A stretch of DNA of 63,908 nt, counting the filler, from Craspedostauros australis (Eukaryota), in NCBI GenBank assembly GCA_030167865.1. It is 13 parts of 13 records of this genome, joined end to end, with 100 filler letters (N's around TTAATTAATTAA, not from the genome) between each part and the next. Parts side by side here need not be neighbours in the genome. Positions count along the whole stretch, not along the records: positions 19,675 to 30,914 come from JALAGF010005212.1; 12 more parts are not named here. The stretch is one strand, 5' to 3'. Under the pieces are notes generated by a model. That model did not search any database and was not told the DNA's origin. It saw only the letters and a program-made list of their open reading frames with translations. Position 1 is the first letter of the stretch. Each line of letters begins with the position of its first letter. Of the stretch, positions 1 through 63,908 are shown piece after piece. The translations under genes were made by a program, and so were the position numbers.

Positions 1-581
1 GAAGGTCAAAACCTCAGAATCCTGGATGGAACCCATCACTCTCCAATCTTTGCGACAGTGGAAAGCTGGAATGCAACTGCTGGCCGATGGAGTGCCAATG
101 AAGAACACAAACAAAGCATCACCGCACATACAAAAGCATATGTAACATGTGCATGGGTGCTCCTCCAACCAAAGCAAGCCCATGTGTGGTACAAAGTAGC
201 TATTCTGCATCCATTGTGATGAGAGCATGGTGTGAGAGCCTGTACAAAGCAGAGAACACAAGAANNNNNNNNNNNNNNNNNNNNNNNNNNNNNNNNNNNN
301 NNNNNNNNNNNNNNGTGTGGTACAAAGTAGCTATTCTGCATCCATTGTGATGAGAGCATGGTGTGAGAGCCTGTACAAAGCAGAGAACACAAGAATTAGG
401 ATCTTGGTGTGAGGTGGAGTAAAACCGTGAAGTCTCTGTCCACACAGATGGACAATATCCAGACTGTGACACCCGCTACAATTGATGGACTGGGACGACC
501 AAACGATCCGAAAGTATGTAACTACTCTAATCAGTTGCAGCCACTGCTTGCTTCATGTTGCTGGCCACACAGGGACATCAC

Positions 582-2330
582 TCAGGAGATGTGGTCCCAG
601 TGCCTCGTGAAGAGGGGCGGAGAGGTCTGCTTGGTAGACATGTTGGCAGCAATCAAAGCAGACAAGTTTCTGCGAACGCAATGTGGTCGTTTTCCACCCA
701 CTGTTGAACAGCAAAATGTCGAATGGCGCCATGGCGTGTGCGACGCGAGGGCTGCCGTGCGTTGGCCATCATGAGCGCAATTCAGTTGTTCTCGTACAGC
801 ACCGTACCACATCGCTGTAGTACACCAAGCTTGCCAAGGACGCAACAAATGCATACTGCCATGCGACCAGCATCGGAAGCACAGAGAAGTTCAGCCTCTG
901 TGCTGGACATGGCGACCATGATCTGCACTCTCGGTTTCCATGCGACGGCAGCAGCAGCAAGATGGAAAATGATGGACAACACTAACTGTTGTTGCTGAGT
1001 GTCCATGGCCCAATCACTGTCAGCATACCTTTAGAGAAAATTGGGTTGTTCTGCTGGATGGCCAAATACATCATCATGTGCTGGCGTTTGCTTGGCTGGA
1101 ACAGGCATGGGCGGTAGTGCAGGGACAGCGTCAGTGCAATGTAGCGCAATGCCTTGAGCGGGAGTGCGGAAGAGATATCGAGAAACCTGCTTGGTGACAG
1201 CGAAATGATCTATGGCCAGCCTTGCCAAGAATTGCAAAAGTTTCACGATGGGAAAAACAATGGCTGGCCTACAGGTGATCATGGGACAGATGAGTTTGCC
1301 AACAGCCTCACAATAGCATTCAATGTCTGCCTGTGTCTGCTTGAGACCAAATGTATCCAAGGCTTCAGAATCGTCCAGCTGGCGTATGTGCGTATTGCCA
1401 TCATCCATTGGAGTGAGCACACCATTCATCTTCTTCTGCTCATTCCATTTGAAAACTTTGTTGAGATGTGTACTATTGTGGATGGAGACATTTGTGACAG
1501 TTTGGATCAGATCTGCACCAATGAAGTATCGGAGAACGCTGAATCATTTCATGGGAATGAACAGGAACGAATCCAAGCTGATTGCAGATCGTGGAGCAAG
1601 CCGTTACATTGCTGCATGCAATGGCAAAGCCATCAACCTGACATAGAAAGAGCATGTTGTGTTCTTTGTAAGCGCCGCGGTATAGGCATAGAGCATGCGT
1701 GGTGGGCCTGAAACCCATGCGCTGCAGCTGTGCATTGATGTGCACTGCCCACTGCCATAGTGCTCAGGAATGACCCTGAGGATTCTTGCTGATGAGAGTC
1801 ATGCAGCCGCACGGAATGGGTGCGTGTCCCTACAACTGCCACCAGTCAGCAAAGGGGCTGTCAACATGCATGTAGTACTTCTGTGCACCACAAGAAGCCT
1901 CAGCAAATGCATTGTAAATGTCAGCGCCATAGATGGTCTTGTTCTCCATGGTTGTGACAGCAATGAACAGCCAGAAATCCATAACAGCCAGAGTAGCCAT
2001 GAATGTGTGCCCTGTAATTGCTGCCTTGCCTGTTGGAATGTACATATGTGTATGTGCATCGCTCACCCATTGTTCTCTTATGCTCTACGCACAAGCGGCG
2101 CAAACATNNNNNNNNNNNNNNNNNNNNNNNNNNNNNNNNNNNNNNNNNNNNNNNNNNNNNNNNNNNNNNNNNNNNNNNNNNNNNNNNNNNNNNNNNNNNN
2201 NNNNNNNNNNNNNNNNNNNNNNNNNNNNNNNNNNNNNNNNNNNNNNNNNNNNNNNNNNNNNNNNNNTCATTTCTGAGAGCATCAGGAATGCAGTCTGTCC
2301 ATCAACTGACAGAAATGCATGACATCGAGC
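582..2330 (-). mobile_element. Degenerate Ty1/copia (diatom CoDi-like) pol, RT and RNase H region
   Basis: Fragments in several frames match copia RT and RNase H: ADIYNAFAEA, LFLCQVDGFAIA, GKLICPMITCRPAIVFPIVKLLQF, AVAWKPRVQIMVAMSSTEAE...DAGRMA...VLYENN. Many stops and frameshifts; CpG-poor. Confidence 0.85.
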
Positions 2331-2523
2331 AAGGATTGATGTATTTCACAACTAAACCTCAAATGACAATATCCTTGCCATACCACTGCATCATTGATGG
2401 AATATGGAATCTGAAGGATCATGGAAGACGACAGCTGACATCAACAGGATGTCATCATGTCACCACATCAACATCTGTCNNNNNNNNNNNNNNNNNNNNN
2501 NNNNNNNNNNNNNNNNNNNNNNN

Positions 2524-2535
2524 TTAATTAATTAA
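2524..2535. other. Artificial scaffold linker TTAATTAATTAA within N runs (also at 4312, 7077, 11197, 19619, 30959, 37662, 53158, 54724, 56960, 58507, 61699)
   Basis: The same 12-mer, which gives stops in all six frames, is centred in about 100-nt N blocks 12 times. Sequence on either side is unrelated. Confidence 0.97.
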
Positions 2536-2579
2536 NNNNNNNNNNNNNNNNNNNNNNNNNNNNNNNNNNNNNNNNNNNN

Positions 2580-3620
2580 ATTACTGTTTTGTGGTATGAC
2601 ATCAAATCTCAAAGAGTTCTGCTCCATCATCCTGATGGTATTGCACAATGACACAAATGGCTTGAAACACATGCTTCTGCTTTTCTGTGCCATGAAAAAA
2701 GGGATCTCCAGCATGCTGAAGAACTCCAGTCTCTCATTGAAGGTCTCATGATGCAACCGTGCTCTGCTCTTGAAGTTTTCAAGTTCNNNNNNNNNNNNNN
2801 NNNNNNNNNNNNNNNNNNNNNNNNNNNNNNNNNNNNCCCATCGAGCTCATTTGGTGTTCACATCATATTCTTTTTCCATATGACTCGTCCTGTGCCCACG
2901 ATCAGCAATGATGACTTTTCCACCTGTAATCTGATGCAACAATCCTTCACAACAAATAGTCAAGTCATGTTTACCTCCTTGGTGGAGTCCATGGATCCAA
3001 ACACACTTTGAGTGGTACACAGTGATTGCAATCTCGTATTTGAGAGCACCGTGGTTGAACTTCTTCGAGCCCCATGCCAGATCTGTGTTGAGTGNNNNNN
3101 NNNNNNNNNNNNNNNNNNNNNNNNNNNNNNNNNNNNNNNNNNNNCAGTGATTGCAATCTCGTATTTGAGAGCACCGTGGTTGAACTTCTTCGAGCCCCAT
3201 GCCAGATCTGTGTTGAGTGTTGAGTGTTGAGTGTTTCTACTCCCATATATGAAAATCTGTGCTGTCGACTGTGGCAATGAAAGCTGTTCCCTCTGGGTCA
3301 TTCAATGAGCTTGGCCAAACAATCATGTCAGCTTTCATTGCTGCAATCATTTTGATCCAGCACCATAGATGATTCCATATTGCATACTATCAACATATCC
3401 CATATGCTGCAGCAAGGATGTTGGCATTCTTTGGATAGGTCCATAGAAAGCATAGAACTGCAAGGAACATTCAGAAGCCTCTTCCAGTGTTGTCATATTG
3501 TGATATCTTTGCTTCGGAAGTAGTCATTGTGTGCATGTCATCCCAAATACCTGAAATAGTTTCCGGCCAAGATGCATAGTGAGATCGGAACATGGTATTT
3601 CTTTGATCCATTGTCATGTC
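2580..3620 (-). pseudogene. Degenerate PIF/Harbinger-ISL2EU-like (DDE_Tnp_4-type) transposase
   Basis: Motifs KKFNHGALKYEIAI...KCVWIHG..GGKHDLTI...KVIIADRGH and HETFNERL..F. Same family as the ORF at 57016-57567, which shares the KFNH segment. Confidence 0.75.
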
Positions 3621-4367
3621 AAGAAACAAAGGGTAAAGACCAGTTCAGCAATAAAATCTCGTTCCAGGACACCCAATGGTTAAGCAACAAGCATTTGTAC
3701 AGAGGGTATGTGTGGCTTCTGTTGATGTGATGTGGTGGCAATGCTGCTGGCTTTGCTGTCATTGGCATTTTCTCCATTAGGTGTGAAATTGCCAATATGT
3801 TTGGTGCAATATGGTTGATCTTCCCTCCTTGAGGATTTGTCAACATCATCGCTGTGTTCTTGGTTGTGAGATTGATGCTGTTGCAATGTGCAAGCGTTGA
3901 GTCAAGAGAAAAGAAGTTTCAACATAGAAAGTCTGTGTCAGAAATATGCATTCTCAAGGGCATTTTCCACAGGACTCCAATCATTGTCATCCAATGCAAG
4001 GAAGACATCAGAGTATGTGGAGTGCAAGTCCTGTCATAGCCAAAGTGTTGTGGAATTTTTCAGCATGTGTGGGATAGATGGATCATGGTTGTGGATCACC
4101 ATAGTGAGAAAAGTCCAAGACATTGATGATGCTGTTCCTGTGGCTGCTTCCCTTGAGGCAGGCACTGTCATCATGACAAGCACAGAGCAAGAACGAATGA
4201 AGTTTGATTTGTGAGCTTCCTCTCTCTGCATTCTGTTGTCCTCACTTTGGTTGTATCACTGTCTTGTNNNNNNNNNNNNNNNNNNNNNNNNNNNNNNNNN
4301 NNNNNNNNNNNTTAATTAATTAANNNNNNNNNNNNNNNNNNNNNNNNNNNNNNNNNNNNNNNNNNNN

Positions 4368-7032
4368 CCAATACGTGGAGGTGGCTCCCCATGTCTCCAA
4401 CGGCAAGTACTTTAATCTGGGCATGGCCTTCATTGTCGGCCTGAGCAAGACGGTAAAGAATAGGAATGATGAATATGCAGACAGAGGCGATGAACCCCTC
4501 GCAGCAGATGAAGAGGCATTCGTGAAGGTGAATCCTGTTCTCTCACGAGATCATTGCTACGTCGTTCCGGAGTCAATGTGCAGGGTGTGCAACATGGAGG
4601 CTCCGGCAAGGGCAACCAAACAGGAACCCNNNNNNNNNNNNNNNNNNNNNNNNNNNNNNNNNNNNNNNNNNNNNNNNNNTCCGGAGTCAATGTGCAGGGT
4701 GTGCAACATGGAGGCTCCGGCAAGGGCAACCAAACAGGAACCCAGTGACGCCTTTCCATTACCATCGTTGCTGTCTCCCAACCATCACTCTGCCGCCGAG
4801 CTCCGCAACCTCACGACTGCAGCTCCCAGCGCCACCCAGAAAGAAGCAGAGAAACCGGAAATAACGCCAATCCGACGCCTTCTAATACGTTGTTTGGATG
4901 ACAAGGCCGAAGTGCTGGCCGATTTGCAAAAGCATCACAACGACATGAACAAAAGGGGTTGGTTGCGGACGGTTGCAGGCAGCAGCGGGCAAACAGCACC
5001 AAAAGGAAAGAAGCATCTGGATGAGGAAGAGAACGACAACATCGTCAAGCTTCGTCTCATCCTTGGCTCACCTTCCTTTCTCATCAGTTGCATTGCACAT
5101 GCATGGGGTGTAGACAGGAGCTGCGTTTCGCGCGTGTTGAAAGATTTCCACGAAGGCAATACGGAACGGAAGAAGCGCGATGACGCTGGGCTTTCTGTGT
5201 TCACGAGCACGCGCATACAAGCTCAACACTTCACAGCTCGGAAAGCCTTCGAGAGGATGTTGCGTGCAGACAATGCTGGGCAGAAACTGAACAAAGAATA
5301 CATCGACATGGCCTTCACCAATGCGACAACAGACCAAAAGAAGGCTGCAGAGGACCTTGCAAAGGAGTGGCATGACCGTGGTCCGCACCTCCTGAGCGAT
5401 CTTCAACGGGTGTTGCAGAGGTCCGGAGGAGCCCTATCCTGGCGGGACATTGCAAGCGAAATTGCGGGAAGTGGAATAGTGCACATTGTCAGTCCCATGT
5501 CCATCCAAAAGTTCGTACTGGGGCTCGAAGGCAGCAAGTACACATCCACCAAAATCCTCCCCTTCCTCAGCAAAGGTACAGTGCAGAAGCGCATCAATTG
5601 GGCCAACGAGTTCTGCATGTTCTGGGAGTCAGCGAAGCGCTTCAAAAACACGCAAGTGATTGTTGTTCACATGGATGAGAAGTGGTTCTGGTCGATTGTC
5701 GGACGAAAGCACATCAAGTCCGTTGAGAAATTGAAGGTGAAACCAGTTGTGCACCATTGTCAACATCGCAACCACTTGGTCAAGACTATGGCCATTGCTT
5801 CTTCCGCCTTTGTGCCCAACGACAACTGCCTCGAGAAGGGCGGAACGGCGCACCTCTTGAACTTCGAGCGAGTTGGTCATTGGAAGGTCGCGATGAAGGA
5901 TTCGTTCGGCCGCGTCTACGACAGCAGGGGCAACTACAAATGCCCACCAACCCCAGAGAACCGCTTGAGGAAGAAAGGTGAGCGCAGGTGGCAAACGCTG
6001 GAGATCACAGGGACCAAAGAAGAAGTGAACAGCAAGAAGAAGTTCAGTCTCAAAAAGTACTTCGAGACCTCGGAGATCCCAGCCATCCAAGATCTTGTTG
6101 CCAGAGTCCGCGGAGACAACAAAGAGATGTGAGTCGTTGTTCGCTACCAAATGGATGGTGCGGGGCCTCATCAAAACCAGGAACTGCTGGAGTTCATCAA
6201 CGAACGGTTCAAAGGCCTCGGTTGGCATCTCCGCATTCAACCTCCAAACTCCCCAATCACCAACGTCAATGACAACTGCGTCTTCCCCGTATTGTCGCGT
6301 AATGTGTCATCATACCAAGCCAGAAACCACGGAAGCAACATCATGTCGTCTGAAGAATTGTGGCAAGCTTCCCTGAAGTGCTGGGAGCACTTGTCACTCA
6401 AGACACTTGCCACTGCCTCCATTCGTCATCACCAAATTGCTTACGCGATCTGTGCCTGCAAAGGCAGCAACAAGTTCGTGACGGAATCCAGAGGGCTCAG
6501 GATGAACGTGACCAAGAGGCAAGTCCCAATGAAAGATGAAGATGGACAAGTCATCGGCGTGGAGTACACCAACATGGAATTGGCACGCCCAGTGCGGGAT
6601 GAAACAAAGAGCGACAGCAACAAACTGAAATACGAGAAACCGAATGTGGAGGCCACTCGCGAGCAGATCCTTCAGAAGATGAGCGTGGCGGAATTGAGTT
6701 GCATCGAGCAACACCATGGGGAACTCTGTGACGCTGAGAGAGAGGAATTGGCTGCCATGATAAAAAAGAAAGTCGAGCAACAGGATATAGATAGTAGGCA
6801 ACCTGCAAAGGCCACCAGCAAGAGGAAGGGCAAGGACGGAACGAAGACAACATCGAGGCCCTTGAAGAAGGCGAAGACCAGCAGCAACAAGACCACAGCA
6901 AAGGCAACTGCAAAGGGCAGCAGCAAAGGCAACCGCAAAGTGCAGCAACAAGAAGACCACAGCAAAGGCAACTGCGAAGCCATGCAAGAGCGAGGGAGTA
7001 GTCACAAGAGCGCGAGCAACAGCCTTCCGGTT
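4368..7032 (+). mobile_element. Tc1/mariner-superfamily (plant-mariner-like) transposase, DD38D, with one in-frame stop
   Basis: ORFs 4375-6132 and 6151-7032 are in the same frame, separated only by TGA at 6130-6132. Catalytic motifs are VHMDEKWF, YQMDGAGPH and QPPNSPITNVND, with 38 residues between the second and third Asp. Lys-rich C-terminal tail; both ends run into gaps. Confidence 0.85.
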
Positions 7033-7499
7033 NNNNNNNNNNNNNNNNNNNNNNNNNNNNNNNNNNNNNNNNNNNNTTAATTAATTAANNNNNNNNNNNN
7101 NNNNNNNNNNNNNNNNNNNNNNNNNNNNNNNNGAGCAACATGATGTTTGCCAACGATGTGCACTTCGAGTCTTCGACGATCTACTATGATGCGATCGATG
7201 ACTTCGAAAGTTGACCGTGCAGGTGCGTGTACACACGCGCGTTGCACTAGATGATGCGTGAGATTGGCGTGCGGAGCACACTCAATGTGATTCGCAACGC
7301 GTACGCAATCAACGATATGCTGTAAAACAATAGCGCCACCCCGATCCAACAGATGCTGATTGGATACATGGGTCGCACGCAAGCGGTATGCACCGCATGA
7401 TGAATCTGGCAACGACCAGAATCCTANNNNNNNNNNNNNNNNNNNNNNNNNNNNNNNNNNNNNNNNNNNNNNNNNNACGACCAGAATCCTAATCATGAG

Positions 7500-10400
7500 A
7501 GACATGACATGGATGGATCAGTCAAATGGGTGATTCGAGAGTATTAAGAACGCCAACAGGCCAGTACTGATAGACCTGGGAAATGACAACTCTACATTGG
7601 GGACGGTTTCCCCAAATAGATGAGTGACTTGGGAGCGACGTGCGGATACCATCCGAAGCATGGAGACCGACGACGCTATTCAGAGCAGAAGAGCCGGAGA
7701 AGATATAGATACAGAAGACGCTGCTCGTGGGCAAGATGACTTGCTCCCTACCCAAGGGGACAATGAATCGTACGATGACGACGACGATGAATCCGGAAGG
7801 GACGATGAGACGGGACGATACGATATGGTCGAAGGTGAACCAAACACGGTCCCAATCGCAGAACCTGTTGCGCGCATGCCGAGGATGCTGAGTGCTCTCG
7901 CAGGGTACAATTATACGCCCATCCGAAGGAGGAGCGAGACCTTGGATCAAGTGGAGAATGAGAATCAGAGGATAATGAGGGTTATGAGACCACTCAAGAG
8001 ACAACTACCACACCACCGGCGACAGGAGGACCTAGCTTTCATATTGATGGGTCAACATTCAACAGAGATATCGCAGGTATGATGAATGACACCACTCATG
8101 AGAGGATGAGCTTGGGTGACTTCATCACTGTGAACCAAGCATTGAACTATCAACATAACAGAGAGGGATCCGAGCAAGCAAATGACGCAATGATGCTGGA
8201 TCCAACCACAATTGACGAATGACGGGGTTATATGGATCCCAAGAAGAGCAATGAATGGCGGGAGGCCACGATGGAACGGTTCAGTGATAAGGCCACAGCA
8301 TGAGCATGGCAGAAGATCAAGAGGAACCGGACGCCGAATGATCGGCGAGATACCACAAGCACAGATATGAGATCGGTGTGCGATGAGAATGAAATCGACG
8401 AGAGAGACTCGGATCTGGAAAGGACACAGCTATGAGAGCGCGAACCATGAACGGCGGATTTCAGATACAGTGAGTCAAGACGCATCGATATGCGATCAAT
8501 GAGAGAGACGCGGGCATGTCAGATGAAGAATCCAATGACAGAGCCGGAAGGGAGGAACCTCAGATGAATGGAGGATGAATGGCAGGAGGCCACCAACAAC
8601 TCCCATGACGAAGAAGCTGCAGCATAATGAATTGATGCTATCCAGAAGAGGATGAAGGCGATCGACAACATGGTTGCAAGGCAACACGACGACAGAGCTG
8701 GCAGCTTATCACAATATGCCAACACCCAACGAGGGTGACGAACGAAGCATCAGAATCAGGAGATGACGATGGCTACGCAATTGCACAGGAGACAATGACC
8801 GCTCCAGTTGCAAGAGACGGACCCAACTTCGAAACAGACGGGTCAATCATCAACAACAACGTCGCAGGTATGAGGATCGATGCTATCCAATGAAGGATGA
8901 GAGTGGTCGACTTCATCGCTTCGAGTCAGGATGTTGAGAGCGAACGCGACGGCGAGAGAGATTTGTGCACATCAACACTGGAATGATGCCGAGTGTATAT
9001 GCGCCTAAGGAATGATAGGATCATGTGGATCCTGACCAGCAGAAGGGACGAAGTATGAGCGACTTGGAGGCAAGCTGCTGAAGGCACGGACCTCGAGTAC
9101 TCTCCCATGAGACCAGTGGCGAAGATGCCACGGATGCCACGCGGCTTGGCACCGCACAACAACACGCCAGAACACCACTCCGACTCAGACTCAAACAGCG
9201 GAGGTGGTGAGTCAGCTGAGGAAGCAGAGCAGACCTCAGCAACCGCGAGAGAGGGTATGAGACGTCCGAAGCATGCATACACGACTATGATGCTGGACCT
9301 CACCACATTTGAAGAATACTGGGATCATGTGGATCCAGCAAAGCGAAAGGAATGGCGAGATGCCATCAATAAGGGGTCCTACGACATGGTCAGACGAGGA
9401 GTCTGGCAGAAGATCAAGAAGGACCAGATGCCGAAGGATTGGCGATGCGTGAAGACCAAGTGGGCCTTCAAGGAGAAGAGGAATGGCATGTTCCGCACCA
9501 GACTTGTGGCATGCGGATACTCGCAGATCGCAGGAATAGACTTCTCAACGCAACTAACCCATGATGCATGACGCAACCTACTGCGGAATGCTCACAATGA
9601 AGATGCTACTGAACATTGGACAGCATCACTATCAACCTTGAGACAGCATTTCTACATGGAGATCTCGAAGAGGAGGTATACATGCTTTGCCAGAAGGGCA
9701 TGGAGCATGGTGAGAGCGAATGACTGTTGCTCAAGAAGACGATCAACGGAATCATGCAAAGGGCACGACAATGGAAGAAGCTGGTCGACATCCTACTCAA
9801 ATTGGGATTCGGACCAAGCCAAGTTGATCCATGCCTTCTGATTCGGAATCAGGAAGGGAGACTGCTATTGATTGGAACCTACGTCGGCGACTGCCTATGC
9901 ATCGAGGACGAACAGGAGTTGAAGAAACCCAAGGGAGACATCAAAGCAGAGCGGTTCGATACCAAGGTGGAGGATGATCAGGAAGACTACATCAGCTGCA
10001 AGATCGTATCCAACCGCGACAAGACGAGCTGCTGGATGAGCCAACCGCACATCATCAAGAACGTCATCATCACATTCAAGGACAACGTGATGAAGCTGCA
10101 ACAGTATGGTACACCAGGAACACCAGGGCAAGGCATCCAAAAGGGATAGCGATTCGCCCAAGGTGGACAAAGACCGACACAGCAGATACCGAAGTGGAGT
10201 AGGTATGCTGCTATATCAAATGAAGCACTCGCAACCCGGCATCGCCAACGCAACACGCGAACTGACCAAGGTGTTGGATGGACCAACGGCTGCAGCATAC
10301 AAGGAAATGCTGAGGATCATGAAGTGCATGTCGGACACGAGAGAATATGGACCACGGATGAAGTCAAGTCCATTCGAGAACGATGCATGGAAGATTGTGA

Positions 10401-10779
10401 TCTACACCGACAACGAGTTCGGTGGTGACAAGGACAATCGCATCAGTATGGGAGGACACATCGTCCTACTACAAGGAGTGCCGATCATCTGGAGATCGAA
10501 GGGCACAGCACAGTGTGACACTGAGCTCAATGGAGGCTGAGCACGTTGCACTATTGGAGGCCAGAAATGAGATCCGCTTCCAGACTCAACTGATGAACAA
10601 CATCGGGTTGAGGACACAAGGGCCACATCATCCAATTGCGATTCCCAATGGATTAATGATGAGAATGAGATTGGTGATGGGAGTCAAAGAAAGGTGAAGA
10701 AAGAGAGAGAAGTAATGGTGATGAGAGTCAAGGGAGTATGAAGTCAGAATGATATATTGTCGATGCGACAATGGAAGGG
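7500..10779 (+). mobile_element. Degenerate Ty1/copia internal region (IN-RT linker, RT, RNase H)
   Basis: Motifs EWRDAI...RGVWQKI...CVKTKWAFKEKRNGMFRTRLVACGYSQIAGIDF, ETAFLHGDLEEEVYM, GTYVGDCL, YRSGVGMLLY, IYTDNEFGGDKDNRIS and VTLSSMEAE. Several frameshifts. Confidence 0.9.
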
Positions 10780-11152
10780 TGTCAGGAATCGAGGGTACGC
10801 TTTTACCAAGATACCCATGATTGCCGCACCTCCCAATAACATCATCCGTGACTCACATCCGTGACTCAAACCCGAGACTCATCACATACGTGACTCGACC
10901 CGTGACTCAAGACAAACGTGACTGATCTCAGTCGTAACAAGACAACAAGCCTGTCCTCCTCTAACAAGAAGAACCATGACAACGCAACAGATCAAACGAC
11001 GACGTCATGGGAGAAACATCGATGACCAACAGGTCTGTGATCACCCCATCAAGAGAAACGAAGCATGCGCCCTCTTGCGGACAAGAAAAGCCGCAGGTTT
11101 GGACCATCAGAAAGATTCAGAAGTGTCGCGGGTTTCAAGACGAAACCTGTGA
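10780..11152 (+). repeat. Probable 3' LTR of the copia element, preceded by a polypurine tract
   Basis: Purine tract AATGGAAGGG (10770-10779) is directly followed by TGTCAGG, downstream of RNase H. The opening sequence resembles 25750-25808 (shared ATTGCCGCACCTCCCAAT). The end is lost in a gap. Confidence 0.7.
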
Positions 11153-12399
11153 NNNNNNNNNNNNNNNNNNNNNNNNNNNNNNNNNNNNNNNNNNNNTTAA
11201 TTAATTAANNNNNNNNNNNNNNNNNNNNNNNNNNNNNNNNNNNNNNNNNNNNCAAAACGCCTCAAGATGGATCTCCAATTTCTTATCCATCCCGACGCTG
11301 ATGCCATCGTCAGTTTTTCTTCGTGTCGAAAAAATGTGACTGCAGCATTTGGTTGGTTTCAACCTCTTCCACTCAATGTAATCGATCCCCGCTTCTCCAA
11401 CCCCATTCCTGACTTGATGATTAACACATCTTGTATGGGTGGGTTGGCGGTGTGGTGGATGTTCACATGCGCCACNNNNNNNNNNNNNNNNNNNNNNNNN
11501 NNNNNNNNNNNNNNNNNNNNNNNNNNNNNNNNNNNNNNNNNNNNNNNNNNNNNNNNNNNNNNNNNNNNNNNNNNNNNNNNNNNNNNNNNNNNNNNNNNNN
11601 NNAAATGGCTTGTATCGTCCACACACAGCCCGTACCCAACATGCATTTTTGACGCATTTTTGCACGTTTCGCTCTTTTCACTATCGATGATTCAAATGAA
11701 CCGCTCTGATAGCTCCCTCTTGCCCATCCACCAAGATTTATATGGCTGTTCCGTTGATGTGCTTGGATCTGGCATTGGACTGGTGGTTGATGCAGTGCCG
11801 TCCATGACTTTTGGCAGTTCTCACAGAGTGTTGTTTTGTTTCCCCATTGTCGTGTTGTTGTGTTTCTTTTCTTGGTGACGGTCTTTTCTTGCTGTTGGGG
11901 TTTGGGAAATTAAAACAGAATTCCAACGAATGCCTCCAAACCTTTGCCACAAATCCTGGGTCTGGTGAGTCCACTGTTGGTTTCTGTGAAAGCCAAGACA
12001 TGGGAAACACTCGGAAAAATAGTGCATTCTACCTACAGTCTTGTGACCGTCCCACAGTTGAAGACGTACGTAGGACCAGTGCAATTTACGTAGAACAAGT
12101 AGAAACTGCACTAGAAAACATATATTACCATGGTATGAAACGATGCTACAAACGACTCTGGGAGAGGCTCTCAGAGGACCCAAAAGAAACAGACAACACC
12201 CTGTGCGGGTACAGGAAGNNNNNNNNNNNNNNNNNNNNNNNNNNNNNNNNNNNNNNNNNNNNNNNNNNAAACGATGCTACAAACGACTCTGGGAGAGGCT
12301 CTCAGAGGACCCAAAAGAAACAGACAACACCCTGTGCGGGTACAGGAAGAGGTGGGTGTCACACTGGTGGTGACAGCGGATGAGGAGGTGGTTGAGGAG

Positions 12400-15300
12400 G
12401 AAAGCAACAGGCCAGGATCTCACCAACAAAAAAGGCGGTGTCAACTTGTCCCACAGAGAATGAGAACTGTTGGATTTGGAGCCACCAGCGGGAGCGAAAA
12501 TGGGGTGACATCCTCCAGGAACGCAACCTGCTGATCAGAGGGTCTGAACCCTTTGTGCACATGATGGGGGAAGAAGGNGCNATGGATGAAGTGCTGGCAT
12601 TTGTGAAGGACCTGGACAGGGCCCCTGAAAGAGGGNGCCTCTCTTGATGACTGGACGGGCATGTTTCACNATGTGTNCTTCAACAAGATGTCCGCAGGCA
12701 TGAACCTGCACATGGTCAAGCTGAGGGTCAGACTGGTTGCCACCTCCAACAAATTCTCTGGAGGGCTGTGGAAGTCCGAGCAGATCAAGGCAACACACAA
12801 GACAGCAGCNNNNNNNNNNNNNNNNNNNNNNNNNNNNNNNNNNNNNNNNNNNNNNNNNNGGTCTGAACCCTTTGTGCACATGATGGGGGAAGAAGGCGCT
12901 ATGGATGAAGTGCTGGCATTTGTGAAGGACCTGGACAGGGCCCCTGAAAGAGGGCGCCTCTCTTGATGACTGGACGGGCATGTTTCACAATGTGTACTTC
13001 AACAAGATGTCCGCAGGCATGAACCTGCACATGGTCAAGCTGAGNGTCAGACTGGTTGCCACCTCCAACAAATTCTCNGGAGGGCTGTGGAAGTCCNAGC
13101 AGATCAAGGCAACACACAAGACAGCAGCATGGATTGGTGTGAGGATGGCACTCATGATGGTCAAAGGCATGCCTCTGGACAACAAAAAAGAAGAACAGGC
13201 AAAATCCCCCAACCTGGTGGCAAAACAAGAAACAGTGAAAACTAAGACACAAGGTTGTGACGTTTCCGCACAAGCAGCCAAAACCGCAAGACCTCCACAG
13301 TGTGAATGATGTGATCAGCAAGTACCACAANNNNNNNNNNNNNNNNNNNNNNNNNNNNNNNNNNNNNNNNNNNNNNNNNNNNNNNNNNNNNNNNNNNNNN
13401 NNNNNNNNNNNNNNNNNNNNNNNNNNNNNNNNNNNNNNNNNNNNNNNNNNNNNNNNNNNNNNNNNNNNNNNNNNNNNNNNNNNNNNNNNNNNNNNNNNNN
13501 NNGTACCATGGTCCACAAGGGAGACCCTGAAACAAATTGTGGAGAGTCTCTATGCAAAGACGGGATCCATGATGTACAGCAGACTGTGGGTTGCTCATAA
13601 GCAGGAGATTGAAGCATTCGACGATGACAGTCCCCTGAGCATGGCAGCCATTCATTTTCGCAAGTCAGACATCCAGGAGCACAACATCGTTGCAGCCAGC
13701 TGGTTGTTTGGGAGCCACAGCACTACCAACACTGATGATCTGACCAAGGCAATCAACATGAGCNAACTNGTCCAAAACAAGTTCACAGTNCAGTTGAGGA
13801 TCCAGGAGATTCACCTTGTGAGAAAGCAAGGGCAACACCAGGTAGAAGGCGAAGACTACCGCAACAGACCGAGAGCGACACACGTCATGTGCGGAGAGTC
13901 GTGCTCGTTCCAATACCGAACAGACACGAAAGAACTCTTCAACAACTGTGCCAAAAAGGTCCGGTTGCTTGACAAGCAGATGCGGTTCATGCCTGACATG
14001 CTGAACCAAAGATTCCACCACCCCCTGGAGAACTTGCTAGTCTGAGCTCCATGGCAGCCCACCAGGTTCAATTCGAGAAGACTATGAAAACCCAAGGAGT
14101 GTACTTGATTGAACAGCTCGATGTGGAGTTGCCTATTTGGAATCTGACCCTGAGGGAGGTGATCATGAACCTCAGATCGTCCAGGAACCCAGACTTCGCT
14201 CTCTTCATGTCGATTGACACAGGCAGGATGGACCGCAACAGAACTGTCTTCGTATTCCATCCCAAACGGAGAATCTAAGTGCTGGGACCCATTTCGAAGC
14301 TCACCTTTTGCAGCAAGAAGCTTGACCATAATTGTCAAGGGTGGTTCACACGAGAGGTGTGGCCACAGAACCAGTATTATGAAGTAGACTGGGAGACAGG
14401 CCTCATTCGGAGCAAGGAGGAAATGGGAGATGGGGCAGCTGGTTCAAGCTGGTGGCAACTTCCTCGACCTCGATCCAGAGGAAATGGTGGGGCTCACCCC
14501 AGCGGACGTGGGGTGGGAAGGATACGTGGATAAGGACGGGAACATGAAACCTGTCCTGCTGTTGAAGTTTGAAGTGCAAATGGAAAGCAACCCCCACACA
14601 CAAAAACGGGGACAACAACACCGTAGGCACATTTGCGATGGCATCAGTGGTCCAACAAGCTGATCACATCGCGCAAGCCATCACGCGTACATCCCACCAC
14701 AAGACTGCCAACCCAGGTAGGTTCGCGACGGCCGCCGAAGCAAAACCGGATTTCGACTTGTCTGCCCCAGATAATACCATTCCAGAAGGAGATGACATGA
14801 GTGATGACAACAGTGACGACAGCGAGGAGGACAGCGAAGAAGATAGCAAGGATGGTAGCAGCAAAGAAGTGCATGAAAAGCAGGCATCCAAGTTAGTGGC
14901 CAAGAACAGCAGTGATGCCAAATCAGGTGGGTCCAACCTCATGGACACCAACAACCCAACAGGCAGCGTCCCCCAGAACGCAAGCCAAGAGTAAATAAAG
15001 TAAGAGTGACTAGTAAATACGTGGGAAGGAAGGGACTCAGCAAAAATCCAGCGACAAAGAAACCACAGGCACAGCCCCAACGAGAACGGCAGAAAACAAG
15101 CCAACACTATCAACAGGCAACAATAGGAACAGCAACAGCAGAGACACCAAAACACAACTCAGTCGAGCGCGCGACAACAACAGCAGCGACAACCATCTCA
15201 ACAGGCGGGAACACAGCGAAGGACCCAACAATACACACAGTATCCCCACCACCAACAGTAGCCACAGAGCCAACAGAATAAACAACAACAATGAAGAAAC

Positions 15301-15424
15301 AACGAGAAACGGCAAAGAGCACAATGGCAACAACAGAACCAGCAACAGTGACGTCAGCAGCACCTGTAACAGCTTGTAAAGAAAATACAAAAGTGCAGGG
15401 CACAACATCTACTACAACAAGACC

Positions 15425-15467
<43 letters not shown>

Positions 15468-16030
15468 TCAAACGCATGAGGGCTATCCAAAGAAGTAGGC
15501 CCACCATGCAGAGCCAGCAACCAACACCGAACGCAGGTGAATCACTGGGCGTAGGCAGTATGACAAGGCACCGCCGCTCGCCCGAAGAAATGGCAACATC
15601 AACAGCGAACAGCCACAACTTCAGGAGGAACACGAACCCACGCACAGCCAAGGCAGCTCAACCACCTAAAATACCCAGAATGACAAGGACGGAAGCAGAC
15701 CTGGCACAGGTCAGTGCTGCGGAACTCTAACGACATGACAAGGACCACACCAAAGTAAGTGGGCAAAACTATGCTTGTGGGGATGTGATGGCACACAAAT
15801 CCACCAAATCAATACGGATCGTGTTCCAGAACGTCTCTCAACCCCCACTTCTTGCATGCCAACTCAAGAACAAAGTTATCCTGGACTTTACAAAGCAAAG
15901 CGAAGTGGATATGCTATGCATGGCCAAGATAAATTTCAATTGGGACCATGTGCGCGCGGGTGACCAGTGGCAGGAACGGACCAGGCAAGCCTTACCAAGA
16001 TCGAAGCGTATCTTTGCCTATAACACCCTC
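12400..16030 (+). mobile_element. Decayed 5' portion of an Ambal-like non-LTR retrotransposon (ORF1, A/C-rich spacer, start of the APE endonuclease)
   Basis: 15785-16025 encodes KSTKSIRIVFQNV...KNK...EVDMLCMAKINFNW...WQERT...AYN. This aligns by eye with KSTSAIRLAAPNV...KNK...KIDVAMLSEIGINW...WKERT...AHN at 36950-37180. The upstream broken ORF (SWLFGSH...QLRIQEI...ATHVMC...MRFMPD) is in the ORF1 position. Confidence 0.7.
15426..15467 (+). repeat. (ACA)n microsatellite
   Basis: Direct reading of the CAA/ACA triplet run. Confidence 0.95.
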
Positions 16031-17049
16031 ATGACAGAATGGGCAACACACAGACCCACAGTAGCAACGCCTACGAGGAGAAGGAAACGAAGCTTATTAG
16101 TAGAATTAGAAAAAGTATTAGCATCAAGGAAATAGAGGTGGAGAGGGGACAGGTGTGATGCCATCAGATGATGATGGGTGTTCGACAACAACGCAAACCT
16201 CTGTTGCTCGGTTTTGTGGGTTGCGACCAGTCACGCCACTGGCCACTCGTTGGTTTTAGAAACTGTAGCGTTGGGAGCATTGCCGATACTCCCGGGATCA
16301 CGCAAACACGAGTCATTCTGGCCAGAAAAACAGCAAAAACTCTACAACTAGTGCTATCGGTTTGCCGAGTGAGTGAGGTGGAAGGTAGGATCAACGCAAC
16401 TGCAATGTACACATAGATCACTCCATAAAACTTAAAATGAAACCAAGTAGAAACTGAAAGGGCCCACCATATGTAAATAGACTACGAGGATTATGTATAT
16501 GCAATTAATTTTAAAATCCCAGAAATTTGATTAGGCTCTTGATTGCAAACAGTTGGTCGACTCACTGATCGGGCTCTTAGTGCCAATTCCCGAATCTGGC
16601 CGAATCCGAACAATGGGTGTCGATGGACAGACGATACCGCACAAACAACGAGCAGGATCCACACTGAGCAAATGACCGCCCTGCACGGACATAATTTTTC
16701 AGAACAGACAGGTTTCACCCCCCAATAGAGACTTCCTGAAACCCGAAAATTAAATCGTACGGACAACTCATAACCCAATACTGCGACATTTCGAGCCGGC
16801 CATGCCCAAAAACATTTTCGGGAAATGGCCATCTGGGGCTCTTTTTTTCGGGTTGGAGGAAGATCCCGAAATACCTTGTGTCCCGTGAAGCATCAACTTC
16901 CACGCGGAATCCATTCACAGCCCAAGGATCCACCAATAAAATACGCTTATTCGGAGGCTACCACGTTCTATGTAAAAAACTAGATCGGTACCTTGATTGC
17001 TAGTGCTATCGTTGGAACACTAAATATATGCTTTCCTATACTTCATCAT

Positions 17050-17290
17050 CTTCCGTGGTAGATGTCCCAAATTGCTTTGCAGATATGGACTCCTCAAAAC
17101 TTGAAGATCCGTTGCACCCTCTTGGGCGTGTTTCTATCTAGGTCAGTAATTTTATTTGTGGCCTTAAAGTGGCAGCAATATTGGCAAAGTCGTTTCTTGC
17201 CATCATCCTCGATGATGTGTTTGCGGTCTTCGTACACGACCATTAACCTTTCCTCGCTCAACACTGGTTGAGTGCTGCTCATCCTCCTCT
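17050..17290 (-). pseudogene. Possible remnant of a piggyBac-type C-terminal Cys-rich domain
   Basis: Translation KRLCQYCCHF...KRVQRIFKF*GVHICKAIWDIYHGR resembles the CxxC...C..C.V.LC..C...(F/Y)H tail of piggyBac transposases, with some Cys lost. Confidence 0.4.
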
Positions 17291-17881
17291 TCGTTCTTGC
17301 AGATGGAAACCTCTGGAAGAGGAAAGAAATGTATCCCCGAAGGCAAAAGACAACGACAGTTCCACCGGCTTTGCTGCGACAATCTACGTGCCACTGAACA
17401 TTTTCATTCCAGTCCCGCAGTCTAAATTCAATTCACGAGTACTTCAGGCTCGATAAGCAATAAGATGGCAGTAAGAAGTATAACACTTAAACATATAGTT
17501 GGAAAGCTGTGCTCAAGGGATTTCGAAAGATGTGAATAAAGTGTCATTGTACACGTAGAGTTGTCGTCAAAAATCACAATAACTGAAACTGAAAATGTTC
17601 TACAATATATCATATCGTCTAGTTCAGAAAGGGACAAACAAGTCGACAATCTCAATGGCAACGCCTCCGACGCAGATGAACAAAACGGATGAGACGGGTA
17701 CAGCTCAGGGATGCCGATGTGGATGTGAGGAACAAAATGTGGTAGGAGGTTGGATGAATGAGATGAAGGAGCACAGGAACCATTTAGAAATTACAATTCT
17801 CTTGCTAGTCTTGCATACGACCCCCTTGATTCGAACATTAGTTCACGGTCGGTGACGTCGGACATGTTTCGGGCCGTTATA

Positions 17882-18625
17882 TCCATAATGACGTTTTTCT
17901 TGCGTCCGGACGCATTCTCTACGTAGCTTGCGTCCGGACGCAAATTGAACGCTCAGTTTGCGTCCGGACGCAAATNNNNNNNNNNNNNNNNNNGACGCAA
18001 ATGCAAGCTCGCCGAAAATACCACTTGTACTACTTAAGTCCCATGTTCCTCCACGATGTCCCGTGTTGCAGAAAAAAAAACCGATTTCGGTCCGAAACCC
18101 GAAAGTGGGTTGTTTTTTTTCTGACTCCTTCGAGTAACACATTTATTTGGCGATTTTAAAAAAAAAAACCACGATACAGCACGGCGTCATTGGTCATGTC
18201 TCAGGGGTTCCTTTCCGTGCGCCTGTCTTGCTTTTCTGACGTCATGGGATCTGAGGTAATGAGCTTTTACTTTTTGATTTCGATGTCATCCACCACGATC
18301 CTGCCAACAACACCAAAATCCTGGCAACGGTGTAACACAACAAGGAGGGTGGAGCACGAATCATGATTATTGTTTGTTCAATTACCACAACTTTAGCGAT
18401 TATTATCAATGTAAGACATGAGTCATGTCGTGAGTCGAGATGGCCAGCGAAAAAGGGTTTGAAAAAAAAACGGCTTCTCGTAAAGCGTATTTGGGCTAGT
18501 CCTTTGAGTCGCTGCTTGCGTCCGGACGCAAATTGGCCCAATTTGCGTGGGGACGCAAACTGCACCTCCAATTTGCGTCCGGACGCAAGCTACGTAGGCC
18601 AGTACCAGGCCAAAATCATTATGGA
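17882..18625. mobile_element. MITE-like element with TA flanks and subterminal palindrome arrays
   Basis: Ends read TA|TCCATAATGA ... TCATTATGGA|TA. The palindrome TTGCGTCCGGACGCAA occurs at 17928, 17958, 18516 and 18573, with variants at 17900 and 18543. Confidence 0.8.
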
Positions 18626-18700
18626 TATGTAGACGTTATTGATAGTCACAGTGCGTGTCGTTTCGGGAAACTGGTTTCGGGTTTCAGGAAGTCTCTAATA

Positions 18701-19024
18701 CCTCCGGTCACGTGAAAAACCTGCACAAGAACAGCAAAGGGTTAAATTGGATCGATGTAGTCGGAAGCAAGAGGCTGAAACCTGAAAGAGATCGAAAATT
18801 GCGCATATCCATCGGTCCATAAAACTTAAAATAGGATATACATCAAAAATCGATCTGTTTTTTATTTGTATTAGATCTACAAGGATGTGAATATGCGCTT
18901 GGTTTGGATGTAGGAGAGATAAAGTTTGGAGGTCTATTTCAAACGGTTGGTCGACTCACTCACATGGGTCCTATTGGACAAGACCAGATGACCGCACTGT
19001 GCAGGTTTTTCACGTGACCGGAGG
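18701..19024. mobile_element. 324-bp MITE with perfect 27-bp TIRs
   Basis: CCTCCGGTCACGTGAAAAACCTGCACA (18701-18727) and its exact reverse complement (18998-19024). Flanked by TA on the left and TG on the right. The empty site is visible in the homologous arm near 16722-16735. Confidence 0.85.
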
Positions 19025-19674
19025 TGTTGGGGGGTGAAACCTGTCTGTTCTGAAAATTTATGACTGTGCGGAGCGGTCATTTGCTCAACGTGGATCCTAC
19101 ACGTGGTTTGTGCGGTATCGTCTGTCCATCGACACTCATTGTTCGGATTCGGCCAGATTCGGGAATTGGCACTAAATCTGCACACGCACCGGTCGATCGC
19201 CAGACGGTACGACCCAAATGATCCCAACACTCGTCACACATTTACAAATGTGTGACGTGTGTCCTCGCAGACGGACAAAGGCCAGACTGTGACACAGCCA
19301 ACCTCAAAACTTGTTCTGGCGGCACACGGAATGACGATCGTTGTGCGTGGGCTTCTGTTCGCATCAAAGCGCTTCGAAACCCGAAACCCGCGCCGCCGGA
19401 AATGGCAAGAATTGCCACCACCACAACAACAAGGGGGAAGACGCCACCGAATCAGAAGACAGCGCAACAAAACCTGAGTGTTGCGCGAATCTGGTCTGTG
19501 CGGGTGGCACAGCACAAAGACGCACAAACAGATTCGAACAGACACGAAGTTGAGGAGACCAAGAACAACAAGCCNNNNNNNNNNNNNNNNNNNNNNNNNN
19601 NNNNNNNNNNNNNNNNNNTTAATTAATTAANNNNNNNNNNNNNNNNNNNNNNNNNNNNNNNNNNNNNNNNNNNN

Positions 19675-20891
19675 TTCTGAAGTATAGCCTCAGGGCATTG
19701 GAAGTGGTAGTGTAGTCGCCAATGATCCTGGCATTTGCAGGGCCCACTGAGATTGGCTTCCCCTTGAGCTTGGAGGTTCAGATCACATCATTTATCTTTC
19801 CAGTTCTGGCTGAGTGTGCAGAGAAGTATCTGAGAGGGTAGCCTGCATGGTAGCACAGCTTAGCAAGGCTGTTGCAGNNNNNNNNNNNNNNNNNNNNNNN
19901 NNNNNNNNNNNNNNNNNNNNNNNNNNNAGTGTGCAGAGAAGTATCTGAGAGGGTAGCCTGCATGGTAGCACAGCTTAGCAAGGCTGTTGCAGATTGTTTC
20001 AGTGTTTGCAACTCCAAACAGGTAGCCTGGATGCTTCTACTTCTGCATGCTGTATGCCCTGAGATACCTCCTCATGGCCACTGAGGCTTCAACACTCAGC
20101 ACTGCCTCCCTGGGGGTCATGTCTGTCTCAGCTCTCTTCTGTGATTTGAAATAGATCACATACTGCTTGGTGGTCTTGTTGTAGGATGGCCACTTCATAG
20201 CCTTGCTGACTGCTGCCTTGCCTCTTGCTCCAGTTTCAAATAGGAAGAAGAGCAAAGCAATATCCCTGCAACCAGCTGGGGTGAGTGGTGCAGCTTGTTG
20301 GAGCCTCATGATGTCTGGTCAAGTGAGGGGCTCTGATCTCTGGACATTCTGGGCTGGTCTGATGTTGATTCGTTTGAGGTTGTGGTAGATGATGGAGAAT
20401 GTAGATGAGCTTTCAGACAGTGCCGTGAGCCCTGTAGCTGCGTTGTGGATATTGCTCCAGGAGGGGAACCTCTTGTGGATCTCATTATAAGCCCTCTTTG
20501 CATCCTTGGCCACAATGGTGTGGAGGCTGATGATTGGCACCCTGTAGAGAACAGCCCATGTGATGTACAGGGAAAGGCAAGCTCCCAGGTGATCTCCAGG
20601 GAACACTGCCTCCCAGGTCTCATGTAGGGTGAAGTCCATTGGCTCTCTGGCTGGGTCGTGGTCTGGCCTGTCATCTGGTTGGTCTTCATCTTCTTGACTG
20701 GTGTGAACGAAGAAAGCAGCCACTAGCTTCTCCATTCTGTTCAACTCTTGTTTTTCCTTGGGTGTGAGATACATCTGAGGATTTTGCATCACTGTATTGA
20801 AGAAGTTGAGCATACCATCTGTACCTGGAAGCCTCTGGTCTGGTGGCACATCAGTGACATCCATAGTGGCAGTGTTGTTTTGTTGTGCCAT
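19675..20891 (-). pseudogene. Tyrosine recombinase family, copy 1 (in-frame stops, 3' end lost at scaffold edge)
   Basis: Motifs RDIALLFFLFETGARG, YFKSQKR, AGYPLRYFSAHSARTG and RIIGDYTTTSNALRLYF. Stops at about 20320, 20038 and 19779. Confidence 0.88.
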
Positions 20892-21014
20892 GATGACTTC
20901 TGGATTGAAATGTGCCTGTTGGTTGCTATTGGATAGAAGCAACCTGGCTGGTTCCAGGGTGGTAGGGATGAAGGTGGATGGCTTGTTGCTGGATGGATGT
21001 AGTGGCTGGGCAAG

Positions 21015-21222
21015 AGCTGGGATGGCTTGATGCTGGATGGACTCAAGCTGGGATGGTCAGTGGTGACTGTACACAAGCTGGGATGGCTTGATACTGCATG
21101 GAGACGAGCTGGGATGGCTTGATACTGGATGGAGACGAGCTGGGATGGCTTGATACTGGATGGGGATGAGCTGGGATGGTCAGTGGTGCCTGTACACAAG
21201 CTGGGATGGCTTGATACTGGAC
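21015..21222. repeat. Minisatellite-like tandem repeats (core GCTGGGATGGCTTGATACTG) upstream of YR copy 1
   Basis: About eight GCTGGGATGG-anchored units, with a higher-order duplication (TCAGTGGTG.CTGTACACAAG occurs twice). Confidence 0.85.
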
Positions 21223-21900
21223 GGAGGCTGTCCCAAGCCTGCTTCGCGTTTCCGGTTGGATGGTCGTTGTTCCATGAGTTGTTGAAGATCTCTGAGGCTA
21301 CCTTTCCGGCATCAGTTGAAGTGTCAATACACATCAGCAAGAAGTTGAAGGACTTCTTTGCCCTCTTGTAGTCCGCCTTGGTCTCTGCTGTTGATCCTGA
21401 GAGCTTCACCATCGCTGCAGTTGGGATTTCATCGATCCCAAGGTAGATGTTGTCCAGGTCCAGCAATGATGCATTCGCCATGAAGCGCATCTCCCAGTAA
21501 CGCCAACCATCCTGCTTTCCATCGAATAGAATCACTCGGAGAGATGTTTCTCCTGTCGTAGATGTTTCAGTCATCATGGTGTTGATCACTTGCTGTCTTG
21601 CTTCGATTCTTTTCCTCCTGCTTGCTCACTGACTTGCTCAGTTGATTGCTTGCTTCTCTCTGTCTCACTGACTCGTTTTCAGTGAAGTGCCAGCTTCTCT
21701 TGGGTATTCCTCTTTCCTGTTGTCTGATCTTGTATTCAGATCAATTCGGATGTGACTGTCTCTCTCTTGTTCTGGATCTGTACTGATGTTGGTTCAGTTA
21801 CAATCCCTGCTCAGCTTCCAACTGTCTTGGGCTGATCTTGTCTGTCCTGAAGTGGTTTCTTTTCTGCCACTTCGAAGTGTGTTAAGAAATCCACTTGGCG
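21223..21900 (-). mobile_element. Ty1/copia gag N-terminus with 5' leader, truncated
   Basis: LRVILFDGKQDGWRYWEMRFMANA...GKVASEIF...PTGNAKQAWDSL fits a copia gag pattern. It ends abruptly at the minisatellite. Confidence 0.75.
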
Positions 21901-22340
21901 TAAATTGAGAGTCCTTGTTTCACACAAATTGTGCTGTATTTTTATTTTGTTTTGTTGTTGTTCTTGTTTGTTGTTCTCGATGGCAAATTATGAGACCAAG
22001 ATTTCCATCTTGTCACACAATTTCCCATCTCCACTTTTGCATTCATACTCTACATTCATTGTTCCACTTGTAAAATTCTCTTCACCTGTTGTGCCACTGA
22101 CATGCTGCTGATCTTCATTTGGTATGGCATTACCTTGCTGCTGATCTTCATGCGGTTTCATAGTATCTGTGATTCCCAGCACAGAATCACTTGCCCCATC
22201 AACAGGAGATTGACTGTGAGCCACTCCATCGATCTGTCACCCACAACAAGCAAAGCTGATCCTAGCTGAACCACCATTGCAATACACCACACTGGAACAC
22301 ATCACAACGTATCGCAACAAGCCACACCAAGTTGCATCAC

Positions 22341-22413
22341 AACACAAACACAAACACAAACACAAACACAAACACAAACACAAACACAAACACAAACACA
22401 AACACAAACACAA
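22341..22413 (+). repeat. (CAAACA)n microsatellite upstream of YR copy 2
   Basis: Direct reading; it produces the spurious HKHKHK stretch in the ORF track. Confidence 0.95.
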
Positions 22414-22444
22414 CACGGCATATCACAGCACAGTACATCACACC

Positions 22445-24241
22445 ATGACTGACTGCAACACCAATGCCAACATGGCTGAAAAAGCCAACAATGCCAACCC
22501 AAGGGATGATGATATCATGCGTGAGTTGCTGGATGATCTCTTTCCAGACACTCACACCATGTTTGGCTTCTTTAACATGGTGAGGGTTGATCCACAAATC
22601 TTTCTGCGCCCCAAGGAGAAGCAAGAACTCCACAGGATGCGCAAGCTGATTGATGACTTCTTTGAGCACAACGACTGGGAAGATATTGTCTTCAAAGACC
22701 ATCGAGCAGACAACAATCCCAACCGGGATCCTGTGGACTTCACCAAGCAGCAAACATGGGAGACAATGTTCCCCAATGATGCATTGGGTTCCTGTCTGGC
22801 ACTCTACATCACCTGGGTGGTACTCTATCGTGTACCAACAATAAGCCTGCTGACCATCGTGGCCAAGGATGCTCAGATGGCCTTCCATGAGATCACTCAA
22901 CGCTTCAAGGGTTGGACCGACACCTACAACGCGGCTGCAGGCCTCAAGCAGCTTGGAAAGGACTCTGAACACTTTGCCATCGTTTACACGAACCTCAAGC
23001 GGATCTGCATCAGGTCAGCACAGAATGTGCAACGAGCAGAGCCAATCACCCTCCCTGACATCCGGCGTCTACAGCTTGCAACACACCCAACACCAAATGG
23101 GTACTGTGACATTGCTCTTCTCTACTTCCTCTTCGAGACAGGAGCAAGAGGAAAGGCCGCGGTGGGCAAGGCAATGAAATGGCCAAAGTACGACCACAAT
23201 ACCAAGCGCTACATCATCTACTTTGCCTCCCAGAAGAAGGCTGAAACAGACATGGCACCGCTAGAGGCTGTACTAACCGAGAAAGCTTCAGTGGCAATGG
23301 CAAGATTCCTCAAAAGCCACAAAAACCAGCTTTGGAAGCATCCGGACAAGCTCTTTGGAGTTGCAAGCACCAAAAGGATCAACAACATCACAAGCAATCT
23401 CTGCCTCCTTGCGGGGTATCCCAAGAGGTTCTTCTCTGCCCACTCGCCTCGCACAGGCCGCATCGATGATGAAATGTGCAAGGCCAAGTTACACAAACTG
23501 CCAATATCCTCTGGTGATGCCGATGCTCGCATCATTGGGGACTATACCACCACCTCCAATGCAATGCACCTCTACTTCCACAGTCTCTCTGACAGAGCTG
23601 ACATGTATGTGGGCCAGATTGACGACATGTCAGAACTGACAGTTGAGCAGCTGCATCCAGAACTCAAGGGGAAGCTTCAGCCCATTGTGAGGCCTCACTT
23701 CCTCAAGTCCAGCAGCGCCATGACTGCAGAGATGCGGGAGCATGACATCAACAATGCTCCCATCCTTTCCAAAAGCCTCTGGTGGTTTGTAGATGGGGAC
23801 AAGGAACATGCGGGGTACGCCGCCAACCTTTTGGTTCTCAATTGTGACAGTTGCATCACGTTTGGTGATGCAGGCTGGCATGTGGAAGTCCACACCAATC
23901 ATCCGATACTTCTCACCAGGAGGCCTCCACACTTGTGTTGTGTGAAACACCTCTATGGTTCGACGAAGTTTGCAGAACTGTGTGACACGTTGCTCCTCTG
24001 GAAGGTTGAAGAAACGTTGAAACCTTGCAGTGATGGGGGGGCCACTGGGTGGATCCTTGTGTGGGGGGCGACACTGGCTCAAGTTTCACTCCAACATATC
24101 CAATGTCGCGGTTGGAGTCACTGTCCACAACATCGGAATCATGGCTTGAAGCATCCGACATGCTCTGGACACTGCTGTCAGTATCCTCTGCAGCATGGGG
24201 TTGAAGCTGGGGTGTGCTTGAGTGCCCTCTGGTGGTTGTGA
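22445..24241 (+). CDS. Tyrosine recombinase (phage-integrase fold), copy 2; open through the catalytic domain, unrelated tail after about 23740
   Basis: DIALLYFLFETGARG (Arg codon 23147), SQKK, FSAHSPRTG (HxxR, His codon 23441), IIGDYTTTSNAMHLYF (Tyr codon 23573). Likely ATG at 22445. Similarity to copy 3 stops after AEMREH. Confidence 0.88.
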   Translation: MTDCNTNANMAEKANNANPRDDDIMRELLDDLFPDTHTMFGFFNMVRVDPQIFLRPKEKQELHRMRKLIDDFFEHNDWEDIVFKDHRADNNPNRDPVDFTKQQTWETMFPNDALGSCLALYITWVVLYRVPTISLLTIVAKDAQMAFHEITQRFKGWTDTYNAAAGLKQLGKDSEHFAIVYTNLKRICIRSAQNVQRAEPITLPDIRRLQLATHPTPNGYCDIALLYFLFETGARGKAAVGKAMKWPKYDHNTKRYIIYFASQKKAETDMAPLEAVLTEKASVAMARFLKSHKNQLWKHPDKLFGVASTKRINNITSNLCLLAGYPKRFFSAHSPRTGRIDDEMCKAKLHKLPISSGDADARIIGDYTTTSNAMHLYFHSLSDRADMYVGQIDDMSELTVEQLHPELKGKLQPIVRPHFLKSSSAMTAEMREHDINNAPILSKSLWWFVDGDKEHAGYAANLLVLNCDSCITFGDAGWHVEVHTNHPILLTRRPPHLCCVKHLYGSTKFAELCDTLLLWKVEETLKPCSDGGATGWILVWGATLAQVSLQHIQCRGWSHCPQHRNHGLKHPTCSGHCCQYPLQHGVEAGVCLSALWWL

Positions 24242-24830
24242 CAGCATGGACTTCTGAGTCTTGCTGCATGGCTGTGACTATGCTCCTTGTTGGTTCTCTT
24301 TTCTGTGTTGGATATGTTGTTGCTGTGGTTGTGGTTGTGGTTGTCAGAGGTGGATGTCGTGGTGTCCATGTTGTCAAGTGGACGGAGCTTGGCTCCAATC
24401 TTTGATTGAGAGATCTGATGGGGCTGGCCATCCACTTTGTTGCATTTGCAATGTGCAAACCACACATGTTGGTGTGTATCACAAACAGAGAAAGGCAAGG
24501 GGTGAGACGTGGGTGGAATGGCAATGTTGTACGCAAATGATGCTTGATCACATGGTGGTCAGAGAACAGAGGCTTCAGCACACACATCAACACAGAACCA
24601 CTTCAACCACATGTGCACTTACTGTGGAACAAGTTCCTTTTGACCAAACTTCGTTTGAAGTCACATAGAGTCCGAACATTTTTTTTGGAATCATACTTGC
24701 GTAGAAATGAATGGTGGAGATGCAGAGGTTCTGGCTCCCAGTTCCATTTTGTTGGGTCGTCAATTAGTGCCTTCATCAAGGCAGCCGCATCAGGCCCATC
24801 TTTGTAAAAGCGGACATCAGAGCCCACCAT
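23745..24830 (-). pseudogene. Fragmented unknown coding sequence abutting YR copy 2 tail-to-tail
   Basis: Protein-like pieces MVGSDVRFYKDGPDAAALMKALIDDPTKWNW..., an acidic linker, and RFQRFFNLPEEQRVTQFCKL...MIGVDFHMPAC...FLVPIYKPPEAF. No family recognised. Confidence 0.4.
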
Positions 24831-24879
24831 TGTTGTGTTGTTGTTGTGTGTGCGTTGGTGTGAGGTGTTGTGTGTTTGT

Positions 24880-25101
24880 TATCAACATCTAGATCGAAAT
24901 TAGGTACCCATCTCCCATGACTAAAACATGATTCACTATTTTTGATTCGACTCGATTTGAGAGTATAGTCGAGTGAGTCTTGATTACACGATTGAGATTC
25001 AGTCACTACAGTCATCGAACCTGACGTAGGCACTGGCATCATCGTATGACGCCAGAGGATCGGTCATTGTGATCCTCGGAATCAAGATTATATTTTAGTC
25101 A
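24880..25101 (+). repeat. LTR-like dispersed repeat; related copy at 30706-30830
   Basis: TCAACATCTAGATCGAAATTAGGTACCCATCTCCCATGACT versus TCAACATCTAGATTGAGATTAGGTAACATCACACATGACT; both also contain AGTATAGTC. Ends in CA, followed by a PBS-like TGGTATG at 25102. Confidence 0.5.
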
Positions 25102-26141
25102 TGGTATGCTGACTTGTCTAGCAAAGCCGAGTGCATCATTGAGCACGTGGCAACAACATTTAGGATCCAGAACAACATCGTCAGAGGTGATGCATGCACC
25201 TCGTCGACGTAGACGGATCAATCCATATGTGATCAAACAGAGATCAAGATTAGGCAAGACCAGGAGAGATGAAGAAAGACCCAAGGGCAAGAATAACACG
25301 AGATATCGTGTAAATCAACATGCCATCTTGGGCAATGTTTTAGGAAAGACTGCGAGAGAAACCACGAGGTAATCGAGCAGCACGTTAGCAACCGTGCAAT
25401 AGGCACCATCATTAGAAATAGGAGATCATCATCTCATAATTCAAACTCAATCATCAATTGACTACAACTAACTTAGAACAACAACAAACACCAAACATCT
25501 CCAACTTCACCTATCGGATTCATCCACCACCAACCACACACGTGAAGTACTCCCAAGAAGGGAGGAATCAAACTTCCCAACCGATCGTGGAGTTTCGCAC
25601 AAGACAGACATGTCATCTTGGTCCCCAACGAACGAATGCAGTCAACATACTGAACGAAAACATGGAGAATGTTGCAGCAGGTGTGACAGATTCATGTTGT
25701 GATGGAAGAATGTCTCCACGAACAGGCTGAACTCGACAACTTTAATGTCTGTTGGCAATCGGGTGTACAACTTTGTGGTGATATCCATTATTGCCGCACC
25801 TCCCAATCAAAGTATCACGATTGAATAGAATCAACTCATGTTGATCCCACTTGGACTACCTTGTTACCTGACCACTCCCACATATGCCACCCCTCATGTA
25901 TGGATGGCTGCAGTCCCATGACATGGCTGACTGCAGGGTGAGGAGGGGGGAAGGACTCGCACTGCCACAACAAGTGATACTCACATATCCCCCAGCCCAT
26001 GCACATGCTCCATGAAAACAATGTGGAATGCACATATACATTGATGGTAAGTACTGCTAGTTGGTTATGCATATAGTTGCCACTGGTTTCATTGCTTTCA
26101 TCACCTTGGAACACTGCAATGGTTTTCTCCAACTTCTCTTT

Positions 26142-28700
26142 TTACATCTTGAGAACCCAGATCTGTTGGAGAAGAGAAGTATATCCTTTCATGTGCTCCT
26201 GCATCACTGTGTTGGCTGTTTCAAGGCCAGTGCGCTTCTGCTCAAGCTTCTCTATCTTTCTGCGTTGCTTTCGTATGCTCTGTTGCATGTTCTCATTCAT
26301 TGTTGCAGCAACTGACATGGTTGCAATGTGTTGGGCATGAGGTGCAGCCCTGGTTGCCCTGTGTGGCCTCTTCAAAGGAGATGCAGAGTGTGAAATGATG
26401 GCAGATGGTTTTCCGCCATCATCTTCACTGTCAATGTCATGAATTTGGATCATCTTGGGGAGACATGAAGCAAAATGGGAAGAGTTGTTGTCATCACTCT
26501 CCACCTCAGATGAGGAAGGAATCAATGACTCACCAGAGCCACCAGTGGAATTCACAGGATCCATCCAGCCTTTGTCCCTGCAATCATCTCCTTCAGAGGA
26601 GGAGGACTTCATATCATCATGCTGTGGAGATTCAGGCTTCTGTGGTGGTCTCCTTGGAACATCAAGATATGTCTCTTCTTTTTCCTCCTCATCAGAAGGC
26701 TCATAGTTGGGGCCTCCTCCCATGACCCAAACTGGTTCTTCATCTTCCTCATCAGAAGGTTCATATATGGGTGCTGTGGCTTTGGCAACCTCCTCCTCTT
26801 CTTCTTCATCAGATGATTCATAGACTGGGGCAGTGACTTGATCTGCCACCTTGGCATCTGGTCCTACTTAATGGAAAGCTGTCTCATGCACATTCTGGCC
26901 ACTCTGCTTTGCTTGCTTTGTCATGGCCTCCTGGTTGTCAGTGAGCTTGGTTGCATTGTACTGTGTGGATGCCACCATGACAATACCCTCTGTACCAATT
27001 TGGAGCCTGTTCTTGAGTCCTTTGATGTAAAGCTTGATGTTGGTTGACTCCAAGGCATCAAACTTGGTCTTGGGTCTCTTGATGAACTGTCTCTTGTCTC
27101 CCTTGTTGAGCCTGGGCAAACTGAAGTACATCAGCATGTGTTCACTGGCCTCAAGCATGGCATATTCTGCCAACTTCATGAGCTTGTTGATGGTGAGCAC
27201 ACCAGTTGCCATCATGAACCTCAAGCACCTGCCAACACTTCTGAAATGATCTGTGCCCATGCCTGTCTTGATGGCCCTTCCAATTTCATAGGTGGAGTTG
27301 CCAAGGTAGTCACAGTCTCTCATTCTTTTTACCAGAGTCCACCAGATATGAGAAGGAACCTCCTTGCCTGTCATTCCCTCCATGGTGACCTTGGTGGGTG
27401 AGTCTGACTTGAGGCAATTGACCATTTCAACCAGTTCTTGTCTCATGTTTTCAGACAAGGTATTGGCTGTGACCAAGTGATATAGTCTGACCACAGGGAG
27501 CAGCTTGCCCTGCAACTCTGGATGAAGCTTCTCCACTGTCAGCAGGTCCACGGAATCATTTTCCCAACATACATATCAGCTCGATCTGACAAGCTTCTGA
27601 AGTATAGCCTCAGTGCATTGTTGTGGTGGTGTAGTCTCCAATGATCCTAGCATCAGCAGGTCCCACAGAGATTGCCTCACCCTTCAGCTTGGAATTGCAA
27701 ATGATATTGTTGATCTTTCCTTTTGCAGCCGAATGAGTAGAGAAGTATCTCTCAGGGTATCCTGCATAGTAGCAGAGAGCTCTGATGTTGTTGCAAATCT
27801 GTTCAGTCTGGACAATACCAAAGAAATAGCCAGGGTGGTTCCACTTCTGCAGTCTGTATGTTCTCAGATATCATCTCATGGCCACAGAGGCTTCAACACT
27901 CAGCACTGCCTCCCTTGGTGTCATGTCAGTCTCTGCCCCGTTTCTGTGACTTGAAGTAGATGACATCCTGTTTGGTGTCTTTGTTGTACATGAGCCACTT
28001 CATTGCTTTGTCAATGGCTGCCTTGTCCCTTGCTCCAGTTTCAAAGGGAATGAAGAGCAGAGCAATATCTCTGTATCCATTGGGTGTGGGAGGAGCAGCT
28101 TGTTGCAGCCTTCTGATGTCAGGGGGTGTGAGTGGCTCTGACCTCTGTACAGCCTGGGCTGGCCATATGTTGATTCTTTCTAGGTTGTGGTAGATAATGG
28201 AGAAGTTTGGGGAGCTGTGAGAGAGGACCTTGAGCCCTGCATCTGTATTGTTGATGGTGCACCAGTCTGGGAACCTCTTGGAGATTTCATTGTATGCCCT
28301 TCTGCATCCTTGGCCACAATGGTGTGGAGGCTGATGGTAGGGATTCTGTACAACACAGCCCATGTGATGTACAGAGCCAGGCAAGCTCCCATTTGATCTC
28401 CAGAGAGCAGTTACTCCCAGGTCTCATGTAGGTTTAAGTCCATGGTGTCTCTGTGTGGGCCTTTGTCTGGCCTGTCATATGGTAGGTTTTCACCTTCATG
28501 AGTGCCGTGAAGGAAGAAATTATCCACTAGCTTCTCCATTCTGTTCAACTCTTGTTTCTCTTTGGGTGTGGGGTGCATCTGTCGATTGTCCTTCACAGTG
28601 TTAAAAAGTTGACCATCCCATCAGTGCCTGGAAACCTTTCCTCTGCTGGCACATCAGGGGCATCTGCATTAGTTGAATTTGTTGGTTGTGTTGTGATGAA
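26142..28700 (-). pseudogene. Tyrosine recombinase family, copy 3, frameshifted, with a long C-terminal extension
   Basis: Motifs TPKEKQELNRMEKLVDNFF, GACLALYITWAVLYRIPTISLHTIVAKDA, GYRDIALLFIPFETGARD and RIIGDYTTT/NALRLYFRSL. These continue into LTVEKLHPELQGKL and about 220 further residues, then an acidic YExSDEE repeat region and a coiled coil. Confidence 0.85.
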
Positions 28701-29754
28701 TGATGGCTAGAGATGTGTTGGTTAGTTGCTACTGGCTATAGACAACTTGGCTGGTTTCAGGCTGGTAGAGAGGAAGTGAATGACTTGTGGATGACTTGTG
28801 GATGACTTGTGGATGGCTGGGGACATGGTGGATGGGTGGTGCTGGCTTGTGGATAGCTAGGGATGATCTGGATTGGTGGTGCTGGTGTGGCCTGTAGAAG
28901 GATGGACACTAGCTGGGTGGCCTGTTGGTAGTGGGACACAAGGTGGTCTGAAAAGTGAAATGGCGCGTGCTGGTCGATTGCTGTTGTTGTTGGTGTTGTT
29001 GTTCAGGACTGGGTCCCATGGGGAGTCAGTCACAGTTGTGTCCGCTCACAATTTGGGATCGATGCCTGTCACAAAAGCATTCCGACAGTGCCAGCTTTTT
29101 CAGGGCAACGAGCTCATGGAACTCATGGAACTCATGGGATTCTACACAATGAAGCACTAGATCTACCACATTCCTCCCCCCTTCCCTTGCTTGCCACAGA
29201 AATCCACTTTTGGACATCATTGCATCTCATATTCATGCTGATAAGTTTCATAGTTCACCAACTTGCACCATTGCTCCAATCACCAGCATACATACTGTGC
29301 TCTGACAGCCCAAGCACACATCCCACGAAGCGCGATCAAACACTCCCAAACGCACCAAAAACGCCAAGGAAACGAAGAAAATCAACTTCATCAAGACAAA
29401 AAATACAGCAATAATCACCAAAAACACGGCAACGAGCCCTCGTTCTCTGACCTACTGATCAGGCAGCAGGCAGCAGGCACCAGGCACCAGGCATCGAGCA
29501 TCAGTCGACAGGCTACAGGCAACAACATCAAGAACAAAAAACGGCAAAAATCGACGAAAAAAAAACACAGCAACAGCGAGCATCAACAACAAGTAAGTCG
29601 TCTCGAACAGAAACACTCTCTCAAACACAGCCCATCACAACACATTGCATCGCACCGTATCTCACTGTATCTCATTTTATCTCTTTGCATCTCTTTTCAT
29701 CTCATTGCATCTCAGTAGTAAAATATAGAGACGCACTGAAGAAAATTGAACAAA

Positions 29755-30293
29755 ATGAGTCAACCCCACCTGTCCCCACAGAAGCACTTGGAGTCGGAGG
29801 AGGCCACTGTCATTATCATTGACGGAGAAGATAGTTTGGGCATGGAGAAGACCTTGTCGGTGTCTGCGCCGAGGCTTGTTGCATCAAGCCGAAGCGCACC
29901 TACGACATGAGGGGCATCGAGTTTGGGATGCCCTTGGTGGATCGCCGTATGGCCAAGAAGGCAAGGTTCTCTCCACCAGAGAACCTTGAGGACAGCATTG
30001 ATTCGGATGAGGAGAGCTACTTCAGTGCACCATTTCATGAAAAAATCATGAATGCCACTGCAAGAAGCACCGGAACGGGTACATGCCTCAACTGCGGCAG
30101 TGTGGGTTCAACCAGAACCATCTGCAAGCACTGCATTCAGCTCCAAATGCCACCGGAATACATTAGGGTTAGTGAGGCATCCAAGATGATGGACCTGGCC
30201 CCATTTGAATCTCAATATGCCAAGGCATCCGTTCTTGATGACCCAATCGGATACTTTTCCGACAGCTCAGAAATGACCAGTGAGAGCATTTGA
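29755..30293 (+). CDS. Small hypothetical protein with CxxC-x9-CxxC (possible Zn ribbon); 5' part possibly frameshifted
   Basis: GTCLNCGSVGSTRTICKHC lies in ORF 29907-30293. An upstream ATG at 29755 follows a pyrimidine-rich intron-like tract. Confidence 0.35.
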
Positions 30294-30830
30294 GAATAAC
30301 ACTAGAGCCCCCACAATATGTCTGAAGACTTGCTGTTGTTTGCTGTTGGTAGAGTCTTGATTGCAGGCTGTCCAGATGTGTTTTCTTCTGTGCACAAGTC
30401 ATCAGTTGAGAGGAAAATTGATCAGTGAAGAAACCTGCGGATTGTGAGCATCGACGCTCTGATTCTTGTTGGTGTGGTACTTTGTGTTGGTTGCCCTCGA
30501 AAAGGGGTCTTAGGGATGCATACCTCCAGTACCATGGGATCCTCCCTTTGTCAAGCTGGGAGCCAGACAAAGCTTTACTGATGTGTGCAGCCGCATGGTG
30601 CTGTTCTCTTGGTGAGAGACCAGGAGTATTGGCAGGAAGGAGTTCCAATGAACAGGTCATTGGAACCCGTTTTCTCTGGATCTCTTGTTATGCCCGATCC
30701 AAATGTGTCAACATCTAGATTGAGATTAGGTAACATCACACATGACTGCAGCATGTTTCAATCTGATTGATAGTATAGTCAGTCAAGTCCTGATGATGCA
30801 ATGATGCCTTGATACAACTGTCATCCCAAA

Positions 30831-30914
30831 TGCCATCAGTGGGTGCCATCAGTGGGTGCCATCAGTGGGTGCCATCAGTGGGTGCCATCAGTGGGTGCCA
30901 TCAGTGGGTGCCAT
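30831..30914 (+). repeat. 13-bp tandem repeat (TGCCATCAGTGGG) x6.5, running into a gap
   Basis: Perfect head-to-tail units with no spacers. Confidence 0.95.
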
Positions 30915-31526
30915 NNNNNNNNNNNNNNNNNNNNNNNNNNNNNNNNNNNNNNNNNNNNTTAATTAATTAANNNNNNNNNNNNNNNNNNNNNNNNNNNNNN
31001 NNNNNNNNNNNNNNTGGATACAGAAGGTGAACTTCAAATGGCGAGTACTCATGGAGTAGGAGCCAGTACTGAATGAACGGAGTGTTGAATGCGGAGTACG
31101 TATCGAACACGGAGTATCGTGCGCGACGAGTACACGATGTTGAGAGAGAGAGAATACAGAGAAGAGCGAGAGAGCATCTCGGGCACCGACTCATAGTCGG
31201 AGACCGAATCTACGAAACAGATTGAAGCGCTGAGAGCATCGGGCGAGAGGACGGCGTACACCGAGAGCATTGGAGTAGCCAACTAATGAAATAGCAAACA
31301 GAAGACTAACAGCCAACACCATCTTCCACGATCGTAGGTTACCGTGCGCGGAACTTGCCAACAGACCAGAAGGGCGCTGTTAAGCAACGGGAGAAGCCGC
31401 CACACTCGAGGACCATGTTGGTCTGGCATGCGATCTTGCCACCTACACGTGGAGGCCAACGTGCGCTGTTGATGCGAACCCAAAAGAAGTGACAAATTTC
31501 TCATTAGGGATATACTCCATTCGTAC

Positions 31527-34500
31527 AAATAAATAAATAACTCAATGATTAGTCTCTTAATCGACTGCGCCGACGGCGCTTTTCTCCGCCCCTTTGCAAC
31601 TGCCCGCCACGCGGGCAGAGGGCACGGAATCTGTGTTGTTGTGTTGAGTTTCGTTTGTATCATGTATGGTGGGAGAGAGGGGTTGGCCTGACTACGGCTT
31701 CCGGCTATTTCGGGCCTGGAGATTGATCCACTTGAGCAGCGCCCCGGAGGCCACTGCCGTGCGTAGCCGAGCCGCGGCTTGCTCTATCCACACGAGATGC
31801 GCCTCCACCGGAAGGTCGTCCGAGGGTCGGGTGGACAACTGGCGGTCGTATTGGCCAGGTGTACGCCGGAGCTGGTCCTCGAGCGAGGCTGTTCTGGCGC
31901 GTACTTCGGCTTCCATAGCGCCTTCTGCCGAGGTCTCGCTGTGGAACATATCCTCGTTTCTGGAGGACCATTGCTGCCAGGCGATATGCCATATGCGCCG
32001 TGTGACTTGCGCCGCCCATTTCAAAGCCGACTTCCTGGAGCCTTGTGCGTGCAAGAAAGCAGATTGCGCCTGCCTCCAGTGTGTGGCCAACATCCCGCGC
32101 AGCATAGACTGGGGGCCTGCAGACGACTGTTGCCGCACTGCTTCCGCCAGCTCTTCTCCCGCGTTAAATGGGACCAGGCAGTGGGTGCCTCGCATCTGGC
32201 TGAGTAGCATCTGCATCATCACGTGAACCATCGCAGGCTGAGTTGGGTATGCGAGCAGCCACTGTCTGAGCTTGGCCACCTGCCCGTCCGCGATCGATTT
32301 CCGTGTCGGCGACTGGCATGTCCAGAAGTGCATCGTCGTCTCCTCGCTGGTACAGCTGGGGCATTGGGCGGAGTTGCGATGTTTCCACTGCAACATTCGA
32401 CGCCCGACTGCTGCCTCACCTGTTACCAGCTTGAACGTCAACGTGCGCTTGTTCCGGTCTAACGTCGTCATGGCTCGCCCTACAGCTTCCCAGTCGACGT
32501 GCCGCGCTTCCACGACCACCTTGCGCCTGGTCAGGACCCGTATCACCGCATCCTGCGTGTGCTGGCTGGTGATGGAGGCGTATGACACGGCCGTGACCTT
32601 GGATTGCAAAAACACTGCGATGCGTTCGCCCTTGATAATCCCTGAGTACGGGCATTGCTGTCGGGTTTGCCGCTGGCATGCTCCGGCGAGGTGATCGGCT
32701 TCCACATTGAGTTTGGCCCACAGGTCTAGCCGGTTCCACGGGATACCTTCATCCTGGTGGCCTTTGACGTGCTGACCCCGAACCTGGATGCTGAGGCCCT
32801 GGCAACGGGCTCGCACCGCGCGTTGCAGGTCAGAGTCGGTCGTCGCCGGATTGAGGTACCACTCAAGATCGAGAGCATTCAGGGCGCCGGTGTTGTCGCA
32901 TGCAACGGTGACGCTGCCTGCGGTGATGTCGTACACCCGGCAAACGGCTTCCAGTACCACAAGAACGCTGTACAGCCCGGCGAGCTCGGCTCGGTGGGAC
33001 TGCATGGTTCCGTCGGTGGCTGGCGTCTGCCCCGCGATCCACAACTTCGATGTTCTGTGGCCGTCGGTAGCCGATATCACTGCCCCGGAGGCGCCGTTGC
33101 CGTGTGCCACTGATCCGTCGCTGCAAGCTTTCGCAGTGCCGTCCTGAATGGCTTTCGCGAAGACGTCTTCTTCTCCCATGACATCCCAATGCTGCACTGC
33201 CCACTTCTCGTTGTCTCCTAATTGTTGCAGAGCTTCCCGAAGATTCGCTGGCCGCTGAGATGCCGCTGGTGCAATGCCGTCAGCCGACTCCGTTACCACC
33301 AGTCTGCCTCGGCGCATATAACCATCCGCCAGCTGCCTGCCGACTATGGTCGTCGTCCCGGACAGCAAGTATTCCTGGGTCCGCCTGCGTCTTGGAACCC
33401 GGCTGTACTCCTCACCCGTTTGGACGCGTACCACTCTGTCTGACTCCGGGTCTTTCCGCAGTGCTGGGACTAGAGACGAGAACCGCAGCCAGCGCCCGAG
33501 GGCCGGTTGGATGTGGCTTACTCCTGGGCTGGACTCAGGGAAGCATTTCCTCAGCGCGTCTTTCCACATCCTCCATTTGGCCGCTCCCGGTGGCCCGACG
33601 GGCGGCCACTTGATGCTGGACTGCCGCATCGGTATAAGACCCGGCTTCCCCGCGTTGGGGTGCAGCTGTGTGCCTCCTACTCGCGCTATGTCAGAAACCC
33701 AGAAGACTTGCTTGGCGATTCTGCATTGATTGATGGCCTGCATTGTCTTGACGTTGAGACCCATTGCGTTGAAACGCTGCATGATGGGCGCATCTCCCTC
33801 CCGGGGAAGAGAAATCACAGGGTCCTCCATTACCATGGTCATGCCCAGATGATTGAGCTCCTGCCACACACTTTGGATCCACGTGCCAGTTGTGACATGG
33901 CGCCATTCGTTCCAATCCTCGTTGTAGAATTCAGGGATGCCGACTTGTAGCGCGACTTGTTCCATGGTGTTGCGGAGCAGCTTCCCGGTGAGAGTAGGCT
34001 GGCCCCAGTGCCGGATGATCATGTCGATGTGCCGTGCGATCTGAGAGTAGTAAAGATGCGGAACTCCCATCCCCATGGCTGCCGCCGGCCCGTGTACCAG
34101 GTCCCTGGCCACGTTACGCTGCACGCCTGCCGCCGGTAGGGCCGCCCTTAGTGCTGGTCGCATGATGCGCTCGGCTTCAGTTTTTGTGAAGGTGGAGCTG
34201 GCCAGAGGGTATTCGATGGTCTTCCATATGGTTGCCTGAAGTGCCACCCACGCCTGATGCCGCTGCAGTCGGCTTCGCCCGATCTTATCGGCCCACGCTT
34301 GCGACTTTTGAACGTAGAATTCGATGTTGCTTGCTTGAGCACCGTCGTGCCGGACCATTACTCCCAGCGCCCTTCGTGCTTGTTGGACATCCAGCCTGGA
34401 AAGTGTCGAACGCTCCTCCTGGTCAGGCTTGCGTATGCTGATGGATCCGGGGAACTTGGCAGCCGGTACATACTCCCATGCACTGTCTGACCAGTTGAAG

Positions 34501-37500
34501 GAGAGCAGGTACCAATAGCTTTTTGATGGCTCCAGTGCGCCTCCGGTAGCTCGCAGCATCCCTTCCCAGGCGTCCACCACTGTTTGTATCTCCACCATGC
34601 ATCCTGCCTTGTCGCTGGGGTCCGTGCGGAGAGTGTGGATGAGATCGGTATCGTCAACGAACGAGAAGCACACCAACTTGACCGTTTCACGGGTCACTGG
34701 GCTGGTGGTTGAGAATCCGAAGTCCCTCGCCGACATGGCCTTCATCAGGGGGGAACTCATCGCCACCCATCCCGCGGGCGATATACCTAGGCCTTGTAGA
34801 AGACCTTGGAGCTTGCTGCCGCCGGCGGGATACGTTGTGGATGACACTCCGTACCCGGTGAGAACGTGGTGTTGCATAGCTTCGACTGACTGTATCACTC
34901 CCATCGAGAGGTGGGTTGGGACCCCCAGGGCTGTCATGCTTAGAAGCAGAGGGACGTGAGCCATCCTGTCGTAGCAGCTTTTGGCGTCGTTTGAGCAAAT
35001 CATTGTGGTGGAGGCTGTGAGTCGTATGATGTCATCTGTGAGGCGGTTGTTGAGGCTGACTTCTGCGGCGCTCTCCTGCTTTCTGCTGCCGTATTGTTCC
35101 TCGGGCAGGAGAGAGTGCTGTTCTGTGTGGCGCATCATTTCTCGCCCGATCCATTTCAGATTGGCGTTGAAGTCTCCTTCTACCAAGCTGATGGTGCGAA
35201 ATCGGTGTACTCGATAGTTTCCAGGCTCCTTGAGCAAGGTGACATCAGTGCACCACAGCCATCGTTTCAGATTGTATCCCGTGATGAGGGAGATCTCTCG
35301 CATGGCTGCGTCAACGCTGGCCAGCAGGTCGTCCTTAGCGTTGGCCTTCCATAGCCCGAAGTGCAGACCGGATGGACCAGAGGCTGTGCGTTCCCTTGCC
35401 TTCGACCATTGCTGCTGATGGTCGCCCACCGTCAGCACCAGTTGCTGCGGGCTCCATGGAATCGCGTTGCCTGATTGCTGCAGTTGCTCGAGGAGCGCTT
35501 GGGAATGCTCATCGAGATCGTCAGCCAGCCGCAGAACTCCCGTGGCGCCGGTTGTGACTGCTGCACCTTCCAGGTGACTGCGCTGCAGAGAGGACCCATA
35601 GGCCTGTCGGTATTTGGCTTCGTTCGCCCTCATGCACGCTCGTATGACTTCGTCTTCTCCGTCTGCGATGGTTTCCCTGCCGTCTTCCGACGTTTCGATG
35701 ACCATTGTGACTTTCCCGGCGTCGGCGTTTCCGATGGCTTGTCGGATCGCCTTGAACGTTTCAACGACCTCTTCTCGCTTCATGATCGCTATCAAAGCTG
35801 CCGCTGCTTGTTGGTTGCCGGCTAGGGCTTGCTCATCCGCTCTTTCCTCGAGGAAGCTTCTCCGATGTTGTAGCGCGCTTTTCTTCACCTCCAGCCATTC
35901 CCTGTGGGCCTCTTTTCTTGCAGTATCGATTTCGTCGCTCGTCATGTGTGATGTCGGTTGGCTCACCCCAGCTTGTCGTTTGGTCCGATCGTTGTACCAG
36001 GCGCTCACCTTCTTTCCTCCTCGTCGCTTCCATGCCAAGTCCCAAAACTTCTTCCGCAGCGCTGTCTGTTTGATGCGCGGCGAGTACGGAACCCGCCCCA
36101 TGTACACCTTCCGTGACCCTTTCTCCGCGGCTCGCATGGCTACGGCGCGGAGTGTATCGATGTCCTCCAGCTCGCGCCGATCTGCTGGACTGAGGAACTT
36201 CTGGCGTCGGGCGGCCTCCCAGAGCTTGTGCACTCTTTGTGGCAGGCTGGTTTTGGCGTATGTCGCGCGCAGTTCTGACTGGTACTTTGACACCGTCGCC
36301 GCGAGACTCATTCGTAGCCGTCGGCCTTCGAATCTTTTGGCCGGTGTGCTTGACGCCCCGAACAGATCTTCTGCTTCCACATCGATCCACGCAGTGCGGT
36401 GGTCCCAGCTGCCAAAGCTACTGTAACCTGCTCGCACGACTTGGACCGACTCCGATACCCATATCCCGTCAATCACCCTGTCTGACTCCGACCTTATGTG
36501 CGTCGCCACCTTTGGTGCCTGGGGATGCCGTGATAACACTGCTTCCTTGAGACCTTGCTGTCGCATCATGGTTGCCATTTGGGACCTTTCCACGGGCATG
36601 TTGACATCCCCGCCGATTATCACCGTTTGGTCCTCCGCGCGCCAGCTCGTGATGGCCTCCTGGAGGTCAAGAATCAGCTGCTGTATTGGCGATGTGTTGT
36701 ATCCGTTGGCTTCCAACCATGATGCTTGTTGGTTGAACACTGTGCCGGCTCCTGTGCCCCCTTTGGTCGGGACATAGACGCTGACCACTCTGATGGTGCA
36801 GCCTCTCTTGCCGTTCAATGTAATGCTGGCCCACCTGCCAAGACCTTTGGGGTCGTCTTGCCTTGATTGGAATCTCCCGGCTGGATGGCCTATGGCCAGG
36901 CAACCTGTTCCCCCCATTGTCTGGCGGTGCCCAGTGTCTCGTGCTTGTTGTGCGCGAGCGCGTGGCGCTCTTGTTGTATGTAGTGTTTCGTGCGCTCTTT
37001 CCAGGAGTTAGAGTTCGACACTTTCGACCAGTTGATCCCAATTTCTGAGAGCATGGCCACGTCGATTTTCTCCTGTTTGAGCCATTGCCACAAGTCCTTG
37101 TTCTTCCAGTGGCGACCAAGCTCGGGGAGCCCCCCTACATTCGGAGCAGCTAACCTGATAGCGGACGTGCTCTTGTTGAGGGTGGTGTCTCCCCAGTCTT
37201 GGTCTTGGAGGTTTCGCTCATCTCGACCCAAATCCTCCTCCGATGCACCCATTGGGCTTGCAGGAGCGGGTGTTGGTGCTTCCCTTACTCCCAGCCCTGG
37301 GTTAATCTTTGGTGTCGTCCCTGCTCGTGCTTGAAGCAGGGGCGTGCGACGCCTTGCCCTTTTCTTTGTTGGACTGCAGCTCCGCGATGATTCGATCGAG
37401 TTCGGCGATCCGTTGCGACTGCTCTTGCACTGTCGCACGGTCTTGTTCCGCCTGTTGGTTGGCCCTGGCTGCCTGGATTGATTTCTCCACTTCGTTGGCC

Positions 37501-37617
37501 TGTTCCTCAGCTGGTTCCGATTGGCTGCCCTGAGTGGTCGCCTCGGACTCCGGAATGCTGTAGTTGGTTGAGGTCATCGACCTTCCAATGGCTGTTCCGA
37601 ACGAGAAGAATGACGCG
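31527..37617 (-). mobile_element. Near-intact Ambal-like non-LTR retrotransposon (end of ORF1, ORF2, structured 3' UTR, TTAT tail)
   Basis: ORF1 coiled-coil end stops at 37302. ORF2 carries APE, RT, RNase H and a Zn-knuckle domain. The 3' UTR (31541-31691) has hairpins and ends in a (TTAT)n tail at 31527-31540. Confidence 0.92.
31692..37252 (-). CDS. LINE ORF2: AP endonuclease, reverse transcriptase, RNase H, Cys/His knuckle (1-nt frameshift at 36910-36915)
   Basis: APE: SVYVP, GGDVN, IDGIW, WDHR. RT: EQYGSRK, NDAKSCYDR, QGLLQGLG, FVDDTD. RNase H: SDGS, RAELAG, CDN, HVKGHQD, LNVEAD. Knuckle: CPSC...ETTMHFWTC. The APE N-terminus is in ORF 36890-37438. Confidence 0.95.
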
Positions 37618-38056
37618 NNNNNNNNNNNNNNNNNNNNNNNNNNNNNNNNNNNNNNNNNNNNTTAATTAATTAANNNNNNNNNNNNNNNNNNNNNNNNNNN
37701 NNNNNNNNNNNNNNNNNTTCCGCACCATGCCAACAGCTCAGCAGATGACCTCGGCATCCCATGTCCAAGCGGAGCAAAGCAGGTTACGCAGGACTTTGTA
37801 CCAACAAACTAAGCTTGGTGTAAAATAATATTATACTATATTTTGCATCCCATACGATAAGTCACTGTGCTCCATTACATGGTGTTATGTTGTGTAGCAT
37901 TCGCAAGTGTCGCTGTTGCAGCCGACGCGNNNNNNNNNNNNNNNNNNNNNNNNNNNNNNNNNNNNNNNNNNNNNNNNNNAGGTAAGAAGTACAGTGAAAG
38001 CTGTCATCAATGAACCTGCACGTACTCCAATCACAACACGAGAAACAACAAGGTAA

Positions 38057-38156
38057 TAATAATAATAACTCACAATGACAAAACCCATAGTAGGGAATGC
38101 CCTGAGGGCATTAGACTCGCCTGCACAGGCCTTACGGCGCAGGCTAGGTCGAGTAT
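38057..38156 (-). mobile_element. 100-bp retroposed insert (5'-truncated LINE end or SINE-like) with 10-bp TSD and (TTA)n tail
   Basis: Direct repeat AACAAGGTAA at 38047-38056 and 38157-38166. A TAA run adjoins the left repeat, and the insert has internal hairpins. Confidence 0.75.
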
Positions 38157-41100
38157 AACAAGGTAAACAATACCGCCGCCATCAGTCTCTTTCCGCACCA
38201 TGCCAACAGCTCAGCAGATGACCTCGGTATCCCATGTCCAAGCGGAGCAAAGCAGGTTACNCNGGACTTTGTACTAACAAACTAAGNTTGGTGTAAAATA
38301 ATATTNTACTATATTTTGCATACCANANNATAAGTCACTGTGCTCCATTACATGNTGTTATGTTGTNTAGCATTCGCAAGTGTCGCTGTTGCAGCCGACG
38401 CGCAGGGATGCCACCACCAACGCTGTGCTGCTCAACACAACACACACAAGCGAGGAAACGTCCAACCGAGCCAAATCACCAACAACGTGAGGAATCAACA
38501 CGACGCCGAACCTGGCGCAACTTCACCATCAATACAGTTGGACACCATTGCAGTCTGACATCGACCGTCAATGACGTCATCATTTTAGTCTACGGAGAAG
38601 ACAAGCCAGCCATGTTTTTGTGTCGTAAAAGCTAGCTATATTTATCTAACCCTAATGGACAACACGAAAAATCATGTTCTAAAAATATCACGTTTCAGTA
38701 TCTCAAATCCGCAGGATACTACACGACTTCGCTGAATGGGGTCCTAGATTGCAGGGGAAAGATTGGGGGTTCTAGGGGAAATTCTGTGAATACAAGGGAA
38801 ATCACAACGATGTCAGGGAAATTTGGAGTTCGACATGACTTTCGTGACTTGACTGACTTGATGCGCAGTGTGCTGCAACAAACCGGCAACGGACTTGGCG
38901 CATTGGAGTGAGTAAACCGTGCGTTCTCAACGAAGACAACAAGAGGGAAGCGAAGATGAAAGCAGCAGTAACGACAGCGTCAGCCACAGTGATAGCAGGG
39001 TAGTGTAGCGACCCGGCATGAAGAGGTGATGTCGGAGTGGCGAGGAAGGGTCACCGTCGTTTTACGGTGATGCGATCTTGTGGCCAAAAATGTGATCGTT
39101 GGGGCAATGGATTGGGGAAGAGTTTTGGGCACCGATGTTCGTGCGACATGTCCAAGAACAGAACAAAAAACAGAGAGCATTGGGGATGTCCGCAGAATGA
39201 CACATGAGCACAACAGAGGAGGTTTGTTGGGGAAGATCAACAGAACATCATCGTCATCAGCGCCATCTGCATCATCTGCGGAAGGCAGTTTGGCGCCAAA
39301 TTTGGCATTGCCACCATGGTGTGATGAATGAAGTTGGCGGCCATTTTCGGTCAAGCGCACACAACAAGGCATGACCGAAGAGTTTGTGGGTGGATGAACA
39401 ACGATTCGGAGTAGGACGGCAGGGAACGCATTGTTCGATCGCAACAGCCATGTTGCAGCCATGTCGAAGCCAATGAAACAGCCGAAGCGGAGTTTGCGGA
39501 CGTCTATTTGTGCTCGCAACGTGGCTCCGCTCCCACGAATCCGAGCAGAATGGGAAATCTCTCGTTGTTCAGTTCTCCAACAGGACTGATCGCGGCGACA
39601 CTCGCAGAGAGTGCACGAAGTTGTGCGAAGAGGAATGCAACGAGAACACGAAGAGCGAAAAATCCGATGTGCGTTTTTTGTTGTTGGTGGCAACAAAGGA
39701 ACGACTTTTGTTGCCCCCCTCTTGGGCAGAAACGCTGCGTGATGTCTCGGGCGGAGTTGTGGTGTCGTGCGTGTCGTGTCGTGTCGTGTGGTGAAACGCA
39801 TTGGAGACCGATTTGTGTGTGAGCGCAATTGTGAGCTTGTCACCACGACTGGCGCGCTAGTATGTGTGACATCAAGTTTCCGTTCACTCTTGTGTTGGAT
39901 GGCACGCACATGATCTTCGATAAGGGTAAATGTGGCTATTTAATTCGAAGTGATTTCGGCACTGATCGGAGTAACGCATCCCTGTTGCGGCCGACGGAAA
40001 GGTGCTGATGTGCGATTTCGTCCGCATCGGCTTTGTGACGCCGCTGCGGACTGTGCGTGTTGTTGTCGTGGGAGATTGGCACAAAGCCATCGCAGTTCGT
40101 GCGAATAGCGCAGATACGCGTACATTGTCAACACGACACACCACAATTGCGAGAATGAAAATCGATTCCTTTCGCGGCGGTTATTGCGCGACAGGGCACT
40201 GCGCGTTGTCGCGAGTTTCACCGTTGTCGGTGGCGATTTGGCCATTCAAAATAGATGACCCAAACGGAATTTGCGAATTTCTGTCGCACGGTAGGTGCTT
40301 GACTGCGCAGTAAATGTGTGAAGACCACAAAGAGCGTGTTGGTTGTGCCTTTGGCTTTGGCGCCTTTCTGGAGGGCCACCACAATCATCCAAAACCACAA
40401 AAAAGCATCAACAACCTCCGATCGGCCGTGACTTGTCACCATCATCATCAAGAGAGGCACAACGAAGAGGCATCCAAAGACCAAGGGTAACGCAGCCCTC
40501 TCGACACGGGAGACAAAAAGACCACGACTACGGATACAATCGACGCTATACATCTTGGTAGCAAACAACTCCATTGGACAAACCCGCATCTGCAAACCAA
40601 GACACTCCCAAGACGCAACTATCGCTGTTTCCCAAGACGCAACCATCGCTGATTCTCAAGACCTACGGTGTTATCCGCACTCGCACGAACACCGTTGCTC
40701 GCACCAGAGTACGAGCTATAGTCGGACCAAGCCATTCATACATACTCGCACTTGCGGTTCGATCTGAAGGTGCCAAAGACAGCTGCAACGATCGAACGTC
40801 GACGACTTGGCCGCTGACACTCTGGACGAGGTCTTTTTGCCACCAACAGGAGCAGCGACCAACACGCTTTTTCACAGCCATCACATCACACCATCGATTT
40901 CAATACATCACTGACTTCAACAAGGATTGCATCGTTGACTGCATTGTTGGCCGCAGCAAAGAACACATCAAAAGAGGAACCGAGAGAAACAGAAGAGAAC
41001 TTGATCTGTGAAGCTCCTTTCTGCTTTTCCCATCAGCGGAAGAGCATTCAAATCGCACCCAAACGAACAATCGTTCTGTCCAACGCTTCGAGTGCCATCT

Positions 41101-41469
41101 GCATCACATCACATCGTATTGTGATCGCACGTGCAGTCGTGACTTTCACCCGCTCGGCGGCTGACACTTGACAGTTGATAGATCGTATTATAGTTGACAT
41201 CCAGAGGTGGAATCGTCCTGCGAAAGTCGAGGTGCAAATACGCGGAAGTCATACTGCAGCCAACGCGAAGGGAGAGAGAGTGAGAACGGGACCGAGCGAC
41301 CACAAGAGAGTGAAGCTGCATCACATCACTTTTCTGTCACACCACTTTCACAGATCTGTCATAAAACGAACAGAGAGAGAACAGAAGATCGCAAGTCCAG
41401 ATCGCAATCGAGAGCGCAGCCAGGAGGAACGACGCACAAGTATTCTCAGCAAGCCGCTCAAAACAACAA

Positions 41470-41502
<33 letters not shown>

Positions 41503-41504
41503 CG

Positions 41505-42582
41505 ATGACAATGATGACAATGAATGCAACGAGGCGACGAGCTCCACTGAGATGCTCAACCTCCATCACGATATTGGTACTCATTGCTCTATCGATGCTG
41601 CAGGTCGCACAAGGTCAGCACTGGTGCGCGCTCTGTGAACTGGCTGCGCCTCCGGTCCGTCCCAACCACCTCATCGATGGTAAGCGGTGCCAGAATATAT
41701 ACATCGATGGATTCGGCATGTCCAGCGGCGATTCCCAGTGTACAGCCATCCTCAACAGAGCAAGGACAGAGTGCTGCGATGAAAGTCTCTCCATCACCGA
41801 CACTCCAACAGCGTCTCCAGTCTATCAGGGTCCGGTCGGAAATAATCCGCCCTGCCCAGTCTGCAGTAAGTCACTTTCGGCGCTTTTTGTGTCATGCCAG
41901 GCATGAGATGATGATGTGATGCGACATGATGTGATGAGGTACTGTGCGCAACTTCTGCGTTGCCGTGCTTTCAAGCCAATCCATCTCACCCAAATCCCAA
42001 ACTGTCCATCTTTTACACAACGCAACTACCCGCACTCGGCATCTACCTTTTCTCAACCGTGCAGGAACCCTCGAGTATCCTGGCTTGCCAAAGAATGGTG
42101 TGGATGCACGATACATCGGAAAGCACTCTTGCGCTGTGCTTTACGACATGGGCCTCAATGGTCTCATCGAAGGCAGGGTGTGCGAAGCGTACCAGGACTT
42201 TTCAATGATCGAGTGCGGCTGCGGAATCCACAACCCCGCATGCAAGGCTGATTCCAGCAATTGCTATCAAGGAGATCCTGTGGTCGCCACAGGTCCACCA
42301 ACCGATACACCCACGGCAGCGCCCTACCTCCCACCTTTCAAAGACCCGCCGCTTGAGAAGTTTCGCGTCAGCCTGGCATCTCTGGAGGGATTCGGAGGAG
42401 CCGGTGGCCAGTACAAAGGCAACAGACGGAATCTCGAAGCTGCTGACCAGCCTCGCAAACGTTCACTTCGCTCTCGCAACAGGCCACGCGGTTCATCATC
42501 AAGGCAAGCGCAGACAAACACACCCATTGAAACAGAAGTTGTCTTCAAGAGCTACAGACCACACGGCAACGAGGCATCGTGA
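41505..42582 (+). CDS. Secreted Cys-rich two-repeat protein, two exons (intron 41866-42064)
   Basis: Hydrophobic signal ITILVLIALSMLQVAQG. Repeat 1 is WCALC...C...C...ECC. A GT-AG intron joins in frame to give CPVCRTLEYPG...C...C...ECGC. TDTPTA linkers; basic C-terminus (RRNL, RKRSLRSR). Confidence 0.8.
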
Positions 42583-43545
42583 GAGCGCCACATTCGCATG
42601 CAAATACAATACATGCGTCCTCTGTGTGAATGCCATTCACAAGTGCGCACACGCCCCGACAAAACTCACCACGGCTTGGCTGAATACTCTGGGTGCAGTC
42701 GATTCAGCGTCGTGACTGTCACAGCTTGGAAGCTGCATGCTGGAAGCGGACGAAGCTACACACTATTGTTGCCGATGGATGCACATGCATGTCAGCGACA
42801 GCACAATTCCACCCACATCAAATCATGAATGATGTGCGGTGCGATCATAGAATTCATTGACCACCAAATCCCAAAGAAGGAACGCCTATCCCGCCGCAAA
42901 ACATTTCGCATACTGACATGTGCATTGATGGCACATGCACACGGCTCATCTCCATACCAATGCGTGTTGCATTGCATCGCAGTGCATTGCGACACTCTCC
43001 ATGATTACATCATATGCATGCTACATGCTCTACTACTATACGATACATTTCACAAGTATGAGAAGAACGAAAGCCAGCGAGGCGACGTGCGTCCATCACA
43101 ACAGTCCAAACCATTGTGTACATAACATCCCATGTTCTGGGCAGGGACTTCATAACATTAGCTCAACCTATTTCTGTCAGACACAGAAACTCATTCAAGC
43201 ATAAGAGCAAAAGCCAAACCAAGAGGAGGTGGAACTGGAGTGGTATGAAACAACATGGGATGCATGACATGGCGTGTGGGAGGAAGCGGGTGATGTGATC
43301 TCCTCGTTCTCAGCGTGGAGATTGACGCGCCATTTCTCGAAGGACAATAATAACGGTTTGTAACGGTCGTTTGAAACACTCAACAAACAGCGTTCGGCGG
43401 CAAGTCCACGATGGGCGCAACATGGTGCTTCCCCCGTTTCTTCGGCGCGTCCAGACATCCCAACACAATCATACTCCTCTCTCTCTCTGAAGAGACCGCA
43501 GAGAGTATTGGTACTCCGTTGCATCGTGGCATCAAGACATGGACA

Positions 43546-46500
43546 ATGGCGAGACCTGCGAAACAACCAACAACGCCGCCGAGGCATGCTGGGAGCAACG
43601 CGAATGATACGCAGGACAGCCCGTTGCCGGCGCGGCTGCTGTTGGCCAACAACAAGAAGATCACGACGTCGGAACCCCTGATCCCGCAAGGCGTGATGCC
43701 ATCGTACCTGGCCGACGCCTTCCAGGAGCTGTACGAGGAGGATGGATTGGTATGCCTCGCAAGGGGGTTGGGATGGCTGCAGCTGCTGGCCTCCTTCGTG
43801 CGCTTCTACGCGGACGTGCACGAGGGCCATCTCGCCATCCTGGAGGACAACGACGAGCTGGAGATGGAGACGCCGACGGCCTCCGTGTGCGCCACGAAGA
43901 AGCCCCCGTTGGTGCTCGTGATCGGCCTGCGACAGCAGAATCAGGAGTACGACACTTTGCTCGCCACGTTGGAGTCGTGGGGCACCATCCCCGAGATGCT
44001 GCCCATCGTCATCACCAACGAGAGCGGTCAGAGCAAGGACCGCGCCGCCATGTACGCCAAGGGCGGGGTCTTCTGCATCACGAGCCGCATCCTCATCGTC
44101 GACCTCCTCACCAAGACCATCTCCTGCAGCAAGATCGACGGCATCCTCATCGCGCACGCAGATCAGGTCACCAACGAATCCACCGAGGCCTTCATCATCC
44201 GCATCTACACGACGCAGAAGCGCAGGAATCACGGCTTCATCAAGGCCTTCTGCGATTCGCCCGATGGTCTGCTGCAGGGATTCGCCAAGGTCGACAAGAC
44301 GCTCAAGGCGCTGCACGTAAGGCGGCTGTACCTCTATCCCAGGTTCCACGACAGCGTGCGGACGGAGCTGGAATCGAACCAACCTATCGTGGAAGAGCTG
44401 TACCAGCCGCTGTCGCCCAAGATGAAGGAGATTCAGAACGCCATCGTTGCGGCCGTGCAGACCTGCATGAGAGAGCTCAAGGGATCGACGCCGTTCGTGG
44501 AGTGGAATGGCGAAGACCTATCCATCGAGAACTGCGTCACGTCGAGTTTCGATCGCGCCGTCTCGCGTCAGCTGGAGCAGGACTGGCATCGCCTCAAACC
44601 GCAGACGAAGCAGCTCGTGCAGGATCTACGAACGCTGCGTACACTCTTCCAGTCCTTGATTCAGTACGATTGCGTCAGCTTCTGGAAGCTCATCAATTCC
44701 ATCAAGACCCTCAGCGCGGCATCGCGCCATCCATCCATGTGGCTGCTCAGCGCGGCGGCGGATGTCCTCTTCCGAAAGGCCAAGGAACGCATCTACAAGA
44801 TCCAGCGTGGCCGGCCTACGACCAAAGTGCCCAATCCCGTTGGGACACTCATTCCCATCCTTGAGGAGAACCCCAAATGGGGGCTGCTGAGGAAGGTCGT
44901 GGATGAGATATTGGTCAAGGAAGACGCCAAGAAGGAGCAGCAGCAGCAGTCCGATGACGCGCAGCGCAGTCCGCCGACGATCCTCATCATGGTGAAGGAG
45001 GAACGCACCGTCAAGACGCTCAAGCGGTACTTGATGGATGGCAAGCAGACCGCAATGCTGTTCTATTGGCATAGGTACCTCGAAAACTACAACGATCGAT
45101 CCCGGTCCAAGGCCGACATAGCCATGTCCGAGGAGAGCCGGCTGCTCTTGGAAGAAGAAGGCCGGGTGCGTAGGTTGCTATTCGGGCGTGACAGTATCAT
45201 CCGCGACAACGCTGCGCCACAGGCTACTATGGCATCGGCATCGGCATCGCGCAAACGTGGCAACCCGTACTCCAATCAAAGCGCGCAGCAGATGACCTCG
45301 CCGGGTGGCGCTGCGGCGACGACGTTGAACGCTGTCCCAGACTACATCCGAAAGAGACGCAAGATCGCGATGGAGAAGTCGCGAGGAATGCTGTCAAGCC
45401 AACGCGATGATCTGGATCGCAGGGCCGTTCTAGACGAGGCCATCGAGGAGACGGAACAAAGCATCGAGGCGCTCGCAACTGCAATATCCGAGAGCCCAAC
45501 CAAGCTTCCGAAGTTGGATGCGAACGATGACGATGATGAAAATGACATTGATGATGACACAAAAAAGACCTCATCGGAATCTCTGTACGACAGCATGTTC
45601 GCCGTTCAGAAACCGCGCGAACCGCAGGTCCTCATCCGCACATTCTCCAGCATCGACGGCGATCATGCCAGCATGCTGCTGTCCGATTTGCAGCCCAACT
45701 ACGTCATCATGTACGATAACGACCTTGCCTTCGTCAGGTCGCTGGAGGTCCATTCCTCTCTATTTTCGACGCAGGAGCAACGCCTTCGAGTGTATTTCCT
45801 GGTGTTCGAGGCCAGCGCCGAGCAGAAACGATTCATGAAAGCGCTGGCGCGGGAACAGAGCGCCTTCGAACGGTTGATCCATCACAAGAAGACCATGCCA
45901 CCACCGATCCTTCAGGTCGAGGGCACGCAGGAGATGCAGGTCGCGATTGAAAGCGGGGACTCGCAATCCATTTACGGAACCGCGGATGTACCGCTTGCAT
46001 TCGACACCAGGCAGGGCAAGGGCAGGGCCAAGCCAAACGAAGAGAAGCGCGATGTCGCCGTGGATGTACGCGAATTCCGATCGGCGTTGCCATCCATCCT
46101 GCATCAGGGTGGCATGCGATTGGCGCCGGTGACACTGACGGTTGGCGATTTCGTCCTCAGCAGCGTGCACTGCGTGGAGCGCAAGAGCATCAGCGATCTC
46201 TTCGGCAGCTTTGCAAGCGGGCGTCTATACACCCAGGCCGAAGCGATGAGCAAGTTCTACAAATGCCCGTGCTTGCTCATCGAATTCGACCCAACCAAGT
46301 CGTTCTGTCTCCAAAACTCGAATGAGCTGGGGTTGGAGATCCGGAACGACTCTATATGTTCCAAGATGGCGATCCTCACGATGCACTTCCCCAAGCTGCG
46401 CATCCTCTGGTCGAAGAGTCCGCACGAGACGCTGCACATGTTTCGGGCGCTGAAGCAGAACCACGAAGAAGTCGACGTCGAAAGGGCCATGGAGGTGGGA

Positions 46501-46740
46501 CGCAGCGAATCCGTCGAGTACCTGCTCAACAATGGCGGCGACGAAGACGAAATCAACGAAACGGCCCGCGACATGCTGCTTCGTCTTCCAGGCGTCAATA
46601 TGAACAATGCGAGGAAGATCATGCAAGAATGCGACACCATAGCGGAGTTGTCGGAAATGTCCCGAGACGATCTGCGGCGCATCGCGGGTCCAGTGGCAGG
46701 TCAGAAGCTATTCACTTTCTTTCGCAGAACCTGCGGCTGA
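43546..46740 (+). CDS. XPF: DNA repair endonuclease XPF (ERCC4/Rad1)
   Basis: Inactive SF2-like N-terminus (GGVFCITSRILIVDLL, TEAFIIRIY, GFIKAF, LYLYPRFH). ERCC4 nuclease motifs VDVREFRS, VGDFVLS, VERKSISDL. C-terminal HhH (LLRLPGV). Intronless; the ORF opens at 43411 and 43546 is the likely start. Confidence 0.96.
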   Translation: MARPAKQPTTPPRHAGSNANDTQDSPLPARLLLANNKKITTSEPLIPQGVMPSYLADAFQELYEEDGLVCLARGLGWLQLLASFVRFYADVHEGHLAILEDNDELEMETPTASVCATKKPPLVLVIGLRQQNQEYDTLLATLESWGTIPEMLPIVITNESGQSKDRAAMYAKGGVFCITSRILIVDLLTKTISCSKIDGILIAHADQVTNESTEAFIIRIYTTQKRRNHGFIKAFCDSPDGLLQGFAKVDKTLKALHVRRLYLYPRFHDSVRTELESNQPIVEELYQPLSPKMKEIQNAIVAAVQTCMRELKGSTPFVEWNGEDLSIENCVTSSFDRAVSRQLEQDWHRLKPQTKQLVQDLRTLRTLFQSLIQYDCVSFWKLINSIKTLSAASRHPSMWLLSAAADVLFRKAKERIYKIQRGRPTTKVPNPVGTLIPILEENPKWGLLRKVVDEILVKEDAKKEQQQQSDDAQRSPPTILIMVKEERTVKTLKRYLMDGKQTAMLFYWHRYLENYNDRSRSKADIAMSEESRLLLEEEGRVRRLLFGRDSIIRDNAAPQATMASASASRKRGNPYSNQSAQQMTSPGGAAATTLNAVPDYIRKRRKIAMEKSRGMLSSQRDDLDRRAVLDEAIEETEQSIEALATAISESPTKLPKLDANDDDDENDIDDDTKKTSSESLYDSMFAVQKPREPQVLIRTFSSIDGDHASMLLSDLQPNYVIMYDNDLAFVRSLEVHSSLFSTQEQRLRVYFLVFEASAEQKRFMKALAREQSAFERLIHHKKTMPPPILQVEGTQEMQVAIESGDSQSIYGTADVPLAFDTRQGKGRAKPNEEKRDVAVDVREFRSALPSILHQGGMRLAPVTLTVGDFVLSSVHCVERKSISDLFGSFASGRLYTQAEAMSKFYKCPCLLIEFDPTKSFCLQNSNELGLEIRNDSICSKMAILTMHFPKLRILWSKSPHETLHMFRALKQNHEEVDVERAMEVGRSESVEYLLNNGGDEDEINETARDMLLRLPGVNMNNARKIMQECDTIAELSEMSRDDLRRIAGPVAGQKLFTFFRRTCG

Positions 46741-47375
46741 CACGGATTTGATTGCATGGAAACACGTGCTTGCTATATGTGAAACGTTATTCAGTTGCGA
46801 CCATACTCCAGAGAGTAATCCCAAAGCGCAAGGAAGATCACCACACGACTTCAATGCGCACAGTTACATCCATACACTTGGACTCTCTCCGGGCGATGGA
46901 GTAAATATCCGGGTCTTCATAATTGTAGGTCTTCGAAACATTTGGGTGACGAATGAGTCACGATAAAGTCTCATCGTTTGCACTCGCCCGGGCTAGAGGC
47001 CAGGTGCCAGGATGTTAGTCTTTCACATCGGCGTCTTGGATTCGGTCTCTACCAATAGAGACAGACAGACAGACAGAGAGAGAGCAGCGGTCGAACATTT
47101 ACTGTGACAACCCATGAGACTGAAAAGCTTGACGACTGATTGAGCCAGGTTGCATGACTACGTGCTTTTACCATGCTTGATTTTGCCTTCAAACGCAGTA
47201 TGGTATTATACTTGTACACCTACTATACCATACGTACGGCACTAGTGCGTATGGCGAAACCCTATCCGTGTTGCTTTGGCGACTGAAGGTCCAATCACAG
47301 ATGGAGATAGAGCACCAATGATTCAACAGTAATGACTCCCTCTGCAGCGACATTTCCGTTGACACATCAAGATCG

Positions 47376-49592
47376 TCACTTCCACAACGTCGCGATGCCC
47401 TTCTTCAGCGACTTGTCATTGCTGAATGCCAACATGATTCCCTTGTGAGGATGGTGCTGCAGCGTCGTGATTTCGGGCGGGATCTTCCCTGTCTTCGATG
47501 CCGAAGTGTCCATGCCAAAATCCCGAATGGTCTTCTCCAATGTGCCCGCGAGGACGTCGAACACCAGGCAATCCCCATCATCCGTGGCGGCGAACAGGCT
47601 GTGCTGGGAGTTGCTCAGGCATGCCGCGACCATGACCTGCCCGGGCTTTTCCGTCTTGTAGGTGACCTTGATGTTGCCCCTGGTGTCAATGAAATGCGCA
47701 TGATGGGTGCGCGATACAACGATGAGGCCCGAACCTTGCTTGACGCTCCCGGCATCCGGGTTGTTGACAGGGAGGACCGCAAGGACAGCATGGCAATCCA
47801 CGGATGCCTTCGTATCCTGCAGGCTGGATGGATCGACGACGAGCGACGGTTTCTCCGGATGCAGCATGTGCTGTGCCGGTTGCACAACGTAGAGACAGTC
47901 GGCGGAATGCGCGCTCCACAATCGTAGCGTTCCATCGCTGGATCCCGTAACGACTTGCAGCGCAGGCGAGTTATCGTCGATGCTATCATCGTCATCGCCG
48001 TCGCCGGTTGGATCGTACGCCGGTGATGATCGATCCACGATGTACTGCGCGGTGGTGATGGTGGCGATGTGTCCCTGGAACTCCTTCAGCATGCGGCTCG
48101 TGCGCAGACCGAATTCACGCGCGATGCCGTCGTACCCGGCAGATAGAACCCGCGTGCCGCTGGGGTTGAAGGCGAGCGATGCGATGCCATGATCGTGGGC
48201 TTGAAATTTGCGCAAACATTTCCCATTGTCGATGCGCCATACCTTGACGTATCCCTGCTTGTCGCCCGTTGCGAGGAGCGCCGAATCGCGGCTGATGGCC
48301 AGCGCTGTGACGGCCGAGTCGTGCCCGAGAAGCTCTTCGTCCTTCTGGTAGCGCAAGTCCATGCGCAGTTCGGTGAATTTGGAGGAGGGATCCCACAGTT
48401 CGACGAGTCCGTCGGATGATCCCGTGACGAGGGCCGATGCATCCGGAAGGAAGATGGAGCTTTCGCAGGTTGCGCCCTTGCCGAATTTGACCGTCGACCA
48501 TGGATCCAGCGGGATCTTTTCACGCTTGCGTCGTTTGTGATGCTTCGCCTTGCTGGCCTTGCTGCTCTTGTTGGTGCCGTCCGCGTCGTCGTGGTCCATG
48601 TCGTCATCCAACTCCTTGCTGCCGACGATCCATTCGTAGTCGACCTCCCCCATGACCAGATCCACGCGATCGGTGATCTTCCGCTTCTTCGATTTCGTTG
48701 GTGATGCTTTGTTTGCCTCCTGCTCATCGCTGCCATCATTGTCCACACCGCCATCTTCATCATCGCCCATGGGGTACAGCTCGGCACGGGTCTTGGGCCA
48801 GTTGGCTGTGTAGGTTTGCCACTTGGTCGCATGCTGCAGCAGCTGCATGAGTCGGTTGGCGGGAATGCGCGGTATTTTGGAAAGCCGTTGCGCAACCTGC
48901 AATCGCCGCTGCTGCTGCGTCATGGCGGTGCCGAAGAAATCCTTGGGCTGCTCCTTGCCGGCGCCTGCAGCAGCGTAGGCAGCCAAGCGCTGTTCGAGCA
49001 GTCGGTACCTGGGAATGGCGTTGTCGGCGGCCTTCTTCTTCGTGCTGGAGGAGGCATCGTCGGCGGACGCTTCGGGCAATTCGAACAAATCCGTCTGCTG
49101 CTGGCAGACCTTGAGGATGGCGTAGGCCACGTCGAAATCGCCCTGCACTGCCGCATCGAGAATCGCCAGCTCATGGACGTCCGACAGAAGTTGCTTGTGC
49201 TGCTTGCGCTGATGCTTGAGGAGCATGGTGTCCTCGCCATCGCTCGCTGCTGCTGTCGCTTTGGAGCAGTCGTCCAACAGGTACATCGTCTGCAGGACGT
49301 TGCCCCATTGTCCCGTGAGTGCCCACGGACCGAGATTGGAATGTGTGGCTCCTCGCAGGCCGATTCCGGACTCCTCGCGCAGAGTTCTGGCAGACTTGGT
49401 CAAGCCATGCTCCAGCATGTACGCCTCCATCAGACGGATGGCATCGGCATGCTCAATCTCCCAGAATCGCTTGCTCTCGGTGTCCGGTCCTGTCGAGATG
49501 TGCTCCGTCTTGCTGCGATTGCTGCCGCCGCTGCTTGACTTCGACTTGGACTTCTTGGATGACTTCTTCTTCTTTGACGATGATGACGGCAT
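47376..49592 (-). CDS. SMU1: WD40 repeat splicing factor SMU1-like
   Basis: LisH (DAIRLMEAYMLEHGLTKSARTLREESG), CTLH, IPANRLMQLLQHATKWQ. WD repeats LVTGSSDGLVELWD...DLRYQ, GKCLRKF, GLRTSRMLKEFQGH. Ends HHPH...LWK. Confidence 0.9.
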   Translation of the reverse strand: MPSSSSKKKKSSKKSKSKSSSGGSNRSKTEHISTGPDTESKRFWEIEHADAIRLMEAYMLEHGLTKSARTLREESGIGLRGATHSNLGPWALTGQWGNVLQTMYLLDDCSKATAAASDGEDTMLLKHQRKQHKQLLSDVHELAILDAAVQGDFDVAYAILKVCQQQTDLFELPEASADDASSSTKKKAADNAIPRYRLLEQRLAAYAAAGAGKEQPKDFFGTAMTQQQRRLQVAQRLSKIPRIPANRLMQLLQHATKWQTYTANWPKTRAELYPMGDDEDGGVDNDGSDEQEANKASPTKSKKRKITDRVDLVMGEVDYEWIVGSKELDDDMDHDDADGTNKSSKASKAKHHKRRKREKIPLDPWSTVKFGKGATCESSIFLPDASALVTGSSDGLVELWDPSSKFTELRMDLRYQKDEELLGHDSAVTALAISRDSALLATGDKQGYVKVWRIDNGKCLRKFQAHDHGIASLAFNPSGTRVLSAGYDGIAREFGLRTSRMLKEFQGHIATITTAQYIVDRSSPAYDPTGDGDDDDSIDDNSPALQVVTGSSDGTLRLWSAHSADCLYVVQPAQHMLHPEKPSLVVDPSSLQDTKASVDCHAVLAVLPVNNPDAGSVKQGSGLIVVSRTHHAHFIDTRGNIKVTYKTEKPGQVMVAACLSNSQHSLFAATDDGDCLVFDVLAGTLEKTIRDFGMDTSASKTGKIPPEITTLQHHPHKGIMLAFSNDKSLKKGIATLWK

Positions 49593-50423
49593 TGTACTCT
49601 ACTGTGTGCTACTGTGTGACGTTGCTCAGAGGAGATTAGCCCACTCTGCTCGCTTGCTTCGTGCGTGACGACAAGAGGGTGGAGAATAGGATAGGGGCGC
49701 TTCTATCTTGCTTCGAGTATCGCAATGGCCGCAACAACGAAATGCCCACCGACGGTTGCTTTGATGGTGTGGGAGAGGGATCGTGGACATGTTCGTTGTT
49801 GGGGATCCGTTCGTATTTTGATGGGTTCATTTTTTCTGGATTGGTTGCGAAATCATTGGATTCGTGGATCATGATGCCGACGGATGGGCGGCCAGACTCT
49901 TTGTCGACCGCATTTCAAAAACGGCTGATTGAGATGAAACAATGTGCTTGATTCAAGGCGCGTGATCGCTGAAATTTGCTATGGATCATACTGACCTCCA
50001 ACCTGATACTATGTGATGTGATGTGCTCGTATGGAATCGATACCGTTGATGACTTCGATATGATCGGTATGATCAATCCACAACAATTCAGTCGTCTTCG
50101 ATTTTGTACAAGTCACCGATGTGGCGCCAATGTTCATGCGAGCCAGTTGAATGGTACATGTCGCCATCGTATCCATACCATTGTCGGTGCCATCACTTGA
50201 ATAGCTGGCTGTTGTTGGCATCACTTGAAAGGGCGTGCCTTGAATAGTGCAGCTGCATATTCGTGACGGTGTTCATGAGCACTCAAGATGGCTCTTTCTG
50301 CAGAGTATCGTGCTGTCGCCAGACAACATCTTCACATGCATTCAATGCACCGAATGAAAGGCCTGCAACTGTTTCTTCTCAAGAATAATGCTACCACTAG
50401 CATCAGCATCACTATCATCGACA

Positions 50424-51338
50424 TCACTCGCGGATGATCGACAGATCGAAATGAATCGGCGCCTTCAAACGAGTCAATCCGCCTTGGGGTGTCGTCGGCA
50501 GCGTCCAGATCTCATTGATGATCCGGAACGACTCATCATCCTCGATGAAGGCCCAGTTTGTGTGCTGCGTGCCCCAGAACTTGGCCGGTCGCTTGTAGTT
50601 GTCAATGAAGAAATCCGGTCCACCGGCAGTGCCTGCGGCCCATCCCACGGCGCCTTGCGTCATGATGGGGCCGTGGCAACCGCAATGCTTATCCCATGCG
50701 GGACAATCGTTCTTGACGTCGTCCAATCCGGCGGGGCAACCACCCAGCACATCATTGGTCGGAATATCCTTGTTGGCCAGGACGCCCTGCAGGATGCCCG
50801 GCTTCTCGGCGCGGTACAGGTTGCATCGGTTGCAGGCACCGCTCTCCACGAGTCGGTGGATGTAATCCACGGATCCTGCAGAAAGGTCCGGTCGCAGCAC
50901 GAATTTGAGGTCTCCCAATTTCGTGGAAAGGACCAGGATCTCTTTCGTGTCGGTCCTGGCTTCCTGCGCATGCCCCCCGTCACTCGCGCTGAGCTCCTCT
51001 GAGCCCCCATTCATCGCATCGTCGCGAGCGTGCGATGGCGGTCGAAGATCCCGATGTCGTGGGCTTCGCAGCAGGCCTTCTCTCGATTTCGAATCGGGCA
51101 CAATCTGATGCGCCGCATCGTCTTGCACGTGCGGCTTCCTTTGCAGCTTCTGATGGAAGGCCTCCTGCTCGGCAATCATGGCCTGATCGTAGAAACGCAG
51201 GAGCCAAACGCCCGCGAAGACGACCAACGGAGGTGACAGCATCAGCAAGCAGAGGCATACTTTGGGAAGGGGTCGTCTCTTCTGCTGATGTCGCGACAAT
51301 GGTGCTGTCAAAGTTCGTTTCTTCTGCAGCAGCGGCAT
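50424..51338 (-). CDS. Membrane-anchored cyclophilin-like domain protein
   Basis: N-terminal TM helix. Domain ILVLSTKLGDLKFVLRPDLS...LYRAEKPGILQG...GAVGWA...GGPDFFI...HTNWA has a cyclophilin-like pattern with non-canonical active-site residues. Confidence 0.75.
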   Translation of the reverse strand: MPLLQKKRTLTAPLSRHQQKRRPLPKVCLCLLMLSPPLVVFAGVWLLRFYDQAMIAEQEAFHQKLQRKPHVQDDAAHQIVPDSKSREGLLRSPRHRDLRPPSHARDDAMNGGSEELSASDGGHAQEARTDTKEILVLSTKLGDLKFVLRPDLSAGSVDYIHRLVESGACNRCNLYRAEKPGILQGVLANKDIPTNDVLGGCPAGLDDVKNDCPAWDKHCGCHGPIMTQGAVGWAAGTAGGPDFFIDNYKRPAKFWGTQHTNWAFIEDDESFRIINEIWTLPTTPQGGLTRLKAPIHFDLSIIRE

Positions 51339-52563
51339 TATTGAAATGTGCCACGTCGCCTCGCGTTACGTTACGTTACGTTGCGTTCTGTAATGCGATG
51401 TGTGTCGTGTGATGTGTGACGATGTTGTGGTGCGTTATTGTGGTGTTTGTCTCCGAACAGAATGTTGGTGACGGCAGGTTCACCATTGTGGACTTGTTCT
51501 GTTCTGGCGATGTGGGACTTCTCATGATGCTGACCGTTGGACGTTGGACGTTGAACGCAACGAATGAGAAATGCACATAGCTATCGCATATACATATTAT
51601 ATCGCACCTCCCTGAAATTCGAGAATGACAGACGAATGTCCACTTGAATCGCGCAAAAGGAAAAGCTGAATACAAAATGCTGAAAAAGTGGACCGGGCCA
51701 CACACACTCCGATTCAACATGGGTCAACTCAATCCAATAGAGCACACTTACCATACTGCACTTCCTATGAGTACCCACGCTCTTCACATGGTGATACTCC
51801 CACCAATGTTATACCTACTCGTACTCGATCAGATGTTGCTCATGACATCTTTCACCTTCCACGGTGAGCAGTGACCGTGTTGATCAGATCCTTCCAACTG
51901 AGGTTTTCCTGTGATCCCAGAAAAACCCGAAATTCCTTTGATCGGTTGGAAGTGAATGGTTCGTGCGATACTGCCGCAACGTTCAGTCTTACTCTGCGAG
52001 TAGACCAAGGTGCGAGTGAAGAGAGATACAGACACAAAACGATACAGCCGTTGCTCAAGTCTCACAACTTGGGCACTTGTATTACTCGACTGCCGCTTCC
52101 CGTGTGTTACCATGCATCGCATCACCATCCATCGCATCACCATCCATCGCATCTCACGGACTTGCATCGCATTGCCCCACACCCTACCATACTCGTCCTG
52201 CTACACATGCTGCCATCATGCTCGTACTCGTACCAGACTTGCAGCACTCCTTGGCGCTCCATCATTCGCACATCGCTCATCCAACGACAATAACAACAAC
52301 AACAAAGCCCATCAGAGACAAAGCCCACAAAATACAATCCGCTTGTAAGTCCACAATCATGCATCTCTCAGCTGTTGCCCTGACTTGACCATGAAGATCA
52401 TTCAACGCCGTTGGCACAGAGCCATGGCTGCTCTCACGACCCCTGTCTTCGCCACACTCGCATCAAAACTCACGACTCCGCAACAACGATGGTCAGAAAC
52501 GACCATCCCTTGTCCTCTTGCCACCCACTATGCATCCATACAGCCTCTCCATGAACACGAAGA

Positions 52564-53113
52564 TGAGCGCACACAGTGAATCGAAACCACATGCAGAAAA
52601 CATGGCGGAGAGTGACCCATATCGATTCCTGAAGGCGAACGATGAAGCTCTGAGCGAGCTGAAGAAGCAGCTGGTTGATCCAGCATCGCCACTCTCATTC
52701 AGTGACTTCGACAAGCAGCTCAATGCCATCCTCACCAAGAACCGAACTGCCAAAGCCACCTACGACTCTGAGTTTACGGATGGTCAGGATGGCACCAAGC
52801 CAGCCAACAAGATCCTTTACGATGCCATCCGATGCGAGGTGCTCTTCAACGACCGTGGGATCTGGAATCACAAGCTGGATGAGGCCACGATGAGAGAGAA
52901 GTTGAAGCCCCACCCTCAAGAACTCCACAAGGGTGTGCAAGGTGCGAGATACATGATCATTGGAAGTGTGAGAGGCTTTGACCGCACTCCGTCTCAGGTC
53001 TCCTCTGATTGCGAACGTTTCGTCACCACGTTCCCATCCAACCTCCTTTTCAAGTGGCTCAAATGGGAGGAACATGCGAGCAAGATCATCGGTCACATCC
53101 ATGAGCCAGACCA
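52564..53113 (+). CDS. Hypothetical protein, 3'-truncated by the scaffold end
   Basis: Open frame with coding-like composition (SDPYRFLKANDEALSELKKQL...). No family recognised. Confidence 0.5.
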
Positions 53114-54779
53114 NNNNNNNNNNNNNNNNNNNNNNNNNNNNNNNNNNNNNNNNNNNNTTAATTAATTAANNNNNNNNNNNNNNNNNNNNNNNNNNNNNNN
53201 NNNNNNNNNNNNNCGGTTAATCCACGTTTACGTTACTTACACCATGTGCTTGTCCAATCCGTCATCGACGTCACGAAATTGGATACTTCGTCATGAAGCA
53301 CCAATGATATCACGATGCACAACATCATCAGGTCTGCTTCGTCGTGGCGAAGTGATTGAGTGGGGTTGGTACTCCTCGAGTGTTTTGTGTCGTGGTCTTT
53401 TTGGACAGTCGGTACAATTGGAGGTAAATATCCACATCCCCCAACATGTGAGGCCGGTTGAGAGTGGCAAACTCGACACACCAACATGGAAGTGGAGCAA
53501 CACCAAAAAAAATACCACAATGGCCATCGAACGGTATGCTTGGCGCCGCAACAACCAGCCGGCCAATTCAAGATCCAAGAACATCGCCGTCACCTCCACG
53601 CAACGTTTGGTGGGTGGACGAACGGAGGCGGGAAGAGGAGTTGATTTGGGGCCGTCGTAGGCCCCAGAAATACGATCACGATTTGGCCCCAAATCGGCTC
53701 GTTGGTTTTGGCCTGTGTATGGCACACACAGGCCATATCAGCGCCTACAGATACGCAAGACGCCTCAGGAAGGCCAAGACAAAGGCACCCTCGAAGTTTG
53801 AGGCTCGCGGAGCACCGGGAAGGTGTCCGCACGGAGGAAAAGGTGGTTCTGAGGAGTTTTGGTTGAGGCTTGCGCGGCACTGGTCGCGTGGCTTTGGCTG
53901 CGAGGAGCGATGGGACGACGCCCCTCAATCTCCAAGGCCCCCATACAAGATGCGTGCGGCATCAATTGAAGATGCACGTCGTGAAGTATGCTCTGCTGAA
54001 GTTGTCTGAAAGAGGCTGCAGCCGACCATATCTGCAGAATGGTCATGTTTGGTTGGAGCAAAAAATGCACCACCACATCATCATCTGGAGGTGTATCACG
54101 TCATCCATGCACTCCCAGCCCATTCTGGATGCATCCGCGTGTCGCCATGGAGTGTGGGAATGCACGAGGAGTGCTTGGAGGGGCTGAACGGATCGTATGG
54201 ATGAGGTATGGATCCGTATCCATACCGCATCCGGATTGAACACGTTTTTTGGCAATTGCTCTGTTTCAGTGTGTGGCTGCATTGCTGCATGCAGAGCCAA
54301 TGTCTGTGGCCAGCCTTCATGGAGTNNNNNNNNNNNNGGTATGCAGAGCGAATGGTATGCACAGTTTGCTGAAATACAAGGATGATGATGATGATCATGT
54401 GTGCTCATTGGAGGGCAACATTGTGGCATCAACAATTTTTTCCGAATCCACCACACAAACACAGCAAACCAACATGATTTCCAAATATATTCTATACTCA
54501 TTTAACTTTGATATTCTGATTAACAGATAGCCAGGCATCTGAGCGCAATGTTTAGATTTAATTTTAAACGATGTGTTGTTGAGATATAGCATGACAAGCA
54601 GATATTGGATGTGCTTTTTGGACGGCCTCTAGACTCGTTTTAGTAGCATGGTCTGCCACCCACAAAACTCCACAACTAGNNNNNNNNNNNNNNNNNNNNN
54701 NNNNNNNNNNNNNNNNNNNNNNNTTAATTAATTAANNNNNNNNNNNNNNNNNNNNNNNNNNNNNNNNNNNNNNNNNNNN

Positions 54780-56915
54780 CGGGTGAGTAATGCTCTTGGA
54801 AGTCTACTCCTGCGACTTGTGAATAGCCACATGCAACAAGCCGTGCTCGATGTGTGCCGTCACACTTCAGCTTGAAGACCCATTTGCACTTGCAGCATCT
54901 GCGGCCGTGTGGGATGGCGTCTCGTTTGATCTTGCTGTACACTTTGCGTGTATCCATGGAGTCGAACTCCTTCTTGATGGCTGCTCGATATCNNNNNNNN
55001 NNNNNNNNNNNNNNNNNNNNNNNNNNNNNNNNNNNNNNNNNNGCTGCTCGATATCCCTTTCGATGGATGGGATCTGGGTGATTGAAGGCTCCGTCGAACG
55101 TTGTAGGTTCGATGTGCTTCTCTGGTGCCTTGTTCTCGTCCTGCATCGATAATCCGATATCGATCGCTGGTGTCTCGATGATGATTGCGTTCATCCCGTA
55201 TAGTCCTGTTGTGCTATGGTGAGTGATTTCGATCTCTCCTTCATCCATGATTTCTTCATCATCTGTAGTTTCGTTGTTGGAATCATCGATCATCTCGTCG
55301 CTGAGTTCGTCACTCGCCTCATCGGATGATGGATCGCTTTCATAGCCTTCTTCCTTTCGACCTCGTTCGTTGAAGTCTGCGAGCTCACGTAGAGCTCTGG
55401 GAATACTCTTCCCTGCAGTTGACTTGGGATTAGCTTCTCCCTTCCTGCCTCGTGCTTCATGACGTCGGATTCTCTCCTTTCTAGCTATGTCACGCTTGCT
55501 TGGTTTGCTTGGTGGAGGTTTGGATGGTATGTCATGTATAGACCTCGCTGGTGTATTCGGAGGGGTGACGCCTGTGTCATCATCGGCCTCGTCGCCGGAT
55601 GGTAGGATCTCGTCATCCTCATGATTGGATTCGCTCCGATCTTCCTCGTCATTGTGGACTAGTTGAGTCACTACTCCGTCGTCCTCATTATCCTCATCAT
55701 CGCTGTCTGATAGGATGTAGTACCTGTTGCTATCAGCGAAAGATACTCTCTTCGCATCCGATGTTTGACGCGTTGCCGTCCTTGGCGTTGCTCCCTTCCG
55801 TCCAATGGTTGTGAAGCCGTCTGCGTCCGTTGTTTCTACTTCGTTGGATATGTTCGGCGCTGGTGCCCAGCCACGGAACTGTCCGTATGATTGGTTGAGC
55901 CACTTGATGTCCTGTGAACAGATGAGTGACTTGGTCGATGGTCTGTACATGTTGTAGACCCCTGATGCGTGTTGGTGTGCATATCCGATGAACACCATCT
56001 CTTCTCCTCTATTCTTGAGTTTGGCGGTGATCCCGCCATAAGTAGTCTTCACAACACCCACTTCTCCAAATGTGCGGAGTGCATCCGCGTATGGTGGATC
56101 GCTTCCGAAGAATTGTCGATGTGGTGACTCCTTCTGGTTCTTCGCTACAGTGATGTTGGCGATGGCAGTGGCAGTGCTCGCAGCTGCTGCCCATAGGCCA
56201 TGCCTATACTCTTCGTCGAGCTGTGCTCCGTTGAGCATGGAGCGGACCTTGGTGTAGAGGTACGCGAACTTGCGTTCTACTCTNCCGTTCTGTTGCGGNG
56301 TGTTCGATGCNNTGAATTCGAATTTCACGTTNAGTCCTGCATCGATGAGAANATCCTGCGTGGANTTGTTCTCTCCGCTGTTGTCACCTCGGAAGATGAT
56401 CTGTTGGTCACCAGTCTGTGACTTGATCGTTTGGATGAATCGTTTGATGTACCCTGGTTGATCACTCTTGTTCTTGAGAAAGAAACTCCAGCAGTGATCC
56501 GTGCAGTCATTCACGATCAGAGTCCAGTAGCGTTTATCTCCGAAGCTTATGTGTTTAATGTAACTAATGTCAATGAAGAGCCGTTCGCCGCGGCGAGTTG
56601 CTCTTGGAATCGTTGCCTTCGGAATGTTCTTCACTCTTGCGTTCGCGACCGCGCAGTCGCAACATACCGGCATCTCGCCGATGATCTTCCATCCATACTG
56701 AGCGGCCGTCCGCTTCATGGTCTCGAGTGGCGCGTGGCCGAGCATTTGGTGCAGGTTCACCGCGCTGATCTCCTTGGATGGATTCTTGACGATGGCTGTG
56801 CAAGCCTTGTCGTCGTCTGTTGGCATGATGAGATGCATCTGCACTCCCGTGATGAATCCGTTGGATGTGGGGAAGACTCGATCGAACACGATCTTCGTTC
56901 CGGATCCGTTGATGA
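54780..56915 (-). mobile_element. Ty1/copia pol fragment: GAG-pre-integrase, integrase, start of RT
   Basis: Motifs LHQMLGH...CCDC, RLFIDIS, RGDNSGEN, PQQNxRVERKF, FIGYA and CKWVFKLKCDGTHRARLVACGYSQVAGVDF. Order is IN then RT; the frame is open. Confidence 0.95.
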
Positions 56916-57015
56916 NNNNNNNNNNNNNNNNNNNNNNNNNNNNNNNNNNNNNNNNNNNNTTAATTAATTAANNNNNNNNNNNNNNNNNNNNNNNNNNNNN
57001 NNNNNNNNNNNNNNN

Positions 57016-57567
57016 ATGATTAAATTTGTGAGAGAACTGCGCTCGGTCCACTGGCAGTGTTGGGTGCTTGGGTTCCCACGTGCGGAAATCAGTGCCATCC
57101 ACTGTCACCGCAAAAATGGCTGAATTGGGGTAGTCCAACGACTTGTTCCAGACGATCTTCTTTGCGCGCAATGCTGCGATGCGTTTGATCCAGTTCCAAA
57201 TTGCTTCGCCTCGGGCATACCGCTCACAGANNNNNNNNNNNNNNNNNNNNNNNNNNNNNNNNNNNNNNNNNNNNNNNNNNCCGAAACGGGAAACGATGAT
57301 GCCCGAGTTCTTTGGATAGAGCCACAGATAATAGAGAGCAATCATAAAGAATGTGAACCCTTTCGTTGTTTGCTCTTTCGTGCCAATCGCAGCTGCAGAG
57401 ATCGTCGTATGACACAAGTCAAACCAGATCTTGGCAACATCAAGCGGATTGGAACCGTAATGTTGTCGGAAGAGTTTGACAAGAGTGCGGTTTGATGTTT
57501 GTTCGGTGTGTTGAATCCCCACCAGCTGAAGCCCGAGCGTGAGAACAGTGTTTGGACTCAAAAACAT
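57016..57567 (-). mobile_element. PIF/Harbinger-ISL2EU-like transposase, N-terminal half
   Basis: FRQHYGSNP..VAKIWFDL, FMIALYYLWLYP (HTH region), VTVDGTDFRTWE (first catalytic Asp), FSHKFNH. Truncated by a gap. Confidence 0.75.
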
Positions 57568-58042
57568 GCTGCAGTGGTTGGTGTGCAATGATTGTCTTCG
57601 TTGCTGTTGCTGTTGTTGCGATGTCTGGTGTTCCTCTTGCTGCTCTTTATGCTAATGCTGATGCTAATGCTGATGCTAATGCTGACGGTAGTTGTACAAC
57701 TTGCAAATCTGATTGAAGAATCAACAGTGTGCCGTGAACGCTACAACCGATGGCGATGCGATCGATCAAAACAACCGAACGCCACGAAATCGCCAGCGCG
57801 CACGAAAGCAAACAGCAACATGTGATCATACTCGTACACAGAGAAATGATCGAGCCAACCCCTTTGGCGACATGTCTCAAACCCGCGAAATCAAATTCAA
57901 TCGCTGTTACTGTTACTCGCTGGGCCCGTGTTCGCGAGTTGCCAACCACGAACATTGCCACTAGTCGCGTTGCTGTTACTGTTGCTGTTGTCAATATGTT
58001 GGAACAGATGATGATGCCATAGTTCATCTCTTCCAGAACAAC

Positions 58043-58459
58043 ATGGTAATGAAAGGAAAACCAATCACAGCCGTTGGTGGCAAGTACAAAGGCCTTATTG
58101 GGTGGGTGAATACCCAGAAGGCACNAACNAAGACTCGCATTCCGGTTATCTTGCAATTGGACAACGGGCATCTGAAGGCAACCGCGATCAGCAAGGACAA
58201 CGTCAAGCGCCGCAAGATCCCAGAGAACAAAGTCGAGGCGATCTTGCAACAGCATGCTGATATCAACAAGCTGGTCGACAAGCTTGCGATGGCGATGTGC
58301 GAGTGCAACATCCTCGACACTGGGGATATCGGAGGCTTCCAAAACATCCTTATTCGGAAGATGAAGCAAGCATCGCAGATCCGTGTACAGCTTGGCGATG
58401 ACGCGGATCATCGCTTCGTTGGTGTTGATGAAATCCCTCGCAATCCGGGCATGGCCTGA
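58043..58459 (+). CDS. Small KOW-like motif protein, divergent from the transposase
   Basis: GKPITAVGGKYKGLIGWV fits the KOW pattern. Helical C-terminus EAILQQHADINKLVDKLAMAMCECNI. Confidence 0.55.
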   Translation: MVMKGKPITAVGGKYKGLIGWVNTQKAXXKTRIPVILQLDNGHLKATAISKDNVKRRKIPENKVEAILQQHADINKLVDKLAMAMCECNILDTGDIGGFQNILIRKMKQASQIRVQLGDDADHRFVGVDEIPRNPGMA

Positions 58460-58562
58460 TGGNNNNNNNNNNNNNNNNNNNNNNNNNNNNNNNNNNNNNN
58501 NNNNNNTTAATTAATTAANNNNNNNNNNNNNNNNNNNNNNNNNNNNNNNNNNNNNNNNNNNN

Positions 58563-61500
58563 GGATGTCCAGCTTTGCGGCGGGATGGCCAGGCTTGCAC
58601 ACAACCACTCTGGAACCAAGACTTGCAGGTGGCTCAGGTTGGGCTTTATGCCATGCGGAAGCTGGTATGGAGTGGTGTTGATGATGGAGTGCCAAAGCTT
58701 ATTCTTGACATACACTGCATGTGCAAGGGCATGAACCTGGAACTTGGGATGCAGGCCTGAGGAGNNNNNNNNNNNNNNNNNNNNNNNNNNNNNNNNNNNN
58801 NNNNNNNNNNNNNNTGCCATTGTGAGACAGTTGGAACCCAAGGTTGAGCAGAAGTTGTGGTCCTGGTGGACGTTCATGGACAGAGAAGTGGGCCTCATTG
58901 AAGATCAGGTTGCCAGTGGTCTTGATATGCACCGGATCCAAGTTGAAATATTCTTGGAGCGAGGGTGTGGCAGTATGACCAACAAAGATGCTGTTGTAGG
59001 TGTGGATGTCCAGCTTTGCGGCGGGATGGCCAGGCTTGCACACAACCACTCTGGAACCAAGACTTGCAGGTGGCTCAGGTTGGGCTTNNNNNNNNNNNNN
59101 NNNNNNNNNNNNNNNNNNNNNNNNNNNNNNNNNNNNNNNNNNNNNNNNNNNNNNNNNNNNNNNNNNNNNNNNNNNNNNNNNNNNNNNNNNNNNNNNNNNN
59201 NNNNNNNNNNNNNNNATCTGGCCATCACACCAAAGGTGCGGTTGATTCCCTCGACCTTGCCATTCATCCAAGCGCATCTGGCCCCAGTAGGTTCCAGAGT
59301 GTATCCCGCAGACCGGACAACCTCCTGGAAGGCACTCGATCATGCAAGTTCGCCACCAGTGTCGACCCTCACCGCCTTGCAACCATCTTTGCAACCAAAC
59401 TCACGAAGCAGGTTGGCAAACATGTCCACAGGTGGGATATGGTCTTGGTAGGGGAACACCTAAGTGTACCGAGTGCACGCATCAATGACAAGAAAGTACG
59501 AGTGTACCCTTCAAGAGGCTGCACCACCTGTTCGACTTGGCAGAGTTGCGNNNNNNNNNNNNNNNNNNNNNNNNNNNNNNNNNNNNNNNNNNNNNNNNGT
59601 CAGCATGGAATCTTGCGCCAGTGGAGGGAACAGGGCTGCCATCTTGAGGTCCTTGAGGATCTGTCTGACACTGGGCTTGGCTGCATGTAGCACAATGCTG
59701 CATTGGATGTGCACAGTGGCAAGGAGGCCTGGAATACCAGAACAGTGCATATGGAGCCACTTCATGTGCGACATACCAGCGCANNNNNNNNNNNNNNNNN
59801 NNNNNNNNNNNNNNNNNNNNNNNNNNNNNNNNNTGCCATCTTGAGGTCCTTGAGGATCTGTCTGACACTGGGCTTGGCTGCATGTAGCACAATGCCGCAT
59901 TGGATGTGCACAGTGGCGAGGAGGCCTGGAATACCAGAACAGTGCATATGGAGCCACTTCATGTGCGACATACCAGCGCAGCCCAGGCACATATGCCAGA
60001 GCTCCGCGTTGAGTGCAGGCGGTGCACGCTGGACAGCGAACACAGCCAGCTTGACATCACCATCGGTATTGAAGAAGTAGAGTCCATTGCGACNNNNNNN
60101 NNNNNCATCAATGGAACAGCTGCGGCCATGGAAGGAGAGAACAGCCCCTGATGGACCGTCATGGAGCACATAGCACACAAAGTCATTGTCCTGCTGGCGA
60201 ACAATGGCCTGCAACGAGACAACATCTCAACCAGATCAGGGCAGAGCATTGTGTTGGCCTAAATCACTCCACCACACGAGCTGGGAATGGTGAGAGTGCC
60301 TTCTCTCTGGCATAGCATACAGGTCGCACTGGCATTGGCTGCAGCCAGTGGAACAAAATTGGTGTACCACTGATAGTCTTGGAGGATAGACCAGTCAGGC
60401 ACAGCACTGACGTTTGCGCAAGGATAGAATTCCCCCACATTGTCTATAGGGTTCCATGCATGCACCGTACTTCCAGAAGATGGGGCAAGTGAACAGNNNN
60501 NNNNNNNNNNNNNNNNNNNNNNNNNNNNNNNNNNNNNNNNNNNNNNAATGGTGAGAGTGCTTTCTCTCTAGCATAGCATACAGGTTGCACTGGCATTGGC
60601 TGCAGCCAGTGGGACAAAATTGGTGTACCATTGATAGTCTTGGAGGATAGACCAGTTAGGCACAGCACTGACGTTTGCGCAAGGATAGGATTCCCCCACA
60701 TTGTCTATAGGGTTCCATGCATGCACCGTACTTCCAGAAGATGGGGCAAGTGAACAGCGCAAGTGTGGGCAACTACNAAGGTGGCCAGCTTCGACAGAGT
60801 GATCTCTGGAGGGACAGACTGTGTGAGCGAGGGCACTTCATCACGTGGATGTCTTGCCCATGTCCTGCTAGTGCTTGGCGATAAAATATGCTGTTCGTCA
60901 AGGATTGCACCCAATCCTCACCAGCGGACCAAAATCGTGATTGAGGGCATCCTGAATCGCATCAGACAAGATGAGATCAGAGAAGTCACTGTCACCATGG
61001 TTCCTGAAGCGCTGTAGAGCATGANNNNNNNNNNNNNNNNNNNNNNNNNNNNNNNNNNNNNNNNNNNNNNNNNNGAGCATGAGCAGTTGCCTTTGATCTG
61101 TTGCAACCAAAGTGGGTGCAATAGCTTTTGTGAATCTTGTTGGCCTCATCAGGATGCTTTTGCACAAAGTGCATGAGATGGGTGGTGCGCCCAAAGGCTT
61201 TGCACGTACATGCCTTGTGTCCCATGTAGCAGCATGCTTTGCAGAAGGCATCCAGATTTGGCTTGTAGAAGGTATTGTGCCGCCTGCGCGGCCAACTGTT
61301 GTCCTGTCAGTCACCTCGTCCGCCACAACTACTGTGGGTTGGAGTGCAGTGGGCCTTGAGTGAAACAGCACTGCCAGGGGGATCTACAATTCTTGGGCAA
61401 GCTGCTCNNNNNNNNNNNNNNNNNNNNNNNNNNNNNNNNNNNNNNNNNNNNNNNNNNNNNNNNNNNNNNNNNNNNNNNTGTACCCGTGCTCACGCAGATC

Positions 61501-61654
61501 CTCGAGAGAGATAGGACTCAGGTTGAGGTTGGAGACAGAGCGGTGGAAGACGAGTCCCTTAATGTGCGGAAAGCCAAGCAGCTTCATAGCAAAACTCAAC
61601 AGAGCCTTCAAAGGCCAGCTGAGAGTTCACATGCTGCTGCGCAGTGTTGAAAGC
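58563..61654 (-). mobile_element. Degenerate Ty1/copia gag-integrase region
   Basis: Motifs NAELWHMCLG, GARFHAD, MNGKVEGINRTFGVMAR, ALAHAVYVKNKLWHS...TPYQ..HGIKPNLSHL and AKLDIHTYNSIFVGHTAT. Many stops and gaps; CpG-poor. Confidence 0.85.
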
Positions 61655-61754
61655 NNNNNNNNNNNNNNNNNNNNNNNNNNNNNNNNNNNNNNNNNNNNTT
61701 AATTAATTAANNNNNNNNNNNNNNNNNNNNNNNNNNNNNNNNNNNNNNNNNNNN

Positions 61755-62327
61755 AGCTTGGTCGATGCGCTTCTCTGTGATCTGATCCAAATTCTCCGAA
61801 GCTTGGTCGATGCGCTGCTTTGCAGCCTCGTCAGCCTGCTCCACTCCCTTCTTGATCAAGTGGCGACCAACGGCACCAACAAGTAGCACCTTCAGCACAA
61901 ACTCAAAGTATTGCGAGAGCATGGCGGAGCAAAGGGCTTTCCACAAGCCCCGCACAGATGGAAGACCCATACCTGTACCTTGCTGTCGGAAAATGGCACC
62001 TACAATCAAAATTGCAGCCACAGCCACAGCTCCGCCAGAACGACGGTCCAGTGCAAACGTAGAGCCTGGTGTACCATCCTTGGCCTTGCCTTCAGCTTCG
62101 TCAGTGTGTCCACCCATGGTCAACCCGGGCTTCTTGGTGGGGCCTCCAGCTTCGTCAGCATGTCCACCCAGGATCCACCAGGGCTTCTTGGTGGGGCCTC
62201 CAGCTTTGATGGTGTGTCCACCCATGATCAACACAGGCTTCTTGGTGAGGCTGCCTGTTGCGAAGGCAGACGTAGGTACTGCTGTGACGAGCAGCAGGGC
62301 AAGAATGATGGTGGAAGCAAACTTCAT
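61755..62327 (-). CDS. Signal-peptide protein with three 20-aa tandem repeats, TM segments and a coiled-coil repeat; 3'-truncated
   Basis: Signal MKFASTIILALLLVTAVPTSAF. Three TKKPxxxxGGHxxxA units (60-bp DNA repeats, about 62095-62245). Hydrophobic GAVAVAAILIVGAIF, then RIDQA repeats. Confidence 0.7.
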
Positions 62328-62434
62328 CGTTGGATGGTTTGCTTGGTGGTGGTGGTGGTGATGATGGTGATGGTGATGGTGATGNNNNNNNNNNNNNNNN
62401 NNNNNNNNNNNNNNNNNNNNNNNNNNNNNNNNNN

Positions 62435-62471
<37 letters not shown>

Positions 62472-63219
62472 AAGTAATTTTTGTGGTGGTTGAGTTGTAT
62501 TGTGTCTTCTTGCTTTCTTGGTGCTTGATTTTGTTGCAACCGTGTGTTTGTGTGTGAATAGTGGAAGGAACAGTGGAGGGAACAAAACGGTTTGGTTTTC
62601 ACGAGTGACAGTCGCGAACCGCCGAACTTTCGCGCCATTTTTACTGTGGGCGATTGGCTGTCGTGGCACTCGTCCTCACATTCACGCCTTGGACCTCGCA
62701 ACACAACACTCAATTCGACTCGATTTGACTCGATTCGATTCGACTTGCTTCAGTCACAGCACACTCCTGATTGGCCACTATACCTGTATTCAGTACTGAA
62801 TGCACAGCGTCTGTTGCGCTGCGACCCTCGTTCCAAATTTCGTCGAAGGGTCCTGGACATGACAACAGGCATGCACCGACCTACACGAATGAGAGGACCT
62901 TCGTCCCACACAAGAGTCTACATACGTATTCCACACCACGAGTACGACCTGCACAGAATGTAAAATGCAGCAAGCCAGCAAGCAATAACACTAGTTGTGG
63001 ATTTTTGTGGGTGATGAGGTTGGCTATGATTTATGATTGGCATTGTTTGTTCTCTAGTCTGACTTCAGATGTCGTTATTGGATTGATCGATCCATCGAGT
63101 AATCAGCCCATTGCGATGCATTGCATTGCATTGCATGCCATTCCATTCCATCACGGGTGCGCTCGCATACCACTCAGGCATGTTGTCCAACGAGTCTGGG
63201 TTCTTGATTCACACTCGAT

Positions 63220-63908
63220 TCACACTCCCTCATTCAGCTTGATCCAATTCTGAGTATGCTTGCCAATGTCATCGGCGATCTCCTTGGCGGCGTTTGGATT
63301 GCCAGCTCGGCTCGCGGCCTTGCTCAATTCAGCGAGCTTGGATTCATCGAGCAACCATCCCGAGACGGTTTCACCAATGACTTCCGGATTCTTGTCGAAG
63401 GCACCATAGCCACTTTCCAAAACGACGTCGACGTTGCCGGCTTCCTGTCCAGGGAGGAAGCTGTGGTTGCGATTGGAGTTGTTGGTGTTGTTGTTGATGA
63501 TGGCGATGGTTCGTATCATCAGATGACGAGAATAAGATGGAGCACGTGTGTGCGTGTGCGTGTGTGTGCGTTGTGTGTTTTCGAAGACGAGCAGGCAAAG
63601 CAAAACGGGTGTGAGAGACAGACAATGGATACTTCTGCCTTCGTTCGTTTGTTCTTTCCATTCATCCACTCATTCATTCACCAATCAATTCACCAATCAA
63701 TTCGCGGATTCATTCCAATAGTGGCGTACCTTGTCAACATGACGGGCAATCCAACAGAGGCGGCTTCAGCGATGGTACCTGGTCCCGCCTTCGTGACCAG
63801 CACATCCGATGCTGCCATATATTCCGCCATGTTGGTCACGAATCCCAAGCCAACCACGTTGACATTGCCAGGAGTGGCGACGGCGGCGACCAACGGACTT
63901 GTCTTGTT
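63220..63908 (-). CDS. MGD: Monogalactosyldiacylglycerol synthase (GT28), 3' end, intron 63461-63729
   Basis: [40 protein letters not shown] splices through a GT-AG intron to [14 protein letters not shown], the typical MGDG synthase C-terminus. Confidence 0.92.

Follow-up and report, generated by a model that had tools for sequence, protein, structure and literature searches.

The window analysed here, a 63,908-nucleotide stretch of DNA from Craspedostauros australis (GCA_030167865.1), holds three ancient copies of a stand-alone tyrosine recombinase gene, and these are most likely, at a moderate level of confidence, the remains of a recombinase-only DNA transposon of the Crypton style. The copies lie at 19675-20986 (minus strand), 22445-24241 (plus strand) and 26871-28788 (minus strand), hereafter copies 1, 2 and 3, and belong to a small, undescribed family in microbial eukaryotes that has no Pfam model. 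They are old and damaged, copies 1 and 3 are dead, and none of the three (0/3) is both full-length and intact. In an element of this kind the enzyme would bind paired sites where the element ends, excising it as a circle via a 3'-phosphotyrosine intermediate and a Holliday junction; recombination at a short stretch of matching sequence would then put the circle back in. Transposition, the circular intermediate and the recombinase sites are putative here, and the family is a candidate for mobility only.

Arrangement and decay of the three copies

A tBLASTn search of the window with the open reading frame at 22445-24241 as query returned exactly three places, the query itself included, in agreement with an earlier note on this DNA that had described three diverged homologues in the orientation minus, plus, minus. 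That note had also placed them on one scaffold. All three copies do share one genuine contig (19675-30914, 11,240 bp), but the window as a whole consists of separate contigs strung together through 12 identical artificial linkers (N44-TTAATTAATTAA-N44), of which those at 19575-19674 and 30915-31014 bound the recombinase contig. The copies are spaced 1.5-2 kb apart and all fall within 9 kb. Nucleotide identity between copies 1 and 3 is 78% (19675-20986 versus 27595-28788), and copy 2 is 65-68% identical to each of them. The motifs PKEKQEL, LYITW.VLYR.P.ISL.TIVAKDA, FETGAR and FSxHS occur in the translations of all three.

Only copy 2 keeps an open frame, a 598-aa ORF (22445-24241, plus strand) recognized by tBLASTn, by its residue set and by its AlphaFold model. 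Its homologous part spans 22445-23743 (aa 1-433) and carries the catalytic set R235, K264, H333, R336, Y367 (at the W position) and Y377. For the final ~165 aa there are no relatives, and the C-terminal domain typical of the family (see below) has no match on the plus strand past 23743. Copy 2 has kept both Cre-like domains and lost the family C-terminal domain.

Copy 1 (19675-20986, minus strand) is a pseudogene, recognized by its tBLASTn match and in-frame stops, that matches the copy 2 ORF at 20906-19679 with 57-63% amino acid identity (E 4e-116). It begins with an ATG at 20891, contains the N-terminal domain and the catalytic domain up to the active-site Tyr motif (SNALRLYF), and is interrupted by three in-frame stops. 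The contig end and linker truncate the gene at its 3' side, 19675 being the first base of the contig. An apparent frameshift at 19878-19927 is an assembly artefact, a 50-N gap with 65 bp duplicated on either side.

The core of copy 3, likewise a pseudogene with N-terminal and catalytic domains, lies at 27435-28788 (minus strand) and matches the copy 2 ORF from 28608 to 27435 with 39-73% identity in three frames (E 3e-68). It is spread across frames -3/-2/-3/-2/-1, the damage amounting to four frameshifts and two in-frame stops, and its Tyr motif (NNALRLYF) sits in a shifted frame. The layout R...HxxR...Y, previously ascribed to all three homologues, is present in copies 1 and 2 but not in copy 3, because there the box II Arg is replaced by Ala (THSAAKG). 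From its LHPEL motif onward, the C-terminal domain of copy 3 (26871-27575, minus strand) is homologous to aa 502-715 of the relative P0001, which matched 27542-26904 by tBLASTn at 25% identity over 222 aa within a linked HSP set. Straight after the stop of this domain, and in its frame, follows an acidic, coiled-coil ORF (26145-26867, minus strand) that has no match in a Pfam search; P0005 carries an acidic tail, and this ORF may once have been that of copy 3.

Predicted fold and active site

Structure prediction, which the earlier note had suggested as a check on copy 2, gave a Cre-like two-domain tyrosine recombinase (pLDDT 88.2, pTM 0.75, from a 26-sequence alignment). In the PDB, Foldseek gave Cre in each of its ten top places (best E 2.5e-7, about 350 aligned columns), and an independent VIA-align search of 48,161 chains also placed Cre at the top (Z 17.9 over 283 residues and both domains, rmsd 4.6), with XerA at 14.7, XerH at 12.8 and lambda Int at 11.8. 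The Crypton derivatives with solved structures scored Z 7.0 (QRICH1/DUF3504, N-domain only) and Z 6.0/4.8 (Ndc10). Thus the predicted fold is far nearer to Cre/Xer-type enzymes than to the solved Crypton derivatives, in keeping with the earlier impression of an enzyme more phage- or DIRS-like than Crypton-like. The N-terminal domain that the copies had been said to share is indeed common to all three and, in the predicted structure, is a core-binding domain of the Cre type. The closest structures in a viral library are phage integrases, although these matches are generic and no better than Cre (best E 1.7e-5).

By its predicted fold and residue set, the copy 2 protein is a true tyrosine recombinase. 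Among 26 members of the family, the box I Arg is kept in 22, the Lys in 21, the box II His in 12, the box II Arg in 19 (with Lys in 3 more), the W/F/H/Y position in 21 and the Tyr nucleophile in 22. The best PDB match by sequence profile is XerA (E 0.11), with the Arg of box I and the Lys of the beta-hairpin in register. The Pfam model PF00589 (Phage_integrase) finds no match among the window proteins at E<=1 or in the copy 2 core at E<=5, and its cut-off of 27.1 bits is passed by 4 of 61 family representatives, all of them distant (P0047, P0048, P0049, P0052).

Distribution and domain organization of the family

The family comprises 61 representatives in 1.84 billion proteins and occurs in marine protist transcriptomes and metagenomes. 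Its genes are at present annotated only as "hypothetical protein". Full-length relatives consist, in order, of a variable acidic/basic N-terminus, a Cre-like helical core-binding domain, a catalytic domain with the residues R-K-H-R-(W/F/Y)-Y, a conserved "ELTVEQLHPEL" linker and a C-terminal domain of ~220 aa that has no known relatives and is conserved in P0001-P0006, P0010 and P0011.

Reverse transcriptase (RT), RNase H, gag, peptidase and DDE domains are found in 0 of the 61 representatives (Pfam, E<=0.01); linked gag, RT and RNase H was what the earlier note had held to count against its reading. The Crypton-derived Pfam families, which include DUF3435, match neither the 61 representatives (E<=0.01) nor the 26 members (E<=5). 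The gene of P0006 stands alone on a 3.3-kb contig, and two more distant relatives (E 1e-7 to 3e-9) are complete recombinase-only ORFs on MMETSP transcripts of ~2 kb. P0001, P0067 and P0016 lie on ENA contigs of 10-15 kb. No relative was found among IMG/VR viral contigs in a pattern scan of low sensitivity, or in 50,697 phage records by tBLASTn.

The three window copies form a single clade (support 1.0), whose sister group is P0001-P0004. Among them dN/dS is 0.13, 0.15 and 0.23, and third codon positions differ about twice as much as positions 1 and 2; the copies therefore diverged while coding, under purifying selection, and decayed only recently. Coding divergence of this kind is seen between co-existing transposon subfamilies, and strong purifying selection suits a cellular gene family equally well.

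Flanking sequences and the search for element ends

Beyond the ORF, similarity among the copies reaches only ~100-250 bp into the repeat-rich upstream sequence. Copy 1 is closely preceded by a tandem array of a 31-bp unit repeated 6.9 times (21015-21225); copy 3 has related GGATGG-rich arrays (28776-28885), which align with that array weakly at about 60-65% identity, and copy 2 has (AACACA)12 at 22341-22413. That these arrays might be recombinase-binding sites is speculation. Terminal inverted repeats (TIRs) and split direct repeats were sought and not found, as the earlier note had reported. Alignment of the flanks, proposed there as a way to define termini, was carried out on the three copies and yielded neither discrete shared ends nor short terminal direct repeats at consistent positions, and no target duplications or empty sites were seen. 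The motif TATGG occurs six times on the plus strand of the 11,240-bp contig and three times on the minus strand (as CCATA), against ~11 expected per strand, and is not at any homology limit of the copies, such limits not being the same as defined element ends.

Immediately upstream of copy 1, and in its orientation, is a gag-like ORF fragment (21577-21200, minus strand). The only leads for it were from the Atlas: DUF4219, Retrotran_gag_3 and gag_2 (0.86-0.88), none of which gives a Pfam match at E<=1; a homologue search found nothing, and no such ORF is present beside copies 2 and 3. It is probably debris of a neighbouring Ty1/copia-type element, outside the recombinase unit. The 71 other ORFs of at least 70 aa in 13668-31783 include none that reaches a curated Pfam cut-off, and no RT, RNase H, gag, peptidase, capsid or DDE transposase is found among them. 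One sub-threshold row, to DUF7139 (E 0.0027), was recorded. The earlier statement that no RT or RNase H is linked to the recombinases therefore holds within the contig at 19675-30914. Of the RT-less transposon that had been proposed, the first half is well founded, RT being absent from this contig, from 61 of 61 representatives and from the contig of P0006, but the second half lacks the discrete shared ends of a transposon.

Comparison with known elements

Cryptons, as described by Kojima and Jurka 2011 (PMC3212892), have no TIRs or long repeats and usually very low copy numbers. The genes described here resemble them in that a single large ORF encodes the tyrosine recombinase, RT, TIRs and long repeats are absent, and the copies are few and include decayed ones. 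The same paper places CryptonS in oomycetes and the diatom Phaeodactylum and ascribes to it in stramenopiles a conserved C-terminal region (PMC3212892). TATGG is the common CryptonS terminus. The family resembles CryptonS, by description only, in its conserved region C-terminal to the recombinase and its lack of a GCR1_C domain, but no TATGG or other 5-6-bp terminal direct repeats were found at the homology limits, and no C48 peptidase gene is present. From CryptonA, CryptonI, CryptonF and DUF3504, the last a Crypton-derived Pfam family according to the cited text (PMC3212892), it differs in giving no Pfam match to DUF3504, the CryptonF-type recombinase or GCR1_C, and in its distant predicted fold.

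With Cre, XerA and XerH the family shares the predicted core-binding and catalytic domains and the active-site layout R-K-H-R-W/Y-Y. However, Cre is only 14% identical to copy 2, the window recombinases are eukaryotic, their subclade has F or Y at the W position, and tBLASTn turned up no prokaryotic or phage relative by sequence; the long low-complexity N-termini, the "LHPEL" linker and the ~220-aa C-terminal domain further set the family apart from Cre/Xer enzymes. DIRS1, Ngaro and PAT are eukaryotic mobile elements that also have a simple recombinase of XerC/D type, as PMC3537659 describes, but they carry their own gag, RT/RNase H and inverted or split direct repeats, which is not so at the window copies. 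In polinton-like viruses and virophages, according to PMC12220804, simple Cre/Xer-type tyrosine recombinases serve as integrases that insert circular DNA into the genomes of protists and leave no target-site duplications. No viral Pfam domain is present in the 11-kb contig, and the structural similarity is generic.

Origin of the copies

Several histories could account for these observations besides that of a Crypton-style element. The family may represent a new deep recombinase-only lineage of marine protists, outside Crypton F, S, A and I and derived from a Cre/Xer-like integrase. Taken whole, with the "ELTVEQLHPEL" linker and a new C-terminal domain as its marks, the subterminal tandem arrays as binding sites and either copy 2 or full-length relatives such as P0001 still active, this proposal is a tentative one and rather doubtful.

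It is unlikely that the copies are a host gene family, possibly domesticated, that spread by local duplication and inversion, with copy 2 retained and two pseudogenes left behind; its enzyme would act in cellular DNA rearrangement or DNA binding and not in its own mobility. The confinement of all three copies to 9 kb of one contig, with no shared non-coding termini, is what such a history would leave, as is the long-term selection on protein indicated by dN/dS of 0.13-0.23. Marine protist transcripts (MMETSP) contain complete ORFs of distant relatives, and domestication of Crypton recombinases is well documented in the cited text (PMC3212892). However, with two copies dead and the third without the family-wide domain, the locus looks like transposon decay; the catalytic residues are largely kept, unlike those of domesticated DUF3504 proteins, which the same text describes as lacking them (PMC3212892); and a family of 61 representatives in so large a protein set is patchy and rare.

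Still less probable is that the enzyme served to integrate a larger element, whether polinton-like virus, virophage, giant-virus fragment or large cargo element, and that the cluster records repeated integration and decay at one attachment site. Site-specific integration would account for the clustering, integrases of the Cre/Xer type are known from polinton-like viruses and virophages (PMC12220804), and phage integrases are the nearest viral-library structures. Yet no better match than Cre emerged there, no capsid, ATPase, polymerase or other Pfam domain exceeds the cut-off in the 11-kb contig, and the copies are only 1.5-2 kb apart, so that there is no room for viral genomes. The relatives, too, occur on single-gene contigs or transcripts of ~2-3.3 kb, with none in the low-sensitivity IMG/VR pattern scan or the phage records.

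That the copies are remnants of a DIRS/Ngaro/PAT-type element that lost its RT/RNase H is very improbable and largely refuted: the gag-like ORF directly upstream of copy 1 on its strand could be a leftover gag, and the DIRS group likewise uses simple recombinases resembling XerC/D (PMC3537659), but that ORF is missing beside copies 2 and 3 and its leads are of Ty1/copia type, RT, RNase H and gag occur in 0/61 representatives and RT is absent from the contig, searches for inverted terminal and split direct repeats came up empty, and the ~2-kb transcripts of the more distant relatives encode the recombinase alone.

Few eukaryotic mobile elements are as poorly understood as the recombinase-only transposons (Cryptons), and the Crypton paper states that no study of their transposition existed when it was written (PMC3212892). 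The finding mainly adds a family and brings no new mechanism. The family nevertheless provides a clean sequence set for annotating such genes, is a candidate for testing DNA movement through circular intermediates by eukaryotic Cre-like enzymes, and might yield new site-specific recombinases.

Three recombinase copies on a single contig

The 598-aa open reading frame at 22445-24241 (+; copy 2), used as a tBLASTn query against the window, found three places only, namely itself, copy 1 (20906-19679, -; 57-63% amino acid identity to copy 2, E 4e-116) and copy 3 (28608-27435, -; E 3e-68). These values bear out the three homologues that the earlier note had described on one stretch, and all of the motifs quoted there were found. 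At the DNA level identity is 78% between copies 1 and 3, while copy 2 shares 65-68% with either. Copy 2 has an open frame and the full catalytic set. Copy 1 is interrupted by three in-frame stops and truncated at the contig end, and copy 3 contains four frame changes and two in-frame stops. The R...HxxR...Y layout previously read in all three copies holds for copies 1 and 2 but not for copy 3, in which THSAAKG stands in place of HSxR, Arg II is replaced and the Tyr motif is present in a shifted frame. A C-terminal domain is kept in copy 3 (27575-26871) and is missing from copy 2.

The composition of the window sets the limits within which this neighborhood can be read. Its N total is 2,633, and 12 of the N blocks read N44-TTAATTAATTAA-N44 (e.g. 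19575-19674 and 30915-31014), an artificial six-frame-stop spacer that chains separate contigs, many of them just 1.4-3 kb. Therefore, neighborhood is meaningful within one contig only, and nothing can be concluded from gene order on the two sides of a linker. All three recombinase copies lie on one contig, 19675-30914 (11,240 bp), whose single internal 50-N gap (19878-19927) has 65 bp duplicated on either side (19813-19992). A second 50-N gap, at 4630-4679, shows an exact flanking duplication of 64 bp; in both cases the duplicated flanks are contig ends that overlap but were left unmerged, which gives the appearance of a frameshift. At the end of the recombinase contig (30831-30914) a 13-bp unit (TGCCATCAGTGGG) is repeated perfectly 6.5 times in tandem, and this array is the probable cause of the break in the assembly.

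Among the 71 other ORFs of at least 70 aa in 13668-31783, none reached a curated Pfam cut-off, and RT, RNase H, gag, peptidase and capsid domains were absent; the sole Pfam row was a sub-threshold DUF7139 (E 0.0027). Within this contig, the reported lack of a linked RT or RNase H thus stands. A LINE (non-LTR) ORF at 31692-37007 (-), open over 1,771 aa on its own contig, matches RVT_1 above cut-off (E 1e-9) and the endonuclease model Exo_endo_phos_2 below it (E 2.4e-4), and a short contig holds a Ty1/copia-type pol fragment (54724-56967, -) with RVT_2 and a retroviral SH3-like domain. These, together with an ERCC4 gene and a WD40 gene, are on other contigs of the window and so have no bearing on linkage to the recombinase. 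Near the copia-type pol, short contigs at 57016-62675 carry ORFs without a Pfam match that may be further repeat pieces. Two adjacent long stop-to-stop frames of 602 and 315 codons at 4324-7080 (+), neither of which matched Pfam at E<=0.001, possibly represent another repeat-encoded protein; the first begins in linker N and is thus partly spacer.

Fold and relatives of the recombinase

Pfam gave no significant match for the window proteins. A single-sequence PDB search returned only RAP1B (E 0.33), which was rejected as spurious, and when a 26-member family profile was compared with PDB sequences, XerA ranked first (E 0.11), in an alignment that takes in the Arg of box I and the Lys of the beta-hairpin. 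The structure prediction proposed earlier for copy 2 was run with AlphaFold, which reached a pLDDT of 88.2 on the 26-sequence alignment (on 2 sequences the model, at 39.6, was useless). The predicted fold is that of a tyrosine recombinase, with Cre as its best match: every one of the top ten Foldseek hits of the model in the PDB was a Cre structure (E down to 2.5e-7, with about 350 columns aligned). When the same model was compared by a second, Foldseek-independent search of 48,161 chains, Cre scored Z 17.9 over 283 residues (rmsd 4.6) and both domains, followed by XerA (14.7), XerH (12.8), lambda Int (11.8) and Flp (9.3), while the solved Crypton derivatives QRICH1 (7.0, N-domain only) and Ndc10 (6.0/4.8) scored low. 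Because the Cre match extends across both domains, the shared N-terminal domain noticed from sequence can be recognized as a Cre-type core-binding domain. The catalytic residues are retained in most of the 26 family members. Full-length relatives also have a low-complexity N-terminus, a conserved ELTVEQLHPEL linker and a C-terminal domain of about 220 aa that gave neither a Pfam match nor a PDB sequence match.

A word-index search with copy 2 across 5.8 billion proteins yielded one relative, P0001 (743 aa, 33% identity), and a search with the family alignment A3 gave at least 2 matches among the 7,999 candidates listed. A profile run exhaustively against 1.84 billion representatives matched 61 at E<=1e-3, of which 23 reached E<=1e-10 and 10 reached E<=1e-30. 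When all 61 were scanned against Pfam, RT, RNase H, gag, DDE transposase and peptidase were found in none and a WW domain in one; PF00589 was passed by four, all distant (P0047, P0048, P0049 and P0052), with four more just under cut-off. The 30 clusters looked up came from ENA, JGI/IMG and Logan, with two clusters each from NCBI and MMETSP, and no informative name was attached to any of them. Both MMETSP entries are complete ORFs on transcripts of about 2 kb from marine protists. The gene of another relative, P0006, is alone on its 3.3-kb contig (L001). At the end of that contig, 400 bp downstream of the ORF, lies a perfect 21-bp x 5 tandem array (L001:3190-3308), in each unit of which a 6-bp spacer separates inverted arms of 5 bp (AGGAT TGGTTT ATCCT). 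Tandem arrays likewise adjoin the ORF in the window copies, and such arrays are at most candidate recombinase sites.

Flanks and element ends

Similarity between the copies is confined to the ORF and 100-250 bp upstream, and this upstream DNA is itself built of diverged tandem arrays, including a 31 bp x 6.9 array upstream of copy 1 (21015-21225) and one of 11-bp and 40-bp units upstream of copy 3 (28776-28885). Consistent short terminal repeats were not seen at the copy limits on the recombinase contig, nor does TATGG, the common CryptonS terminus according to the excerpt of PMC3212892, occur at the homology limits of the copies. The search agreed with the earlier note in finding no TIRs or split repeats; inverted repeats around copy 2 (21767-22006 / 25151-25494) were rejected as TIRs because their arms are low-complexity and not collinear. 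A 65-bp segment in the 3' flank of copy 2 (24882-25104) recurs at 78% identity far out in the 5' flank of copy 3 (30708-30771); it overlaps a pair of 18-bp inverted repeats 154 bp apart (24915-24932 / 25087-25104) and could represent a small repeat of MITE type.

Next to copy 1 lies a gag-like ORF (21577-21200) that neither copy 2 nor copy 3 shares. Its sole leads were Ty1/copia gag families (0.86-0.88), a protein homologue search found none, and its resemblance to the copia-like contig (58310-58438; 15/43 identities, E 0.069) is not meaningful. It is taken to be neighboring debris.

Evolutionary history and nature of the element

A tree of 301 columns was built from the three copies and the 35 of 62 candidate relatives that span the core, the other 27 being too short or unmatched. 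The window copies group together as a single clade (support 1.0), in which copies 1 and 3 are sisters (0.94), and this clade adjoins the relatives P0001-P0004 (0.85). Nei-Gojobori dN/dS was 0.13 for copy 2 versus copy 1 and 0.15 for copy 2 versus copy 3, each at a saturated dS of about 2.5, and 0.23 for copy 1 versus copy 3 (dS 0.77); third codon positions differed about twice as often as the first and second. These low ratios and the third-position excess therefore indicate that the copies diverged with their protein under selection and that the disabling mutations are late. That the copies belong to a host or domesticated gene family is unlikely.

An origin as the integrase of a larger element is less probable still. 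A viral integrase context was looked for and not found, at the limited sensitivity of a pattern scan, phage records and Pfam: a scan with the family alignment A4 gave 13 pattern matches in IMG/VR viral contigs but no relative, tBLASTn against 50,697 phage records gave no match, and the viral structure library returned generic phage integrases only. In metagenome contigs the A4 scan gave 155 pattern matches, none of them a relative, and a search with P0006 recovered its own contig and L002, a bacterial rfb-type locus rejected as a false match. Derivation from a DIRS element is very improbable, as DIRS/Ngaro features were sought and not found.

The organization of the copies resembles that of Cryptons in consisting of a recombinase alone, without TIRs, at low copy number and with decayed copies. 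Similarity to CryptonA/I (DUF3504) or CryptonF types was not found by Pfam on family members or by structure search. According to the excerpt of PMC3212892, CryptonS of stramenopiles lack a GCR1_C domain and are conserved in a C-terminal region, a layout that the present family shares when compared by description only. The earlier proposal of an unclassified RT-less YR transposon lineage thus stands in part: this is a real, RT-less tyrosine recombinase family without a Pfam model, Cre-like on its predicted structure, while its status as a transposon and its independence from CryptonS are candidate readings. That it forms an independent deep lineage is rather doubtful. On balance, the copies in C. 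australis are somewhat better regarded as the remains of a Crypton-type, recombinase-only transposon, whose transposition is putative.
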